A stretch of 64,000 bases of DNA from NCBI GenBank assembly GCA_943327105.2, contig CALPVV020000001.1, positions 3,276 to 67,275 of the forward strand. Reading direction: 5' to 3'. Position 1 is the stretch's first letter. Each line of letters opens with the position of its first letter. A model generated the notes under the pieces. That model was given only the letters and a program-made list of their open reading frames with translations, did no database searches and had not been told where the DNA came from. Origin of the DNA: Nitrosovibrio sp. Nv4 (GTDB taxonomy: Bacteria > Bdellovibrionota > UBA1018 > CAIMNF01). Of this stretch, positions 1 to 64,000 are shown in pieces. A program made the position numbers and the translations under genes.

Positions 1-369
1 GACGAGCTTGCTAGGACATTTTCCAGCTCACTTCAGTTGCTAATGGTTGAACCGGCTGATCTAAATGAAAGTGGTAGGGCATCATTGGTAACGTTGGTTT
101 CAGCGAACGGTAAGCGCGTTAAGATTCGAGGTTCAGAGTTTAGAAGAACTTTGAGACTAAGAAGCACCTTGTTCGAGTTGAATACAATTATGGAAAACGG
201 CGTCAAGATGCTGCAGATCAAGGGCAAAGGGTTCGGACACGGGGTAGGAATGGCTCAAATAGGCGCAAAGGAATATGCTTCCCAGATGCGTTGGACTTTT
301 GATCAAATCGTGAAATTCTATTATACTGGCATCACGCTTGAACCAATCATCGATGAATATTCAGAATAA
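1..369 (+). CDS. SpoIID/LytB-domain protein, C-terminal fragment (5' end outside window)
   Basis: Frame 1 is open from base 1. The translation contains GKGFGHGVGMAQIGAKEYA, which is typical of the SpoIID/LytB amidase-enhancer domain. Confidence 0.7.
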   Translation, partial: DELARTFSSSLQLLMVEPADLNESGRASLVTLVSANGKRVKIRGSEFRRTLRLRSTLFELNTIMENGVKMLQIKGKGFGHGVGMAQIGAKEYASQMRWTFDQIVKFYYTGITLEPIIDEYSE

Positions 370-1210
370 TAGTGTACCCAATATTGCTGTAGTGATTACC
401 ACCTACAACAACCCGAAGAGCCTTGAGCTCTGTTTGTTGTCTTTTACGAACCAAACATTTAAGAATTTCGATATCTTTATTGCCGACGATGGCTCGGGAG
501 ATGAAACACGAGACTTGATCTTAAGGCTTAAGCGCGAAACAGATCTTACCATTTATCATATCTGGCACCCAGATCAGGGTTACCGCAAATCAAAGATCAA
601 TAATAATGTCTTTCGACAAATTGATCCGTCAAAACATCCGATCATTATCTGTGTCGATCATGATGTGGTTCTTCACTATCGTTTTGTGGAAGACCATTTC
701 AGGGCCCACCAACGAGAAAAATTCCAACCTTTGATGTTCATGGGAAGACGGGTTGACTTAAGCGAAGCTTTTACAAAAACAGTCAATGCCGAAAATGTAC
801 TTCAATTCAATAAAGGCCTTACTTTTGATTTACTTAAATCGGGGTTAAGTGGTGACACAAAAAATGTGATGCGTTCGGTTCGACTTGATCCACCTGACTG
901 GGTATTGAAGTTGATGAAGCGTGATCGGGTTCTTGATCTTCTGGGTTCTAACTTTTCAATTTCAGCCAGTGTTCTTCACGACGTGAACGGTTATAATGAA
1001 GACTTTAATTCTTATTGGGGTGAAGACGGTGACTTGTTCGTCAGGGTTAGAAATTCGGGCGTGAAGTTTTACGGTAAGATTGGTTATGCAGTTCAATGGC
1101 ACCTTTATCATAAGCGCCTAGAAGAAACGCCCGAACATATTGAAATGTATCGGGCGCTTCTTGGTAATAATGAATATAAGCGTTGTAAGAACGGTATTAC
1201 GAAAGCATGA
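338..1210 (+). CDS. Family 2 glycosyltransferase
   Basis: N-terminal VVITTYNNPKSLELCLLSFTNQT...IADDGSGDET is a classic GT-A/GT2 signature. An alternative start at 353 is possible. The 5' end overlaps the stop of the upstream gene. Confidence 0.8.
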   Translation: MNQSSMNIQNNSVPNIAVVITTYNNPKSLELCLLSFTNQTFKNFDIFIADDGSGDETRDLILRLKRETDLTIYHIWHPDQGYRKSKINNNVFRQIDPSKHPIIICVDHDVVLHYRFVEDHFRAHQREKFQPLMFMGRRVDLSEAFTKTVNAENVLQFNKGLTFDLLKSGLSGDTKNVMRSVRLDPPDWVLKLMKRDRVLDLLGSNFSISASVLHDVNGYNEDFNSYWGEDGDLFVRVRNSGVKFYGKIGYAVQWHLYHKRLEETPEHIEMYRALLGNNEYKRCKNGITKA

Positions 1211-3422
1211 GCATTTCGCGATACTTCGGCAATGGCCAGAAATCATCGGCGACATGATTCTCAAGCGCATCACATTCCTTACGGAGAGCTTCCATCTGAG
1301 GTTTTAATTCAGCAGCGATTTTTGAAGCCCTTTCTTCTTCATTTTCGAGTGCAAAAATTGAAGCGGTGATCCGTTCCAATTTCTTGAGTTCAGTTTGAGC
1401 TGAAGCAAGTACTTGGTTGAGTTTAGTCAAAGGCTCGGCCTGAGGTGCTGAAATTCCAGCCGCTTTCAATGCAGCAACACCCTGAGCAAGAATGCTTGAG
1501 TATTGATATGCTGCCGGAAGAATCTGGGTCTCAGCCATGGTTTGAAGACATTCCGCTTCGATCAGTAGTTTCTTGTTATAGATTTCAATTCTAACATGAA
1601 AACGAGACTTAACTTCTTCTTCTGAGAAAACACCCAGACTGGTGAGAAGTTTGATCGATTTAGCACTCTCAATTTCGTGCAAGGCTTCCGGTGTGGTTTT
1701 CAAATGAGGGAGTCCGCGTTTTTCAGCTTCTTTAACCCAATCATCTGAATAGCCGTTTCCTTCGAAACGGATGTTCTTGGTTTCCTTGATTGCATCTTTA
1801 ACCACCGCAAAAATCGCTTCTTCAGTTGATTTTGCAGTCTTCATTTTTGCTTCAAGTTGAGTGGTGATTTCATCAAGTGCATCAGCTACGGCGCAGTTGA
1901 TGATCGTCACTGGAAACGCACATGAAGAAGAAGAACCGACGGCTCTGAATTCAAACTTGTTTCCGGTGAATGCGAAAGGTGAAGTGCGGTTGCGGTCAGT
2001 ATTGTCTTTCATTACTGTCGGCAACTTGCTTACACCGAGTTTGATTACGACTTCTTTATAGTCGAGACTCTGGTGGGTGTCTTTTTCAATTTCATTCAAC
2101 ATGTTATCGAGCATGTTACCCATGAAAGCTGAAATAATCGCCGGAGGAGCTTCGTTTGCACCAAGACGGTGATCATTTCCAGGTGAAGCGATCGCTGCAC
2201 GAAGTAGTCCAGCATGTTTGTGAAGCCCTTTGAGGGTCGCCATGAGGAACAAAAGAAAGCGAAGGTTCTGGTGCGGTGTTTTTCCTGGATCAAGAAGGTT
2301 GATGCCTTCGAGTTCGAGTGGACCAGTGCCAATGCCGATAGACCAGTTATTGTGTTTTCCGCTTCCGTTAACACCTGCAAATGGTTTTTCGTGAAGAAGC
2401 ACTTCGAAATCATGTTTCTTTGCAATTCTGCGGAGAACTTCCATTGTCACATGGTTGTGATCGACGGCAACGTTGGAGTCTTCAAAAATCGGTGCCACTT
2501 CAAATTGCATTGGAGCAACTTCATTGTGACGAGTTTTAGAAGGGATTCCCAATTTGAAAAGTTCATATTCAACTTCAGTCATGAAGGTGAGTACGCGGCT
2601 TGGAATGCTTCCGAAGTAGTGATCTTCCAATTGTTGACCCTTTGGAGGACGGGCTCCAACCAGGGTTCTTCCTGACATGATGAGGTCTGGACGAAGAGCA
2701 TAGAATGCTCGGTCGATGAGGAAATATTCTTGTTCAGGGCCTAGGTTGGTAACAATGGAAGTTACACCTTTATCACCGATCAGATTGAGGAGTTTGATCG
2801 CTCTGTTAGTGATGGCTTCATTACTACGAAGCAGACCTGTTTTTTCATCCAATGCATCACCATGGTACGAGATGAATACGGAAGGAATGCAAAGGGTGCG
2901 TGTAGAGCCTGCATCAGCGATGAAGATCGGAGAGGTTGGGTCCCAAGCTGCATAACCGCGAGCTTCAAATGTGGTTCTCATTCCGCCGGATGGAAAGCTG
3001 GATGCATCCGGTTCAGATTGAATGAGCTGAGAGCCTGAAAAGCGTTCCATTGGTGAGCCTGAGCTATCGATGCTGAGAAACGCATCATGCTTTTCAGCTG
3101 TAGTACCGGTTTGTGGTTGGAACCAGTGAGTGTAATGGGTTACGCCGTTTTCAATTGCCCATTCTTTCACCGCATGGGCTACCACGTTCGCCACTTCAAT
3201 TTCGAGTTTCTTCCCTGACTGTATGGTTTGAACAAGGCGCTTATAGATATCGTTTGGAAGTTTTTGCTTCATCTGTTTCAGGCTGAAGGTATTGATTCCG
3301 TAAAAGTCTGAAATTTTGAGAGTATTTCCCTTTTCGTCTTTTGGCGCTTCCACGATTTTTGATTTGCGTGAAATGACGGTTTGGATTGCGTTGAATCTAG
3401 GCTGTGAATTCTGATTGGACAT
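1197..3422 (-). CDS. glnN: Type III glutamine synthetase
   Basis: 741 aa. THYTHWFQPQTG..AEKHDAF, ERFSGSQLIQSEPDASSFPSGGMRTTFEARGYAAWDP and NEAPPAIIS match the GSIII (GlnN) family in motifs and length. Confidence 0.93.
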   Translation of the reverse strand: MSNQNSQPRFNAIQTVISRKSKIVEAPKDEKGNTLKISDFYGINTFSLKQMKQKLPNDIYKRLVQTIQSGKKLEIEVANVVAHAVKEWAIENGVTHYTHWFQPQTGTTAEKHDAFLSIDSSGSPMERFSGSQLIQSEPDASSFPSGGMRTTFEARGYAAWDPTSPIFIADAGSTRTLCIPSVFISYHGDALDEKTGLLRSNEAITNRAIKLLNLIGDKGVTSIVTNLGPEQEYFLIDRAFYALRPDLIMSGRTLVGARPPKGQQLEDHYFGSIPSRVLTFMTEVEYELFKLGIPSKTRHNEVAPMQFEVAPIFEDSNVAVDHNHVTMEVLRRIAKKHDFEVLLHEKPFAGVNGSGKHNNWSIGIGTGPLELEGINLLDPGKTPHQNLRFLLFLMATLKGLHKHAGLLRAAIASPGNDHRLGANEAPPAIISAFMGNMLDNMLNEIEKDTHQSLDYKEVVIKLGVSKLPTVMKDNTDRNRTSPFAFTGNKFEFRAVGSSSSCAFPVTIINCAVADALDEITTQLEAKMKTAKSTEEAIFAVVKDAIKETKNIRFEGNGYSDDWVKEAEKRGLPHLKTTPEALHEIESAKSIKLLTSLGVFSEEEVKSRFHVRIEIYNKKLLIEAECLQTMAETQILPAAYQYSSILAQGVAALKAAGISAPQAEPLTKLNQVLASAQTELKKLERITASIFALENEEERASKIAAELKPQMEALRKECDALENHVADDFWPLPKYREMLMLS

Positions 3423-3547
3423 GTTCGGTCTTCTCCTCTGGGTATATCAATAGTTTTTCATTTCCTGGGTGTATTGACAATGGAGCTATTAAATAAAATC
3501 TGTTTAACTAATTTTACGCAATTAGTCAACACCCAAAAGGAGACTGT

Positions 3548-4741
3548 TTAAAACAGTTGGTAAATTCTGAATTCAGAGTCAAGATTCCCATTATGAAGCT
3601 TAAGCTTCTTGGATGGCTTCAGTGCAATCGCATGAAAAAGGGGTAATTCTGAGGTAATAATCCCACACTGCCACCCTTTATAATGGTGCTTTAGGGTACT
3701 TCCCATGTCCTGATAGGTCCTTTTGAGGGCTTCAACCTCGCTCAAACGAACACCGTATGGAGGGTTGCTGACGATCAAACCATTGTCGGTTTCGGGGCGG
3801 CTAGCCTCAAATGAAGTATGTTCAAGCTTCACAACGCCTTCTAGACCACAGTTTTTAAGGTTAGACAAAGTTGCCTGAAGAGCTTCTGGGTTGATGTCGG
3901 CGCCTTTCATCAATGGAAGTTTTGCAGTGTTTTTTTCAATCTTTGCCATCAAAGACTCCCGGACACGCTCAAATAGCGCCGGTTGGTGATCACGCCAGGA
4001 ATAAAACCCAAAAATACTGCGGTGAATAGCGGGTGGAGTATTGGTTGCAATCATGGCGGCTTCAATCAGTAACGTGCCTGAGCCACAAAATGGGTCCAAG
4101 AATGGAGTTTTCTTTTTAGCAAGCTCGTCCCATCCGGCAAGAAGTAATAATCCTGCAGCAAGATTCTCTTTGATTGGTGCCTCAAGAGTTTTGGTTCGAT
4201 AACCCCGTTCATGCAAACTTCTACCAGACAAATCGAGATATATTTTCAGAATATGGTTATGAAGATGGAGGCGAATTGAAATATCAGGAGTTTGTCGATC
4301 GACATCGGGACGTTCACCGAAACGGTCATTATAGTAATCGGCAATTGCGTCTTTGGCTTTCAAAGCCCAGTACTGAACATTGATGTTATTCTTGCGGGCA
4401 TTGTTGTTTGTTTCTGTGAAATAGACTGCAAAAGTACAATTAGCTGAGAAGATTCTGTGCCATTCAACGCTTTTCACAGCATCGTAGAGTTCTTCTGGTT
4501 GAAATACTTTTTTAAAATCTTGAATCAATAAAAGGATTCGAGAAGCAGTTCGCAATGATAGGCATGCCCGGTAAGCGATTTCAAGATTACCTTCAAATTC
4601 AACACCGCCCGGATAAACTTCCAAAATCTTAGCCCCAATTTGATCAACTTCCTTTTTTAAGACTTCATCAAGTCCACCAGGACAAATGGCAAAGAGACGA
4701 TATAAGGTTTCAGATTTTTTTCGAATAATGGTCTTGCTCAT
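3548..4741 (-). CDS. THUMP-domain class I SAM-dependent RNA methyltransferase (RlmL/YpsC-like)
   Basis: 397 aa with DPFCGSGTLLIEAA (SAM motif I) and a SNPPYGVRL catalytic motif after an N-terminal THUMP-like region. Confidence 0.85.
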   Translation of the reverse strand: MSKTIIRKKSETLYRLFAICPGGLDEVLKKEVDQIGAKILEVYPGGVEFEGNLEIAYRACLSLRTASRILLLIQDFKKVFQPEELYDAVKSVEWHRIFSANCTFAVYFTETNNNARKNNINVQYWALKAKDAIADYYNDRFGERPDVDRQTPDISIRLHLHNHILKIYLDLSGRSLHERGYRTKTLEAPIKENLAAGLLLLAGWDELAKKKTPFLDPFCGSGTLLIEAAMIATNTPPAIHRSIFGFYSWRDHQPALFERVRESLMAKIEKNTAKLPLMKGADINPEALQATLSNLKNCGLEGVVKLEHTSFEASRPETDNGLIVSNPPYGVRLSEVEALKRTYQDMGSTLKHHYKGWQCGIITSELPLFHAIALKPSKKLKLHNGNLDSEFRIYQLF

Positions 4742-4899
4742 TTTTTAATTTTCACTGGAATAGGTGTTGGCGTTGATATTGGTGCTTGTGTATCACTGAG
4801 CACATTCTTCGGTAAAGAGTAATAAGGTGTTGGAGCAGTCTTAACACCGCATGAAGCTGAAAAAATGAGTAATCCACAAAGCATTACGATTTTTACCAT
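4738..4899 (-). CDS. Small putative lipoprotein
   Basis: MVKIVMLCGLLIFSASC is signal peptide plus lipobox-like. Its stop overlaps the start of the downstream methyltransferase by 4 nt, and its start overlaps the stop of the upstream gene. Confidence 0.45.
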   Translation of the reverse strand: MVKIVMLCGLLIFSASCGVKTAPTPYYSLPKNVLSDTQAPISTPTPIPVKIKK

Positions 4900-6044
4900 T
4901 TGATGCTCAAACCTCCGGTGATTCGATCCCAACCGATATCAGCCCTGAAATACCATTGTGGGCCCAATGAAAAAAATGCACCTACGCCAAAATTTGGTTG
5001 AAGTCCCTGAAGGGTTTCTAGGCTATCACCTGGATTATCGGCAGAAGTCATATAATTGAACTGAATGCCTGCATAAGCGTTCATGGTAAACGTGCGAGAG
5101 AGATGCAATTGATAAAAAAGGTTTCCGTAAAATGGCAGAAGTGAATATCGATCATTCTTTCGGTCTTTGTTCAAAATCGAGTAATTGATGATACCACCCT
5201 CAAGAGAAAGTGAGTCTTGAACCGCTTTCTCACTGATAAATGCATCTGTGATCAACACTTTTGCAAATGAGATTGAAAATCCGTTACTGAGATAAGGCGA
5301 TGTGCTGAAGTTTGATGAATTGCCAAAAAAACCGGTGGTCACTGAGAACAGATTATTAAACGGATCAATCCGGGTCTGTTCGTCGTATTCAATTTCTTCA
5401 GGTTCCTCAAGATCGTCTTTTGGTGTTTCTTTGTCGATTTGATCGAGTTCTTTAATCGAAGCGGATTCGTCCAGTTCGGGGTCAGTTTTTTCAGGTTCTT
5501 TGAAATCGGCAGCTTGGGTAGGGTTTTCCTCTACTGTATTGTTTTCTGGAGGTTCAAGTGCGCTGGTTTCGGTTGCTGCTACTTTATTCGGGGACTCCGC
5601 TTGGGGTGGTGGCAATGCTGAATTATCAAGATCTTCATTGATGTTTGCGACGGGTGGTTTTTGTAAAGCAGGCGGTGGGGTAATGAGTTCACCTATTTTT
5701 TCAATCGATGAGTAGTTTTTCTTCAACTCAAGATCACCGGTGCCATCGTATCTCCGAACCCGCTTACCGACGAATTGCTTTTTTTCGTCATCGTTCTTCA
5801 ATACGCGAAAGGCCATTGCCGGTTTGCTATCATCATAAACCAGAATCAAATTGCCTGTTTTTGGAACGACAGTTGGAGAGTCGAAAAGATAGATTTTTCC
5901 ACTGCTGCTTTTTTGTGCCGGCTTGATTTCAAAACGACGTGCTTCAATTTCAGAAACAGGTATTTCCGATGCAGGTGAGTTCTCGGAAATCACCAAAAAG
6001 GTAAGAAGAAATGAAATCACAGTTCGTAACTGAATCGTTTTCAC
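4893..6044 (-). CDS. Hypothetical outer-membrane protein (N-terminal domain, acidic/Pro-rich linker, C-terminal beta-barrel-like region)
   Basis: Signal peptide, a low-complexity PPP/E/D-rich middle, alternating-hydrophobicity C-terminal strands, and a terminal aromatic residue (..GGLSIKW). Confidence 0.6.
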   Translation of the reverse strand: MKTIQLRTVISFLLTFLVISENSPASEIPVSEIEARRFEIKPAQKSSSGKIYLFDSPTVVPKTGNLILVYDDSKPAMAFRVLKNDDEKKQFVGKRVRRYDGTGDLELKKNYSSIEKIGELITPPPALQKPPVANINEDLDNSALPPPQAESPNKVAATETSALEPPENNTVEENPTQAADFKEPEKTDPELDESASIKELDQIDKETPKDDLEEPEEIEYDEQTRIDPFNNLFSVTTGFFGNSSNFSTSPYLSNGFSISFAKVLITDAFISEKAVQDSLSLEGGIINYSILNKDRKNDRYSLLPFYGNLFYQLHLSRTFTMNAYAGIQFNYMTSADNPGDSLETLQGLQPNFGVGAFFSLGPQWYFRADIGWDRITGGLSIKW

Positions 6045-6063
6045 GCTAGAATCAGTATAACGT

Positions 6064-6987
6064 ATGCGTAGAATAGCTGCACTTTTTTTAATGATGTTGA
6101 TCGTCGGTCAAAAACCTGTGTTTTCTGAAGAGTCAGTTCAAGACTGGTCAAAGAAGGTGATTGAGTTACAGGATAAAGAGGGTCAAAATTTTGAACAAGA
6201 CCTTACACTCGTCAAAGGTTTGTTGATTCTTCAGCGAAGAACAGAAGCTCTTACTTTGATCAATAAAACACTCAAAACATTTAATCGTAAAGATTCAAGG
6301 CTTACTGAACTTTTTGAAACGGCATTAGATCAGTTTTTCTTTCAAGACACCGCTGAGTTGCATGCTGAAGCAATTCAATACATCCGTGCTGAAAATTGGA
6401 ACGAGGCAAAAGACAAATTAGATACGGCCCTTCAAAAAGAGCCGGGTCATCGAATGACCACCATGCGTTCAATTCAAGTTGCTCTTGCCCTAGGAAATAA
6501 TTCAAAAGCAGCCGATTTGATTAAAACTGCCGATCAGTTCTTTCCCGAATCAGTCCCACTGAAGGTATATAAGGCTTGGTTTTATATTCAGTCAAAAAAT
6601 GCAAAAGAAGCAATTCGCATTATTTCTGCACTATGGATATCTGATCGAAAGTTGTTTGAAAAAAATGAGGCTGTAATGCTGGCATTTTTAAAAGCCATGG
6701 ACCTCAATAAATATCAACTGGATTGGGTCAATGTCAGCAAGATCATTCAAAAAAAACCGGAATGGGCTTGTGCCAGATTATTAAAGGCAAAGAATAAATT
6801 GATGACAACGGTTGAATACAAAAAAGAATTATTGGCGATCAAAGCCGTAATAGAAGCCTCTGCCAACTCAAAACTCAGATCAAAAGAGATCAAAGAGAAG
6901 TCAGATCAGTATCTTGGATTAATTCCACTCGATTCTTGTAAAAAAGAGCTTGAAGAAAGTATCGCAAAAATCAATGAAACAAAGTGA
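6064..6987 (+). CDS. Secreted TPR-like repeat protein (hypothetical)
   Basis: Signal peptide MRRIAALFLMMLIVGQKPVFS. Helical repeat segments such as AENWNEAKDKLDTALQKEPGH look TPR-like. Confidence 0.5.
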   Translation: MRRIAALFLMMLIVGQKPVFSEESVQDWSKKVIELQDKEGQNFEQDLTLVKGLLILQRRTEALTLINKTLKTFNRKDSRLTELFETALDQFFFQDTAELHAEAIQYIRAENWNEAKDKLDTALQKEPGHRMTTMRSIQVALALGNNSKAADLIKTADQFFPESVPLKVYKAWFYIQSKNAKEAIRIISALWISDRKLFEKNEAVMLAFLKAMDLNKYQLDWVNVSKIIQKKPEWACARLLKAKNKLMTTVEYKKELLAIKAVIEASANSKLRSKEIKEKSDQYLGLIPLDSCKKELEESIAKINETK

Positions 6988-7360
6988 TGCTTTGATTCGC
7001 CTTCAAAAGCTGGCTTGCTTCACGTTCATTGGTCTCTTGGCAATTTAAACAGAGAGTGGCGTCAGGACGAACACGAAGACGTTTTAATGGAATTTCCTCT
7101 TCGCAATCTTCGCAAATGCCGAACGTTCCAGATTCCATTCTATTGAGTGCATTATCAATTCGAATGAGTTCAAGCTTCCAATGCTGGTTCATGCGTTCTT
7201 TGGTGAACCATGCTTCTTCAGCATCAGAACGATCAACGACATCTTTCAATTCAGATTCATTTTCGATATCAGACTTTCTGGTTTGTGATTGAATCAGGCG
7301 TAGTGAATCACGTTTTTCTACCAGTTCTTTTTTAAGCGAGTCGATCGTTTTTAAGTTCAT
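6971..7360 (-). CDS. DksA/TraR-family C4 zinc-finger regulator
   Basis: C-terminal CEDCEEEIPLKRLRVRPDATLCLNCQ four-Cys finger, preceded by a coiled-coil region with DVVDRSDAEE. I chose the start at MNLKTID, because the longer ORF (to 7606) would run antisense into the kinase gene. Confidence 0.75.
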   Translation of the reverse strand: MNLKTIDSLKKELVEKRDSLRLIQSQTRKSDIENESELKDVVDRSDAEEAWFTKERMNQHWKLELIRIDNALNRMESGTFGICEDCEEEIPLKRLRVRPDATLCLNCQETNEREASQLLKANQSITLFH

Positions 7361-7498
7361 CAGGTTGTCGTTTGTAAGAGCAATTGAAAGATAAGTCAAT
7401 ATTCGCGCACTGCGAGAATTCGATGTTTTTTCGAGAAAGTGAAATGGTTTGTGTAATTCGTCTAGACAGTGAGCGTAACTCGAAGTTATGTACGGTGC

Positions 7499-8146
7499 AT
7501 GGTTAAGGGGAGTCAGAAGATTTTTGTAGCAGTAGCCGGAAACATTGGAACCGGAAAAACCACGTTGAGCAATATGCTGGCGAATCATTTTCGTTGGGAT
7601 GCTCACTTTGAATCAGTTTCGGATAATCCTTACCTCAGTGATTTTTATGTAGACATGAAGCGCTGGAGTTTTCCGCTTCAAATTTATTTCATGACTCACC
7701 GAGTGAAGTCTCATCAGAATATTACTGAAGGAACTTCAAGTGCGATTCAAGACCGCACGATCTACGAAGATGCAAATATTTTTGCTCGAAACCTCTTCGA
7801 ACAAAACCTGATGGAAGAGCGGGATTATCATAATTATCTGGAAGTTTATAAAGTGGTGACCAGCACCCTTCAGGCGCCTGATTTGATGATTTACCTTCGT
7901 AAGTCGCTTCCTAAGCTGAAAGAGCAGATTAAGAAGCGTGGCCGTGATTACGAACAAGACATGCCGGAAGACTATCTATCGAATTTAAATCGTTATTATG
8001 ACGAGTGGATTGATCGTTATGATCTGGGTAATAAGCTTGTTATCGAAAGTGATCATCTTGATTTTGTAGCTAATACCCAAGATTTTGACGCTATTTGTCA
8101 AAAAGTGGTTGAGTCTCTTGATCAACAAGATTTATTTCTTCGCTAA
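7499..8146 (+). CDS. Deoxynucleoside kinase (dGK/dAK/dCK family)
   Basis: P-loop VAGNIGTGKTTL, then NPYL..FY, a DR(T/S)IYED motif and an Arg-rich lid (RKSLPKLKEQIKKRGRDYE). Confidence 0.85.
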   Translation: MVKGSQKIFVAVAGNIGTGKTTLSNMLANHFRWDAHFESVSDNPYLSDFYVDMKRWSFPLQIYFMTHRVKSHQNITEGTSSAIQDRTIYEDANIFARNLFEQNLMEERDYHNYLEVYKVVTSTLQAPDLMIYLRKSLPKLKEQIKKRGRDYEQDMPEDYLSNLNRYYDEWIDRYDLGNKLVIESDHLDFVANTQDFDAICQKVVESLDQQDLFLR

Positions 8147-8190
8147 AGATCTTTGACGGTTTGGCCGATCCATCAAGTGGAGACCAAACT

Positions 8191-9234
8191 ATGAAATTAG
8201 CAAATCAGATTTTCATGCTGGGATTGTTTTTGTTGAGCACTATTTCGCTCACTGCTTGTTCACATAAGGCAGTAGGTAATGGAGATGCTCCGGAAGCAAC
8301 AAGTGAGTTGAGCTCGGATGTTCCGGCAGAAGCTTCAACTGATGCAGTTCCGGCTGCCGTACCAGATCAACTTGCCGCTGAAACCCCGGTCGAAAATGCA
8401 GCACCAATTTCAGATGCTCCAGCTTCAAGCGCACCGGTTGCAGATGCAGCGCCAGTCTCAGATTCTGTCGCTTCGAATGCTCCAGTGTCAGACGCACCGG
8501 TTGCAGATGCACCAGTAGCAGATGCACCAATTAGTGATATGCCGATTGCAGAGGCACCGATTTCTGATATGCCAGTAACTGATACTGCGTTGACCGATCA
8601 TGTGGTGGCTGATAATTCTGCGACAGCAGCGCCGGCTCCAGACGCACCAGCGGTGATTAGCACTACTCCGGCTAAAAAAGGCAAAAAATTTAAAAAAGGA
8701 AAGAAAGCTTCAGGCAAAGTTGCATCAAAAGCTTCAGCTGTTCCAGCAGGTGACCCAACTTCTTACGAAGTAAAAAAAGGCGATACTCTGATGAAAATTG
8801 CCTTTGAACAATATGGTGATGTTTATCGCTGGAAAGAAATTTACAACGCTAACCGTGATGCCATCAAAAACCCTAGTGATGTTCCTCCCGGTACCAAGCT
8901 CACTTTGAATGGTGCGGGCATGGTTGCGATCGAACGCAATGGTGAAAGTTATTTAATTAAAAGAGGCGATACTCTTGGTGTGATCTCCAATGATGTCTAC
9001 GGTACTACTCGCAAATGGAAAAAACTTTGGGAAAACAATCGCCAGTTGATCAAAGATCCGAACAGAATTTACGCTGGCTTCTATCTTTACTATGTTCCAG
9101 AAGGAAAGTTGACACGTGAAGAAGTGGCACCAGGACTGAAGAAGGACGATTCCGCAATGAATGCTCCAAAAGTAGGCGATGCGTCAAGAGTCCCGGCTTC
9201 AACACCAGTTGAAACTACTCCAGCAAAAAACTGA
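8191..9234 (+). CDS. LysM-domain lipoprotein with Ala/Pro/Asp pentapeptide repeat linker
   Basis: Lipobox LTAC. About 15 imperfect AP(V/I)(S/A)D repeats. Two C-terminal LysM domains (YEVKKGDTLMKIA...; YLIKRGDTLGVIS...). Confidence 0.8.
   Translation: MKLANQIFMLGLFLLSTISLTACSHKAVGNGDAPEATSELSSDVPAEASTDAVPAAVPDQLAAETPVENAAPISDAPASSAPVADAAPVSDSVASNAPVSDAPVADAPVADAPISDMPIAEAPISDMPVTDTALTDHVVADNSATAAPAPDAPAVISTTPAKKGKKFKKGKKASGKVASKASAVPAGDPTSYEVKKGDTLMKIAFEQYGDVYRWKEIYNANRDAIKNPSDVPPGTKLTLNGAGMVAIERNGESYLIKRGDTLGVISNDVYGTTRKWKKLWENNRQLIKDPNRIYAGFYLYYVPEGKLTREEVAPGLKKDDSAMNAPKVGDASRVPASTPVETTPAKN
8390..8590 (+). repeat. Imperfect 15-nt tandem repeats encoding (A-P-V/I-S/A-D)n
   Basis: Repeated gcaccNgtNgcagat-type units are visible in the sequence. 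Translation is APVSDAPVADAPVADAPISDMPIAEAPISDMPVTD. Confidence 0.8.
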
Positions 9235-9325
9235 TTTCGTTGACCCTTTCACTCAAAAGGGCAAAATTTTACCCCTGATTTTTTGGGCGATCCTTGGTAG
9301 TCTCTAAAGCTACAAAGGACAATTT

Positions 9326-9856
9326 ATGAACCAACTCAAAAATCGTAATTTCAATCCAGATTCAGTCGAAGGTGAATACAACCTACTTGAGATGTGGGCC
9401 GAAATCCGCGCCGCTCGTTGGAAAGCGGGTGCGCTCGCTGGAATTTTCGCCGGAGTGGTGACTTTGGTGGTCGGTGCGATCTTTTGTGCGATGAAAGGCA
9501 TGGACCCTACCATCCCAATGAGAATCATGGGCCTTCCTTATATCGGAAATGTCGCGATGGCATTCGGTGGAACCATTGGCCTTGTGGTTGGTCTACTTGG
9601 TTTTTTCTCTCTGACTATTTTTCTTGGTGTCGCTTACGCGCACTTTACTGGTGTGAACAATAAGAAAGCTCTTTTCGGTATGGGCCTTACTTGGGGCGCA
9701 TACGGATGGATCTTCATTACTTGTCTTTTCATGCCTGCTAACCGTGATTATTTCGCGGCTGAAATTCCTCGCGGCGTGATGTTCTTTGCTTGGCTTGTAT
9801 TCGGCCTTTCATTGATGTCTGTTGCTTGGTTCGATAAAGGCAATACACGCAAATAA
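9326..9856 (+). CDS. Hypothetical integral membrane protein (about 4 TM)
   Basis: 176 aa with four long hydrophobic segments. No recognisable catalytic motif. Confidence 0.6.
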   Translation: MNQLKNRNFNPDSVEGEYNLLEMWAEIRAARWKAGALAGIFAGVVTLVVGAIFCAMKGMDPTIPMRIMGLPYIGNVAMAFGGTIGLVVGLLGFFSLTIFLGVAYAHFTGVNNKKALFGMGLTWGAYGWIFITCLFMPANRDYFAAEIPRGVMFFAWLVFGLSLMSVAWFDKGNTRK

Positions 9857-9880
9857 AGTATTGATCTAAAAAGTTTGAGC

Positions 9881-9918
9881 AAAAAGCCCCCATGAAAAGT
9901 TTCACGGGGGCTTTTTTT
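9881..9918. terminator. Bidirectional rho-independent terminator candidate
   Basis: aaaaagcccccatgaaa..tttcacgggggcttttttt hairpin flanked by an A-run and a T-run, between convergent genes. Confidence 0.6.
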
Positions 9919-11089
9919 ATTCATTTTTTTCAGTTCCGAGTCCCATGAATTTTAAAATCTCGTTTTTTCGTTTCATGGTGTCGCTATACCCAAGTTCTAT
10001 CAGTGGTTTTGAGCATTCAGGAACAAAAGCAAGGTAACCGGTAAGGTTGCTCCCTTGTTTGTTGCTGGCGCCAATCCCGTGAAAGAGGAATCGCATCAAT
10101 GGTGGAAATCTCTTCATTGATGCAGGAATCAAACTTTGCAAATCGCGGCTTGGTCTTAGATGAAGATGGTCTACTTTTTTCAATGCCGAAGGATGTGTAC
10201 CATTCAATTGCTTTTCAATCATATCGACACTTTGATTGATGCTTTCTAGCCTTTCCATGTCGGTATCCATTGAATCAAGGAAAACAGCGGTCATGAGTTC
10301 GCCTGAAATTTGAGCTAGAGATGGTGGATTCAGCTGTTGTTTTACCAATGAGTTCATCTCATCATTTGAGTTGTTTTCATGGCGGATACCTATCGAGATG
10401 ATTCGCTCGGCGCCAAGATGAATAGCTGCACTCAGAGGAGTGGTTTGGCGTAAAGAACCATCACCATAATATTTCGAGTCGATTTCAATTGGTCTAAAAA
10501 AAATTGGAATCGCTGAAGAAGCCATGATGTGTCGGGAGTCGAGTTTCGTTCGGACTCCAAACCGATTGGCGCGTTTCCAAGGAATGATTTTTTCATCACC
10601 ATCGAAAAAAGTAATACTCGAAGTTGAGAAGTATTGAACCATGGTTACCGAAATAGCATAAAGATCGCCAGAACCGATGTTTGCATTGATGTTCTTGAAG
10701 TCGATGAATTGATCAAGGGTATGAAAGAGTGGTTTGGTGTCTAGAAGATAATTTGCCTGTGCATTTTTCAGAAAAAAACCACCAAATAGAGTTCTTGAGA
10801 CCCAACCGAGAGCAATCTTGATGATTGAAATGAGATCGGTTCTATACACTTGATCAAGAGTCAGCTCGGCCCATTTTTGCTGAAGCCTATTAGCTCCTAT
10901 ATTCCAATCGTGCGCATAACTCGCAATGGCTGCTGCATTGATAGCGCCAGCAGAAGTTCCGGCAATGATCTCAAAGGGTGACTTTTGAGAAGGCATGATC
11001 TCGGCAAGAGCTTTAATTGCCCCCGCTTGGTAGGCCGCCTTAGCACCACCTCCGGTAAGAACTAGTCCTGTTTTCTTTTTCATCATCAC
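9917..11089 (-). CDS. Patatin-like phospholipase
   Basis: Oxyanion GGGAKAAYQAG, GTSAG (GxSxG) nucleophile motif and a downstream DGS(L) catalytic Asp motif. Confidence 0.85.
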   Translation of the reverse strand: MMMKKKTGLVLTGGGAKAAYQAGAIKALAEIMPSQKSPFEIIAGTSAGAINAAAIASYAHDWNIGANRLQQKWAELTLDQVYRTDLISIIKIALGWVSRTLFGGFFLKNAQANYLLDTKPLFHTLDQFIDFKNINANIGSGDLYAISVTMVQYFSTSSITFFDGDEKIIPWKRANRFGVRTKLDSRHIMASSAIPIFFRPIEIDSKYYGDGSLRQTTPLSAAIHLGAERIISIGIRHENNSNDEMNSLVKQQLNPPSLAQISGELMTAVFLDSMDTDMERLESINQSVDMIEKQLNGTHPSALKKVDHLHLRPSRDLQSLIPASMKRFPPLMRFLFHGIGASNKQGSNLTGYLAFVPECSKPLIELGYSDTMKRKNEILKFMGLGTEKNE

Positions 11090-11185
11090 TCTTAGTCTAT
11101 CAAGAACAGATCACACTTGAAAAAATAATTCTTTAATCACCAGGTGATCGGGCATACGATTCCTTATACAGATTGGAAAAACAAC

Positions 11186-11731
11186 ATGAACCTAATAAAA
11201 ATTTTAATTCTAGCATTAACACTCATCGCGCTTCCAGCAATGGCTGAAGATCATGGAACCACCGCAGCAACCATTTCCGGACAAGAGATCAGTTTAATGG
11301 AAATTGATCACGGTTTTTCTGGAATGATCAAAAATACCCTTGTTTTTGGAACACTTGATGAAGAGTCAGGTAAAAGCACATTGGTTTTTAAAAAAGCTGG
11401 CAAGGTCTTCCATGCCGATTTCCAAAAAACAGATGGTTCGATGAAGGGTTTTTTGCAGTCTGAAGATGAAAATGGCATCGTAAAATTGACCCAGGTTGAA
11501 TTCCTTTCGGTTGATCGTGTCAGCCAAGTGATCACCGTTAAAATAGACAATGAAGAAGTAAAAGTTGCTATCAAGGCTGATCGTTTTGAGAATAACCATT
11601 TCTATAACCCGACCTATAGCGCGATCATGAAAGGAAAGTCGGTAGCGTTTTCACTGGCTGGCGGAAAAGCTTGCTATAATTTCTCAGCACATTTGATCAT
11701 GATGATATTTGGCGCAATGGCGCATTTATAA
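11186..11731 (+). CDS. Hypothetical secreted protein
   Basis: Signal peptide MNLIKILILALTLIALPAMA. No recognisable domain. Confidence 0.55.
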   Translation: MNLIKILILALTLIALPAMAEDHGTTAATISGQEISLMEIDHGFSGMIKNTLVFGTLDEESGKSTLVFKKAGKVFHADFQKTDGSMKGFLQSEDENGIVKLTQVEFLSVDRVSQVITVKIDNEEVKVAIKADRFENNHFYNPTYSAIMKGKSVAFSLAGGKACYNFSAHLIMMIFGAMAHL

Positions 11732-11752
11732 ATGAATTGAAATAAAACAGAT

Positions 11753-11783
11753 GGCCATTCGCTTTGTTGCGGATGGCCTTTTT
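11753..11783. terminator. Rho-independent terminator candidate
   Basis: ggccattcgc-tttgtt-gcggatggcc 10-bp stem followed by ttttt, between convergent genes. Confidence 0.6.
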
Positions 11784-12255
11784 ATTTCTTGGCAGAAATT
11801 TTATTGATCACGTTGCTGCTGCTACGGCCTTCTAGAAAAGGAATCGTTTTTACCTTGCCACCATTTTGGGTAACTTCAGCATAACCAACGATCTTTTTGA
11901 CTTCGTAGTCACCACCTTTGACCAAGACATCAGGAAGGATTTTTTGAATTAGTTTTAATGGTGTTTCCTCATTGAAGGAAATTACAAAACTGACACTTTC
12001 AAGCGCCGCAATGACTTTCGCTCGATCGGGTAGTGGATTGATCGGTCGGGTGGGGCCCTTCAGTCTACGGGTAGATTCATCGGTGTTGAGAGCTACGATC
12101 AGAAGATCTCCCTGTTTCCTCGCTTTTTCAAGATAAGTAACATGACCTGCATGAAGGATGTCAAAGCAGCCATTGGTAAAAACGACTTTTTTGTTACGCT
12201 GTTTCTTGAGGATCGTTAAAAGCTTATTGAGTGAGACGATCTTGGACTTGATCAT
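11782..12255 (-). CDS. rfaE2: D-glycero-beta-D-manno-heptose 1-phosphate adenylyltransferase (RfaE domain II-like cytidylyltransferase)
   Basis: 157 aa with VVFTNGCFDILHAGHVTYLEKAR (HxGH nucleotidyltransferase motif) and the LIVALNTDES pattern of the RfaE/HldE C-terminal domain. Confidence 0.8.
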   Translation of the reverse strand: MIKSKIVSLNKLLTILKKQRNKKVVFTNGCFDILHAGHVTYLEKARKQGDLLIVALNTDESTRRLKGPTRPINPLPDRAKVIAALESVSFVISFNEETPLKLIQKILPDVLVKGGDYEVKKIVGYAEVTQNGGKVKTIPFLEGRSSSNVINKISAKK

Positions 12256-12956
12256 TTGCTTTTCAATTGTACGTCAGCAAAGTGATCTTGTGGTCGGAAA
12301 AAGAAACCGACTATCAATATCGCTCCAATCATGAAAACGATTGAGCGTAAAAAGAGCGAAGAGGAAAAAAACGTTTTACGGTTGCGTTTGAATTCCAATC
12401 CGAAGAATGCCTTTCCGAATGAATTTTCAAATAAAGCTTCTTGCATGGCGATAAAAAACCATTGAGAAAAAAGAAAAAAAGAGCCAAAGCCTAACCAGTT
12501 TTGAGCAATCAAGTTGCCATCAATTTCAAGGTGAAGCCCCAAGCTTGCGGCAAGGGTGATGGTGATCCAAAAGGATAAGTGAACGACGGTATCAAGCAAG
12601 TAAGCAAAAAAACGTGTTCGAACCGGAGAATCTGTTTTCACTTCAAGCGATTTACCCGGAATGATCGGCTTGTTCTGGATGTTTGCTGAAGGGGTGATCG
12701 AGTTGATAGAGACTTTTTGTTCGCGCAATTGACGAGTCGTTTTAGGCATCGATGGAATCGAAAAAGATGGAATTCCTGCGCTGGTTGCTCCTGTAGATCT
12801 TGGAAGATCACGTGCCGCAATTGCCGTATTTGGTCGAGGTTTGGACTCTACTCGTGGTTCAGATTTGGTCTGTGGCGCGTATGGTAGGCCTTCTGAAAAA
12901 GGGTGGAAGCCGACACCTTCATGAAGCGGTTTGAACTTTATTTTGTCATTTTGCAT
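12252..12956 (-). CDS. Membrane protein, possibly RDD family
   Basis: Soluble N-terminal low-complexity region, then three hydrophobic segments beginning RFFAYLLDTVVHLSFW. The family assignment is tentative. Confidence 0.5.
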   Translation of the reverse strand: MQNDKIKFKPLHEGVGFHPFSEGLPYAPQTKSEPRVESKPRPNTAIAARDLPRSTGATSAGIPSFSIPSMPKTTRQLREQKVSINSITPSANIQNKPIIPGKSLEVKTDSPVRTRFFAYLLDTVVHLSFWITITLAASLGLHLEIDGNLIAQNWLGFGSFFLFSQWFFIAMQEALFENSFGKAFFGLEFKRNRKTFFSSSLFLRSIVFMIGAILIVGFFFRPQDHFADVQLKSK

Positions 12957-13711
12957 GTGAACACCGAAATTCCGAACAATGCAGCGGTTTCAGCCCTTAA
13001 AATGGCAGCACCAGCATGTGCTCTTTTTATCTCTTTTTTAGAAGGTTGCATCAAGCGGTTTTTTTCATTCGGACTAAAACCACCCTCAGGGCCGATCATC
13101 AATTCCGGTTCTTCCTGAATCGGATTTTTTAGTATTTCATCCGCGATTTCTGGCAGATAGTGGCGTTTCCACTGATCCATTTCGCGGGTGTAGGCCAATG
13201 TTTCATCTAGCCAGATGAGTTGAGTTTTTTTGAGAAGAATATTTTCAAAAGTTGTCGGCATTTGAATGGTCATTCGGCTTTGGCGACCGCATTGTTTCAA
13301 TGCTTGGTCAGCAATTTTCTGCCATCGTTCTTGAAAGGCCTCTGGGCCCTTCTTTCTTAGATCGACCACGGAGAACTCAGATTGAAACGGGGTAAGAGTG
13401 CGAACCCCGAGCTCAACAGCTTTTTCAACCACCCATTCCATTGCTTCACCCTTTAAAACAGCGAGCGATAAATGAAGAGGATAAGATTGAAGGTCAGCAG
13501 AACCGGTAGGCTCACTAGTCAATTCGGCAAATAAGGATTTGCCTTTGTAAAATAGAGTCGCTTGGGCGGTTTTGCCGTTGCCATCGAGAACTTCAATTGT
13601 GTCTTCGGGTTTTAGTCGGAGTACCGAAATCAAATGATTTGCCTCGGCTTGTGGGATCTCCACGCTTTTTCCGACCTTGTCGGGTAATTCAGTGCAAAGA
13701 GCCTTCCTCAT
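12938..13711 (-). CDS. rsmE: 16S rRNA (uracil1498-N3)-methyltransferase
   Basis: 257 aa. N-terminal PUA-like segment (EANHLISVLRLKPEDTIEVLDGNG) and C-terminal GPEGGFSPNE..A..LR.ETA SPOUT knot motif. Confidence 0.85.
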   Translation of the reverse strand: MRKALCTELPDKVGKSVEIPQAEANHLISVLRLKPEDTIEVLDGNGKTAQATLFYKGKSLFAELTSEPTGSADLQSYPLHLSLAVLKGEAMEWVVEKAVELGVRTLTPFQSEFSVVDLRKKGPEAFQERWQKIADQALKQCGRQSRMTIQMPTTFENILLKKTQLIWLDETLAYTREMDQWKRHYLPEIADEILKNPIQEEPELMIGPEGGFSPNEKNRLMQPSKKEIKRAHAGAAILRAETAALFGISVFTCKMTK

Positions 13712-13715
13712 GAAT

Positions 13716-14630
13716 TCATTGTAATTGAAGGGAGCTCAAAAAGCGAAACGAATAATCAAAACTCTCTTCAATGTCTTTCGGTGTTTTGACTCTTGGGTTC
13801 AAAAGTAAAGCGTGTTTCCAGCGAAAGAGAGGAATCAGTTGAGTGTGGGGAAGGTCGAGAATGTTTTTAACTCCCGGAAGAGATGTTGAAGAATAGAGAT
13901 CGAAATCCCTTTTCTTGATTTTTGCATAAAAAAGGGCGGGTTCATAAACATGAATTTCTATGGTGATACCGACTTTTTTTAAGGCTTCGCGAGTCAGGTA
14001 AGCCAGCTGCTGGCCTTCTCTGCTTGGAGTGGTGAGATAGCGCAAAGTGATTTCTTTAGTGGGAGCAAAAGAGCTTTCCGGACCGGTTAACAAGTCAGGA
14101 TCAGCTTCTTCAACCCAGCCAGAGAAGACTTTATCCATCCAGAGCTTGAGCGGGAGTGCTTGGGCTAAGGTTTTACGAAAAGAGGCATCCTGCAAGAGAG
14201 GGTTTTCTTCGTTCAAAGCCAACTGAGAGATTGCATCGCCTGAGCGAGATAGAATTCTGATTTGTTCAGGTCTCACTTTTTTTCTGATCCACTCGGTTTT
14301 AGCGATTGAAAGGTTATCGTAAAGAATATCTGCATCTTCTTTCAAAAAGATCAGCGCCCTGGTGTTTTCGTCACGAACGACCTGGAAGTGTAAAATGGGT
14401 CGAGAGGGATCTGGGTGAATCAGTTCAAAATCTTCACCGTGGCTTACGTAACGGTATGAGGATTCACGTATTAATGGCTCGATTCTAAGATTATGTTCAT
14501 CAACGGGTTTTTCGATCAGGATTCGAATTGTATTTTTGGGAACTTCCTGATGAAATGAATGGAATAGAATTGCGATGCAACTTGCAGAAAACAGGCCGGC
14601 AATGATGACCAAACTAATCTTTTTCTTCAT
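13716..14630 (-). CDS. Periplasmic protein resembling the C-terminal lobes of family-5 ABC substrate-binding proteins
   Basis: Signal peptide MKKKISLVIIAGLFSASC. Segments such as FQVVRDENTRALIFLKEDADILYD and ALKKVGITIEIHVYE resemble SBP_bac_5, but the protein is short (about 305 aa). The start is ambiguous (14648 or 14630). Confidence 0.45.
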   Translation of the reverse strand: MKKKISLVIIAGLFSASCIAILFHSFHQEVPKNTIRILIEKPVDEHNLRIEPLIRESSYRYVSHGEDFELIHPDPSRPILHFQVVRDENTRALIFLKEDADILYDNLSIAKTEWIRKKVRPEQIRILSRSGDAISQLALNEENPLLQDASFRKTLAQALPLKLWMDKVFSGWVEEADPDLLTGPESSFAPTKEITLRYLTTPSREGQQLAYLTREALKKVGITIEIHVYEPALFYAKIKKRDFDLYSSTSLPGVKNILDLPHTQLIPLFRWKHALLLNPRVKTPKDIEESFDYSFRFLSSLQLQ

Positions 14631-15675
14631 TCTTCTTGTGACCAGCATAGCGCATGCTGATGATTGGTCGCGAGCCCAAATTGACTTTTGGAAAAAGATT
14701 TACACCGAGCGCACCAGTCAAGAGTGGGTCATTCATGATTCCATGAACCTAAAGCATGTCTATCGAGTAGTGGTGGAAGGCCCTGATCGGGCGAAAAAGG
14801 AAGTAGCTACATTACTCAAGAGCATTTACCAAAAGAATAAAAATAGAAAATCGGTTGATGTGAATCAGCTCACCGAAGCGGAACGCCTGCTTTTTGATGC
14901 GATGGAAGCGAATGAGGACCCGCGAAGTTATGATTTTGCCTCTCAGTCTGGAAGAATCCGCGCCCAGCAAGGATTGAAAGACCGCCTTGATCAGGCTGTT
15001 GTCGTTTCTCGAAAATATCTTCCTCGTATGGAAGAAATGTTTGAAGAAGCGGGTGTGCCAAAAGAAATTACGAGGCTGCCATTTGTAGAGAGTTGTTTTG
15101 TAAGCGAGGCTTGTTCAATAAGCGGGGCTATTGGGATATGGCAATTCATGCCAAAAACAGCCCTGAAAACACTCCGAGTTGATCAGGCGATTGATGAAAG
15201 GTATGACCCATTGAAGTCGACCCGTGCAGCCGCAAGGTTTTTAAAAGATAACTATCGTATTGTTAAAAACTGGAATCTGGCTGTCATGGCCTATCATCAT
15301 GGTTCAGGTTTGGTCTCACGCGCCATGAAGCGTCTTAAAACGGATGATCCTTATCAGATCATTCGTTATTTCAAGGACCCTCAATTTAAGTTTGCTTCCA
15401 GAAACTACCTCTTCGAGTGGATGGCTATGGTAGAAGTCGATTCAAAACAGGGTTATGAGAAACTCCCCGAATTCATCACCATCAGCTTTCCGAAGAAATT
15501 AAAGATGAGTGAAGTGATTCAACGCTTTCAGTTACAGGAAAAAGAGATCAAAATGTTGAATCCGCACTTCAGAGCCCCGATTTGGACCGGAAAAGTTGAT
15601 GTTCCGGCGCATTATCCGGTTCGGTTATCCGGAATTACCCTTGAGGAGTTTCGTAAGCGCGGGTATTCTCTTTAA
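14602..15675 (+). CDS. Lytic murein transglycosylase (SLT domain, MltD-like)
   Basis: Signal peptide MMTKLIFFFILLVTSIAHA. Catalytic-region pattern FVESCF....S.SGAIGIWQFMPKTA, then AYHHGSG. The start is ambiguous (14575, 14602 or 14605). Confidence 0.8.
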   Translation: MMTKLIFFFILLVTSIAHADDWSRAQIDFWKKIYTERTSQEWVIHDSMNLKHVYRVVVEGPDRAKKEVATLLKSIYQKNKNRKSVDVNQLTEAERLLFDAMEANEDPRSYDFASQSGRIRAQQGLKDRLDQAVVVSRKYLPRMEEMFEEAGVPKEITRLPFVESCFVSEACSISGAIGIWQFMPKTALKTLRVDQAIDERYDPLKSTRAAARFLKDNYRIVKNWNLAVMAYHHGSGLVSRAMKRLKTDDPYQIIRYFKDPQFKFASRNYLFEWMAMVEVDSKQGYEKLPEFITISFPKKLKMSEVIQRFQLQEKEIKMLNPHFRAPIWTGKVDVPAHYPVRLSGITLEEFRKRGYSL

Positions 15676-15685
15676 ATCAAATATT

Positions 15686-16306
15686 ATGTACATCATCGGC
15701 ATTACGGGCGGATCCGGTTCCGGAAAAACCACGTTCACAGAAAAAGTATTGGCTCAGGTAAACAGTAAAGAAGTGGGAGTTCTTCACCAGGACTCGTACT
15801 ATCTTCCTCGTCACCCGGTAAACCTCAAAATCGGTGATGAGCCGAATTTTGATCATCCCGAAGCGTTTGATTGGGATTTGTTCCGGAAGGATCTGGCGGC
15901 ATTGCGTGCGGGCAAGAAAATCGAATGCCCTGTTTATGATTATAGTGCTTCTCGAAGAACCGCAAAGACAGTTCAGATGGGGCCATGCAAGGTCCTGATG
16001 GTAGAGGGTATTTTTACTTTGTGGGATGAGCAGATTCGTAAGCTCATGGATCTTAAATTCTATCTTCATGTTGAATCCGATATCCGCTTCATTCGTCGAT
16101 TGTTCCGTGACCTGAAAGATCGTTCACGAACCATGGAAGATATTATCAGGCAGTATTATGAAGCAGTAAGACCGATGCATCAAATTTATCTTGAGCCCAC
16201 CAAACAATACGCTGACATCATTGTTGGTGAAGAAACGGATTCAGCGGCAAGTATGCTTGCGGGAATGATCAAACAAAAGCTCTATGAAACAAAAGCTCCA
16301 AAATGA
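15686..16306 (+). CDS. udk: Uridine kinase
   Basis: MYIIGITGGSGSGKTT P-loop, DSYY, NFDHPEAFD, and typical length (about 206 aa). Confidence 0.9.
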   Translation: MYIIGITGGSGSGKTTFTEKVLAQVNSKEVGVLHQDSYYLPRHPVNLKIGDEPNFDHPEAFDWDLFRKDLAALRAGKKIECPVYDYSASRRTAKTVQMGPCKVLMVEGIFTLWDEQIRKLMDLKFYLHVESDIRFIRRLFRDLKDRSRTMEDIIRQYYEAVRPMHQIYLEPTKQYADIIVGEETDSAASMLAGMIKQKLYETKAPK

Positions 16307-17970
16307 ATAAAAAAATCACGATTACGCCTTACGGTGGACTAGGTGAGATCGGTATGAATTGCATGCTGATTGAAAGTGAGAACTCGGCAATTCTGATTGA
16401 TTGCGGTTTGATGTTTTCTGAACTTGATCACTTCGGTGTGGAGTTTGTCATTCCAAACTTTTCACATCTTCTTACTAAAAAAGATAAGATTCGCGCGATC
16501 TTTGCCACCCACGGCCATGAAGACCACATCGGTGCTTTGTCGTTTGCGCTGAGAGCCGGAATTCGTGCTCCTGTTTATTCATCCCAGTTTACTTCACTCA
16601 TGATCCGAGAGCGTTTACGCGAAACAGGAATTCTTGAGGCTACCGAATTGAAAGTAATGAACCCGGGTTCAAAGCTTGATTTCGGTGACTTCAAGGTAAC
16701 TGCAGCATCAGTGAATCACTCGATCATTGATTCGTACGCATTGTTCATTGATACCCCGATTGGAAAGATCATTCACACGGGTGATTTTAAGATGGATGCC
16801 TCGCCTTATTTTGGTGATGTCATGGATAAGAATGACTTCGAAAAAGCCGGCGAAGAGGGTGTTCTTTTATTGATGTCTGACTCGACGAATGTTGAGCGGG
16901 ACCACCATGCTCTGCAAGATGAACATATTGCTGAGCGTTTTGAGGAGTTGTTTAAAAAAGCTGAAGGCCTGATTCTGATCTCGATGTTCTCATCGAATGT
17001 GGGGCGCATGGCTAATATTTTTGAAATTGCCCGTAAAATGGGCAAGAAAATTGCACTTACAGGAAGAAGCATGGAACAAAATGTTCGACTTGCTCATGAA
17101 CGTGGTGTGATTTCTTTTGACTCAAGCTTGTTTGTGCCAATTGACGAAATTCGTCGTTATAACCGTAACGATCTGATTGTCATGTCGACGGGTTGTCAGG
17201 GTGAGCCACGCTCTGCGCTGAACCGCATTGCACATGATGAGCATGCTCATGTGAAGCTTGATCAGGGTGATTTGGTTATTTTGAGTTCAAGCCAGATTCC
17301 TGGTAACGAAGTTTCGATCAGTAAGCTCATTAATGAGTTGTTTAAATGTGGCGCTGAGATTTTGTACGATTCAATTGAAGATGTGCACACCAGCGGACAT
17401 GCAACAAAACCAGAATTGAAGAAAATGCTAGAAATGGTGAAGCCCAAGTTTTTCTTGCCTATTCATGGTGAATATCGCCACTTGGTGCATCATGCTGATC
17501 TTGCCGAAGAGACTGGTGTTAAGTCTGAAAACATCTGTATTGCCCAGAATGGCGATGTAGTTGAGCTATCGCCTGATACGATTGAGATCACTGATGAAGT
17601 TACCGAGCTTCGGGTGTTGGTTGCCGATCGTTCTGGAACCGAGATTACCAAGAGTTTGTTAAAGGATCGTCGTAGGCTTGCTGAAACAGGCGTTGTCTTT
17701 TGTCTGATGACTCGGGAAAAAGATTCTGGAAAAATACTTTCAAAGCCTGAAGTCATTGCCAAGGGGTTGATCAATGAGTCACTTGAACCATGGCTTGTCG
17801 GTGAATCGGTAAAAGTGATCGAAGAGCAGATCTTGAGATACAAGCAAGACCTGAAAAACGGCGTGAAGAACAAAGATTTCGCAGAAGAAGTGCGGATCGA
17901 AGTTCGTCGTTTTATAGAGCGAAATACAGGTAAAAAACCAACGGTGATTCCGCTCATCATGGACGTTTAA
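16303..17970 (+). CDS. rnj: Ribonuclease J
   Basis: 555 aa. MBL motif THGHEDHIGAL, beta-CASP region, SGH and LPIHGE motifs, plus the RNase J C-terminal domain. The start overlaps the udk stop (ATGA). Confidence 0.9.
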   Translation: MNKKITITPYGGLGEIGMNCMLIESENSAILIDCGLMFSELDHFGVEFVIPNFSHLLTKKDKIRAIFATHGHEDHIGALSFALRAGIRAPVYSSQFTSLMIRERLRETGILEATELKVMNPGSKLDFGDFKVTAASVNHSIIDSYALFIDTPIGKIIHTGDFKMDASPYFGDVMDKNDFEKAGEEGVLLLMSDSTNVERDHHALQDEHIAERFEELFKKAEGLILISMFSSNVGRMANIFEIARKMGKKIALTGRSMEQNVRLAHERGVISFDSSLFVPIDEIRRYNRNDLIVMSTGCQGEPRSALNRIAHDEHAHVKLDQGDLVILSSSQIPGNEVSISKLINELFKCGAEILYDSIEDVHTSGHATKPELKKMLEMVKPKFFLPIHGEYRHLVHHADLAEETGVKSENICIAQNGDVVELSPDTIEITDEVTELRVLVADRSGTEITKSLLKDRRRLAETGVVFCLMTREKDSGKILSKPEVIAKGLINESLEPWLVGESVKVIEEQILRYKQDLKNGVKNKDFAEEVRIEVRRFIERNTGKKPTVIPLIMDV

Positions 17971-17971
17971 T

Positions 17972-19375
17972 ATGGAATCTCCGATTACTTTCCATTTCAT
18001 GGGTGCGGCTGGCGAAGTAACGGGAAGCAAGACGGTGGTTCGATTCGAAGAGCAATCATTTCTGATCGATTACGGAATGTTCCAGGGCGAAAAAACTTCT
18101 AAACAAAAAAACTGGGAACCCTTCGGAGTCAACGCACGAAATCTGACTTCGGTGATCTTGACCCATGCGCACATGGACCATAGTGGTTTGGTGCCGAAAC
18201 TGGTTAAAGAAGGCTTCAAGGGTTCGATCTATTGCAGTAGTGGAACTGCAGATCTGTTGAAGATCATGCTCGAAGATTCCGCTCATCTTCAAATGGAAGA
18301 TGCTGAATTTGCAAACCGAACTGGTCACTCACACCATAAACCTGCATTACCGCTTTATGACCAAGATGATGTAGTCGATGCATTGAGGCTGTTTGAGCCC
18401 AAATCTTTAAATGAATGGCACCAAATTGGTGAACATGTACATTTTCAATTATTAAGAGCTGGTCATATTACAGGTTCAACGTTTGTTCGTTTACGCTTCA
18501 TGATTGATGGAAAACCAGTCTATGTGACGTTCAGTGGAGACATCGGCCATGATCGCCAGGTTACGGTGAAAAAACCGGAATCACTTCCGGAAACCGATTA
18601 TTTGGTTCTCGAATCAACTTATGGTGACCGAAAGCACGCAGATGAGAATTCGCTTGAATGCTTAAGTCAGTTCATTCATCGCATTGTTGAAACTAAGGGA
18701 GTATTGGTCATTCCGGCATTTGCGGTAGGGCGTGCCCAGGAAGTCATTTACATGATCCGCTCACTTGAGGATCAGAACCGAATTCCGAATATACCGATCA
18801 TTCTCGATTCTCCAATGTCACGTGAGGCGACCGCCGTGTATCTCGAGCATTCCGAGGATTTTCCAGAAAACGTGACTTATACTCAAAACCTACGAAAGTT
18901 TTTTCCGTTAAAGTTTGAAATGATTAAAAGTGCTAAGCAGTCAATTGATCTGGCTCAACGCCAAGGCCCAATGGTGATCATCTCTGCTTCGGGAATGTTG
19001 GAGGGGGGCCGCGTTCTTCATCATTTGAAAAATCACCTGCCATCTGAAAAGAATACAGTTTTGTTTGTTGGGTATCAGGCTGAGGGGACGAAAGGCCGGT
19101 ATCTTCAAGAAGAGGCAATTAAGCACGGTTTCATGAAAATTCACCACGAAGAAGTAAAGGTGAAGGCGAAAATTGAGATGTTATCAGCCCTGTCGGGGCA
19201 TGGCGACAGTGATGATCTGATTGCATGGGTTAAAACCTCATCAAAGATGCCGAAAAAGATTTTTTTGAATCACGGAAGCCCTCATTCAATGCAAAGTTTT
19301 GCTGTGAGAATGCAACAAGAATTGGGTGTTCCTTGCGAGCCGATTCTGGAAGCAAAAAAGTTCAACTTGATCTGA
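17972..19375 (+). CDS. Second beta-CASP metallo-beta-lactamase-fold RNA-metabolising hydrolase (CPSF73/Ysh1-like)
   Basis: 467 aa. THAHMDHSG, ESTYGDR, PAFAVGRAQE (beta-CASP motif A region) and SGHGD near the C-terminus. It starts 1 nt after the rnj stop. Confidence 0.85.
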   Translation: MESPITFHFMGAAGEVTGSKTVVRFEEQSFLIDYGMFQGEKTSKQKNWEPFGVNARNLTSVILTHAHMDHSGLVPKLVKEGFKGSIYCSSGTADLLKIMLEDSAHLQMEDAEFANRTGHSHHKPALPLYDQDDVVDALRLFEPKSLNEWHQIGEHVHFQLLRAGHITGSTFVRLRFMIDGKPVYVTFSGDIGHDRQVTVKKPESLPETDYLVLESTYGDRKHADENSLECLSQFIHRIVETKGVLVIPAFAVGRAQEVIYMIRSLEDQNRIPNIPIILDSPMSREATAVYLEHSEDFPENVTYTQNLRKFFPLKFEMIKSAKQSIDLAQRQGPMVIISASGMLEGGRVLHHLKNHLPSEKNTVLFVGYQAEGTKGRYLQEEAIKHGFMKIHHEEVKVKAKIEMLSALSGHGDSDDLIAWVKTSSKMPKKIFLNHGSPHSMQSFAVRMQQELGVPCEPILEAKKFNLI

Positions 19376-19421
19376 CACCATTGGTTGCTTTCAATCTAAA
19401 AAACAAATAGTTTGTATAGTT

Positions 19422-19892
19422 ATGACTGACAATCCTTTCATGAAGCGGGCAATCGAGCTTTCAAAGATCAATATGGAAACCAATGCGGGTGGGCCATTTG
19501 GTGCTGTGATCGTGAAAGATGGTAAAATTATTGGTGAAGGTTGGAATCAGGTGACTAGTACTAATGATCCGACAGCACATGCCGAGGTTCAGGCAATTCG
19601 CAATGCATGCAAGAATTTGAACACCTTTGATTTGCACGGAGCTGAGGTCTATACCAGTTGTGAACCTTGTCCGATGTGCCTTTCTGCCATTTATTGGGCT
19701 CGATGCACGAAAATTTATTACGGAAACACTAAAAAAGACGCCGCATCGATTAAATTCGACGATGACTTCATCTACCAGGAAATTGCAAAACCTTATCCTC
19801 AACGCTCCATTCCACTGGTTCCATTGATGCGTGATGAAGCCTTCAAAATCTTTCAAATCTGGGAACAAAAAGTCGACAAAATTCCTTACTGA
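19422..19892 (+). CDS. guaD: Guanine deaminase (CDA-fold, GuaD-like)
   Basis: 156 aa. GGPFGAVIVKDGKIIGEGWN.VT..NDPTAHAEV.AIR.AC and YTSCEPCPMCL.AIYWAR, with a C-terminal FDD.FIY.EI segment. It is close to collinear with my recollection of B. subtilis GuaD. Confidence 0.8.
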   Translation: MTDNPFMKRAIELSKINMETNAGGPFGAVIVKDGKIIGEGWNQVTSTNDPTAHAEVQAIRNACKNLNTFDLHGAEVYTSCEPCPMCLSAIYWARCTKIYYGNTKKDAASIKFDDDFIYQEIAKPYPQRSIPLVPLMRDEAFKIFQIWEQKVDKIPY

Positions 19893-19907
19893 TTTTAGTC
19901 TCATTCC

Positions 19908-22346
19908 ATGAGCTATCAGCCGTCTAAGATCGAACCCAAGTGGCAAAATCATTGGGAAAAAGAACATACTTTTAAAACTGAACAAACATCGTCAAAGCCG
20001 AAATACTACGTGCTTGATATGTTTCCCTATCCATCCAGCAGTGGTCTTCACGTGGGACACCCGGAAGGTTATACCGCAACTGATATTCTTGCCCGTTACA
20101 AACGAGCAAAAGGGTTCAATGTGCTTCACCCAATGGGGTGGGATGCATTCGGCTTACCTGCAGAACAATATGCGATCAAGACAGGTGTTCACCCGGCAAT
20201 CACCACGAACGAGGCAATCGGCAACTTTACTAAACAATTGAAGAGTCTTGGATTTAGCTTTGACTGGTCACGAGAAATCAGCACTTGTTCGCCAGAATAC
20301 TACAAATGGACTCAGTGGATTTTTCTCAAGCTCTACGACAAGGGACTCGCCTATCAAAAAGAAGTTCCGGTGAATTGGTGCCCTGAACTCAAAACAGTTC
20401 TTGCGAACGAAGAAGTGGTTGATGGCAAGAGTGAGCGTGGCGGTCACCCGGTGTTTCGTATTCCAATGAAACAATGGATGCTCAAAATTACCGAATATGC
20501 TGAGCGCCTGCTACAAGACCTTGATGGTCTTGATTGGCCAGAAGGAACAAAAGAGCTTCAACGTAACTGGATCGGTAAGAGCGTTGGGCTTCAAATGAAG
20601 TTCAAGGTTGATGGAAAAGCAGCCGATTTCGAAATTTTCACTACACGTCCTGATACACTTTGGGGTGTAAGCTATATGGCACTTGCGCCAGAGCATCCGT
20701 TGGTTGATGAAATTACCACCGCGGGACAAAAAGAAGCCGTTGAGAAATATAAGCTGGAGGCTTCTCAAAAATCAGAAATTGCCCGTCAGGACGCATCAAA
20801 GGAAAAATCAGGATGTTTCACCGGTGCATATGCGATTAACCCGGCAAATGGTGAAAAAGTTCAGATCTGGATCTCCGACTATGTTCTCATGACTTATGGA
20901 ACTGGTGCAGTGATGGCGGTTCCTGCGCATGATGAGCGGGATTTTGAGTTTGCGAAGAAGTTTGATCTTCCGATCAAGGTCGTCGTTCAAGGTGGAAAAG
21001 AAGGCGAATGCTTTTCAGGTGATGGAGTCGCTGTTCACTCAGGCTTTATCAGTGGCCTTAAAACTGTCGAAGCCACTGAAAAGGTAATTGAGTGGGCTGA
21101 GAAAGATAAGGTTGGAACGAAGTCGATTAAATACAAGCTTCGTGACTGGTTGTTCTCTCGCCAGCGTTATTGGGGTGAGCCGTTTCCAATCTTGAAAGAC
21201 AAAAATGGAAATATCATTCCTCTTAAAGACAATGAACTTCCAGTGACCTTGCCCGATGTGAAAAGCTATGAGCCGACCGGAACTGGTGAAAGTCCTCTTG
21301 CAGGCATCACCGCTTGGCGTGAAGTCAAAGATGAAAAAACCGGAGAATTATATCTTCGTGAAACTGATACCATGCCGGGATCTGCCGGATCTTCGTGGTA
21401 TTTTCTCCGTTACATTGATCCGCACAATTCGAAAGAAGCGTGGAGTAAGGACGCTGAAAAATACTGGATGCCGGTTGATCTTTACCTGGGTGGAGACGAG
21501 CATGCGGTAGGACATTTGCTCTATTCCCGTTTTTGGATGAAGGTTCTTTTCGATTGCGGTCTGGTGAGTCACTCAGAGCCATTCAAGAAACTCGTTCACC
21601 AAGGAATGATCCTGGGCGAAGACAATGAAAAAATGTCAAAATCACGTGGGAATGTGATCAACCCGGATGATGTGGTGAAGGAATACGGCGCAGATGCTCT
21701 ACGTATTTATGAAATGTTCCTTGGGCCGCTGGAAAAGGATAAACCCTGGTCTACTAAAGCGATCGAAGGCGTGTTTCGTTTCTTGAGTCGTGCTTATCGA
21801 CTGTACTTCTTTGATGACAAGGACGGTAATGAGTCACTAAAGGTGATCGATATGCCAATGTCGACAGAAGATCAAAAAATTCTGCATCAAACCATCAAGA
21901 AGGTTACCGAAGACATTGAGGGATTGCGCTTCAATACGGCTATTTCGCAAATGATGGTATTTGTGAATCACTTCACTGCGTTTGAAAAAACGCCTAAAGT
22001 AGCAATGAAGGTTTTTGCGCAGCTGTTGGCGCCTTTTTCTCCGCACGTGGCTGAAGAAATGTGGCAAGCGGTACATTCATTGGAAAATAGCAGTACAGTG
22101 CCTTCGCTTTCGTATTCCGAGTGGCCGACGTTCGATCCTGAACTGGTTAAGGCAAGTTCAGTAACCGTCGCTATTCAAGTTCTTGGAAAATTACGTGGAA
22201 CTCTTGAAGTTGAGCCGGGAACGGGTCAAGCAGTGCTTGAGCAGCAGGCAAAGGCACTTGAATCCGTATCAAGATTCCTTGAAGGCAAAGAAATTGTAAA
22301 AGTCGTATACGTTCAAAACAAGATTTTGAACTTTGTTGTGAAGTAG
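19908..22346 (+). CDS. leuS: Leucyl-tRNA synthetase
   Basis: 812 aa. YVLDMFPYPSSSGLHVGHPEGY (HIGH region), KMSKSRGN (KMSKS), and a CP1 editing-domain segment TTRPDTLWG. Confidence 0.97.
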   Translation: MSYQPSKIEPKWQNHWEKEHTFKTEQTSSKPKYYVLDMFPYPSSSGLHVGHPEGYTATDILARYKRAKGFNVLHPMGWDAFGLPAEQYAIKTGVHPAITTNEAIGNFTKQLKSLGFSFDWSREISTCSPEYYKWTQWIFLKLYDKGLAYQKEVPVNWCPELKTVLANEEVVDGKSERGGHPVFRIPMKQWMLKITEYAERLLQDLDGLDWPEGTKELQRNWIGKSVGLQMKFKVDGKAADFEIFTTRPDTLWGVSYMALAPEHPLVDEITTAGQKEAVEKYKLEASQKSEIARQDASKEKSGCFTGAYAINPANGEKVQIWISDYVLMTYGTGAVMAVPAHDERDFEFAKKFDLPIKVVVQGGKEGECFSGDGVAVHSGFISGLKTVEATEKVIEWAEKDKVGTKSIKYKLRDWLFSRQRYWGEPFPILKDKNGNIIPLKDNELPVTLPDVKSYEPTGTGESPLAGITAWREVKDEKTGELYLRETDTMPGSAGSSWYFLRYIDPHNSKEAWSKDAEKYWMPVDLYLGGDEHAVGHLLYSRFWMKVLFDCGLVSHSEPFKKLVHQGMILGEDNEKMSKSRGNVINPDDVVKEYGADALRIYEMFLGPLEKDKPWSTKAIEGVFRFLSRAYRLYFFDDKDGNESLKVIDMPMSTEDQKILHQTIKKVTEDIEGLRFNTAISQMMVFVNHFTAFEKTPKVAMKVFAQLLAPFSPHVAEEMWQAVHSLENSSTVPSLSYSEWPTFDPELVKASSVTVAIQVLGKLRGTLEVEPGTGQAVLEQQAKALESVSRFLEGKEIVKVVYVQNKILNFVVK

Positions 22347-22362
22347 AAAGAAGGAAGTCAGC

Positions 22363-22932
22363 ATGATTCTCACCGATCAGGAAATATTAAAAGAAATGGA
22401 AAAAGGAACAATCAAGATTGAACCTTTCCACCCCCATTGTATGGGCACCAATAGTTATGATGTTCACCTCGGAAAAACACTCGCGGTTTACGTTGATGAT
22501 GAACTTGATGCTAAGAAGCATAACAAGATTCGCAAGTTTGAGATTCCTGCCGAGGGTTTTGTGCTTCAGCCGGATGTGTTTTATCTCGGAGTAACGCTTG
22601 AATATACAGAAACTCATGCGCATGTGCCGTTCCTTGAAGGTAAGTCATCAACCGGACGACTTGGAATCGACATTCATGCAACTGCAGGTAAGGGCGACGT
22701 CGGTTTTTGTAACTTCTGGACATTGGAAATTTCAGTGCGTAAGCCCGTGCGTGTTTATGCGGGAATGCCGATTGGTCAGTTGATTTACTTTGTTGTCGAA
22801 GGCGATGTGAAGACGATGTACAACAGCAAACCAAATGCAAAATACAATTCACGCGCACCTGAACCTGTTGAATCAATGATGTGGAAAAACGTTGAATCGC
22901 CAACAGGTAAAGTGTGGCTTGATGTAGAGTAA
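22363..22932 (+). CDS. dcd: dCTP deaminase
   Basis: 189 aa. MILTDQEI.., SYDVHLG, EGKSSTGRLGI, and E in LEISV. All are typical of the Dcd/dUTPase-fold trimer family. Confidence 0.9.
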   Translation: MILTDQEILKEMEKGTIKIEPFHPHCMGTNSYDVHLGKTLAVYVDDELDAKKHNKIRKFEIPAEGFVLQPDVFYLGVTLEYTETHAHVPFLEGKSSTGRLGIDIHATAGKGDVGFCNFWTLEISVRKPVRVYAGMPIGQLIYFVVEGDVKTMYNSKPNAKYNSRAPEPVESMMWKNVESPTGKVWLDVE

Positions 22933-22954
22933 AAAAAGAGAAAATCAAAATTCA

Positions 22955-22990
22955 AAACCCCAAAACAGTTTTGCTGTCTTGGGGTTTTTT
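22955..22990. terminator. Rho-independent terminator candidate after dcd
   Basis: aaaaccccaaaacag-ttttg-ctgtcttggggtttttt: GC-rich stem with one mismatch, followed by a T6 run. Confidence 0.7.
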
Positions 22991-22998
22991 GTTGGGGA

Positions 22999-23163
22999 TT
23001 ATGCAGGTAATATAAAATCTTTATTAATCCTATACCACCATCTTGTCGCTTCTAATTGTGCAATCCTGATGCCATTTTTGTAACGAGCACGTTCAAGAAA
23101 AATGTTTGAAATTTCTTCAAAGGGGAATTCTTCCTTATTCACTAGGGGAAAATATTCCATCAT
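22999..23163 (-). CDS. Small hypothetical protein (uncertain)
   Basis: ORF only. The start is taken at MMEYFPLV to avoid overlap with the divergent regulator. No motif support. Confidence 0.25.
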   Translation of the reverse strand: MMEYFPLVNKEEFPFEEISNIFLERARYKNGIRIAQLEATRWWYRINKDFILPA

Positions 23164-23171
23164 GTTAATGG

Positions 23172-24593
23172 ATGGGCATGAACAGTGAAGCTCGTGCAAA
23201 AATTCTGGTAATTGATGATGATGTAGAAATTCAAGATCTTTTGATCGCTTTTTTTAAGCCGAAAGGTTTTGAGGTATTCATTCGTGATGACAGTCAAAAA
23301 GTGATTGATGAATTGTCATCGAAACAAATTGATCCTGATGTCATCATCTGTGATCTGCAATTGCCGAATATGACAGGAATAGAATTCACCCGAAAAACAA
23401 GGGAAATGGGAATTGAAATTCCGATCTTAGTAATAACAGGCACCAAAACCATAGAAACTGCAATCGAGGCAATCGATGCTGGTGCATATGATTTTGTGGT
23501 GAAGCCGATTCATCTTCAGCAATTACTGGTTTCAGTTGAAAGAGCATTGCATTTTAGAAATATCAAATCTGAAAATCAAACCTTGCGAACCGCAGTCCAG
23601 ATCAAAGAAGGAAATTATCCTGAAGGGATTATTGGTCGAAGTCCTGGATTCAAGAAAGTAATGGATCTTGCCAGACGTGTTGCTTCAAGCCAGGCAAACA
23701 TTTTCATTGGCGGTGAAAGTGGAACTGGTAAAGAGGTTGTTGCAAGAGCCATACACAATATGGGGCCAAGAGCGAAGAAGGAGTTTGTTGCCTTGAATTG
23801 CGCTTCGATTCCGGAGAGTTTGCTTGAGTCCGAGTTGTTTGGTTATGCAAAAGGATCCTTTACCGGTGCAATAGATAAACGAATAGGTCTTTTTGAAGAA
23901 GCTGATGGCGGTACGTTGTTTCTGGACGAGATTGGCGACTTGAGCCTGCCCTTACAGGCAAAGATTCTAAGGGTCTTACAGGAACGCCAGATCAAGAGAA
24001 TTGGCGAGAACAAGTATAGGACGATCGATGTACGTATCTTATCAGCGACACACCGAGATTTGCGCAAGGAAGTCGCTGAAGGACGTTTTCGAGAGGATTT
24101 ATTTTTTCGATTGAACGTAATTGAAATCAAAATCCCACCGCTTCGTGATCGAAAAGAAGACATTATGCCTTTGATTGATTTCTTTTTGAAGAAATTTTCA
24201 GTCTTGAATGGAATCAAAGTAAAAGGATTTTCTAAAGAGTCTCTTGAGGAAATACATGCCTATTCATGGCCTGGGAATGTGAGAGAGTTAGAAAACGCTG
24301 TGGAACGCGCGGTGATTCTCTGCGGTCCAGATGGATTGATTTTACCGGAAGATTTACCAGACTTTGGTTTTGGTTATACAAAAGAGGCGAGTCAAAGCGT
24401 TACCAATCCAGCTAAAGACCCTATTTACGCTGAAGCAGGAAAAACGATGACTATCGATGAGTTGGTAAAAAAGTATATAAAATTCATACTCGAAAAAAAT
24501 CAAGGCATGAAAGATAAGACCGCAATCGAGTTAAACATCGATCGGAAAACCTTATATCGAAAACTCAAGGAAATGGAGCTTGAAAGGCATTGA
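23172..24593 (+). CDS. Sigma-54-dependent Fis-family response regulator (NtrC-like: REC + AAA+ + HTH)
   Basis: Receiver (ILVIDDD..., DVIICDLQLPNMTG, KP). AAA+ Walker A GESGTGKE, ESELFGY (GAFTGA-region variant GSFTGA), Walker B LFLDEIG. C-terminal Fis-type HTH. Confidence 0.9.
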   Translation: MGMNSEARAKILVIDDDVEIQDLLIAFFKPKGFEVFIRDDSQKVIDELSSKQIDPDVIICDLQLPNMTGIEFTRKTREMGIEIPILVITGTKTIETAIEAIDAGAYDFVVKPIHLQQLLVSVERALHFRNIKSENQTLRTAVQIKEGNYPEGIIGRSPGFKKVMDLARRVASSQANIFIGGESGTGKEVVARAIHNMGPRAKKEFVALNCASIPESLLESELFGYAKGSFTGAIDKRIGLFEEADGGTLFLDEIGDLSLPLQAKILRVLQERQIKRIGENKYRTIDVRILSATHRDLRKEVAEGRFREDLFFRLNVIEIKIPPLRDRKEDIMPLIDFFLKKFSVLNGIKVKGFSKESLEEIHAYSWPGNVRELENAVERAVILCGPDGLILPEDLPDFGFGYTKEASQSVTNPAKDPIYAEAGKTMTIDELVKKYIKFILEKNQGMKDKTAIELNIDRKTLYRKLKEMELERH

Positions 24594-24600
24594 GTATTTT

Positions 24601-24640
24601 TGGGGGTGGGGGTTTTAGCAGGCTCCCACCCCCATCGTTT
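24601..24640. terminator. Bidirectional terminator candidate
   Basis: gggggtggg (24602-24610) pairs with cccaccccc (24625-24633). The hairpin is T-rich on both flanks and lies between convergent genes. Confidence 0.5.
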
Positions 24641-24680
24641 TCCCATCGCATCAGAGAAAGATCATCGATATCATCAGAAT

Positions 24681-25202
24681 TCAGATCTCTATCTTGTGGA
24701 TGTGTTTCAGGATGTTTTCGATCATGTTCTGCAAATTTCCGCTCTTTTTGCTGACAAATCCCGAGTAGCGGAAGTGTTTGGTGCTCGATGCTTTGCATTC
24801 GGTTCTCTCCCTGCCTGATAGAACGATCACTTTGACTTTTTTATCCTCCCATTCATAAGGAAGATTAGGGTCAGTTTTAAAAACTTGCTCGGTTTTACTT
24901 AAAGTTTCGGCACCGGTCATTTCAGGAAGTATCCAATCAAGAATGATGGCATCAACCACTTGATGGTTCAGTATTTCCATTGCTTCAAAGGGGTCTTCAG
25001 CAGTAAAAACCTTGATGCGTCGGTCTTCAAGAAGTTTACTTTTCAGTAACTCACTTATTTCTTTGTCATCATCGATAATCAAAATCCGTTTTACAAAATT
25101 CTCTTTATTAAGATTTCCTGAAAACGGATATAGTAACGGATTGAACGACGGGTAATAGGCGCAATTCAGCTGATCTAGCAACATGATGTAATCCTCCAAC
25201 AT
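24681..25202 (-). CDS. Single-domain response regulator (receiver) with about 45-aa N-terminal extension
   Basis: ILIIDDDKEISELL..., AIILDWILPEMTG (phospho-acceptor Asp), VIVLSG, FVSKK. The start is uncertain: the ORF opens with TTG at 25229, and ATG candidates are at 25202 and 25184. Confidence 0.75.
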   Translation of the reverse strand: MLEDYIMLLDQLNCAYYPSFNPLLYPFSGNLNKENFVKRILIIDDDKEISELLKSKLLEDRRIKVFTAEDPFEAMEILNHQVVDAIILDWILPEMTGAETLSKTEQVFKTDPNLPYEWEDKKVKVIVLSGRERTECKASSTKHFRYSGFVSKKSGNLQNMIENILKHIHKIEI

Positions 25203-25259
25203 ACTCTTGATAAGCAAGAGTGATGCCAAACGATCGCCTAGAGTGATTGAATGATTTTA

Positions 25260-25526
25260 TTAATTTGATAATTTGGTTATGAAGTTTCGATAAGACGAAA
25301 ATTGAAGCTGAATGGCATTGATGTCATGTTGTGTTGCCCCAGTTTCTACCAGTTCACCAAATGAACTGATTTCAGGAAAACCATACATTGCACCATTGCC
25401 CTTGAGCTGATGACCAATTTTGAAGAGTAGATCATATTCTTTATTATGAAGGGCTGATTCGATTTGATCCAGTTCTTCTATTCTTCTATTGATGTAGGAT
25501 TGGAGTAGCTTTTCCGGTATTTTCAT
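25260..25526 (-). CDS. Hpt (histidine phosphotransfer) domain protein
   Basis: 88 aa, all-helical, with the canonical HQLKGNGAMYGF phospho-His motif. Confidence 0.75.
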   Translation of the reverse strand: MKIPEKLLQSYINRRIEELDQIESALHNKEYDLLFKIGHQLKGNGAMYGFPEISSFGELVETGATQHDINAIQLQFSSYRNFITKLSN

Positions 25527-25531
25527 TTCAA

Positions 25532-26206
25532 TTATGCCTGAAAGCGATAGCCTTCTCCGGCGCTTGATCGGATCACATGGCAGTATCGATCAAGTTTTTT
25601 ACGAAGATAACAGATGTGTGCATCAACAGTGCGTGTAGTAACGTGAATATCCTTACCCCAGATTTTATCAAGAATCATTTCACGACTAAAAGTCTGTTTA
25701 GGGTTCTTTGCCAAAAGATGGAGAATCTTAAACTCCCTCGGTGTCAAAGTGATGGGCGATTTAAGTCCGCTCAATCGAATGCTTTGGCTATGAAGTTCTA
25801 GAGTGATAGGCCCAGCTTGAAGTTGATCCATTTCGGTCTGTTTAGCCAGTCTTCGCTCAACCCTGGCCCTGAGTTCAAGCAAGTGAAAGGGTTTCGTAAT
25901 GTAATCTTCAGCACCAAACGAGAAGGCATCTACTTTAGAGCTTAAATCACTATTTGCACTCATGATGATCATGGGTGTGTGACGGTTCTTTTCATTTGTA
26001 AGAGCCTGCTCCAACAGATCCATTCCCTTTCCGTCAGGAAGATTCAAATCAACCAATATCAGTGAAAACCCTTCGGAATTGATTTTTCCAATCGCGGCAC
26101 CCATTGAACTACAGGTTTCAACTGCCAAGCCAGAAAGCTCCAAGCTGGCTTTAACCAGGTTGCTGAGTTCGACATCATCTTCAATCATTAGTATTTTCTT
26201 ATTCAT
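25532..26206 (-). CDS. OmpR/PhoB-family DNA-binding response regulator
   Basis: Receiver (ILMIEDD, LILVDLNLPDGKG, MSA, KPF) plus winged-helix (LTPREFKILHLLAKNP..FSRE.ILDKIWG......RTVDAHI..LRKKL). Confidence 0.9.
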   Translation of the reverse strand: MNKKILMIEDDVELSNLVKASLELSGLAVETCSSMGAAIGKINSEGFSLILVDLNLPDGKGMDLLEQALTNEKNRHTPMIIMSANSDLSSKVDAFSFGAEDYITKPFHLLELRARVERRLAKQTEMDQLQAGPITLELHSQSIRLSGLKSPITLTPREFKILHLLAKNPKQTFSREMILDKIWGKDIHVTTRTVDAHICYLRKKLDRYCHVIRSSAGEGYRFQA

Positions 26207-26308
26207 CGACTACGGTCTACTGCAATGAAGGTACCAGTGTAAAATGATTAATTTCGGTGCTTAAAAATAAAAAACACAAGTCATCAATTCTTCAAAAAAT
26301 CTTTAAAT

Positions 26309-27478
26309 TCATTTAAATTCATAGGGTTTTGACTGAATTAAAAAACAGTTGGGAGTGCCCAGTTGTGATCCGCATGTGTGGCATGTTGCCGGAGTGGGTT
26401 TGTTTCTCCCCTCGTATCTGATTTCATCAATAATGCTTTTTTTTCCACAGTTAATGCATCTTTTACTTTGCGACTGGGTGGTAATCTTTCCTTTATCTTC
26501 CGGATGTTCCTGATTCAGCGACCTTACCATTTGAAAAGGTGAAGTAAACCTCATTTCACTCAAGTTAACTCCGTTCAAGAATATGGAAACGGGGCCATCT
26601 TCAGAAATGGTGATTACAATTGCATGGGACACATCATATGAAAATCGAATTGAAGAGGTATGTCTTGTCCCCTTGTAGTTTGGGATTATTTTTTTACTCT
26701 TTGAAGAATAACGAATTTGAACCCCTGAGCTCATCAATACACCTTGTTGATTGATGAAGGTAGCGCCATCCGTCTGCGCTAATAAATGAAAAATTAACTT
26801 TATATGAGATTCGTCCATGAATGAAAGCTGGAGTGGTTCCAGGATTCCATTGGTTTTCTGAGGTGAAAGAAACCAAACTAAGATAGCCCCTACGTGTTCG
26901 GTTGGACTCAATAGATGATACGAAAATTCAAGTAGATTCTGTAAAACCCGTTTGTTTGTTTTTTCAACGCAAAAGCTGATGTTAGATGCCACGTTCTTGA
27001 TGTTTGGTTTGATAAGCCAGTTTCTTCGATCATGCAGAATGATTCTATCACCTTGGTAAATTCTGCATGTTCCGTTATTACTTCGGTTTAATATCAACCC
27101 CCCGGAGAGTGGAAAAAATTTCAGCATTTGAATTTCAGTTGATGATGATTCAGGAATCTTAATCAAACCGTAAAATGAGTTTTGAATAAACAGTGAATAC
27201 CAGTTGAGTCCATCAGCCATTTTTCGTGAAGTCTCGATTTGTTCTGGAAGTAATTTGATTTTTTCAAATTTATCGAAGTCATCAATCGATTCAACAAAAA
27301 TTGCGCCGTAAGAAAAAACAAACCCTTCATGAATCTTAGGTGCAATTGCAAAGTAAATTTCATCTATAATTTCTGGCGTGTTCAACCAGATGTTCGTTTC
27401 AAAGTTAAAGCCATTCAATTTTAATTCTTGAACAAGTATGATTTTCTGGTTTTTTTTTTGCTCATCACTTTCATGCAT
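26309..27478 (-). CDS. Diadenylate-cyclase-like (DisA_N/DAC-fold) protein with uncharacterised N-terminal region and C-terminal zinc ribbon
   Basis: aa ~195-300 carry the ordered DAC motif series: HVGAILV (cf. GALIV), QTDGATFI (cf. HDGAVII), KGTRHTSS (cf. GTRHRAA), ITISEDGPVSIF (cf. VVSEETGxIS). The C-terminus has CINC...CHTC. Confidence 0.6.
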   Translation of the reverse strand: MHESDEQKKNQKIILVQELKLNGFNFETNIWLNTPEIIDEIYFAIAPKIHEGFVFSYGAIFVESIDDFDKFEKIKLLPEQIETSRKMADGLNWYSLFIQNSFYGLIKIPESSSTEIQMLKFFPLSGGLILNRSNNGTCRIYQGDRIILHDRRNWLIKPNIKNVASNISFCVEKTNKRVLQNLLEFSYHLLSPTEHVGAILVWFLSPQKTNGILEPLQLSFMDESHIKLIFHLLAQTDGATFINQQGVLMSSGVQIRYSSKSKKIIPNYKGTRHTSSIRFSYDVSHAIVITISEDGPVSIFLNGVNLSEMRFTSPFQMVRSLNQEHPEDKGKITTQSQSKRCINCGKKSIIDEIRYEGRNKPTPATCHTCGSQLGTPNCFLIQSKPYEFK

Positions 27479-27580
27479 GACGTTTCATGATAGCCATATG
27501 CCGTAAAGAACGCGTTTAAATTAATTTTATACTTTTAGCATATATATTGCTGGTAAGAGTGTGGGATCTTTGTCCTGGGG

Positions 27581-28024
27581 ATGGCTATGGTTTCAAATGG
27601 ACAGCACATGGCGGTGTTGATAGTGGAAGATGATATTGCTGCATCTACACTGATTGATCGCGTGATGAGAAGTATCAGTCAAGATGTAGAGCTTGATTGG
27701 ACCACTTCAGCGGAAGAAGCAATCGAAATCATCGATACAGCGCATCGCTTAAAAATAAAACGACCATATGATTTAATTGTTTCTGATTTTTATCTTGATG
27801 GTTCCAAAAATGGACTGGATTTTTGGAACACCTGTCGGGACTTATTTCCCGATATACCTTTTGTCCTCATGTCGTCTTATGAGCCTGATTTTTTCATGCA
27901 AGATGACAGTGGTGTTTTGGTCCCTTATTTCCTTAAAAAGCCATTTAATTTACGTCAATGCAGGGACTTCTTTTCAGGTTTTTTCAAAAACAGTCAAAAA
28001 CCTGGATTATTAAATCTAAAGTAA
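27581..28024 (+). CDS. Single-domain response regulator (receiver)
   Basis: VLIVEDDIAAS, DLIVSDFYLDGSKNG, VLMSS, LKKPF. Divergent from the DAC-like gene. Confidence 0.75.
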   Translation: MAMVSNGQHMAVLIVEDDIAASTLIDRVMRSISQDVELDWTTSAEEAIEIIDTAHRLKIKRPYDLIVSDFYLDGSKNGLDFWNTCRDLFPDIPFVLMSSYEPDFFMQDDSGVLVPYFLKKPFNLRQCRDFFSGFFKNSQKPGLLNLK

Positions 28025-28069
28025 CGTCAATTGGTCTGTTAATTGCTTTAAGTCCTTCATGGGGGGCTC

Positions 28070-28294
28070 ATGGATCAATTCAAATCAAATACAAATGAAC
28101 TTATAGATCAGGGGAAGGAAGCGCTAAAGGAAGTTGAAAAACTTACTTTTGATACTCTGTCAGAAGCTGCTGAAAGACTGAACGAATCCGGAAGGAAATT
28201 GAAAACGTTGGTAAGGGAAAACCCAGGTCTGACCATAGCTGCGGGAATTGCGGTTGGGTTTGTGATGGCCAAACTAGTAAAGGCAAAAAAATGA
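28070..28294 (+). CDS. DUF883 (ElaB/YqjD-like) tail-anchored membrane protein
   Basis: 74 aa. Helical N-terminus and C-terminal ENPGLTIAAGIAVGFVMAKLV anchor, typical of the YqjD/ElaB family. Confidence 0.7.
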   Translation: MDQFKSNTNELIDQGKEALKEVEKLTFDTLSEAAERLNESGRKLKTLVRENPGLTIAAGIAVGFVMAKLVKAKK

Positions 28295-28443
28295 AAAGAT
28301 ATGAGACATTTGTCAGCGATCATCCCTATGCAGCAGTACTTACATCTGTCGGATGCGGAGTCATACTTGGAACTATTTTCAGGGTTACTACCCTGATCCG
28401 CCTGGCTTCATTGGCCTATCGTAGGAGTGGGCATGAAAGATAG
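28291..28443 (+). CDS. Mini-protein (50 aa) resembling only the DUF883 C-terminal anchor
   Basis: I translated this by hand, since it is below the 60-aa track cutoff: MKRYETFVSDHPYAAVLTSVGCGVILGTIF.... It has an ATGA start/stop overlap with the preceding gene. Confidence 0.35.
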   Translation: MKRYETFVSDHPYAAVLTSVGCGVILGTIFRVTTLIRLASLAYRRSGHER

Positions 28444-28605
28444 ATTAATTAATAAAAATCAGCATGCTCTAAAACTTAAGATAGCTAGAGAAAGAAAGTT
28501 TTTCAGAAGGTTCATTGATATTGAACGATTGAAAATTAAGTTGATGATAGCCGAAAGTATCCATTTCAGAAGAAGACAAGCTGTAAATTTAAATAGGAGT
28601 GAACC

Positions 28606-29088
28606 ATGATCAATCAAGCAGATATCAATATTGGAATTTATGAAACAGACCGAAGAGAAGTTGCAACCCAACTTGCAGTGCTACTTGCAGACACTTATCT
28701 TCTCTATTTAAAAACCCAAAATTTTCATTGGAACGTAACTGGAAAAATGTTCGGAACACTTCATCTACTTTTTGAGAACCATTATAAAGAAATGGCTGAG
28801 TCGATTGATGACATTGCTGAAAGTATCAGAGAGCTTGGATTTCATGCCCCGGCTACTTTTGAAGAGTTTCAGAAAAGAACTGCGATTCGTGAACCCGTTG
28901 GAATTCCCAAAGCCCAAGAGATGATACTTGAATTGGTGGTGGGCCATGAAGTGGTGATTGAAACAGCTCGAATACTGTTAGAAACTGCTCAAGTTGCAGG
29001 TGATTCTGCTACGGCTGATCTGGCAGTGAGAAGAATCCAAGCTCATGAAAAAGCGGCATGGATGCTAAGAAGCCATCTTGAAGATTGA
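28606..29088 (+). CDS. dps: Dps-family DNA-binding ferritin-like protein
   Basis: LADTYLLYLKTQNFHWNVTG..F..LH..FE..Y ferroxidase-site pattern. 160 aa. Confidence 0.9.
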   Translation: MINQADINIGIYETDRREVATQLAVLLADTYLLYLKTQNFHWNVTGKMFGTLHLLFENHYKEMAESIDDIAESIRELGFHAPATFEEFQKRTAIREPVGIPKAQEMILELVVGHEVVIETARILLETAQVAGDSATADLAVRRIQAHEKAAWMLRSHLED

Positions 29089-29091
29089 TGA

Positions 29092-29898
29092 TCAATAGTT
29101 GATCATTGAATCTTTTTGTTTTGCTTCCTGTTCAAGGTCCACCGCGCCTTTTTGCTCTGTATTTTTTATTTCTGGTGCAGAAGCAGGAACTCTTTCCGGT
29201 TGTTCCAATGGGTTTAATCCACTTGCTACTGTCGGTGTCATGCTAATACCGTATTTTGAGAATACCGAATCACTGCTATTAGCTTTTGATTCGAGTGAAA
29301 TCCACGGTTCCATTGATGAACCATTCAGGCCTTGCATTACCGCAATGCTGTTTTCAGAGTTTGGGGTAACTTTTCGGAAAAAAACCCATTCTGAAATTTT
29401 AGAATAATATTGAGTTGCCCAACGTAAATATCTGGAATCGTGATAAAGGTCTAGAAATGCATTTGCAACGGGAGTAATGAACCCAAAGGTTTCAAATACC
29501 TTTTTCTGTCTGTCACCCCAAGTGGTATCAGATTGAAGTGTTTCTTGTAGCTTTGAAATTTTTGAATAAAAGCACCAGTGCATCCTTTCCGGGTCGCCAG
29601 ATACCAATTCAGTTGCACCTTTTTTACGTTCCTCGATGCTATTGGTTAGTGTAGTCAGTTTTTGGAATTCAGAATCACAATTAGTCGCAAATTCGCCTTC
29701 GGCATCCATTGGTGCTAAAGGACTGTGAAAAATCGACCTTAAGCTGGCAAGTTCAAAACTTGCCGGATGGGGTACTTTTACATATTCAGGAACTTCAGGA
29801 AGAGCAGGTCGTTCCTGCACAATTGTAGTGCTGGAGCATCCTGTGATCATCGTCAGAACTAAAACGGTTATTACCCTGCCTTGAATTTCAAGTCTCAT
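29092..29898 (-). CDS. Hypothetical lipoprotein
   Basis: MRLEIQGRVITVLVLTMITGCSS lipobox. No recognisable domain. Divergent from the operon at 30021. Confidence 0.55.
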   Translation of the reverse strand: MRLEIQGRVITVLVLTMITGCSSTTIVQERPALPEVPEYVKVPHPASFELASLRSIFHSPLAPMDAEGEFATNCDSEFQKLTTLTNSIEERKKGATELVSGDPERMHWCFYSKISKLQETLQSDTTWGDRQKKVFETFGFITPVANAFLDLYHDSRYLRWATQYYSKISEWVFFRKVTPNSENSIAVMQGLNGSSMEPWISLESKANSSDSVFSKYGISMTPTVASGLNPLEQPERVPASAPEIKNTEQKGAVDLEQEAKQKDSMINY

Positions 29899-30020
29899 AT
29901 ATTCGATCCTCACCTTCTCACTTATCGTCAACTTCTTGAAAAACGTTAATTTTATGTCGCTATTTTAATATTGTTATTTTTTTTCAAGAACTTAATGGGT
30001 GTGTCCGATCAGCAATTGTG

Positions 30021-31121
30021 ATGAACCGAAGACACTTAAAAACAGGCGCTTTGAAAGTATTTTCATCGGTATTGGCAATCGTTGTGGGATCAATGAATTC
30101 CGCAGCCGCAGCTGAACCACCGGCTCCGAATGGTGCAAGAAACTTCTATGGAGTACTCGATGAAGTTCTTGCTGATTTCGAATATGACCTCAAGTCGGGT
30201 CAAGTGACAGGGTTGAAGGATCTTTCGATCCGAAATATTGCCACCAGCGAGAATGTACCTTCTTCATTCAAACCTCATTTGGAACTTTTGATCACTGAGC
30301 GGATCATGAAAACTACAAAGACTAGAATCGTACATTGTGTCTCATGTAGGGCTAAAAAGACCACCCTCGATTCCCAGTCGATGGTGATTTCGTCACCAGA
30401 CTCAAGCGGTCCTGAAATGCAGAGAATTGCAAAAATGAACGGTATTCAGAATTATATGGATATCGCTTTTGCTTATCAGCCTTCAGGGATGATTCTTTCA
30501 CTTCAAATCAGTGATGCAGAATCAAATAGTACCGTTTGGACTAGAAGTTATAATTCTGAAAATACCAGAGCATCGGCTATGAGACGTGGAGTGGATCCGC
30601 AACAGGCTGAAGAAGCAAAGTTCAAGATGGAATACATGCCGACACTACAGGTGAAACCAACGATATACACACTCATGGCACCAAAAGCTGGTAGTGGTTA
30701 TTCGACTTCCCTTGGGTTGGGTTTGCGGATGATGGAAAGATACGACAATCGCCAAAAAGAAGTTGGATTTGAAATGAACTACTACATGGACATTTCAAAA
30801 CTGATCGGAATAACCCAATCGGATAATAACGTCTGGGCCAAATTCAACCTGACGATGCTATTCATGCATGCTTGGGGACTTTTTGGAGAAGAAGAAAATT
30901 TCAATAAAACTCGTGGTGTGATTCACGCCGGAATTGGAGGCAGTTATGCATCCGGATTCTTGGGTGGTCTGGTTAGAGGTGGTTATGAATGGCGTTTTGC
31001 CAAGCATTGGACCCTGACTTCTTTCCTGGGTTATCGCCCAAAAGCAACGGTATTAATTTCTGGTACACAATCATCTTTGACAGGTGTTGAAGGAGGACTC
31101 GGTGTTGGCTACATATTCTAA
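30021..31121 (+). CDS. Outer-membrane protein: N-terminal alpha/beta periplasmic domain plus C-terminal beta-barrel-like region (hypothetical)
   Basis: Signal peptide ..SMNSAAAA. The C-terminal half has alternating-hydrophobicity strands rich in G/Y and ends in ..GLGVGYIF (terminal Phe, an OMP signature). Confidence 0.6.
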   Translation: MNRRHLKTGALKVFSSVLAIVVGSMNSAAAAEPPAPNGARNFYGVLDEVLADFEYDLKSGQVTGLKDLSIRNIATSENVPSSFKPHLELLITERIMKTTKTRIVHCVSCRAKKTTLDSQSMVISSPDSSGPEMQRIAKMNGIQNYMDIAFAYQPSGMILSLQISDAESNSTVWTRSYNSENTRASAMRRGVDPQQAEEAKFKMEYMPTLQVKPTIYTLMAPKAGSGYSTSLGLGLRMMERYDNRQKEVGFEMNYYMDISKLIGITQSDNNVWAKFNLTMLFMHAWGLFGEEENFNKTRGVIHAGIGGSYASGFLGGLVRGGYEWRFAKHWTLTSFLGYRPKATVLISGTQSSLTGVEGGLGVGYIF

Positions 31122-31125
31122 ATTC

Positions 31126-31821
31126 ATGATGGCGCTTCTGGCTGTAATGACCGTAAGCGGTTGTGCAACCCGTAATCAACAGGAAAAGTTCCGCCCGATC
31201 GACAATCCCTTTGCCGAATCAGGTTGGCAAGCAAGTGATGAAAATAAAAATCTCACTTTCAGAACTAAAAACGGAGATCAAACTGTAGAAGTGGAGATTC
31301 CACATCAGTATGATTCTGATCTTTCGGTGCCAATGAACTTGAATAAGAGCACTGTGAAGGATCAAAAATCAAACGCCGGTGTTGATTACTCATATTCTGA
31401 AATGAAACCTTCCATAGCAGACCGAGAAATCGCATCTACGTTTAATTCTACAGGAACATTTGAAGACGAAAGACGTAAACGCGAAATCGAACAGGGCCTA
31501 GGACTTCAGGAAGTCGATGAGCTGCCTAAGATGGATGAAAGTTATCTTGGAAAGTTAGATGTAGTGAAGCAGCTTTTTAAAAACAAACGTATGGAAGCAT
31601 CTTTGATTGAAATCGACAAAATGATCAAGGATTACCCGACTGATGCAAAGTTATTTGAAATGCGTGGTACGGTACTCGATCGCCTCGGATACCGTGATCT
31701 TGCTCTTCGCTCCTGGAAGCAATCGTTAGAGTTTAAACCAGAACAAATTGCACTTAAAAAAGTAGTGGATAAGCGTGAAGCACAGCGTTCTGTTGCATCA
31801 GAAAAAATGGAGAATAAATAG
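31126..31821 (+). CDS. TPR-repeat lipoprotein
   Basis: MMALLAVMTVSGC lipobox. C-terminal TPR-like units (DAKLFEMRGTVLDRLGYRDLALRSWKQSLEFKPE). The gene starts 4 nt after the upstream stop. Confidence 0.7.
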   Translation: MMALLAVMTVSGCATRNQQEKFRPIDNPFAESGWQASDENKNLTFRTKNGDQTVEVEIPHQYDSDLSVPMNLNKSTVKDQKSNAGVDYSYSEMKPSIADREIASTFNSTGTFEDERRKREIEQGLGLQEVDELPKMDESYLGKLDVVKQLFKNKRMEASLIEIDKMIKDYPTDAKLFEMRGTVLDRLGYRDLALRSWKQSLEFKPEQIALKKVVDKREAQRSVASEKMENK

Positions 31822-34134
31822 ATGAAATCGAATTTGATGACAATCCTCACATTCATCGCCATGATTCATACCGCTCATGCGGCTCCATCGACACTCGATG
31901 TGAAAAAACACGGCGAACAAGAAATCAAACAAGTGATTGAACCGATCGTAGAAAAATACTGCCATGAGCAGTGCCGCGTGGTTCACATTGAAACTGAAGT
32001 TGATCTCGCGGTTGATGATCTGACCACACCTGGCTTTGAAGATGGCGGCGGTAAGGTTACTTTGGCACCGGCAAGCGGCAAGGTTAAATTATTGATTGAT
32101 GAAAATCTTGGTAGCAAAAACCGTGGAATGATTATTGATTTGATGAAAGAACACTTTCTTTCATTGAATTTTCCTGTAGAGCTTGATGTTAAGGTTTCCA
32201 GGTTTCCACAGCCGGCATCATCTAACTATAAGACGGCTGAATTACGGGATAAGGTATCTCGCGACATTAAAAACTCCATCAACTCGCTTCTTACTCAATT
32301 CTGTTCAAAGCACTGTGTATTGGGTGAATTCGATGTTCAAACTGAGGCAGTCAACCCTGAAGATATTGACTATGCTTCCAATCAAGAATACTTCCAGGAC
32401 GGGCCTGCCGCTGTACGTGTGAAAAGTGTTAAGGCCAATATTATGGTTGATGAGATGATGCCATCGGCAGAAGCCGCAGGAATTATTGAAATGGCCAAAG
32501 TAAAAGTTGCTCAGTTCAAGAATGCAGACATTACTAGTCAAACCATGAAGTTTCCTAAAAGTGCAGAAGAGTTGAATGCTGCAATCGCATCAGCTGAAAC
32601 CAATGGCAAGAATGGCCGTATGCCTTCTTCAACGACTACTAATGACAACAAGGAAATGCGTGACAGTAAAGAAGTACACGACAGCAAGGAAGTCAAAGAT
32701 TCCAGAGAAATGAAAGACTCTAAAGAGTCTAAAACCGAAAATATTACCAAAAATGAAACCGGTAATAGAAGTGAACGATTTGAAAAATACGAAAAAATTG
32801 AACGGGTTGAAAATGGTGATGCGGTTCAGAAAACACTGGATAAGTTCCGTCTCTACGGAATCATCATCTCGGCAATCATTCTTGCTCTACTCTGTACTCT
32901 GGTTGTAACTTCGTTCCGGAAGCAGATCTTCACTACACTTGGGTTTCCAGGTGGTGGTGGCGATGGAAAAAGCAACGAAAGCAAGATTACACATTCATAT
33001 TCTTATGGTGGACTGAGTGATCCTTCCCTGACTAGTGATGAGAAGGGCGCTTTGATTGCACGTCGAATCGAAGCAAGCAACCTTTATAATGAGATGATCA
33101 ACATTTTCGGTGAGCAACCGAAAGTGGCGAAACATGTCTTTACCAATATTCTCACCGAAGAGGGAGTTGAAGAGGTTGCTAAATACCTTGAAATGTTTGG
33201 TGAGTCGGTGATGATGGATCTTTTGAAGGATCCTGGTCTTCAAACCGATTGTGCCGAGTTGATGGAATTTTACAGCAAAAACACATTCGAACTTTCTGAA
33301 GATGAAAAATTCAATCTTTTGAAGCGTCTTCACCATAGAACAACCACTGCCAAGATGCAGATCTTTGGAAGTAGATCGGCGACATTGTTCGATTTCCTTG
33401 CCGAAATGGAATCAAATCAGATTTCAGATATGGTCAAGAACGAGTCAAATACGGTCAAGGCGATCATTCTTACTCAATGTGATCAGAAAAAGCGCCAAGC
33501 TGTATTCAATTCTTATGATGAGGGCTTGAGATTAAAGTTGATGACAGAGTTGTCGCGAATCGATCATTTGCCTAAGAACTATATCTTTAACGTAGCATCG
33601 GCGCTACGTCGTAAAAAGGCAGAAAATCCGAAGTACAATACTGAAGCATTGCCAGGTTCAGATGTATTGGTTTCTTTCCTTGAGAAATCAGGTCTTGAAA
33701 CACAAAAGGCGATTGTTCAGCAATTGATGAGTTCTTCCAGCGGTGATGCGATTCATGCACTCAAGTCGAAATTGGCAAGTCTTGAATCGATACGCTACAT
33801 GAAGGACAGTCAGGTGACTGAGATTGCAACAAGCTTGAAGCACGACGAGTTCGTTCAATTTGTCAAAGGTACAACCGCTGACATCCGTGATGCGATCTTG
33901 AATAAAGTTTCACATGACTTGGCGATCGAGTTGTCTGAAGAAATTGATCTGGTTGAGGCTGTTGGTAGAGATACCTTCCTTTCGATTGAGCGTAAGATTC
34001 TGAATAAAATCAAAATTCTTGCAAACCAGGGTCAGATCAATCTCGCAGAAGTGAATGAAAAGATGTTTGCCAATGAGTTCGGTTTCGACACCACAAGTGA
34101 AATCGATGCATCAGACATGAAGAGAGTAGGATAA
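31822..34134 (+). CDS. Membrane-anchored FliG homologue: signal peptide + about 320-aa periplasmic domain + 1 TM + FliG N/M/C-like cytoplasmic domains
   Basis: The C-terminal ~400 aa are collinear with FliG. LTSDEKGALIA (cf. LTGxEKAAILL), FDFL..M...Q..DMVKNES.TVKAIILTQ.D...R..V....DE.LR..LM.E.SR, and VKGTTADIRDAILNKVSHDLAIELSEEIDL..AVGR....IERKIL.....LANQGQI (cf. E. coli LKGA...LREKFLRNMSQRAADILRDDLANRGPVR...VENEQKAIL...RRLAETGEM). TM helix at 32851-32916. Confidence 0.7.
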   Translation: MKSNLMTILTFIAMIHTAHAAPSTLDVKKHGEQEIKQVIEPIVEKYCHEQCRVVHIETEVDLAVDDLTTPGFEDGGGKVTLAPASGKVKLLIDENLGSKNRGMIIDLMKEHFLSLNFPVELDVKVSRFPQPASSNYKTAELRDKVSRDIKNSINSLLTQFCSKHCVLGEFDVQTEAVNPEDIDYASNQEYFQDGPAAVRVKSVKANIMVDEMMPSAEAAGIIEMAKVKVAQFKNADITSQTMKFPKSAEELNAAIASAETNGKNGRMPSSTTTNDNKEMRDSKEVHDSKEVKDSREMKDSKESKTENITKNETGNRSERFEKYEKIERVENGDAVQKTLDKFRLYGIIISAIILALLCTLVVTSFRKQIFTTLGFPGGGGDGKSNESKITHSYSYGGLSDPSLTSDEKGALIARRIEASNLYNEMINIFGEQPKVAKHVFTNILTEEGVEEVAKYLEMFGESVMMDLLKDPGLQTDCAELMEFYSKNTFELSEDEKFNLLKRLHHRTTTAKMQIFGSRSATLFDFLAEMESNQISDMVKNESNTVKAIILTQCDQKKRQAVFNSYDEGLRLKLMTELSRIDHLPKNYIFNVASALRRKKAENPKYNTEALPGSDVLVSFLEKSGLETQKAIVQQLMSSSSGDAIHALKSKLASLESIRYMKDSQVTEIATSLKHDEFVQFVKGTTADIRDAILNKVSHDLAIELSEEIDLVEAVGRDTFLSIERKILNKIKILANQGQINLAEVNEKMFANEFGFDTTSEIDASDMKRVG
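32650..32735 (+). repeat. About four imperfect 21-nt tandem repeats encoding KE(M/V)xDS(K/R)
   Basis: Translation is KEMRDSKEVHDSKEVKDSREMKDSKESK. It lies in the periplasmic juxtamembrane linker of the FliG-like protein. Confidence 0.7.
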
Positions 34135-34138
34135 CCGT

Positions 34139-34924
34139 ATGAATATTTCATCTTTAGTCGGAGTATTGGTTGGTCTTGCGGTAGTAGCCGCATCTCTCAC
34201 TGAAACAGGAATGGATCTGAAGTTCTTCCTGAACTTCCACGGAGTGGTGATTGTCTGTGGTGGAACATTCGCTGCAGCTGCAATCAGCTATCCATTGAAC
34301 AAGATCTTTATGTTGACGAAGGTGTTCTTCAATCGGTTGCTGGGTAAATCTAAAATCGATTACCAGGCAACAATTGAACAGATGCTCGATATCAATAAGA
34401 AGTTTTCACTAGGTCTTGTGAGCGGCAACGATGCTGCCAACCTAGCAACACACCCTTTCTTGAAAGAGGCTGTGATCTTGGTTGCAGACGGAGTGCTTTC
34501 AGAAAAAGAAATTCGTGCCGTGCTGGAGCAGCGATTAAAAACAATCGAATATCAGTATCATCATGAGGCGCAAATGTTCAAAGCACTCGGAAAGTATCCG
34601 CCGGCTTTTGGACTTCTTGCAACTACGCTTGGTATGATCGCATTACTTCAAAAAATCGGACAGCCGGGCGCGGAGAAACTAATTGGACCGGCGATGGCAA
34701 TCGGTCTTGTTGGAACCCTTTATGGAATTGGCTTGGCAAACTTGTTCTTCATTCCAGTATCGGATGCACTTGTTGATAAAACGGAAGATGAAATGGCGCT
34801 TCGAAGAATGATGGTAGAAGGTGCGGTTTTGCTCAAACAAAGAGTGAACCCATTATTCATGCGCGAAAACCTGAATTCCTTCCTGATGCCAAAAGACCGT
34901 ATTCGCAGAAAGTCGGCAGCTTAA
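34139..34924 (+). CDS. MotA/PomA-like stator channel subunit (4 TM with long TM2-TM3 cytoplasmic loop)
   Basis: 261 aa. Two N-terminal TM helices, an ~100-aa loop, then YPPAFGLLATTLGMIALL and IGLVGTLYGIGLANLFFIPVSD (MotA_ExbB channel signature including the conserved Pro positions). Confidence 0.85.
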   Translation: MNISSLVGVLVGLAVVAASLTETGMDLKFFLNFHGVVIVCGGTFAAAAISYPLNKIFMLTKVFFNRLLGKSKIDYQATIEQMLDINKKFSLGLVSGNDAANLATHPFLKEAVILVADGVLSEKEIRAVLEQRLKTIEYQYHHEAQMFKALGKYPPAFGLLATTLGMIALLQKIGQPGAEKLIGPAMAIGLVGTLYGIGLANLFFIPVSDALVDKTEDEMALRRMMVEGAVLLKQRVNPLFMRENLNSFLMPKDRIRRKSAA

Positions 34925-34925
34925 T

Positions 34926-35720
34926 ATGGCAGTCATTCGAAAGCTTGAAAAGCCACAAGAAGAAAATACGCTCTATATCATCGACAAGAAAAGGTCGAAG
35001 GAAGAGCATAGTGATTCAAACTGGATTATCAGTTACGCGGACATGATGACCCTGCTCTGTATTTTTTTCATCATGCTTTTCAGCATGTCGAAGATGAATA
35101 CACCCGAATTTGAATCGGTAAAGAAAGAAGTATCCGAACACTTTGGTGCAAAGTATGAGTCACCTACGGAAGATCTGGGTAAATTCATCAATATGGTTTT
35201 AGTTGAAGCCGGAGTTGAAAAACAGGTGACGATGACCAGCGATGGTACCAGTGTGAGTGTGGCTTTCCATTCAACGATGTTTTTCGATACTTTGAGTGCA
35301 GAGATTTCACCAGCTGGTAAAGAGATCGTTGAAAAAATAGCGACCAAGCTGAATGAGTATCAAACAAAGAAGAACAAAAAATATAAAATCGTGATCGAGG
35401 GTCATACTGATAGTCAAGCTGTTGTCGGTGGTCCTTTCCCGAGTAACTGGGAACTTTCCAGTGCCCGTGCTACACGAGTAGTGCGCCTGTTTATTGATAA
35501 GAGCTTTGACCCTAAAGTGATGTTACCGATTGGTTTTGCTGATACACAGCCTCTCGGGGCTGATCGCAATTCAGATGGAACTTGGAATGGTGAAAACTTG
35601 GCGAAAAACCGTCGCGTGATACTGAAGATTCTTTTGCCAGAGGCTGAGAATGTCACATTTGGTAAAAAAGAAACGCAAACTCCAGCGCCTGCCTCAGTTC
35701 CAGAACCAGTAAAGCAATAG
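34926..35720 (+). CDS. MotB-like stator subunit with OmpA-type peptidoglycan-binding domain
   Basis: NWIISYADMMTLLCIFFIMLF (single TM with the conserved ion-binding Asp). C-terminal IEGHTDS...SNWELSSARATRV...NRRV OmpA-like motif. It starts 1 nt after the motA-like stop. Confidence 0.85.
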   Translation: MAVIRKLEKPQEENTLYIIDKKRSKEEHSDSNWIISYADMMTLLCIFFIMLFSMSKMNTPEFESVKKEVSEHFGAKYESPTEDLGKFINMVLVEAGVEKQVTMTSDGTSVSVAFHSTMFFDTLSAEISPAGKEIVEKIATKLNEYQTKKNKKYKIVIEGHTDSQAVVGGPFPSNWELSSARATRVVRLFIDKSFDPKVMLPIGFADTQPLGADRNSDGTWNGENLAKNRRVILKILLPEAENVTFGKKETQTPAPASVPEPVKQ

Positions 35721-35748
35721 GAAAATCTTACCGGCTGATTTCGGCCTA

Positions 35749-35979
35749 ATGACATGGGAACATGAAATGATGAAATTGAAGAACAGATTCAAAAAACCTG
35801 CTTCGAGAATAAAGGCACAAGATATCTGGGCTGAGAAAGCACCTTTATTTATTTCTCTTTTCCTTTTTGCGTTCGGAATGGGAATGATCGCCGATGGTAA
35901 AAAGATGTATGCAAATCAACTTCGGTTGTCTGAACGCGTTGATTACCGTGCTACTTTCAATCCTTTCCCGAAGAATTAA
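35749..35979 (+). CDS. Small hypothetical membrane protein
   Basis: 76 aa with one hydrophobic helix (APLFISLFLFAFGMGMIA). Possibly the last gene of the upstream operon. Confidence 0.4.
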   Translation: MTWEHEMMKLKNRFKKPASRIKAQDIWAEKAPLFISLFLFAFGMGMIADGKKMYANQLRLSERVDYRATFNPFPKN

Positions 35980-36101
35980 AAAAAAACCCAACCGGAATCA
36001 CAAATTGCTTTATGAGTTCGACTGGGTTTCCAGGTTGGATGTTTTAACTTGGTGTCGTACGGCCAACACTAAAAATTTTAATTACATTGCTGTAAAAAAA
36101 A

Positions 36102-36176
36102 TGGCTCAGGAGGAGGGATTCGAACCCCCGACCAATCGGTTAACAGCCGATTGCTCTACCACTGAGCTACTCCTGA
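36102..36176 (-). tRNA. tRNA-Asn (anticodon GTT)
   Basis: The reverse complement reads TCAGGAG-TA-GCTC-AGTGGTA-GAGC...CGGCTGTTAACCG (loop CTGTTAA)...GGGGGTTCGAATCCCTC-CTCCTGA-G-CCA. Full cloverleaf with 7-bp acceptor stem and encoded CCA. Confidence 0.95.
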
Positions 36177-36261
36177 ATAAAAAGTAGTTGTATAAAATAA
36201 GTAACGAAAAACGGTCGCGTTGTCTATAGCTTTTAAATCGAAGTCTCGTTACCTTTAAAGA

Positions 36262-37965
36262 ATGAAAAGGATTTCTAACTTTATTCCCACTTTTTTTGTG
36301 GTTTTTGCAGTGTTTCATTTTTCGGATTTAAATGCTCAACCGTTTGATAAGCGTGCGTCAAAGTCGGTTTCCAAATCAAAATCATTGAAAATGCCCCCTT
36401 TACGCCAGCCCGCTGAGTATCGGCTTCTTGAGAAGATCAAAAAAGAGACCAATTTATCGAAGTTAACGGTCCAGCAGATTCAGTCTCACCAACGAGAGCT
36501 GAAAAATCTGGAATGGACCTCGACCAATAAGACTTTTGAAAAAGAAATCGAAGATCTTTTTTGGTATTTGGAAATTGTTCGGGCTGAAAAGCAGGGTGGA
36601 ACCGCTGCACTGAATGCGTGGATGAAGGCTTTGAGTTCACTCAATCAATTCAAATGGATTTATGGTTGGACCGAAACGACTTCTAAGTCTTTGGTCTCCA
36701 TTTGCAAGAAATCAAAGCCTGCAAAAACCTTCGCCCAAAAACAAATAGAGGAAAAATGCGCTTATCTTTCAAAAAAAGTGAATGATGCGTTTCCGAAAGG
36801 CGCGCTTGAAACCCAGTCGCTGAAAGAGCTGATAGCTGAACAAAATGGTGCAATCGATGCTGTGACCGATCGCTTTGATCGTTTGGGCCAATCCTATACT
36901 GAAAAAACTGAAAAAGACGAAGATGAGTTTGTAGAGGTGCTTGATCACTACTTGAACCATCGTGATAGTGACCTTTATCGGGCTGGAAAAACGTTTATCG
37001 AAACGTATCCAAAGTCGATGCTTCGCTTTCGAACTTTGTTTTTGATTGCAGAAAGACAATTTGCAAACGGAGATAAAAAAGAGGCTGAAAAAAACTATCT
37101 ACAAATCATCAATCAGGTTCCTTACGGATATTACTCGATCGTTTCGAGTGAGCGTCTTGGGCTTTCTTTGCCTGAAAAACTTGAAAAAGCGCCTTTAGCG
37201 CCACTCGAGGATCTTTCCGATGCAAAACTGACCTTGATGGAAAAAGATGCATTGTGCCGGGTTGAGAATCTGGTACAGCTGAAAAAGCAGGAACCCGTTT
37301 CCATCGAGCTTGAACAATTTTCCCGCATCAGATCTTATCCGACCACATTCTTGATTCACTTGCTTAAGCAGGCGAATCAGTCAGGGCAAGATCTGGCAGG
37401 GTTTCGTTTTGCCACCGAGATTTTACAGCGAAAAGGCGAAGCCCCATTGAATGCAGGGTTTGTTGATTTGATATTCCCCGATCGTTTTCAAAAAGAAATT
37501 GCACAGCAGGCGAGCCTTTCAAAGATCGACCCCCTTTTGGTGATTTCTCTGATGAAGCAAGAGTCGGGTTTTAAGCGGTCGATTCTTTCAAGCTCTGGGG
37601 CCGTCGGCCTGATGCAGTTGATGCCATTTACAGCGCTTGAGGTGCAGAAGGATCTTTATCTTCGTAATTTGCGTGAGCCTGCTAAAAACATCGAAGTCGG
37701 TACGAAGTATCTTGCATCGCTATTGAATGAAAAATTCAATGGCAATGTCGTTTATGCGCTAGCCGGTTACAATGCCGGTCCGCATCGAGTGGGTAAGTGG
37801 AAAAAAGAAGTCAAGACCGACTGGGGAATGCAGGAGTTCATCGAGTCGATTCCTTACAAAGAAACGCGGGATTATGTGATGTCGATTCTCAGAAATCGCT
37901 ACTGGTACCAGTATCGCAAGGGAATGAAGCCACAAAGCGTATTTGAAGCATGGCGTTCGCCTTGA
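36262..37965 (+). CDS. Soluble lytic murein transglycosylase (Slt70-like: superhelical N-domain + SLT catalytic domain)
   Basis: Signal peptide. C-terminal LMKQESGF....S.SGAVGLMQLMPFTA ... AGYNAGPHRV catalytic signature. Confidence 0.85.
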   Translation: MKRISNFIPTFFVVFAVFHFSDLNAQPFDKRASKSVSKSKSLKMPPLRQPAEYRLLEKIKKETNLSKLTVQQIQSHQRELKNLEWTSTNKTFEKEIEDLFWYLEIVRAEKQGGTAALNAWMKALSSLNQFKWIYGWTETTSKSLVSICKKSKPAKTFAQKQIEEKCAYLSKKVNDAFPKGALETQSLKELIAEQNGAIDAVTDRFDRLGQSYTEKTEKDEDEFVEVLDHYLNHRDSDLYRAGKTFIETYPKSMLRFRTLFLIAERQFANGDKKEAEKNYLQIINQVPYGYYSIVSSERLGLSLPEKLEKAPLAPLEDLSDAKLTLMEKDALCRVENLVQLKKQEPVSIELEQFSRIRSYPTTFLIHLLKQANQSGQDLAGFRFATEILQRKGEAPLNAGFVDLIFPDRFQKEIAQQASLSKIDPLLVISLMKQESGFKRSILSSSGAVGLMQLMPFTALEVQKDLYLRNLREPAKNIEVGTKYLASLLNEKFNGNVVYALAGYNAGPHRVGKWKKEVKTDWGMQEFIESIPYKETRDYVMSILRNRYWYQYRKGMKPQSVFEAWRSP

Positions 37966-37996
37966 TTAATTTGTCGAAACACAGGAAGCTTTGGTT

Positions 37997-38962
37997 ATGC
38001 AACGAAATCGTGAATGGGTCCTTCTGACTGGTAGTGCTCACCCTGAACTGGCTAATAAAATCAGCGAACATTTGAACCGGCCTTTAAGCCCGGTAGAAAT
38101 TCGTCGCTTCAGCGACGGTGAGATTTTTGCAGAAGTGAAAGAGAATGTCCGTGGTCGTTCTGTTTATCTGATTCAAAGTACCTGTGCTCCGGTAAATGAC
38201 TCATTGATGGAACTCTTGATCATCATGGATGCGCTGAAAAGGGCAAGTGCCAAAGAGATCAATGTGATCACACCTTACTATGGTTACTCACGACAAGATC
38301 GAAAGGTTTCACCTCGAACACCGATCAGCGCAAAGTTGACCGCAGATTTGTTAACCGTTGCGGGAGCGACTCGTGTCGTTTCAGTCGATCTTCATGCCGG
38401 TCAGATTCAGGGGTTCTTCAATATTCCGTTTGATAACCTTTATGCAATGCCGGTGCTTCAGGAATATTTCCAGAAGAGTCCTGAATTCAGTGCGATCAAA
38501 CCCGATGAATTGGTGATCGTGAGTCCGGATGCGGGCGGTATGTTGAGAGCAAGAAGTCTTGCGAAGCGAATGAACACGCATGTTGCTTTGATTGATAAAC
38601 GTCGTACTGGCCCGAATGTTGCGATTGCGATGAATATTGTCGGTGATGTCAGCGGAAAAACAGCACTCATTTTAGATGACATGATTGATACGGCGGGAAC
38701 GCTGACCGAAGCCGCTAATGCTGTAACCAAAGCCGGTGCAACCCGGGTGCTTGCGATGGCGACTCATGGTGTTTTGTCTGGACCAGCGGTTGAGCGAATT
38801 GAAAAATCGGCGATCGATAAATTGATCGTTACCGATACGATCCCGTTGACCGAGGCGGCAAAAGCTTCAGATAAAATCATTCAGGTGTCTGTTGCCCCGC
38901 TACTTGCTGAGGCGATCAATCGAATTCACAATTACGATTCAGTGAGTAGTTTGTTCACATGA
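37997..38962 (+). CDS. prs: Ribose-phosphate pyrophosphokinase
   Basis: RFSDGE, YYGYSRQDRK, VSVDLHAGQIQGFF, and the PRPP loop ALILDDMIDTAGT. Confidence 0.95.
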   Translation: MQRNREWVLLTGSAHPELANKISEHLNRPLSPVEIRRFSDGEIFAEVKENVRGRSVYLIQSTCAPVNDSLMELLIIMDALKRASAKEINVITPYYGYSRQDRKVSPRTPISAKLTADLLTVAGATRVVSVDLHAGQIQGFFNIPFDNLYAMPVLQEYFQKSPEFSAIKPDELVIVSPDAGGMLRARSLAKRMNTHVALIDKRRTGPNVAIAMNIVGDVSGKTALILDDMIDTAGTLTEAANAVTKAGATRVLAMATHGVLSGPAVERIEKSAIDKLIVTDTIPLTEAAKASDKIIQVSVAPLLAEAINRIHNYDSVSSLFT

Positions 38963-39543
38963 AGTTGATTGTCGGTTTGGGTAACCCTGGTGCTAAATAC
39001 GAGCAAACCCGTCACAACATCGGTTTTCTTTGCATTGATTACCTCGCTGATCAGTGGCGAGCCCAAGGACCGTTGCAGAAAAACCAGGCCGAATACTGGC
39101 AATGTACGGTTGATGGTGAGCAAGTTCTACTGATCAAGCCCCAGACATTCATGAACCTTTCCGGCCGTTCGGTCGCGCCTTTTTACCAGTTCTTTAAGTG
39201 CACACCTGCCGATGTGATTGTGATTCATGACGAGCTCGATATTCCGCCCAATGAAATTCGCTTCAAGGTGGGTGGTAGCAATGGTGGGCATAATGGGCTC
39301 AAGTCAATCGATGAGTGCTTAGGCTCGATGAATACGAATTATACTCGGATTCGCTTGGGAATTGGCCACCCTCGTAATTTCAACCCGAATATCGGGGTCA
39401 GTGACTGGGTGTTGGGTAAAATCCCGAATTCTGATTGGGATGGCCTACCAGATCTCTTTGATAAGGCTGAAAAGGGCGTACGTCTTGTTTTAAAGGACGA
39501 TATCAAGAAGGCAATGGCCCTTTTTCATCGTAAAACACCCTAA
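38959..39543 (+). CDS. pth: Peptidyl-tRNA hydrolase
   Basis: MKLIVGLGNPG.KY..TRHNIGF, HDELD, GGHNGLKSI. The start overlaps the prs stop. Confidence 0.95.
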   Translation: MKLIVGLGNPGAKYEQTRHNIGFLCIDYLADQWRAQGPLQKNQAEYWQCTVDGEQVLLIKPQTFMNLSGRSVAPFYQFFKCTPADVIVIHDELDIPPNEIRFKVGGSNGGHNGLKSIDECLGSMNTNYTRIRLGIGHPRNFNPNIGVSDWVLGKIPNSDWDGLPDLFDKAEKGVRLVLKDDIKKAMALFHRKTP

Positions 39544-39584
39544 GACCTTGCTTGATTCCCTACCATTGATTAAGGTAAGGGCCT

Positions 39585-40685
39585 ATGAGTTTACAGTGTG
39601 GAATTGTTGGTTTGCCAAACGTTGGCAAGAGTACGATCTTTAATGCCCTCACCAATGCGAAGGCCGAAGCGGCGAATTATCCGTTTTGTACCATTGAGCC
39701 TAATACCGGTATGGTGAAGGTACCTGATCCAAGACTTGAAGATATTTCTAAATTCATTCCACCTCAAAAATTGATTCCAGCGGTGATGACTTTTGTCGAT
39801 ATCGCGGGTCTTGTTCGTGGAGCTTCAAAAGGGGAAGGTCTTGGAAACCAGTTCCTTGGTCACATTCGTGAAACCGATGCAATCGCACACGTGGTACGTT
39901 GTTTTGAAGACGGAAACATCATTCACGTTGAAGGTAGTGTGAACCCGATTCGTGATATCGAAACAATCGATACTGAATTGATTCTTTGTGACCTCGAAGC
40001 GATTCTCAAGAAATTCAACTCTACTCAGAAGCTTGCCAAAACAGGTGATAAAAAAGCCATGGCCATGATTGGAGTGATGGAAAAACTGAAAGTCGGCCTC
40101 GACCAAGGTAAAACGGCTCGTGCCTGTGGTCTCACTGATGAAGAAAAAGTGGCAATCCATGATCTTCATCTTTTGACCATTAAGCCCGTGATGTATGTGG
40201 CAAACCTTGATGAGGCTTCTATCGGTAATCCTGAATCTAACGCTCATTACATGAAAGTGGTTGAGCACGCGAAAACCGAGAATGCTCCGGTCGTAGCAAT
40301 CTGTGGAAAGATCGAATCTGAAATCGCAGAGCTGGAGCCTGAAGAAAAGTCTGAATTCTTGAAAGACCTCGGAATGAAAGAACCTGGTCTTGCACGCGTG
40401 ATTCGTGCCGGCTATGAGCTTCTGGGCCTTCAGACCTATTTCACTGCAGGTGAAGTAGAAGTACGTGCTTGGACGATTCATAAAGGCGATAAAGCCCCTC
40501 AGGCTGCTGGTGTGATTCACACTGACTTCGAACGTGGATTTATTCGTGCCGAAGTTTATCACTATAGTGATTTGATGAAGTACAAGAACGAAAATGCGAT
40601 CAAGGATGCAGGCGCCCTTCGCGTAGAGGGTAAAGAATACGTAGTTAAAGACGGCGATATCATGCATTTCCGTTTCAACGTTTAA
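39585..40685 (+). CDS. ychF: Redox-regulated ATPase YchF
   Basis: GIVGLPNVGKSTIFNALT, FCTIEPN, DIAGLV.GAS.GEGLGN.FL, TGS-like C-terminus, 366 aa. Confidence 0.97.
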   Translation: MSLQCGIVGLPNVGKSTIFNALTNAKAEAANYPFCTIEPNTGMVKVPDPRLEDISKFIPPQKLIPAVMTFVDIAGLVRGASKGEGLGNQFLGHIRETDAIAHVVRCFEDGNIIHVEGSVNPIRDIETIDTELILCDLEAILKKFNSTQKLAKTGDKKAMAMIGVMEKLKVGLDQGKTARACGLTDEEKVAIHDLHLLTIKPVMYVANLDEASIGNPESNAHYMKVVEHAKTENAPVVAICGKIESEIAELEPEEKSEFLKDLGMKEPGLARVIRAGYELLGLQTYFTAGEVEVRAWTIHKGDKAPQAAGVIHTDFERGFIRAEVYHYSDLMKYKNENAIKDAGALRVEGKEYVVKDGDIMHFRFNV

Positions 40686-40711
40686 TTAATTGTTACAGAA
40701 TTTTTAAAATA

Positions 40712-40746
40712 AAAAGGGGAACCTGCTAACCACAGGTTCCCCTTTT
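40712..40746 (+). terminator. Rho-independent terminator after ychF
   Basis: ggggaacctg (40716-40725) pairs with caggttcccc (40733-40742), followed by tttt. Confidence 0.75.
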
Positions 40747-40899
40747 CATACTCACAGATGCTTATGTCGTTCGTTGCTGTGTTTCTACCGGTATGAGCTT
40801 AAAAAAAGCCTCCGGATGAGTAAAAAACGAAATGTTGCAGAGGATAATAATGCAAAAGAATGATTCTAGTCAATTATTTTTTAAACAAATGCTATTTGG

Positions 40900-41802
40900 T
40901 TAATTTGCTTGCAGACGACTGATCCGTACAATTGCAATGATTAAAATAAATCCTGCCAATAATTGAATGTTTTCAAGGTGTAAGTTCAGAAACCTGGAAT
41001 TGACGAACACGGCACAAAGTGGAAAAGAAAGTTCCAAAATGGTTGCAACGGAAGCTTTCATTCGAGTCAGACCACGATAGTAAAGTGAAACCCCAAAAAA
41101 CCCAGGCACTAAGGCCATGAAGAAAAGCGAGCGCATGATCTCTGGCTGAGTAGAAATCAGAGTGATTTCAATTTTTGAAGATGAATTCGTGTTGATCAAT
41201 AACCAAAGCGTGATGAAACCGAATAGAAAACGCCATAATGCCAAATGGGTGCTAGGCATGGTCTTTAACGTGAATTTACCAACGACGGTACTGATCGCCC
41301 AAAGACAGGCTGCCAGTAAGGACAGCATGACTCCGGCAAGATCGCCGTTTTGAAATTCATGAGTAGGAAAACCCTTTGGAAAGCTCATGAAATAAGCCGA
41401 AATCACGGCAATTGTTCCCCAGACGAAAAAATTGAGGCTCAGTTTTTCACCCAAGAAAGCCCAAGACAGAAAAATCACCACAATGGGCTGAATTTTTTGA
41501 AGAAGAATGGAAACACTCGGGTTCACGAATTGAAAGCTCATCGTGAAAAAAAGAGTCGCAAGGGCAGAGCCGAGAATGCCGATCATCGCAGCGCCAAACA
41601 TGGGTAGCGGCTCAAGGTTTATTTTCTTTTTCTGAATGACAAAAACCCAGAGTGAAGTGATGAAAAGAGCAAAAAAATGTTCGATGAAAACAATCGATAG
41701 CGAAGAGATCTGATGACTCATCGGATGCCGAAACAAGGTATCGGTGGCCCAAAGAGCCGCACCCAGTGCTACGAAAATTGAGTTGAGCATTCTTTCATCC
41801 AA
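40900..41802 (-). CDS. EamA/DMT-family transporter
   Basis: 300 aa, about 10 TM segments in two similar halves. This is the typical drug/metabolite transporter layout. Confidence 0.75.
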   Translation of the reverse strand: MDERMLNSIFVALGAALWATDTLFRHPMSHQISSLSIVFIEHFFALFITSLWVFVIQKKKINLEPLPMFGAAMIGILGSALATLFFTMSFQFVNPSVSILLQKIQPIVVIFLSWAFLGEKLSLNFFVWGTIAVISAYFMSFPKGFPTHEFQNGDLAGVMLSLLAACLWAISTVVGKFTLKTMPSTHLALWRFLFGFITLWLLINTNSSSKIEITLISTQPEIMRSLFFMALVPGFFGVSLYYRGLTRMKASVATILELSFPLCAVFVNSRFLNLHLENIQLLAGFILIIAIVRISRLQAN

Positions 41803-43127
41803 GTGTTGAAAAACAAGGGAGCTTGTCTCGCCATCTCTTCCCGTGTTTTTTCACGGTCAAGCCCATCTAGATTTTCGAAATACTTCGGGTCAAACAATGA
41901 AAACTGAATGTTGTTTGGCTGATAGTTTTTAATTTCACTTGCGGTGACATGGCTCAATAGCGCACCGAGTGCGGTATTGGCTGGTGGCGCAAGGTGGGGT
42001 AGTCCCAATAAGCGTTGTTCAATGAAAATCGCGGCTAGCATTCCACTTGCAGCCGATTCCAAATAACCCTCAACACCGGTAATTTGCCCTGCAAAATAAA
42101 TACGCGGATGATTTTTAAGAGAAAGGTCAGGACGAAGAACTTTCGGGCCGCAAACATAGGTATTGCGGTGAATAGACCCCATTCTCAAAAACTCGGCGTT
42201 CTTGAGTGCTGGAATCATGCGAAGCACTTTCATTTGTGAGCCATACTTGAGTCGGGTTTGAAAACCTACGATGTTGTAGCAGGTTTTTGCACGGTTCTCG
42301 GTTCTAAGTTGAACGTTCGCATAAGGGCGTCTTCCCGTACGAGGGTCATCGAGTCCTACCGGTTTCATCGGGCCGAACCGCAGACTGTCTTTTCCTGTTT
42401 TGGCAATTGCTTCAATCGGCTGACAGCCCTGAAAGAATTTCTCTTTTTCAAAGTTTTTAGGTGGGACCATATCGCCAGAAAGAAGAGCCTCAATAAACGC
42501 GTCGTATTCTTCCTTGCTCATCGGGCAATTGATGTATGCGTCTTCTCCGCCCTTGTTGTAGCGGTTCGCAATAAATGCAGAATTCATATCGATGCTGGTG
42601 GTATCAACAATCGGGGCGATCGCATCATAGAAGTAGCAACCATCGCTGCCTGCTTCCTGCATGATCCAGTTGGTGAGGGTTTCACTCGTCAATGGACCCG
42701 TGCAAATAAGCGTGATCTCATCGTGATCAATGAACGGTTTTTCAACTTCACCTGCAATGAACTCAATGTTCGGATGATTGCGGATTTTTTCGGTAATCAA
42801 ATTTGAAAAAAGATCGCGGTCAACAGCGAGCGCTTCACCTGCGGGTACAGAAAACTGTTCAGCTGCATCGAGAATGAGTGAGCCAATCATTCTCATCTCG
42901 GCTTTCATCATGCCGGGCGCCGATACGGGTGATTTTGATTTAAGTGAATTTGAACAGACAAGCTCTGCGCACATGCCGGTCTTATGTGCCTCGGTATATT
43001 TGTCAGGACGCATTTCGTGAAGAATCACTGAAATACCTTTTTGCGCCAAATAATAGGCGGCCTCAGATCCGGCTAAACCGGCCCCGATAATATGAACTTT
43101 TGCTTTAGGCTTGATACTGTCCGACAT
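41769..43127 (-). CDS. trmFO: Methylenetetrahydrofolate--tRNA-(uracil54-C5)-methyltransferase
   Basis: VHIIGAGLAGSEAAYYLA FAD fold, ELVCSNS, FAGQITGVEGY.ESAASG, 452 aa. TrmFO/Gid family. Confidence 0.93.
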   Translation of the reverse strand: MSDSIKPKAKVHIIGAGLAGSEAAYYLAQKGISVILHEMRPDKYTEAHKTGMCAELVCSNSLKSKSPVSAPGMMKAEMRMIGSLILDAAEQFSVPAGEALAVDRDLFSNLITEKIRNHPNIEFIAGEVEKPFIDHDEITLICTGPLTSETLTNWIMQEAGSDGCYFYDAIAPIVDTTSIDMNSAFIANRYNKGGEDAYINCPMSKEEYDAFIEALLSGDMVPPKNFEKEKFFQGCQPIEAIAKTGKDSLRFGPMKPVGLDDPRTGRRPYANVQLRTENRAKTCYNIVGFQTRLKYGSQMKVLRMIPALKNAEFLRMGSIHRNTYVCGPKVLRPDLSLKNHPRIYFAGQITGVEGYLESAASGMLAAIFIEQRLLGLPHLAPPANTALGALLSHVTASEIKNYQPNNIQFSLFDPKYFENLDGLDREKTREEMARQAPLFFNTWMKECSTQFS

Positions 43128-43168
43128 TGCTTTTGATTTACCATATTTCGGCTTATTCTAATACAAGA

Positions 43169-44092
43169 ATGGCGATTTCAGGCATGGACCTTACAGAATG
43201 GTCCCGAGCATTTCTTGATTTTGGTCGCAACGAAAAGCATTGGAGCGAGGAAACACTGCGCGCCTATGAAGTGGATTTGTCTCAATTCTGCCATTTTGTA
43301 CTGAGCGAGTTTCCGGAATTACATTCGAATCCTTCAAGCAAGGTGACTTCTGGTCATTTTCGTTCATTCGGTAGCCACATGATGGACTCAAACCAGTCGA
43401 TCTCAATTGCTAGAAAATTGAGCACACTTCGAACCTTTTTTCGGTACCTGAAAAGGAAAAAAGTGGTGTCTCAGAATTGGATCGCACTGATGCCTTCGCC
43501 CAAGATCCAAAAAAAGCTTCCTAAGTTCTTGAAAGTTGAAGAGGTTCTAGAATTGATGAAAGCGCCTGATGTCAGCCATTGGATGGGTAAGCGCGATCGG
43601 GCCTTACTTGAACTGATGTATGGTTGCGGCCTTCGGGTGAGCGAGGTTTCAGAATTGACCCGTAGTCAGCTTCAAGCACGCTCAAAGTGGGTCAGGGTCA
43701 TTGGTAAGGGTGATAAAGAACGGTGGGTGCCACTTAATGATGTGGCAGAGGGCGCCTTAACAGATTACTTTGCTACACGCCCAGCAGTTGAAGACTCAGA
43801 GCTGGTTTTTGTGAATCACCGGCTGACCCGATTGACTGCGAGAAGTATTGCTCGAATTCTGGCTCGCCAGTTGATTCGTGCCACTCAAATTATGTCAGGT
43901 AATTTACAAGCGTCTCCTCACGCGCTCAGGCACAGTTTTGCTACCCATTTATTAAGTGCAGGTGCTGATCTTAGGAGTATTCAAGAATTATTAGGTCATG
44001 CTAGTCTTTCCACAACGCAGCGTTACACACATTTGGATTTGGGTGAGTTGATGGATTCATATCGAAATGCACATCCGCTTTCAAAAAAGTGA
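43169..44092 (+). CDS. xerC: Tyrosine site-specific recombinase, XerC/XerD type
   Basis: RDRALLELMYGCGLRVSE (Arg I), HALRHSFATHLL..GADLRSIQELLGHASLSTTQRYTH (H-x-x-R, catalytic Tyr). Choosing XerC over XerD is tentative. The ORF opens with TTG at 43127, and I prefer the ATG at 43169. Confidence 0.8.
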   Translation: MAISGMDLTEWSRAFLDFGRNEKHWSEETLRAYEVDLSQFCHFVLSEFPELHSNPSSKVTSGHFRSFGSHMMDSNQSISIARKLSTLRTFFRYLKRKKVVSQNWIALMPSPKIQKKLPKFLKVEEVLELMKAPDVSHWMGKRDRALLELMYGCGLRVSEVSELTRSQLQARSKWVRVIGKGDKERWVPLNDVAEGALTDYFATRPAVEDSELVFVNHRLTRLTARSIARILARQLIRATQIMSGNLQASPHALRHSFATHLLSAGADLRSIQELLGHASLSTTQRYTHLDLGELMDSYRNAHPLSKK

Positions 44093-44133
44093 AAATTCGT
44101 GTCTACTAACATGCAGGAAATACTGGATTCAGC

Positions 44134-44742
44134 ATGAACTACATCGTCGACTTCCTGATCGATTATTCGAACGGGCCAATTCCTTATCTCGCGATATTCC
44201 TCATCCTCTTGGCATGTGGTCTTGGTATCCCTATTCCTGAAGACATCACTCTCTTTGCAGCGGGTGTACTCACTTATTATGGCGTTTGTGATGTCTGGAC
44301 GATGATCGCTGTTTGTTTGATTGGCGTCATGATCGGTGACACCTTCGTGTTTTGGCTTGGTCACCGTTTTGGTCGACGCCTGATGGCCAAATGGCCGTTT
44401 CGACTGTTTCTCGATGAAAAAAAAATTGAAACTGTTCGTGAAAAATTACATGCACATGGTGGCAAATTGTTGTTTTCCGCGCGATTCATGCCCGGGTTTC
44501 GAGCAACAATCTTTTTCACTACGGGGTTGTTACACATGCCGTACCGAACCCTGCTCATTTATGATGGTATGGCGGCCCTGATCAGTGTGCCGGCGATCGT
44601 TTATTCAGTTTATTATTTTGGAGATCTTTTGGAACACGTCATCGCCATGATTAAAAAAGTCGAAGGCGGAATTGTTGGCGTTATCCTGTTGGTTGTTTTA
44701 TTCTTTGTTGTGCGACACTTTTATAGAAAGAAAAAGGCATGA
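44134..44742 (+). CDS. DedA-family (SNARE-associated/VTT) membrane protein
   Basis: 202 aa. PIPEDITLFAAG, GD...FWLGHRFG, ARFMPGFR. These are the DedA signature segments. Confidence 0.85.
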   Translation: MNYIVDFLIDYSNGPIPYLAIFLILLACGLGIPIPEDITLFAAGVLTYYGVCDVWTMIAVCLIGVMIGDTFVFWLGHRFGRRLMAKWPFRLFLDEKKIETVREKLHAHGGKLLFSARFMPGFRATIFFTTGLLHMPYRTLLIYDGMAALISVPAIVYSVYYFGDLLEHVIAMIKKVEGGIVGVILLVVLFFVVRHFYRKKKA

Positions 44743-45635
44743 TCAAGAACCTTGCTGTAGTTGCTTTAATGATCGCCATGATTGGCACCTCAAATGCGGG
44801 TCGGATTGAAAAAAATCCGACAGAGCTTTGTACTGCTCTCGATCAGGCCTTTATCAAGCGTAAATGGGGCTCAGAATCTTGCTCTTTAGGTGGTGAACAG
44901 CAAATTTGGCAGGTTGGTGGCACATCGGTTAAAGGTCGCCCCTTAATGTATGCTGTTTTCGGAAAAGAAGAGGCCTCAAACACCACGCTTATTTTTTCGA
45001 TGGTACACTCAGATGAAATCACGCCGTTGTATCTTGGTTTTCAAATTGCTGCTTGGGCAAAAGAGAATATGCCAAACCTTCCAGATGCAAAGTTGATCAT
45101 TGCGCCGTTAGTAAACCCAGATGGCTTCATGGATGTCCCTAAGACCAGAACCAACGCAAAGGGTGTCGATTGCAATCGCAATTTTGCAACTAAAGACTGG
45201 CATCGTGATGCGCTCAAAGCGTGGAAGACAAAATTTCATTCAAATAAAAGACGCTTTCCCGGTCATAAGCCGAACTCCGAACCTGAAACGCTTTTTCAAA
45301 AGATGTTGGTCGAAAAATTCAATCCGAGCAAAATCATCTCGATTCACTCGCCTTTGAATGTGATCGATTATGATGGCCCTGATTCCCTGAAGCTCAACGT
45401 GTTTTCAAAAGATTATGTGCAAAAATGCGAAGAGCTTCGCAAAAAGGTAAAGGCCAATTCATCCGGGTTTTTCCCGGGCTCACTTGGAAATTATACCGGT
45501 CGCGAGCTGGGTATTCCGACAATTACCCTTGAGTTGCCAACAGCCAGAGCTGAAAAAGCGATAGAATACTGGAATCAGCTGAAAAAAGGGATACTCACTG
45601 TAGTCAGCCACGTGGTTCCACCCAAAGAAAAGTAA
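44739..45635 (+). CDS. Secreted M14-family zinc carboxypeptidase / murein-peptide amidase-like (MpaA-like)
   Basis: Signal peptide. HSDE (HxxE zinc ligands), NPDG, CNRNF, SIHSP (third His) and TLELP (catalytic Glu). Confidence 0.8.
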   Translation: MIKNLAVVALMIAMIGTSNAGRIEKNPTELCTALDQAFIKRKWGSESCSLGGEQQIWQVGGTSVKGRPLMYAVFGKEEASNTTLIFSMVHSDEITPLYLGFQIAAWAKENMPNLPDAKLIIAPLVNPDGFMDVPKTRTNAKGVDCNRNFATKDWHRDALKAWKTKFHSNKRRFPGHKPNSEPETLFQKMLVEKFNPSKIISIHSPLNVIDYDGPDSLKLNVFSKDYVQKCEELRKKVKANSSGFFPGSLGNYTGRELGIPTITLELPTARAEKAIEYWNQLKKGILTVVSHVVPPKEK

Positions 45636-45644
45636 TCACCCACC

Positions 45645-46238
45645 ATGCATTCCTTATTTACGACCTTTATCGAACAAAAATCACTCAAGATTCCCACAAA
45701 GCAGATCGCGCAGATGAAATGGACGGCATCGCAGATGCCCGGAGTTGATCTTGAAGGAGTAAAGTGGAGCCGTAAAAACTATCTCGGTGGTTATACTTCT
45801 TATGGTTCCATTTCCCGCATCGATCAGCACTTCAGTGTGTTTGAAAATCTGAAGAAAAAGATCGATCAAGAAGTGAAGAAGTACGTAAAAAAAATCGGTC
45901 TTCAGTTCGATACCGGTTCGCTTGAGCTGTCAGCAATGTGGGTCAATGTGATGCCAAAGAATGTGTATCACGCGTTTCATCTTCATCCGTTATCGGTGAT
46001 CAGCGGTACTTTCTATGTTTCAGTAGGGAAGGGCGGGAAATCGAGCCCTCTCCGTGTTGAAGACCCCCGTGCCTCTTTGTTCATGGGTTCACCGGCGCGT
46101 CCGATTCAAGTAGATCTTAAGCCTAAGAACGGAGATCTGATCTTGTTTGAAAGCTGGATGAAACACGAAGTACCTCCGCATCAAAACAACGAAGATCGAA
46201 TCAGTGTCAGTTTCAACTATGACTGGATCAATCGCTAA
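45645..46238 (+). CDS. Putative 2OG-Fe(II)-oxygenase-fold protein (TIGR02466-like family)
   Basis: 197 aa. H.HP...ISGTFYV and LFESWMKHEV form an HxH/D...H jelly-roll pattern. The family call is from memory of this conserved hypothetical family. Confidence 0.55.
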   Translation: MHSLFTTFIEQKSLKIPTKQIAQMKWTASQMPGVDLEGVKWSRKNYLGGYTSYGSISRIDQHFSVFENLKKKIDQEVKKYVKKIGLQFDTGSLELSAMWVNVMPKNVYHAFHLHPLSVISGTFYVSVGKGGKSSPLRVEDPRASLFMGSPARPIQVDLKPKNGDLILFESWMKHEVPPHQNNEDRISVSFNYDWINR

Positions 46239-47579
46239 TTATTGAACGATATTGAATTCAACGCGACGGTTGATTTCAATCGCTTTAGGGTCGGTATTCG
46301 GAACTTTTGGTTTCATTTGTCCGAATCCACGTGCTTCAAGAATATTTGAAGCGACCCCTTTGCTAATAAGGTATTTCTTTACCGCGCGCGATCGATTCAA
46401 CGATAGCTGCAAGTTGTGAGTTTCTCCGCCATTGTTATTGGTATGACCATCGATTTGAATTTTCTTCAGGCTGGCTTTGTTTTGGTTAATGAGTGTTGCC
46501 ACTTCATTAAGTAATCCTTTGCCTTCATCAGTCAGCACTGCGCTGTCTTCCTGAAATTTTACCGGTTCAGAAACTTCAATTTGTTTTGGTTTCAATACCA
46601 CTCGAGGGGTTGGAGCTAGAGCGGGTAATTGGGATGCCGGCGTGATTGGAGTTTCTTCAGCTTCATAGAGATTGAAGCGAATTCCTGCAACGATACGGTA
46701 GTTCTGGCCAGCGGTTCCGCCGAATTTACCCAGTGAACCACCAAGGGTGGCTACACCACTCTCTGAAAACTGGTGTCGAACCCCCGCGTAGAGTTCATTC
46801 GGGTTGTTGTTTGCATCAAATGGAATCATGCTTTCGCTGTTAAATTCGACCGATGCTCCCCAAAGATCATTGAATGGAACATAACCACCGATTCCAAAAA
46901 TCAACCGCTTGCGATAATCAATCGGGTTCAAGCCGGTACCCGGATTGTAAATTGAATTTGAAGCTGCAGCAAAACCCAGGTTGGTGTTTAAAGTGAATTT
47001 TTTGAACTCGCGCTCAATGATACCGCGGATGGCAAGATAAGTTGAAGCATCTGAAACAAAATTAGCGGTATTGCCTGTCGGAAGATGAATTTCCGGGATC
47101 AATGCGATGTGTACGTTTGAATCATCATTAGTGAGTCGAATTTTACCCAGGATTTTCATATCACCAATTGTAGTGTTGCTTACGGCAGTTGATTGATTGG
47201 TTAAGAGTCTTGACCCAACTGGGTAATTTACGATGTGAAACGGAAGCCCAAAGAAAATACCAAAGCGAGAGGAAAGTTTAAACCCAAGCATCAGGTCAAC
47301 GCTTTGGATCGGGTCAATCAAGGTGCGATCTTTTTCACCGGTAGCCGCATTGATAGAAACAAAGGGCTCGCTCACATAGTTATAATTGAGGCCGAAGTAG
47401 GTTTTTGGTTTCTTGGGCCACTCGCTACGAAATGCATCTTCAAGAAAAACAAAGTGATTTGAAGTAGAAGGGTTGAATGTTTGTACGTTGATGCTGTTGA
47501 CTTGTGAGCTTGTAGTTTGAGCAAGTGCTTGTGCTGACAAAGCTGTTCCTAGCAAAACCGAGAGCATGATTTTTTTCAT
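46239..47579 (-). CDS. OmpA-family outer-membrane protein (N-terminal beta-barrel + C-terminal OmpA domain)
   Basis: Signal peptide. C-terminal IQIDGHTNN.G....N..LS..R..AV..YL...G......L.ARGFG...P......NRRVEF. Confidence 0.85.
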   Translation of the reverse strand: MKKIMLSVLLGTALSAQALAQTTSSQVNSINVQTFNPSTSNHFVFLEDAFRSEWPKKPKTYFGLNYNYVSEPFVSINAATGEKDRTLIDPIQSVDLMLGFKLSSRFGIFFGLPFHIVNYPVGSRLLTNQSTAVSNTTIGDMKILGKIRLTNDDSNVHIALIPEIHLPTGNTANFVSDASTYLAIRGIIEREFKKFTLNTNLGFAAASNSIYNPGTGLNPIDYRKRLIFGIGGYVPFNDLWGASVEFNSESMIPFDANNNPNELYAGVRHQFSESGVATLGGSLGKFGGTAGQNYRIVAGIRFNLYEAEETPITPASQLPALAPTPRVVLKPKQIEVSEPVKFQEDSAVLTDEGKGLLNEVATLINQNKASLKKIQIDGHTNNNGGETHNLQLSLNRSRAVKKYLISKGVASNILEARGFGQMKPKVPNTDPKAIEINRRVEFNIVQ

Positions 47580-47609
47580 AAACTCAGTTTAACATCGGAA
47601 AATTCCGAT

Positions 47610-48290
47610 TTAAAACGGTTTTTCAGGGATTCCGTGAATCATCAAAGCGCGATCAAAATGACGGAAGTTTTGAGCGGCATCATCAAGAATTTTTCGACCG
47701 GGACAAAGAATTGGCTCATCCGGAAAATCAAGTTCTTCATCGCTGGTTTGTAGTGCAGCGGGAATTTTTTGACGGATTTCTTCAAGGCAAAGATTAAACC
47801 AACGCTGGTCACGTTCTTCAGTGAGTTCAACTTCGGCAATGCCTTCCGGGACATAGCGATAAAATGAAGGGACTTCACGTGACCACAATAACGGTGGTGA
47901 ATACTTCGGTTTATGGAGTTGGTTCTTATGATCTTTTTTCCGATGAGAAACGCTGGTGTTCAGGTCAACGACTTCTCCGGAGTTTGTTGCAATCCAGAAG
48001 TGTGAGTTCTGCCCCCAGCAACCGGCCCAGACCAGACTCATGTCTTCCATGACTTCAATCCAGGCTGCTTGACCGTAAAAGATATTTGCATTCACACCGG
48101 CTAGTTTCAGCGCTTCAAGAGCAACAAGGTTTACCAATAGTGGAAACTCAGAACGATCGCCCGAAATGCGATCGGTGATTTTGGTGGTCAGGCGTGATAC
48201 CGCGGCAATGACATTCAGTGGGGTGGGGCTATAATTGTTTTGCATGTAATCCGAATCCGATCCAGGCAATGATGAATGAAAGTCCTCCAA
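47610..48290 (-). CDS. Hypothetical cytoplasmic protein
   Basis: ORF only (226 aa, or starting at MQNNYS at 48245). No recognisable motif. Confidence 0.5.
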   Translation of the reverse strand: MEDFHSSLPGSDSDYMQNNYSPTPLNVIAAVSRLTTKITDRISGDRSEFPLLVNLVALEALKLAGVNANIFYGQAAWIEVMEDMSLVWAGCWGQNSHFWIATNSGEVVDLNTSVSHRKKDHKNQLHKPKYSPPLLWSREVPSFYRYVPEGIAEVELTEERDQRWFNLCLEEIRQKIPAALQTSDEELDFPDEPILCPGRKILDDAAQNFRHFDRALMIHGIPEKPF

Positions 48291-48591
48291 GTGGAGTAAT
48301 CATTCCGAATGCCTTGATGCCAGTGAAAACGATTAGGTACAGACTTCCGGAAAATAATACCATTCCAAGTAAGAATAGTTTTCCTGGCCAGATACCAGTG
48401 GTTTTATTCATCAGCTTACAGAACAAGCCATAAAAGAGAATGGCCATCGAATGAATGAACAAGTAGTGACTGGCAGTCTGGTAAGTTTCAAACAAAACAG
48501 GTTCAACACTGTTTTTAACTCCGTGGGCTCCGAAAGCACCAAGAACCACACTAAGGGCTGATAAAAATGCACCAATACTAATGAAGTTCAT
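48229..48591 (-). CDS. DUF423 (YgdD-like) membrane protein
   Basis: 120 aa, 4 TM. GAFGAHG near TM1 and a Y...H segment, as in the DUF423 family. Confidence 0.75.
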   Translation of the reverse strand: MNFISIGAFLSALSVVLGAFGAHGVKNSVEPVLFETYQTASHYLFIHSMAILFYGLFCKLMNKTTGIWPGKLFLLGMVLFSGSLYLIVFTGIKAFGMITPLGGLSFIIAWIGFGLHAKQL

Positions 48592-50327
48592 GACAATAAA
48601 TCCAAGCCCATTTTGATTTGTTCGCTGACTTTTTTATTTTGTTGGGCAATTAGGTTGAGTTTTACTTTGAGTTCGGCAATTCGAACGCTCTCGGGTTGCT
48701 GAGCGATAAACAGCTCAAGCAATTCAAGTTGCAGCAACCATACGGTTGAAAAACGGTATTGCGCTTCTTGATATAGGGTTTCAAGTTCGAACGGGTAATT
48801 TTCGTTTTTCTCACGGTATGCGCGAACGCGTGTGTAAAGTTCGTTTACGGCTTGGTTTGCATCTGTTGCATTTGATTTGTGTGCTTTGACTTTCTTCTTG
48901 TGATTGGAATGGCGAAGCGCGAATTCCTTGCGGTCGGCAGCTCCGCCGAACACAGACACCACTTTACTGCCTAATACAAATGGATAAGGACGGGTGCGTT
49001 CTTCAAAAACAACTTTGCCATCAGGGGTGGTGATTTTAACTTTTTCAAGCACCACCACTCGGCCACCGGTGCCGATGCGGATTTCTTTTTTGAAATGTCC
49101 TTTGATGATATTGCCGTTCTTCGTGGTCAAGCCGCTGCCATGAATCTTCTTCAGAATGTCTTCAAGTGGCACTGCTGCGATCGATGGGTCAAACATCGGG
49201 AAATAAATCTTGTCGCTGAAAAGGGAGTGAGCCATCTCGCCCATAGCTTCTTCATGATAAGAAAATTGCTTTGAGCCTTTAAGATTAAATGACATGACTT
49301 CGCCCTCATCGGTAACTTCATAACCGGCTACGACACCGGTAAGTTGCATTCCGCTATCGAGGGTGACTGTTGCGGTAGCATCTGCTTTTTTTGCAACACT
49401 TAAGCCATATGCTCCGCCACGTCTGAAGCTCATATGATTGGCAAATTCGTCTAGTGCCTTAGTCAATGAATCAAAATCTTCGGCCACGAACAATTGCGGC
49501 TGTGGACGAGTAATGTCATAAGAAGTTCGAATTACACCTTCAAGTGTAAATGGAACTTTTTTCACAGCCGGTAAAACGCAGCTGTGACTTTCAATTACCG
49601 AAGAAAGTAAGCCCGCGCCATAAATCATTGGGCGGCCATTTACGTCGATCATTCCGTATTCAGAGGTCCACCAGTACATGCGTGCCAGTAGTGCCGCTTC
49701 AGAGGCATCTCGAATCGACTCGGCCACTTCTTCAAATCGTTTTTGTGCCTCAGTGATTTCGGTCTCAGTAGCCTTCGGGTTTTCTTTCACTTCAGAGAGG
49801 TGAAAAATGGCGTCATATAATTCGATGTCTTTTTTACTGATGATTGCATTGCGTGCCACTTGTCCGTACGCCTCAAGGTAAGCACGAAACTTAGGGTCAA
49901 AAATGATTGGCGCATGACCTGCCGCCTCGTGAACAATATCTGGCGACGGAGTGTAGCCCAGGTTTTCAATTTTTCTGATGTCGCAATTGATCGGCAATAG
50001 TTTCAACGACTGCATCTCAAGAAATACACTTGGCGGAATGAAGCCATTCACAGCAACTGCTCCCCAGCCCATTTTAGAAAGAGCGGCATTCATTTCTTCA
50101 ATCAGTGGAATGCGTTCTGTTGAAATTCCTGTGGCCTCAAGACCTTTTAGGTAAAGAGGGTGTGCGTGTTCAGCAAAAAACTGGCGAGATACACGCATCA
50201 CGAAGCGCCAAGTGGCTTGATCTTCGGGTGTGTATAACGAGGGATCTTGCTCCGTGATGTATTCAAGGAGGTGTTCTGGAAGTTGAGATTGAGAAAGCGA
50301 CTGATTAGGAGAGCTTGTTTTGGTCAT
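48588..50327 (-). CDS. Long-form biopterin-dependent aromatic amino acid hydroxylase-like protein (N-terminal catalytic core + ~250-aa C-terminal extension)
   Basis: SPDIVHEAAGHAPII (H-x4-H iron ligands; cf. PD..HE..GH.P.L) and YWWTSEYG (Glu ligand region). I take the start at MTKTSSPNQ, because the upstream part of the 613-aa ORF overlaps tatA. Confidence 0.75.
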   Translation of the reverse strand: MTKTSSPNQSLSQSQLPEHLLEYITEQDPSLYTPEDQATWRFVMRVSRQFFAEHAHPLYLKGLEATGISTERIPLIEEMNAALSKMGWGAVAVNGFIPPSVFLEMQSLKLLPINCDIRKIENLGYTPSPDIVHEAAGHAPIIFDPKFRAYLEAYGQVARNAIISKKDIELYDAIFHLSEVKENPKATETEITEAQKRFEEVAESIRDASEAALLARMYWWTSEYGMIDVNGRPMIYGAGLLSSVIESHSCVLPAVKKVPFTLEGVIRTSYDITRPQPQLFVAEDFDSLTKALDEFANHMSFRRGGAYGLSVAKKADATATVTLDSGMQLTGVVAGYEVTDEGEVMSFNLKGSKQFSYHEEAMGEMAHSLFSDKIYFPMFDPSIAAVPLEDILKKIHGSGLTTKNGNIIKGHFKKEIRIGTGGRVVVLEKVKITTPDGKVVFEERTRPYPFVLGSKVVSVFGGAADRKEFALRHSNHKKKVKAHKSNATDANQAVNELYTRVRAYREKNENYPFELETLYQEAQYRFSTVWLLQLELLELFIAQQPESVRIAELKVKLNLIAQQNKKVSEQIKMGLDLLS

Positions 50328-50472
50328 CGTCTTCGCTCTTGCCTTCAAGCCCCTTTTTAAAGGCATGAATGCCTTTACCCAAGGCTGAGCCAAGTTCTGG
50401 TAATCTACGGCTTCCGAAAAGAAGCACAACGACTGCTAAAATGAGTAAATGTCCACCGCTTAATCCAAACAT
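50305..50472 (-). CDS. tatA: Twin-arginine translocase subunit TatA/E
   Basis: I translated this by hand (55 aa, below the track cutoff): MFGLSGGHLLILAVVVLLFGSRRLPELGSALGKGIHAFKKGLEG.... This is the canonical TatA TM helix, FG hinge and amphipathic helix. Confidence 0.8.
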   Translation of the reverse strand: MFGLSGGHLLILAVVVLLFGSRRLPELGSALGKGIHAFKKGLEGKSEDDDQNKLS

Positions 50473-50533
50473 ACCGAACAATCTACCACATAAAAGGCTG
50501 GATTAAGAGGGTAATTTTAGCTAGAAACGGTGC

Positions 50534-51310
50534 ATGGAAACCACCAAAGAAAAAGTTAAACCAATTGTCGTTGATGCCAAACTTCTCTCCCGTAAGCAGC
50601 TCACCGCGGATGTGTTTGAGATGAAGCTTGAATCTTCACTTCCGTTCACCTTTTTACCGGGCCAATTTATCAGCGTTGTGGTGCCAGGTGCTGGCCCAGG
50701 GGGCCGTGATCTCCGTCGTGCATATTCAATTGCATCTTCCCCAGAGTTAATGCCGAGCGATAACGTGTTTGAGCTTTGTGTGAAGCTTGTTGAAGGTGGC
50801 CCAGGAACCAACTACTTGAACAATATGAAGGTGGGCGAAAGCCTGAAGGGGAGCGTTCCTTTCGGAGACTTCGTTTATAAAACTTCAAGCAGCAAACATG
50901 TGATTTTCATCGCTACCGGTACCGGTATTGCTCCATTTCGGTCCATGGTGCTTTCTAAAGTTTTTAATGAAAACAAACCGTTGTCGGCGAAGATCTTATT
51001 TGGTGCACGTGACGCGAATGACCTATTCTATGCTGATGAAATGGTACCGCTGTTGGGTAACGGATTCGTGGAAACCCTTTCTCGACCTACCGGTAATTGG
51101 TCTGGTTTTAAAGGCCGAGTAACCGACTGGCTTCGTCAAAACAGTAATGCGATTGATTGGAAAAACACCGATTTCTATCTTTGCGGTAACGGCGCCATGA
51201 TTGATGAAGTGAAGCAGATTCTGACCACAAACGAAGTTGATAAGTCGGCTATTCACCAAGAGGTTTATTATAAAGTAAAACCAGGCGAAACCCACACGAG
51301 TCAGGATTAA
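50534..51310 (+). CDS. Ferredoxin-NADP reductase-like FAD/NAD(P)-binding oxidoreductase
   Basis: RAYSIAS (RxYS FAD motif), GPGTNYL, ATGTGIAPF (NAD(P) motif), C-terminal CGNGAM. Confidence 0.8.
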   Translation: METTKEKVKPIVVDAKLLSRKQLTADVFEMKLESSLPFTFLPGQFISVVVPGAGPGGRDLRRAYSIASSPELMPSDNVFELCVKLVEGGPGTNYLNNMKVGESLKGSVPFGDFVYKTSSSKHVIFIATGTGIAPFRSMVLSKVFNENKPLSAKILFGARDANDLFYADEMVPLLGNGFVETLSRPTGNWSGFKGRVTDWLRQNSNAIDWKNTDFYLCGNGAMIDEVKQILTTNEVDKSAIHQEVYYKVKPGETHTSQD

Positions 51311-51312
51311 AA

Positions 51313-51335
51313 AAAGGTACCCGGTGCCTTTTGCA
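51313..51335 (+). terminator. Weak terminator candidate after the oxidoreductase gene
   Basis: aaggtac-ccg-gtgcctt short hairpin (one G-U pair) followed by tt(t). The stem is short and the loop small. Confidence 0.35.
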
Positions 51336-51428
51336 GAATTGACAACTGACAATTAATATTGAAAAGTAAGAGAACAATTTACATACACACTCTGTCGAAC
51401 GCAGGTCCGTTTTCAATAAGCAAAGAGC

Positions 51429-51518
51429 GGGGAGATGGCAGAGTGGTTGAATGCACCGGTTTTGAAAACCGGCAACGGGGCAACCTGTTCGGGGGTTCAA
51501 ATCCCTCTCTCCCCGCCA
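51429..51518 (+). tRNA. tRNA-Ser (anticodon TGA)
   Basis: GGGGAGA acceptor, GGCAGAGTGGTTGAATGC D-arm, anticodon stem-loop CCGGT-TTTGAAA-ACCGG, long variable arm, GGGGGTTCAAATCCCTC T-arm, TCTCCCC-G-CCA. 90 nt. Confidence 0.95.
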
Positions 51519-51539
51519 CTAAAAAACTCAACTCTATTT

Positions 51540-51953
51540 TTAATTAAAAAATTGCTTCAAGATTTTGCAGCTCGGGATCTTTTTTGCCATGTTGTATACC
51601 GACGAGTGGCCGTTAAGATGAACAGGTACCACTACTCCTAAAGGAATTGGGTATGGAAGTCTTAAGTCGATGCATTTGCCGTTCACTTCATATTTCTTCG
51701 ATGACTTGAAATCACCGATGCTTCCGTAAGCGATAGTGATGCCGCTTAAAAATTGGTCGATGAATAAATCTACACTCAATAAATAATCCGCCTCATCGGC
51801 ATTATCGGTGAAGCGAGAGCCGAGAACTTCACTAATCGTACTCACTTGATCTTCGGTCAAAACGTTTCGTTCGTTGTAGATCCCGATTTTGCAAACGCGT
51901 GCAAAAGAAGGAGTGCTGAACAGTACCAAAGATAACATGAGTGCATATTTCAT
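51540..51953 (-). CDS. Hypothetical secreted protein
   Basis: Signal peptide MKYALMLSLVLFSTPSFA. No recognisable domain. Confidence 0.5.
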   Translation of the reverse strand: MKYALMLSLVLFSTPSFARVCKIGIYNERNVLTEDQVSTISEVLGSRFTDNADEADYLLSVDLFIDQFLSGITIAYGSIGDFKSSKKYEVNGKCIDLRLPYPIPLGVVVPVHLNGHSSVYNMAKKIPSCKILKQFFN

Positions 51954-52097
51954 TCTAAATCTCCATAAAACGACGAAACCCCAGATGTGATTCAAGATGA
52001 ATCGCCGATTAGCCTGAGCGAATGTATCAAATTTTATCTATTTTTTGTTTAAAAAGTTGATCGAGCTGAAAAATTCAATCAAAAAGGTAGAATGCGG

Positions 52098-52679
52098 TCA
52101 GGCCCTGATACTTTGAGCGTAGGTCATGACCAGATAGAGTCGTGCTTCAGTAGTGCCAATGTTTTTGTAGCTGTGTGCGCTTTCCGCTTTGAATAAAATC
52201 GAATCACCTTCGTTCAAAAGTTGAGGAAGGTGACCATTGATTAGAATTTCAACCGTTCCTGAACTTACGACTAAGTTTTCAGTGGTTCCAGCAGCATGCG
52301 CTTCTGCCATTTCTTCATGTCCTGGTGCAATTTTAAGTTCATAAAACTCAACCTTGCGTTCTTCATCAAACGGAAAAAGTGCTCGTGATTTAAAGCGACC
52401 ACCATTGGAGTCGAGAGTTTTTGAGTTCTCGTGTTTTAACACGTAGACCTCACTCGCTTCTTTATTGTTGATCAGGGTTGCAAATGGAACCTCTAAAGCC
52501 CCGGCAACTTTCCAAAGTAGACTGATGGTGGGGGTGCTTTTTCCGGTTTCAATCTGCCCAAGCATTGCACGGCTGACCCCTGAAAGCTTTGCAAGTGCAT
52601 CTAATGAATAGCCTTTTTGGATTCTTAAGTTCTTTAAGTTCCGGCCAACAATGATGGAAAGCTCATCTTGATTAAACAT
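52098..52679 (-). CDS. XRE-family transcriptional regulator with C-terminal cupin domain
   Basis: HTH_3 segment LRIQKGYSLDALAKLSGVSRAMLGQIETGKSTPTISLL. The C-terminal beta-rich region with H..H and G....F fits cupin_2. Confidence 0.85.
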   Translation of the reverse strand: MFNQDELSIIVGRNLKNLRIQKGYSLDALAKLSGVSRAMLGQIETGKSTPTISLLWKVAGALEVPFATLINNKEASEVYVLKHENSKTLDSNGGRFKSRALFPFDEERKVEFYELKIAPGHEEMAEAHAAGTTENLVVSSGTVEILINGHLPQLLNEGDSILFKAESAHSYKNIGTTEARLYLVMTYAQSIRA

Positions 52680-52769
52680 ATCAACTATGTTCTGCTAAAT
52701 TAGAAAATATGTCAATATAGCGGAAATAAGCATTGACGCAGCGCAGAACATGCGTTAATTTGCACTCAC

Positions 52770-52881
52770 GCCGATTTGATTGCAGCTTGCGGGCGATACC
52801 GCTAAAGCGCTACTGGGAATGGTTCATCCGTTTCCGAAGTCCCCTTCTTGGGGGCGGTCTCTTCGGCAAGAGGAGAAAACC
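52770..52881 (+). promoter_or_regulatory. Structured 5' leader of metNIQ (candidate cis-regulatory RNA, class unassigned)
   Basis: Hairpin 52785-52808. Hairpin 52834-52866 is mutually exclusive with hairpin 52858-52873, which pairs with the first bases of the AGGAG Shine-Dalgarno (52871-52875). Confidence 0.3.
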
Positions 52882-53616
52882 ATGATCACAGTCACTAACA
52901 TTTCTAAAAAATTCGGTAAGGGTAAAGACGCAGTTACAGCGCTAGACCAAGTGAGCTTCAATGTATGTGAAGGCGAGATCGTAGCGTTGATTGGACTTTC
53001 AGGTGCGGGTAAAACAACGGCACTGCGCAGTCTTAATCTTCTCGAGCAACCTGATTCAGGTTCAATCAAGTTCAACGGAAAAGAGCTGCTGACTTTAGGT
53101 GCATTGGAGCTGAGACAACTTCGCACACGGATCGGAATTATTTTTCAACAGTTCAACCTGATTTCAAATCGTACTGTTTTTGAAAATGTGGCATTTCCAC
53201 TTGAAGTTGCAGGTTATAGCAAAGAGGCTCTGGTCGCTCGTGTTGAAGAATGTCTTCGCGTGGTTGGGCTTTATGAAAAACGGGATGTTTACCCAGCGCA
53301 ACTCTCCGGAGGACAAAAACAAAGGGTAGCGATTGCGCGAGGAATTGCCAACCGTCCGCATGTGCTATTAGCAGATGAGCCAACCAGTGCACTTGACCCA
53401 CTGACAAAAGAAGAAGTGTTGACTTGCCTACGTGACATCAATCAAAAACTTGGAGTCACGATCGTCATTGCCACTCATGAAATCAACATTGTGAAAAGGC
53501 TAGCCAGTCGTGCGGTGATCTTCAGTGGAGGTCGAATCATTGAAGAACTTCAGGTAAAGAACCAAAAAATCGAAGCCAAGCATGAATTCACTAAGCGCTT
53601 CCTGGAGGTCGCATGA
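52882..53616 (+). CDS. metN: Methionine ABC transporter ATP-binding protein (short form, no C-terminal NIL domain)
   Basis: AGGAG RBS 7 nt upstream. Walker A GLSGAGKTT, Q-loop, LSGGQKQRVAIARG, Walker B LLADEPTSALD. Operon context with metI and metQ. Confidence 0.88.
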   Translation: MITVTNISKKFGKGKDAVTALDQVSFNVCEGEIVALIGLSGAGKTTALRSLNLLEQPDSGSIKFNGKELLTLGALELRQLRTRIGIIFQQFNLISNRTVFENVAFPLEVAGYSKEALVARVEECLRVVGLYEKRDVYPAQLSGGQKQRVAIARGIANRPHVLLADEPTSALDPLTKEEVLTCLRDINQKLGVTIVIATHEINIVKRLASRAVIFSGGRIIEELQVKNQKIEAKHEFTKRFLEVA

Positions 53617-54287
53617 GCTCAGCACTAATAGAAAACTTATTGAATATTTTGCCCGATTTTATCCAGGCCTCAAAAGAAACAGGCATCATGTTGCTGGTGG
53701 GTTTGTCTTCAGCCGCCATTTTTGGTGGGGCATTGGGTACATTCCTTTACCTTTGGCGGGAAGGTGGTCTTCTTCAAAACCGAGTTCTTTATTTCCTGGT
53801 TGGTGGTCTGGTGAATGTTACCCGTTCGTTTCCATTCGTGATTTTGATGATCACGGTGATTCCACTCACGAAAAAACTTGCAGGCACTTCAATTGGACCC
53901 TTGGCCGCGGCAGTGCCGCTCTCGATTGCGGCAATCGCTTATTTTGCAAGATTGGTAGAGCTTGCATTGAATGAAATACCACGCGGGGTAATTGAGGCTG
54001 CAGAATCAATGGGCGCAAGTGTACCGAAGATTGTATTTAGTGTTTTATATGTCGAAGCGCGCTCGCCTTTGATTCTTGCACTGACCTCACTCACGGTAAG
54101 CTTTTTATCTTATACCGCAGCGGCAGGCATTGTCGGTGGCGGCGGAATCGGTGATCTTGCAATTCGATTCGGTTACTACCGGTTTCAAACCGAAATCATG
54201 GTTGTAACCACTCTTACACTGATCGTGCTCGTGCAATTGATTCAAGTGAGCGGAAATATATTAGCAAAACAATTCAACCATAAATGA
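53613..54287 (+). CDS. metI: Methionine ABC transporter permease
   Basis: 224 aa, 5 TM. EAA-loop-like segment IEAAESMGAS.....F.V...EA.P. Confidence 0.88.
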   Translation: MSSALIENLLNILPDFIQASKETGIMLLVGLSSAAIFGGALGTFLYLWREGGLLQNRVLYFLVGGLVNVTRSFPFVILMITVIPLTKKLAGTSIGPLAAAVPLSIAAIAYFARLVELALNEIPRGVIEAAESMGASVPKIVFSVLYVEARSPLILALTSLTVSFLSYTAAAGIVGGGGIGDLAIRFGYYRFQTEIMVVTTLTLIVLVQLIQVSGNILAKQFNHK

Positions 54288-54300
54288 GAGAGAACAAAAA

Positions 54301-55155
54301 ATGAGTATCAATGAAACAAAAAATGAAATAGTGGCAGTCACCAAGTTTGCCTTGAAATTGGCAATCATTGCAGCAGTGGTTTTGATCGGAGCAAATTTCA
54401 CAAAAAAGTCGCACGCATACGATGAAAAAAACAAAGTGATCACGATTGGTACCACGGTAGGTGATTTTTCAATTTTAGTGAATCAAGGGCTAAAGCCAGA
54501 GCTTGAAAAAAGAGGGTACAAGATCAAACACATTGAATTCACTGATTATGTCAGGCCAAACATCGCACTCTCGGAAGGTGCGCTTGATGTAAATATTTTC
54601 CAGCATAAGCCTTATCTCGACGAATTTGCGAAAGAGAAGAATCTTCAGCTGTCGGTGTTGGCGCCAGTGCCAACGGCGCCGCTTGGCTTGTATCCTGGGA
54701 AATTGAAAACGCTTGCAGACTTTAAAGAGGGTGGTTCAGTTGCGATTCCAAACGACCCTACGAACCTTGCTCGAGCATTGGTTATTTTTCATGAACTTGG
54801 CTGGATCAAGCTCGCAAAAAGCGTAAACCCGCTAAAAGCATCTGTAAAAGATATTGAAAAGAATCTGAAAAACATCAAGATCGTGCAATTAGAAGCAGCT
54901 CAATTACCGCGGTCATTGACTGATGTTGATTTTGCAGTGATTAATGGCAACTATGCCACCGCTTCGGGCATTGCCATCGCATCAGCCCTTGCACGTGAGA
55001 AAAACGACAATTACATCAATTATGCGGTTGTGCGTTCAACAGACCTGAAGGTTGGTTTTGCCAAGGATTTTGCAGATGTTCTTAGGTCTTTAACACTCAA
55101 GACTTTTGCAAAAAATCGTTTTAAAGGTTACAAGTTTCCTGCTGAATGGAAGTAA
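54301..55155 (+). CDS. metQ: MetQ/NlpA-family methionine-binding protein (N-terminal TM anchor, no lipobox Cys)
   Basis: ITIGTT.GDFS, F.DYV.PN.AL..G.LDVN.FQH.PYL, V.IPNDPTN..RAL. This matches the NlpA/MetQ family pattern. Confidence 0.88.
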   Translation: MSINETKNEIVAVTKFALKLAIIAAVVLIGANFTKKSHAYDEKNKVITIGTTVGDFSILVNQGLKPELEKRGYKIKHIEFTDYVRPNIALSEGALDVNIFQHKPYLDEFAKEKNLQLSVLAPVPTAPLGLYPGKLKTLADFKEGGSVAIPNDPTNLARALVIFHELGWIKLAKSVNPLKASVKDIEKNLKNIKIVQLEAAQLPRSLTDVDFAVINGNYATASGIAIASALAREKNDNYINYAVVRSTDLKVGFAKDFADVLRSLTLKTFAKNRFKGYKFPAEWK

Positions 55156-55512
55156 TCAAGCTGCTTTTTGTTGATTAAATTTTTTAAAGTAATCAATTGT
55201 TTCAATCACTTGATTGGTTTCAGCCGACTTGTGAATAATCATATGAAACGGGTAAGTGGTTTTGATATCGAGTTCACCAGTGATTAATATGATAGGCTTG
55301 CTAACATTCATCACTGTGGCAACCTGTTCTCCGGTTGTGCCGGGAAGGCGATAATCGATGAACATCAGGTCAGGAGGATTCGCCCTGACCGCTTCAATTG
55401 CCGCTTCAGGATTGGTAAAAGCCTCAACTTCAACCTCATCTGAAGCGTGCAGGTCTTTGAAGTTTTCACAAAGTACCGCTTCATCATCAATGTAAAAGAT
55501 TCTAAGCCGCAT
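55156..55512 (-). CDS. Single-domain response regulator
   Basis: MRLRIFYIDDE, DLMFIDYRLPGTTG, ILITG. The start overlaps the kinase stop by 11 nt. Confidence 0.8.
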   Translation of the reverse strand: MRLRIFYIDDEAVLCENFKDLHASDEVEVEAFTNPEAAIEAVRANPPDLMFIDYRLPGTTGEQVATVMNVSKPIILITGELDIKTTYPFHMIIHKSAETNQVIETIDYFKKFNQQKAA

Positions 55513-58000
55513 GGCTAGCTGCCCCTTTTTTCTTAAACATGATTTCAAAACAGGTGTTTGAATCTTCAGGAACAACACGAATCATGCCCTGGTGCTCTTC
55601 AATAATTCCTTTAACAATTGAAAGTCCCAGGCCTGTTCCTTCACCAACCGGCTTCGTGGTATAAAAGGGGTTGAACATCTTTTCAACAATGTCAGGCTTG
55701 ATGCCGTTTCCAGAGTCACGAATTAGCAAAACCACATGATCGTTGGAATCTTCAATGGTGAGCTTGATCCATTTCTCGCTTAATTCCTTAATCGCATCAA
55801 TACTGTTGTTGATCATGTTGATGATGATTTGTTCAATCTCGATATCATTGCATTCAATGGTCAAATCATTTTTAACCTCGAGTTCTACTAAGATTGAATA
55901 GCGGCTGGCCTTATTTTCAGTAAGAATGATTGATTCGCGCACAATTTCAGCCAGAGAGTATTCTCGATTGAGTGTTTTAACGGAAGCTCTTGAAAATTTT
56001 CTTAGACCGGTGACAATCTTTGAAATTCTTTCAGCCGCTTTCAGTATGTTTTCGACTTTCTGATTGAATTTTTCAGGGTTGCTAAGAAATCTCGGAATGA
56101 GAATAGCAGAGCCGTGGATGATCGAAAGTGGGTTATTGATTTCATGAGCAACGCTTGCTGCTAACTCACCAAGAGTTGCAAGTTTTGAACTTTGAATGCT
56201 TTTTGCACGCTCAAGCTCAAGCGCTTCTTGTGTTGCTAACTCCGTGGTGATGTCATTGGCGATTCCCATGACGTATCGTGGTTCACCACTTTCATCATTG
56301 ATCGCGACCTTTTGAGTTACGATGGTTCTAAAGCCATCTTTAGTTTCAAGTTTGTCAGTTTGTTGTGTGATGCTTCCCGAAAGTTTCAAAGTTTCTTCAT
56401 CTGCAGTATAGAAACCCTCTGCGATTTCCTTAGGAAATAATTCAAAATCATTTTTTCCAATCACTTCTTTGAGGCCAAGTTTGAAAAACTTTTCCCCATT
56501 TTTATTGATCAACGAATAGGCAAAATTCTTTTTCTTGTCTTTTACGAAAATAATCGAAGGAATATTTTCCAGAATGACTTCAAGAAACTTTTGTCGCTCT
56601 TGAAGTTCATTTTCTTTTGTCATGAGGTCATTGACGTTCTGAATGGTACCAGAAACTTCAGAGACGTTACCGAATTGATCCAAGCTTGAATGAATTGCTG
56701 CCTCGACCCAATTGATAATTCCGTTTGCTGTGAGTCTGACTCGAGCTGTTGTTGAATGTTTTGTTGTAAGGCAATATCTGAAATTATCCAAAAAAAGACT
56801 ACGATCTTCATGATGGATTTTTTCTGAAAGACGTTCAAAAGTCGGTTCAAGTAAGTCGGGACTTTCACCGAGCAAACGGAACATTTGTTTTGACCACTGT
56901 ATTTGTCTATGTTTTACATGGTAATTCCAGCTTCCAATATCAGCAGTTTGTTGTGCTTCTTCCAGCTGTTCACGGAGTTGTTCTTTTTCTCCGCGTGCAA
57001 TTACCAGATCAGACATGTCGCGGCCAATTCCGTAAATTGTGGTCATGCCTGGTGTGTATTGGCAGCTCCAAGAGATCGTTTTGTAGCTGCCATCCTTGCA
57101 CTGACAGCGATTTTCAAAGTTTAGAACCGGTTCACCTCTGATGATCATTTTCACGATAGCTTTTGATTTTCTTATGTCATCAGGATGAACAAGTGATAAA
57201 AATGGTTTTTCTTTTAGTTCGTTTTCTGAATATCCCAAAACCCTACAAAAGCTCGGATTGACTTCCTTGAAATAGCCGTCCGGTCGAGCAACGCCCATCA
57301 AGTCCGGTGATGTATGAAAAAAATCATTCAACTGTTTGTTTGCTTTTTTAAGTTCTTCATCACTTTTGATTTTTTCATCGAATGCCTGTTTTACTTGCTT
57401 CTTTGCTTCTCTTTCAATTTCAATACGATAATCTTTTTCCCGTGCACTACGAGTCAAGATGATTAGGAATGCCAACGTCATTCCTGCCGCACCGATGAAG
57501 TTCAGGTGGTTTAATTGTTCTAAGTTGAAGTTATTCAGATCAATTGGATAAGGATATCGAATAAAACCGGCAAATTTGATCATCGACCAAGTACAAAATG
57601 GCAGAATTACGCTTACGGAAAAATAGTAGGGATTTTTCAGGTCGAAAAATACCATCGCCATCAAGATTGCGGGCGCAGCATAAACATCATTATTGATTTT
57701 ATGCGCAAATATCAGAGAGGTCAGATAAATATATGCATGGCTGGTTGCCAGTAATAAAAAACGGGAAAAGTTGTTTTTCCCTGCTTTGTTGATGTAATAA
57801 GCAAGTGGACAAATCACAACTACGCCAAAACCCATGATCATGGACGGCAGGTATATTCCTTTTAAATTGTAATAAAAGCAGTAGAGCGTAAAGGTGAAGG
57901 CAACACTGATCAAAATATTATGAAAGATCTTGTGGTTGGCAGATTGTGGTGCCGTTACGTCGAGTTTTTCGTAAGTTTCTTTTGTAATCTTCAGCATCAC
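55502..58000 (-). CDS. Multi-PAS sensor histidine kinase with polytopic N-terminal membrane domain
   Basis: About 6 TM helices, a coiled coil and three PAS-like modules. HisKA box AASVAHEINNPL. HATPase N box (NMINNSIDA), G1 (RDSGNGI) and G2 (GTGLGLS). Confidence 0.9.
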   Translation of the reverse strand: MMLKITKETYEKLDVTAPQSANHKIFHNILISVAFTFTLYCFYYNLKGIYLPSMIMGFGVVVICPLAYYINKAGKNNFSRFLLLATSHAYIYLTSLIFAHKINNDVYAAPAILMAMVFFDLKNPYYFSVSVILPFCTWSMIKFAGFIRYPYPIDLNNFNLEQLNHLNFIGAAGMTLAFLIILTRSAREKDYRIEIEREAKKQVKQAFDEKIKSDEELKKANKQLNDFFHTSPDLMGVARPDGYFKEVNPSFCRVLGYSENELKEKPFLSLVHPDDIRKSKAIVKMIIRGEPVLNFENRCQCKDGSYKTISWSCQYTPGMTTIYGIGRDMSDLVIARGEKEQLREQLEEAQQTADIGSWNYHVKHRQIQWSKQMFRLLGESPDLLEPTFERLSEKIHHEDRSLFLDNFRYCLTTKHSTTARVRLTANGIINWVEAAIHSSLDQFGNVSEVSGTIQNVNDLMTKENELQERQKFLEVILENIPSIIFVKDKKKNFAYSLINKNGEKFFKLGLKEVIGKNDFELFPKEIAEGFYTADEETLKLSGSITQQTDKLETKDGFRTIVTQKVAINDESGEPRYVMGIANDITTELATQEALELERAKSIQSSKLATLGELAASVAHEINNPLSIIHGSAILIPRFLSNPEKFNQKVENILKAAERISKIVTGLRKFSRASVKTLNREYSLAEIVRESIILTENKASRYSILVELEVKNDLTIECNDIEIEQIIINMINNSIDAIKELSEKWIKLTIEDSNDHVVLLIRDSGNGIKPDIVEKMFNPFYTTKPVGEGTGLGLSIVKGIIEEHQGMIRVVPEDSNTCFEIMFKKKGAASHAA

Positions 58001-58070
58001 CGACTTATCGGCAAATTAAAGTAAATTCTTCAAAATGTCTGTCGGTATTGCGTCGTAAATTTGACGGCTG

Positions 58071-58868
58071 TTATTTCTTCACTCCGACAACATACGCAAG
58101 CCAGTCTCGACGATTATCACCATGTTCTTGAGGCAAAAATTCATCAGCTTCATCATCACTATGTTCCCAAAGAACCATAGATTGTTTGAATCCTGCTTCT
58201 TCAAGAATTTCTCGGGTCTCGCGAATTTCCCAAATTCGCCAATGGTATGTAAAGGCGTCTTCCAGCCATTTCCCATCTGGTAATTTGAAATGAATGGCGT
58301 AGTCGTTGACCTGAGTTACGGGGTCATACTGTTTTTGCTGCCAAACCGATTGAACAGTGCCAACGCCATCTACTTTAAATTTCTTCTTATCGCTGATGTT
58401 TTCCTTAAAGCCTTCACCGCCCGCCATCTCTAAAAAGAAGACCCCCTTTTTTTCGAGAGACTCATATACTGCCTTGAAGTATTTTAAAAGTGTCTTGCGC
58501 TCGTGAAAGGTATAGAACGAAAAATTATATGCCCCGATCCAATCGAATTTTTCACGAGTAGGTTTCAAAACATCCTGCTTCAAAAGCTTAATTCGTTTTT
58601 TTTCAGCGGGGGTCATGTCGGCCATATTCACTTTTTTGGCGTATTCAAGTGTTTTGGCGTCAAGGTCCAAACCTGTTGCACGGTGTTTGGGTGATATCTT
58701 TACCCATTCACAAGAAATGCGTGCAGTTCCACAAAAATCTTCGCGCATCGTTGTGGGTGGCTTTCCGAAAAGCCAAGTATAATATTGAGGCAGATAATTG
58801 GCCTGCCACTCAGGGCTTTGTACGGCTTCTTCGTAAAGTTTGAATTTTGAGATGCTTGATTTTTTCAT
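58071..58868 (-). CDS. Class I SAM-dependent methyltransferase
   Basis: MREDFCGTA (motif I variant) and a Rossmann-like alternation. 265 aa. Substrate unknown. Confidence 0.65.
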   Translation of the reverse strand: MKKSSISKFKLYEEAVQSPEWQANYLPQYYTWLFGKPPTTMREDFCGTARISCEWVKISPKHRATGLDLDAKTLEYAKKVNMADMTPAEKKRIKLLKQDVLKPTREKFDWIGAYNFSFYTFHERKTLLKYFKAVYESLEKKGVFFLEMAGGEGFKENISDKKKFKVDGVGTVQSVWQQKQYDPVTQVNDYAIHFKLPDGKWLEDAFTYHWRIWEIRETREILEEAGFKQSMVLWEHSDDEADEFLPQEHGDNRRDWLAYVVGVKK

Positions 58869-59624
58869 TTACGGCAGAGTAGCAAGAAACTCCTCGAATT
58901 TCGAGGCAATCTGTTCATCTGAGCGACATGCCTGATGATTCAATGCTGTTGCCACCGTTTCGCGGTATTTGGCCAATGAACTAGGTTCAATGGAGTCATC
59001 TCTATATCGAGCAAGATAAGTACGATAAAGGGAATTTCCAAGATCATTCATTTTTTTACGAAGGCATGACTGAAGTTTTGAATAACGATCAGCGGATAGT
59101 GGTTCTGCGTTCAACGCAGCTTTTGAATCTGTTCTACCGGTCAGTGTTTTCATATAGAATTTTAAAGCCAGATTCTTCGCTGAAGTATCGATTGTGGGAG
59201 TCCCGGTTACCGGAGCTTTTGAAAGATTCAACCCTTTGTCATTAAATACATCTCCCATTTCACCGACAATATTTACTCTGAAGTAAAAGGTCTTATTTTC
59301 AAGATTGAAACGATAAAGCGTTGGTTCTAGGCCACCTTTATAGTCGACATGGGTTTTTTCAAACATGTGATAAGCGCCGTTTGTCGTTAAAATATAGTGG
59401 TTACGACCGAGATTGTAATTGTCGTCACAGGTAATGAAATACATGCTTTCGTCATCATCGCTGGGAAAGCCCTCTGAAAATCGGTCACCCTCGATGTTTA
59501 CGGATAAGGCTCTTGCGCAAGCCCGAAGTGGGGTGAGGTCTTGAGCTTGGGCTATTGGCCCAATATTCAATAAAGAGAGTGAAGCGAGCGCGAATAGACT
59601 GGTAAACTTAATTTGTTTAATCAT
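58869..59624 (-). CDS. Hypothetical secreted protein
   Basis: Signal peptide ..LNIGPIAQA. No recognisable domain. Its stop abuts the downstream start. Confidence 0.55.
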
Positions 59625-59812
59625 GCACGACGAGGTTTAACAGGGGTGGTGCAAAAAGCCAATCAAATATTAAACTAAATGTATTTAATCTCTTGCCTGG
59701 GGGGGTCTTTGTACCCGACAATAAAGATCGGACAAGCGTAAAGATTACTAATAAAATTAATAGTGTAACCTTCTTTCATGAGATGTCGTATTTAATGGAT
59801 GGAAGGGCAGTT

Positions 59813-60850
59813 ATGAAAAAATTGTTAGTCTTTTGTAGCATCATCATTTTCAGCGCTCTCAGTGAAGGACAAATATCCATGGCAGCCGATTCATCCTCAA
59901 ACAAAAGTGATCTTTTGAAGAAACTCACACCTGAGCAATTTGCGGTAACGCAGCAATGTTCAACCGAGCCACCATTTCGGAACAAATACTGGGATCATCA
60001 CGAACCAGGAATTTATGTCGATGTCGTCGATGGAAAACCACTTTTCTCATCGAAAGACAAATTTGACTCTGGTTCGGGTTGGCCGAGTTTTACTCGCCCC
60101 ATTGAAAGCGGCCTTGTAGACAATATCAAAGATACAAGTCATGGAATGATTCGTATCGAGGTGAAATCAAAAGAAGCGCAATCACACCTAGGACATGTTT
60201 TTGATGATGGCCCCGGTCCTGATCATCAACGATACTGCATCAACTCGGCGTCGCTTAAATTCATTCATGCCCGCGATCTTGAAAAAGAAGGCTATGGCAA
60301 ATATCTGAAAGATTTTCCTGAGTTTCAAAAAAAATCACCGATCGATAAAAACACCAAAGTTAAAACTGAAGAAGTTATAGTCGCTGGTGGTTGCTTTTGG
60401 GGTGTCCAGGAACTCATCAGAAAAATTCCCGGTGTGATCGACACGAAGGTCGGCTACTCAGGTGGTACATTAAAAAATGCCACTTACAACGATGTGAAGA
60501 AAGGTGATACCGGTCATGCAGAATCGGTTAAGGTTGTTTTTGATCCTGCAAAAGTGACCATTGAGGCATTGCTTGATCACTTCTTTGCCTTGCATGATCC
60601 GACCACTTTGAACCGTCAAGGAAATGATATTGGACACCCTTATCGTTCGGCGATTTTTTTTGAAAATGATCATCAAAAGGAAGTGGCGCTCAAGAAGATC
60701 AAAGAGTGGAATGAATCAAAAAAATGGAAAAACCCGATTGTGACTGAAGTCAAAAAAGCGGGCGACTTTTTTTTGGCGGAAGAGTATCACCAGGATTATC
60801 TGGTGAAAAATCCGAACGGCTATACTTGTCACTTTTATCGGAAGTTCTGA
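59813..60850 (+). CDS. msrAB: Exported bifunctional methionine sulfoxide reductase (MsrB then MsrA domains)
   Basis: Signal peptide [16 protein letters not shown]. The MsrB/SelR domain has [34 protein letters not shown] and RYCINS. The MsrA domain has [20 protein letters not shown] and YHQ.YL. Confidence 0.9.
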
Positions 60851-60897
60851 TCGTGGTATGATGGTTGCTATACAAACCAGTGAAAGGATTCACGACC

Positions 60898-62049
60898 ATG
60901 ATCGGCTTCGAACTCTCAGAAGATCAAAAACAACTTCAAGACCTCGCTCGTAAATTTGCAAAAGATGAAATGATTCCCCATGCGGAACACCATGATCGTA
61001 CCGGTGAGTTTCCTTATGAAGTAACCAAAAAAGCATGGGAACTCGGTTTGATGAACACTCACGTTCCGGCAGAGTACGGTGGACTTGGTTTAAGTGTTCT
61101 TGATGGCATCATCATCACCGAAGAGCTTGCTTATGGCTGTACCGGAATTGCTACCGCGATGGAAGCAAACTCACTTGCTTCAGCGCCAGTGATGGTTGCA
61201 GGCAATGACGAACAGAAGAAACAATTTTTGGGAATGCTCACCGGAGAGCCAAAATATGCTGCTTACTGCGTGACTGAACCCGGAGCTGGATCTGATGTTG
61301 CGGGTATTGCAACCACTGCAAAAAAAGTGGGCGATGACTATGTGATCAATGGATCAAAGATGTGGATCACCAACGCCAACGTGGCAAGCTGGTACTTCGT
61401 ACTTGCCTATACTGACCCATCCCTAAAACACAAAGGAATGACGGGATTTCTTGTTCCACGCGATACGCCGGGTATCACAGTCGGTAAAAAGGAAGACAAC
61501 CTCGGTCAAAGAGCTTCAGACACACGAGCGATCACATTTGAAGATGTGAAGATTCCTTCGAAGTACCGCCTTGGTAACGAAGGTGAAGGATTTAAAATTG
61601 CAATGAGTGCCTTCGACCACACCCGTCCGGTGGTGGCTGCTGGTGCCGTTGGTCTTGCTCGACGTGCAATGGATGAAGCAATCAAATATGCGCTCACCCG
61701 TAAAACATTTGGTCAGCCAATCGCAGCCTATCAGGCAATTAGTTTCATGATAGCCGATATGGCAAAAGACATCGAAGCGGCCCGTCACCTGGTGTGGCGT
61801 GCTGGTTGGGAAATCGACCAAGGTCGCCGCAATACCAAGTTTGCAGCGATGGCAAAAGCCTTTGCTGCCGATATGGCAATGCAAGTGACTACGAATGCGG
61901 TTCAAGTGTTTGGTGGTTACGGATATTCAAAAGAATATCCGGTAGAGAAGCTCATGCGTGATGCGAAGATTTATCAGATTTACGAAGGTACTTCACAGAT
62001 TCAGCGCATGATCATTGCCAAAGACGCTTTTGATAATGCAAAAGGATAA
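60898..62049 (+). CDS. Acyl-CoA dehydrogenase (short/medium-chain type)
   Basis: [45 protein letters not shown]. 383 aa. Confidence 0.9.
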
Positions 62050-62058
62050 GTTAGAGAA

Positions 62059-62961
62059 CTAACGGTTCTCGTCTTCAAGCCCTTGCTTGATTCTTAAATA
62101 GCTATGATAACGGGAGAGCCCTTCGATGCTCTCCCGTTTTTGTTGAACTTCATAAAGTTCCGGGAAGTGCTGGATCAGGTCGTTTGGTTTGATGCCGAAA
62201 AGTCCGAACTCTTTAATGCCAGGGGTATCGATAAAGCGAGTGCCTGGTTCAGGTTGAAGCAGCAACGAAACCGTAGTGGTGTGTTTACCCTTGCCTGTGT
62301 AAGAATTCACGCTTCCGATCTTGCCTATTTTTTCACCGAATAATTCTTGTAATAGTGATGTTTTACCAACGCCCGAGTGTCCGCAAAAAACAGAAGTTTT
62401 GCCTCGCACCTTTTCACGTAAAATTTCAAGAGATACCGGGTCATGTGCTGAAACCGGGAAGCATTGATAGCCCATGTCTGAATATAGCTTCCATGGGGTC
62501 TTGTCGGTGACGGACGGATCTTCTGCAAGGTCCATCTTGTTGATCACGATGAGTGGAACGATTTCTTCTTGTTGAGTCGCAATCAAAAAACGATCAATCA
62601 AGCCCGGTGAAAAGGGCGGGTCAAGAAATGCTGAAACGATCACTACTTGATCGACGTTTGCGGCAATCGTGTGAAGAACCTGGCCTTCGCGGCCCGGAGC
62701 TTTTCTTTGAATTTTGTTTTTGCGAGGAATCAGGTTCTCAACCACCCCGTCTTTCGAGCCGAGTACTTTGATCTCGACACGGTCACCAGGAGCGACCGGA
62801 GATCTTTCGCGCCATTCGACTTTCTTATTCAAAAACTGAGAACGACGGTAAGAGCAAAGTAGTTTTTTATCGGTATCGTGATCAAGAATCACATTGCATT
62901 GATTCGGAAAAACTTCACTGACAACGCCGCTAACCAGGTTTGATGTATTTTGTGGTTCCAT
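62059..62961 (-). CDS. rsgA: Ribosome small-subunit-dependent GTPase A
   Basis: OB-fold N-terminus. Circularly permuted GTPase (INKMDL ... GHSGVGKTSLL ... GKHTTT ... DTPG). Confidence 0.9.
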   Translation of the reverse strand: MEPQNTSNLVSGVVSEVFPNQCNVILDHDTDKKLLCSYRRSQFLNKKVEWRERSPVAPGDRVEIKVLGSKDGVVENLIPRKNKIQRKAPGREGQVLHTIAANVDQVVIVSAFLDPPFSPGLIDRFLIATQQEEIVPLIVINKMDLAEDPSVTDKTPWKLYSDMGYQCFPVSAHDPVSLEILREKVRGKTSVFCGHSGVGKTSLLQELFGEKIGKIGSVNSYTGKGKHTTTVSLLLQPEPGTRFIDTPGIKEFGLFGIKPNDLIQHFPELYEVQQKRESIEGLSRYHSYLRIKQGLEDENR

Positions 62962-63611
62962 TATTTTCTCGCTAACGCGCCGGCAACGCGTTTGCCTTGG
63001 TCATCGTATTCTTTGTAGGTGATCATTTGAAAATCTTTTAGCAGCTCTTGCAATTCGTTACTCTTAACCCAGAATAGTGACGGGGCTTTTTTGGGGTCAC
63101 CATTATAGACCTCTTCATAGAGCATGATGTAACCGCCCTTTTTTAGAGATTTTTTCAGGCTCGGTAATAGGCTTTTATCGAAAAAGAGGGAAATGAAAAT
63201 AAAGTCGAATTGGTTTTCTGGGAATTTGTATTCCTTCAAGTCAACAACCGATGCCTTGAGTTTGAGATTCATTTTCTTGGCCATGACCTTGGCTTTGTCG
63301 ACAGCGATGTCAGAAATGTCATTTCCGATGACATCGAAACCGTTCTTTGCCAGGAACAGCGCGTTTCGCCCTTCGCCCATTGCAGGAACGAATGCTTTCC
63401 CTCTGGGAATCTTAGAGAGGTTCTCTTTTAAAAACCCGACCGCTTCTTTACCGAATGCGTTGTCTTTTTGTTTGTAAAAGGAATCCCAAAAAGATCTCTC
63501 TTCATCGGCACTTTCACCGGTGATTGCTTCATAGGTGTTGTGCTCGATGGGTTTGCCAACGGGCTGGGCATGAGCCACTTGGGCCATAAAGATCAATAGA
63601 AACCAATTCAC
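62961..63611 (-). CDS. Class I SAM-dependent methyltransferase (TehB-like) with N-terminal signal-peptide-like segment
   Basis: MNWFLLIFMAQVAHAQ, then AFVPAMGEGRNALFLAKNGFDVIGNDIS (motif I / post-I). The stop shares 1 nt with the rsgA start (TAATG). Confidence 0.7.
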   Translation of the reverse strand: MNWFLLIFMAQVAHAQPVGKPIEHNTYEAITGESADEERSFWDSFYKQKDNAFGKEAVGFLKENLSKIPRGKAFVPAMGEGRNALFLAKNGFDVIGNDISDIAVDKAKVMAKKMNLKLKASVVDLKEYKFPENQFDFIFISLFFDKSLLPSLKKSLKKGGYIMLYEEVYNGDPKKAPSLFWVKSNELQELLKDFQMITYKEYDDQGKRVAGALARK

Positions 63612-63722
63612 ACCCTCAGCCTATGTCAGATGAGTGTCGTCATGCAAGATTTCACATGGGTAGAACGTCAAAAAAAGCACTCTCGTAAGTCTTTAAAAGA
63701 TATCAGAAAATGAAAATTACAG

Positions 63723-64000
63723 ATGGTTCAAGAGCTTCGGTGTTCCCGCTATACGGCATTTCTTACTTATTTCATGGTGGCCTTCCCGGTCACCTATTTG
63801 CTATTTGCATCGTTTATCTTTGAGTTGGGTTCTCAAGGCATTTTGAATGTGGTCCTTTCGCCGTTGTTTTATCTATCATCATTCTTCTGGATCGCGACCG
63901 GCGTCGGGTTGAGAACCTTGCGAAAATGGTCTTGGCGGACGTTCATCGTCGCGCAATTTTTCATCACTTATCTGAATGCACTCAATTTGGTTCAGCATAG
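63723..64000 (+). CDS. Hypothetical membrane protein, N-terminal fragment (runs off window)
   Basis: I translated this by hand: MVQELRCSRYTAFLTYFMVAFPVTYLLFASFIFELG...WIATGVGL...FIVAQFFITYLN. It is open to the window end and has several hydrophobic helices. Confidence 0.4.
   Translation, partial: MVQELRCSRYTAFLTYFMVAFPVTYLLFASFIFELGSQGILNVVLSPLFYLSSFFWIATGVGLRTLRKWSWRTFIVAQFFITYLNALNLVQH

What the first reader, a model, noticed from the sequence alone, without database searches (positions are those of the whole stretch)
31822..34134. Natural FliF-topology/FliG fusion: periplasmic repeat domain with paired CxxxC motifs, one TM, then FliG N-M-C with the FliM-binding EHPQR motif lost
The protein starts with a cleavable-looking signal peptide (..IHTAHA/AP). 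Its ~320-aa periplasmic part contains at least two similar alpha-beta units, EIKQVIEPIVEKYCHEQCRVVHIETEVDL and LRDKVSRDIKNSINSLLTQFCSKHCVLGEFDVQTEAV. Each has a CxxxC motif, and the helix-then-strand pattern is reminiscent of the ring-building motifs of FliF/SctJ-type proteins (inference only). After a K/E/S/D-rich linker and one TM helix, the cytoplasmic part aligns by eye with all three FliG domains. The torque-helix region reads VKGTT..IRD.IL.KVSHDLAIELSEEIDL..AVGR. The equivalents of E. coli K264, D288/D289 and R297 look conserved, but R281 falls on H/D. The FliG EHPQ(R) segment, which contacts FliM, reads ESNTV. Direct membrane tethering would remove the need for a FliF-FliG_N interaction, and the lost EHPQR motif fits the absence of a C-ring partner.
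Basis: partly seen in the sequence, partly recalled or inferred. Interest (0 to 1): 0.8.

Follow-up and report, generated by a model that had tools for sequence, protein, structure and literature searches.

The report
Membrane-anchored FliG-like rotor protein with own stator
This gene encodes one protein that joins a FliF-like periplasmic head to a FliG-like torque domain, and it is always encoded next to its own MotAB-type stator and outer-membrane partners, which suggests an undescribed non-flagellar use of the flagellar torque machinery.

Summary
ORF 31822-34134 (+) encodes a 770-aa protein. It has a signal peptide, two duplicated alpha-beta-beta-alpha-beta units each with an invariant CxxxC, a 78-aa low-complexity spacer, one TM helix, and a cytoplasmic part that passes the Pfam thresholds for FliG_M and FliG_C.

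An AlphaFold model of the periplasmic part (pLDDT 81) finds the FliF MS-ring as its best PDB match. A FliG_N domain could not be shown.

The gene lies in a tight operon: outer-membrane barrel with a TolB-N-like domain, TPR lipoprotein, fusion, MotA, MotB. The operon is conserved in all 79 related loci, all from Bdellovibrionota. Related shorter and longer fusions elsewhere also sit next to MotAB.

The FliM-binding EHPQR motif and the MFXF switch hinge are lost. The R281 position is acidic in 70 of 71 members, and the partner MotA has changed at its matching charged positions. Carriers also have real flagella.

Most likely this is a separate, non-switching motor module in which MotAB acts on a membrane-tethered FliG-like domain and passes work to the outer membrane. 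Whether it is a rotating ring or a TonB/TolA-like tether is open. I found no paper describing it.

The parts
29092..29931 (-). Divergently transcribed predicted lipoprotein (279 aa, lipobox ..ITGC), with no known domain. It is conserved next to the module.
   Evidence: Sequence. tblastn finds it in most of the 79 related loci at the same position and orientation. An ORF clustering over loci with enough upstream DNA recovered it in 46. No Pfam or PADLOC hit.
30018..31121 (+). Outer-membrane protein (367 aa): signal peptide, a periplasmic alpha/beta domain of the TolB-N / LpoB / FlgT type (aa ~43-180), and an 8-stranded beta-barrel (aa ~209-365).
   Evidence: AF2 model has pLDDT 79. Foldseek against the PDB: TolB 4pwz E 1.5e-7, LpoB 4q6l 6e-5, FlgT 3w1e 4.5e-4, and the barrels OmpW, NspA, OmpX and OmpA. 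The family has 314 proteins at 50% identity or more. Present in every locus with enough upstream DNA.
31084..31821 (+). Lipoprotein (245-aa ORF; the likely true start is the ATG at about 31126, giving MMALLAVMTVSGC). The C-terminus has about two TPR repeats.
   Evidence: Lipobox and invariant Cys are seen. A family profile against the PDB finds TPR proteins over positions 169-245. Weak NlpI/PilW/MamA TPR hits. Conserved in all loci.
31822..34134 (+). The finding itself: a 770-aa fusion protein made of signal peptide, 2 RBM-like units, spacer, TM helix and FliG-like M and C domains.
31822..31881 (+). Signal peptide (aa 1-20), with predicted cleavage after AHA.
   Evidence: Sequence. The AxA site is conserved in close relatives. 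The segment is too short to score as a TM helix. Cleavage is inferred, not shown.
31891..32217 (+). RBM-like unit 1 (aa ~24-132): helix, long beta-hairpin with the invariant PGF tip, helix, strand. CxxxC at C47/C51.
   Evidence: AF2 secondary structure, FliF as top Foldseek hit, invariant columns.
32218..32565 (+). RBM-like unit 2 (aa ~133-248), a duplicate of unit 1. CxxxC at C161/C165.
   Evidence: hhalign of unit 1 against unit 2 gives 98% probability, E 2.3e-13.
32566..32790 (+). Low-complexity E/K/S/N/T-rich periplasmic spacer (aa ~249-323).
   Evidence: Composition and length range of 35-105 aa. Pro/Glu-rich in the short subfamily.
32791..32829 (+). Invariant juxtamembrane motif EKIERVENGDAVQ (aa 324-336), on the periplasmic face just before the TM helix. 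Function unknown.
   Evidence: Invariant columns. Absent from the divergent subfamilies.
32851..32919 (+). Single TM helix (aa ~344-366), followed by RK, which places the C-terminus in the cytoplasm.
   Evidence: Hydropathy scan.
33052..33411 (+). Conserved ~120-aa cytoplasmic region (aa 411-530) where a FliG_N domain would sit. Homology to FliG_N or to the FliF C-tail was not demonstrable.
   Evidence: Conservation. Negative tests. The A. aeolicus FliG alignment reaches back only to FliG residue 64.
33415..33630 (+). FliG middle domain (aa 532-603). EHPQR is replaced by NESNTV. E541 and R579 (E. coli E125 and R160) are invariant.
   Evidence: Pfam FliG_M 28.2 bits against cut-off 25. Residue counts.
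33742..34044 (+). FliG C-terminal domain (aa 641-741).
   Evidence: Pfam FliG_C 40.3 bits against cut-off 23.3. PDB FliG alignments.
33865..33969 (+). Torque-helix region (aa 682-716): K682, D699 (R281 position, reversed charge), E706/E707, R716.
   Evidence: Alignments to A. aeolicus and E. coli FliG. Frequencies in 71 members.
34139..34924 (+). MotA/PomA-type stator A subunit (261 aa), starting 5 nt after the fusion gene. Its charged loop is altered.
   Evidence: PDB phmmer: C. sporogenes MotA 8ucs/6ysf 1.6e-31, PomA 7e-25. Pfam MotA_ExbB. Residue statistics.
34926..35720 (+). MotB-type stator B subunit (264 aa): TM helix with the conserved Asp (..SYADMMTLL..), plug, and OmpA-like peptidoglycan-binding domain.
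   Evidence: Pfam MotB_plug 61 bits and OmpA 54 bits. NCBIfam MotD/MotS/MotB hits are all below equivalog cut-offs.

Best explanation
The operon encodes a self-contained, non-flagellar rotor-stator module built from paralogues of flagellar parts.

Proposed mechanism:
1. MotB anchors the stator to peptidoglycan.
2. Ion flow turns the MotA pentamer.
3. MotA's cytoplasmic loop pushes on the torque helix of the FliG-like C domain through a re-wired electrostatic interface.
4. That domain is tied covalently, through one TM helix and a periplasmic spacer, to two FliF-like ring-building units. I propose the protein oligomerises into a small MS-ring-like ring carrying its own torque ring, and that the whole ring is driven in one direction only. 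There is no FliM site, no switch hinge and no export apparatus.
5. The periplasmic head meets the outer-membrane barrel/TolB-N-like protein and the TPR lipoprotein encoded upstream, so inner-membrane ion-motive force is delivered to the outer envelope.

In most lineages a small cyclic-nucleotide-binding protein encoded between the fusion and motA probably regulates the module.

Shown: domain homologies, predicted folds, topology, gene linkage, and residue changes on both partners.
Inferred: MotA-FliG-like contact, ring formation, rotation, contact with the outer-membrane proteins, and the biological role (perhaps surface movement or prey contact in these predatory lineages).
For: (1) True FliG M and C homology: Pfam scores above cut-off in 35/35 members. 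The family profile hits FliG in the PDB and no MgtE.

(2) Periplasmic part: two alpha-beta-beta-alpha-beta units (AF2 pLDDT 81). The best PDB matches are FliF MS-ring chains 7bk0_B (E 1.6e-7) and 6scn_A (1.4e-6), followed by EscJ, PrgK/PrgH-type and CdsD.

(3) Obligatory linkage to a flagellar-type stator: MotA and MotB are adjacent in every locus that extends far enough. They are also adjacent in three divergent subfamily loci with a different gene order. MotA is closest to the solved flagellar stators, and MotB has the plug and OmpA domains.

(4) Charged residues changed on both partners. The FliG-like R281 position is D/E in 70/71 members. The MotA positions equivalent to PomA R88/K89 are never basic, E96 is never acidic, E97 stays acidic, and a KK pair appears three residues earlier in 68/68. 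Other subfamilies show different but again complementary-looking patterns.

(5) Loss of the FliM-binding EHPQR motif and of the MFXF hinge fits a motor with no switch complex.

(6) Co-conserved envelope partners and overlapping or abutting genes indicate a single complex.

(7) Covalent FliF-FliG fusions assemble rings in Salmonella (PMC6079021), a FliF-FliG fusion structure is deposited (8z4d), and motor structures from two fusion mutants are cited in PMC4768692.

(8) Carriers have flagellin genes and a visible flagellum, so this is an extra system, not the flagellar rotor itself.
Against: - No oligomer was modelled or observed.
- The RBM-like fold also occurs in proteins that do not form rings. 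BON, KH-like and OsmC folds appear lower, and the global TM-scores to FliF are only about 0.3.
- The 35-105-aa low-complexity spacer between head and membrane would transmit torque poorly and has no counterpart in FliF.
- There is no axle, rod or secretion gate, so the purpose of rotation is unknown.
- FliG_N, which helps organise the FliG ring on FliF, was not detected.
- The charge co-variation rests on alignments of short loops and on few independent lineages.
Confidence: 0.45

Rival explanations
1. TonB/TolA-like force transducer rather than a closed rotor. Single or few copies of the fusion sit at the rim of a MotA5B2 unit. MotA rotation drags or winds the FliG-like domain and its TM helix. 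The long periplasmic spacer passes a pulling force to the distal RBM-like head, which grips the TolB-N-like outer-membrane protein or the TPR lipoprotein. This would be a Tol-Pal or Ton analogue assembled from flagellar parts.
For: - The architecture is a membrane anchor, a long low-complexity spacer (35-105 aa; Pro/Glu-rich like TonB in the short subfamily) and a distal globular domain.
- The partner set parallels Tol-Pal: a TolB-N-like domain, a TPR protein comparable to CpoB, and an OmpA-like peptidoglycan anchor on MotB.
- A weak TonB_C-like protein lies in one short-subfamily locus.
Against: - TonB and TolA couple to their motors through the TM helix, not through a cytoplasmic domain.
- Here a complete FliG M-C unit is kept. 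In every known case that unit works as one tooth of a ring.
- The head's best structural match is a ring-forming protein.
- The motor is MotAB-type, not ExbBD/TolQR-type.
Confidence: 0.28
2. Accessory part of the real flagellum. The fusion and its MotAB assemble at or around the flagellar basal body, for example as an extra stator scaffold, a brake or decoy for stators, or a sheath-related structure. In this reading it is not an independent machine.
For: - Carriers are flagellated.
- Flagellin genes lie within 4.5 kb of the module in 19 loci.
- FlgT, a flagellar H-ring protein, is among the fold matches of the outer-membrane partner.
- TPR proteins (PflA, PflB) are listed among the periplasmic scaffold proteins of the Campylobacter motor (PMC13023049).
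Against: - No other flagellar gene (fliM/N, flg, flh, fliF) is part of the conserved module.
- In the window it sits among housekeeping genes.
- The FliM-binding motif is lost and the stator-rotor charges are re-wired, which points to insulation from the flagellar motor rather than cooperation with it.
- The flagellin linkage is seen in a minority of loci.
Confidence: 0.15
3. Decaying or co-opted relic with no mechanical role, for example a membrane scaffold or signalling protein that merely keeps FliG-like folds, like the short Chlamydiaceae FliF-FliG(M) fusion.
For: - Precedent: Chlamydiaceae keep a FliF-FliG fusion without a flagellum (PMC4768692).
- Several FliG hallmark motifs are lost.
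Against: - Strong purifying conservation across a phylum: 38-100% identity over the full length, with dozens of invariant residues including the torque-helix region.
- An intact stator with the plug and conserved Asp is always co-encoded.
- The acidic pair and the flanking basic residues of the torque helix are kept.
Confidence: 0.07

Closest known systems
FliG, the flagellar rotor/switch protein (Pfam FliG_M PF14841, FliG_C PF01706; TIGR00207)
   Same: Homologous middle and C-terminal domains, including the torque helix with its acidic pair and flanking basic residues. The positions equivalent to E. coli E125 and R160 are invariant, and a PG replaces the Gly-Gly linker. It is encoded next to a MotAB stator.
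   Different: Membrane-anchored and 770 aa long. The TIGR00207 score is 57.8 against a cut-off of 226.7. EHPQR and the MFXF hinge are lost, the R281 position has reversed charge, the N domain is not detectable, and no fliM or fliN lies nearby.
FliF MS-ring protein and the SctJ/SctD ring-building-motif proteins
   Same: Periplasmic alpha-beta-beta-alpha-beta units. FliF chains are the top Foldseek hits, followed by EscJ, PrgK/PrgH-type and CdsD. The overall topology is a periplasmic head followed by a TM helix and a cytoplasmic C-terminus.
   Different: No Pfam YscJ_FliF match. Two duplicated units with a CxxxC signature and long hairpins instead of RBM1-2-3 with a beta-collar. A cleavable-type signal peptide replaces TM1. 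A long low-complexity spacer precedes the TM helix. Ring formation is untested.
Engineered Salmonella FliF-FliG fusions (PMC6079021; PDB 8z4d/8z4g, seen)
   Same: One polypeptide carries both the MS-ring protein and FliG. The fusion assembles rings (PMC6079021).
   Different: Those are laboratory fusions of full flagellar proteins working inside a complete flagellum with a C-ring and an export gate. This is a natural, diverged paralogue with its own stator and outer-membrane partners.
Chlamydiaceae natural FliF-FliG fusion (Bergeron 2016, PMC4768692)
   Same: A natural fusion of two RBM-type periplasmic domains to a FliG-like cytoplasmic domain, outside a complete flagellum.
   Different: The chlamydial protein is about 330 aa with two TM helices and only a FliG_M-like region, and that paper proposes it acts with the injectisome. 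This one has FliG_M plus FliG_C with a torque helix, and is always next to motAB.
Tol-Pal and TonB-ExbBD energy-transduction systems
   Same: A 5:2-type ion-driven motor, an inner-membrane protein with a long periplasm-spanning low-complexity spacer and a distal globular domain, a TolB-N-like partner, a TPR protein and an OmpA-like peptidoglycan anchor.
   Different: The motor is MotAB-type. Coupling would go through a cytoplasmic FliG-like domain rather than through the TM helix. Polarity is reversed (C-terminus inside). No sequence homology to TolA or TonB was found.
FlgY/FlbB/MotE E-ring proteins (PMC13023049)
   Same: Membrane-anchored proteins with MgtE_N/FliG-like ARM domains that form rings at flagellar motors.
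   Different: In those proteins the ARM domain is periplasmic and has no FliG_C torque helix. Here the FliG-like part is cytoplasmic and passes the FliG_M and FliG_C thresholds.

Membership tests
FliG (flagellar motor switch protein) | FliG_C domain carrying the torque helix | tested here: met
   Pfam PF01706 scores 40.3 bits against cut-off 23.3. It matches 35/35 members, best E 6.8e-16. The profile aligns to PDB FliG chains through the C-terminus.
FliG (flagellar motor switch protein) | FliG_M domain | tested here: met
   Pfam PF14841 scores 28.2 bits against cut-off 25. It matches 35/35 members.
FliG (flagellar motor switch protein) | FliG_N domain that binds the FliF C-terminal tail | tested here: inconclusive
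   Pfam FliG_N matched 1/35 members at E 0.0086. The profile of aa 408-532 found no FliG or FliF in the PDB. hhalign against E. coli FliG gave E 0.53. A conserved region of the right size, about 120 aa, is present.
FliG (flagellar motor switch protein) | EHPQR motif (FliM-binding surface of FliG_M) | tested here: not met
   The motif reads [N]-E-S-[L/N]-T-V in 71 members. Only the Glu is kept.
FliG (flagellar motor switch protein) | Conserved torque-helix charges K264, R281, D288, D289, R297 (E. coli numbering) | tested here: not met
   K264 is kept (62/71) and D288/D289 stay acidic. R281 is D/E in 70/71. The R297 position is S/N/G, with Arg one residue later.
FliG (flagellar motor switch protein) | MFXF hinge used for direction switching | tested here: not met
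   The aligned segment reads K-L-V-S-[LVI]-[DE]-T-L.
FliG (flagellar motor switch protein) | Full-length equivalog score (TIGR00207, at least 226.7 bits) | tested here: not met
   57.8 bits, covering model positions 106-330 only.
FliF / SctJ ring-building-motif proteins | RBM fold (alpha-beta-beta-alpha-beta) in the periplasmic region | tested here: met
   The AF2 model has two such units, pLDDT 81. Foldseek top hits are FliF 7bk0_B E 1.6e-7 and 6scn_A 1.4e-6, both at probability 1.0. Global TM-scores are only about 0.3.
FliF / SctJ ring-building-motif proteins | Sequence membership (Pfam YscJ_FliF) | tested here: not met
   No such hit in the window protein or in any of the 35 members. An exhaustive HMM search with the periplasmic profile recovered only this superfamily. 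The ten weaker hits I sampled with Pfam were FliG-like fusions, not FliF.
FliF / SctJ ring-building-motif proteins | Assembly into a homo-oligomeric ring | not testable with these tools
   No multimer prediction or experiment was available.
FliF / SctJ ring-building-motif proteins | Two TM helices flanking the periplasmic region (FliF) | tested here: not met
   There is one TM helix (aa 344-362). The N-terminus looks like a cleavable signal peptide. Cleavage itself was not tested.
Flagellar-type MotAB stator | MotA with four TM helices and a cytoplasmic domain homologous to solved flagellar stators | tested here: met
   phmmer against the PDB: 8ucs/6ysf 1.6e-31, 9lu9 1.6e-30, PomA 6.7e-25, each over the full length.
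Flagellar-type MotAB stator | MotB with the conserved channel Asp, plug and OmpA-like peptidoglycan-binding domain | tested here: met
   MotB_plug 61 bits and OmpA 54 bits. The Asp lies in ..SYADMMTLL.. (sequence).
Flagellar-type MotAB stator | Conserved rotor-facing charges (PomA R88/K89 and E96/E97; E. coli R90 and E98) | tested here: not met
   In 68 family MotAs the R88/K89 positions are never basic and the E96 position is never acidic. E97 is D/E in 66/68. A KK pair sits three residues upstream.
Flagellar-type MotAB stator | Equivalog-level identity to a named flagellar stator (NCBIfam cut-offs) | tested here: not met
   Best scores are MotP 142 bits against 394 and MotD 135 bits against 283.
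Chlamydiaceae FliF-FliG fusion | About 330 aa, two TM helices, FliG_M-like region only | tested here: not met
   This protein has 770 aa, one TM helix, and FliG_M plus FliG_C. The chlamydial description is from PMC4768692.
TonB/TolA energy transducers | Membrane anchor, long periplasmic spacer and distal globular domain | tested here: met
   This is a resemblance in architecture only.
TonB/TolA energy transducers | Partner motor of the ExbBD/TolQR type, and homology to TonB or TolA | tested here: not met
   The motor matches MotA/PomA. No TonB or TolA Pfam hit in the fusion.
Zorya anti-phage system | ZorA plus ZorB with ZorC/D or other Zorya-specific partners | tested here: not met
   In PADLOC only MotB matches the ZorB models, which is generic MotB homology. 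MotA, the fusion and the neighbours have no hits.

The most novel reading that the evidence does not exclude
This is a free-standing rotary motor with no flagellum attached. A FliF/FliG-like ring would be spun by its own MotAB stators and coupled across the periplasm to an outer-membrane complex. It would be a new envelope machine of predatory bacteria (Bdellovibrionota, with relatives in Bradymonadales-like genomes). It could be either a derived offshoot of the flagellar motor or a survivor of a rotor-stator pair older than the flagellar export apparatus.
Probability: 0.3. Interest if true: 0.95.

Novelty: new variant of a known kind. Interest (0 to 1): 0.8.

Why it matters
In the literature I could search, torque generation between MotA and FliG appears only in the flagellum. 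A 2025 survey names the plug-and-OmpA-bearing MotAB clade 'flagellar ion transporters' (PMC12505986).

Here a stator of that type is locked, across a whole phylum and beyond, to a membrane-tethered FliG-like protein. That protein cannot be the flagellar rotor. It has no FliM site, no switch hinge and no export gate, and it sits in organisms that also have flagella.

If the module works as proposed:
- It is a minimal rotor-stator pair that could be reconstituted far more easily than a flagellar motor.
- It is a natural example of two electrostatically insulated rotor-stator pairs in one cell.
- It adds a data point on how the flagellar motor arose from, or gave rise to, simpler 5:2-motor machines such as Tol-Pal, Ton and the type 9 motor.
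- It may point to an unknown envelope function in predatory bacteria.

Tried and rejected
(1) I first took the 540-620-aa proteins that weakly match unit 1 to be FliF. Pfam shows they are not. They are a short one-unit subfamily with a weak FliG_C/MgtE_N tail, also encoded next to motAB.

(2) FliG_N and FliF C-tail homology of aa 408-532:
- A by-eye match of 'EQPKVAKHV' to FliF 'DPRVVALV', plus a weak local hmmsearch hit.
- This was not borne out by the PDB profile search or by hhalign.
- I dropped it.

(3) A profile of the outer-membrane partner against PDB sequences found nothing. Only the fold search was informative.

(4) Zorya or another defence system was rejected by PADLOC.

(5) The promoter and terminator scan of 28900-36400 was no better than shuffled sequence.

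(6) The rest of the window holds no flagellar genes. I read the ORF translations by eye only.

(7) Literature searches for a membrane-anchored or non-flagellar FliG-like protein with MotAB returned no description of this family. The library lacks most subscription-journal papers, so this is not proof of absence.

(8) The E. coli MotA alignment was unreliable in the loop region because of its larger insertion. I used PomA and C. sporogenes MotA as references instead.

(9) The alignment of the divergent lipoprotein failed on a coordinate error and I did not repeat it.

Full report
**1. What is there**

The ORF at 31822-34134 (+) is real and encodes 770 aa. It starts one base after the stop of the upstream lipoprotein gene. 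It ends 5 nt before a motA-like gene, which is followed after 1 nt by a motB-like gene. Reading from the N-terminus:
- A signal-peptide-like N-terminus ending in AHA/AP.
- Two related units, aa ~24-132 and ~133-248.
- A 78-aa E/K/S/N/T-rich spacer.
- An invariant motif, EKIERVENGDAVQ.
- One strong TM helix, aa 344-362 (hydropathy scan).
- A variable cytoplasmic linker.
- A conserved ~120-aa region.
- FliG_M (aa 532-603, 28.2 bits against cut-off 25) and FliG_C (aa 641-741, 40.3 bits against cut-off 23.3).

**2. Is the FliG homology specific?**

Yes, for the M and C domains.
- Both Pfam domains are found in all 35 diverse members scanned.
- TIGR00207 aligns positions 106-330 of 338, but at 57.8 bits against a cut-off of 226.7.
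- A family profile searched against all PDB sequences finds FliG chains (3hjl 1.3e-12, 3ajc, 1lkv, 4fhr, and the FliF-FliG fusion 8z4d). The only other hits are two designed repeat proteins. There is no MgtE.

The N domain is a different matter. Pfam FliG_N hits 1 of 35 members weakly. A profile of aa 408-532 finds no FliG or FliF in the PDB. hhalign against E. coli FliG and FliF gives E 0.5 and 0.2. A region of the right size exists, but homology is not shown.

**3. Residue-level check (71 family members; alignments)**

| E. coli FliG feature | Window residue | Family (n = 71) |
|---|---|---|
| K264 | K682 | K in 62 |
| R281 | D699 | D50, E20, N1 (charge reversal) |
| D288 | E706 | acidic in 71 |
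| D289 | E707 | acidic in 66 |
| R297 | G715 | S/N/G; conserved Arg one residue later (R716, 62) |
| EHPQR | N-E-S-N-T-V | Glu invariant; H, P, Q lost |
| R160 | R579 | invariant |
| MFXF hinge | L-A-S-L | replaced by L-V-S-[LVI] |

From what is established about FliG, EHPQR is part of the FliM-binding surface and MFXF is the hinge used in direction switching. I infer that this protein neither binds a FliM-type switch nor reverses.

**4. The periplasmic half**

An AlphaFold2 model of aa 22-250, built on 33 sequences, has mean pLDDT 81. It shows two alpha-beta-beta-alpha-beta units with unusually long hairpins.

Foldseek against the PDB puts FliF MS-ring chains first: 7bk0_B at E 1.6e-7 and 6scn_A at 1.4e-6, both with probability 1.0. 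Further FliF entries follow, then EscJ, PrgK/PrgH-type and CdsD. Global TM-scores are low, about 0.3, because the two units are oriented differently from those in FliF. Unrelated alpha/beta folds (OsmC, BON, ribosomal proteins) appear at E of about 1e-3 and weaker.

The two units are duplicates of each other (hhalign 98%, E 2.3e-13).

The CxxxC pair sits at the helix-to-strand junction of each unit. It is found in every unit of every subfamily examined. In some members the first motif is Cx9C, which suggests an intramotif disulfide rather than a metal site. That is inference.

There is no Pfam YscJ_FliF match. So 'RBM-like, FliF-like fold' is supported, while membership of the FliF family and ring formation are not established.

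**5. Context and conservation**

The protein has more than 120 full-length homologues at 38-100% identity. Sources name them 'hypothetical', 'FliG C-terminal domain-containing protein' or, wrongly, 'FliG'.

A scan of one genome per GTDB species found 79 loci. Almost all are metagenome bins, labelled Bdellovibrionales, Bacteriovoracaceae, Oligoflexia or Bdellovibrionota, with a few labelled otherwise, such as Lysobacteraceae or Alphaproteobacteria. The scan used two peptide patterns, so absence elsewhere is not proven.

In every locus with enough flanking DNA the same genes recur in the same order:
- A divergent lipoprotein (window 29092-29931, minus strand).
- An outer-membrane protein (30018-31121).
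- A TPR lipoprotein (31084-31821).
- The fusion, then MotA, then MotB.

The partners were characterised as follows:
- The outer-membrane protein models (pLDDT 79) as an N-terminal alpha/beta domain plus an 8-stranded barrel. The domain matches TolB-N (E 1.5e-7), LpoB and the Vibrio flagellar H-ring protein FlgT. The barrel matches OmpW, NspA, OmpX and OmpA.
- The lipoprotein ends in about two TPR repeats.
- MotA is closest to solved flagellar stators (C. sporogenes MotA 1.6e-31, PomA about 1e-24).
- MotB has the plug, the channel Asp and an OmpA-like domain.

These are the features that PMC12505986 uses to define 'flagellar ion transporters'.

**6. A wider superfamily**

An exhaustive HMM search of 1.84 billion representative proteins with the periplasmic profile found 161 clusters. 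Besides the 720-840-aa family there are two other forms:
- About 970-aa forms with an N-terminal extension.
- A 540-620-aa subfamily with a single CxxxC unit, a Pro/Glu-rich TonB-like spacer and a weaker FliG_C/MgtE_N tail.

Their genes also sit with motA, motB, a TPR protein and predicted outer-membrane proteins, but in a different order, with motAB before the fusion. One short-form protein is labelled Persicimonas sp., a member of Bradymonadales, which is another predatory group. That label is a single lead, not a survey.

Linkage that survives gene rearrangement across subfamilies is the strongest evidence that MotAB and the FliG-like protein work together.

**7. Changes on both sides of the presumed interface**

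In 68 family MotAs:
- The positions equivalent to PomA R88/K89 are never basic.
- The E96 position is never acidic (N/Q/K/S/H).
- E97 stays D/E in 66 of 68.
- A K/R-K/R pair appears three residues upstream in 68 of 68.

In the flagellar motor, MotA R90 pairs with FliG D289 and MotA E98 pairs with FliG R281 (stated in PMC12505986). Here the FliG-side Arg has become acidic, and the MotA-side Glu has become neutral or basic. The acidic pair on the torque helix and a basic pair on MotA both remain.

Two other subfamilies show different but again matching-looking combinations. This is what one would expect if the pair had evolved a private interface insulated from the flagellar motor of the same cell. 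The alignments cover short loops and few independent lineages, so I treat this as supportive, not conclusive.

**8. Coexistence with flagella**

Flagellin genes lie within 4.5 kb of the module in 19 loci. FG-1 and FG-2, which carry the module (L050, L065, L066), were seen by TEM to have a single thick polar flagellum (PMC13200544). The window itself shows no other flagellar gene (read by eye). The module is therefore an additional system. No fliM, fliN, flh or flg gene is part of the conserved neighbourhood.

**9. Mechanism**

The best-supported step is that MotAB acts on the FliG-like C domain. Beyond that there are two possible geometries.

- **Rotor model.** Both halves of the protein are homologous or structurally closest to the two ring-forming rotor proteins. 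FliF-FliG fusions are known to assemble rings (PMC6079021; 8z4d). A FliG M-C unit is known only as one tooth of a ring.
- **Tether model.** The 35-105-aa low-complexity spacer is proline-rich in the short subfamily. The partner set recalls Tol-Pal: a TolB-N-like domain, a TPR protein and an OmpA-like anchor.

I favour a non-switching ring whose periplasmic head is held away from the membrane and contacts the outer-membrane proteins (confidence about 0.45). The TonB/TolA-like transducer is the main rival (0.28). A flagellar accessory role (0.15) and a non-mechanical relic (0.07) are less likely.

**10. What is known**

I found no paper describing this family. The nearest precedents are:
- The engineered Salmonella FliF-FliG fusions.
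- The ~330-aa Chlamydiaceae FliF-FliG(M) fusion, which has no FliG_C (PMC4768692).
- The periplasmic MgtE_N-type E-ring proteins FlgY, FlbB and MotE (PMC13023049).

None of them combines FliG_M plus FliG_C, a membrane anchor, RBM-like units and a dedicated stator. PADLOC excludes Zorya.

**11. Verdict**

The FliF-like/FliG-like fusion, the lost FliM site and the MotAB partnership hold. The N domain, ring formation and the absence of a C-ring in the cell are unproven.
- The system looks like a new variant of the flagellar-type rotor-stator machine, or more broadly of 5:2-motor envelope machines.
- Interest is high because it would move MotA-FliG torque generation outside the flagellum and offers a much simpler system in which to study it.

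Noticed in passing
L022:10299-10706 and the equivalent gap in 58 of 71 related loci; absent from the window (5 nt between 34134 and 34139): Most family loci carry a ~168-aa cyclic-nucleotide-binding-domain protein between the fusion gene and motA (Pfam cNMP_binding, E 3.6e-18 and 2.2e-20). The window's clade (12 loci) lacks it. It is a likely regulator of the module, and its ligand is unknown.
   Followed up: partly
L013:7555-8454, L022:12340-13275 and 39 further loci, directly after motB; not present in the window: A ~320-aa protein with an N-terminal zinc ribbon and a C-terminal bacterial SH3 domain follows motB on the same strand in 41 of 67 loci. It may be a further component of the module.
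   Followed up: partly
L015:2130-2963 (-) and 18 other loci, within 4.5 kb upstream of the module: Flagellin genes (Pfam Flagellin_N 2.6e-36, Flagellin_C 2.1e-21) lie near the module in 19 loci. This shows that the carriers have flagellar genes. The linkage is confined to a minority of loci.
   Followed up: partly
L083:7385-10836, L085:1588-4903, L082:6536-10961: Divergent subfamilies of the fusion are encoded after motA-motB rather than before. One is 585-611 aa with one CxxxC unit and a Pro/Glu-rich spacer. Another is 986 aa with an N-terminal extension. Each has a TPR protein upstream and an unknown 325-345-aa protein downstream. One relative is labelled Persicimonas sp. (Bradymonadales).
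   Followed up: partly
window 32791-32829 (aa 324-336 of the fusion): The juxtamembrane motif EKIERVENGDAVQ is invariant across the Bdellovibrionota family and missing from the other subfamilies. It is the most conserved periplasmic element and has no assigned role. It lies where the MotB plug and the MotA periplasmic loops would be.
   Followed up: no
window 36102-36176 (-) and 36262-37965 (+): A tRNA-Asn gene and a 567-aa protein with an SLT lytic-transglycosylase domain (Pfam 5.4e-27) follow motB. In 6 of the 7 loci where it was found (the closest clade) the SLT gene lies right after the module; in L043 a weak match lies upstream on the opposite strand. This is probably local synteny rather than part of the module.
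   Followed up: partly
L065 and L066 (two contigs of 'Bdellovibrionota bacterium FG-1'): The FG-1 assembly holds two copies of the module at contig ends (41% and 40% identity to the window protein). The assembly came from about 100 sorted cells, so these may be two strains rather than two paralogues.
   Followed up: no
window 24681-28024: Upstream of the module lie several response-regulator-like genes, an Hpt-like gene, and a 389-aa protein ending in a Cys-rich zinc-ribbon-like tail. I judged these by eye from the translations only. Two of them (the 389-aa protein and one response regulator) were compared with the related loci and have counterparts only in the closest one (L001); the others were not compared.
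   Followed up: no
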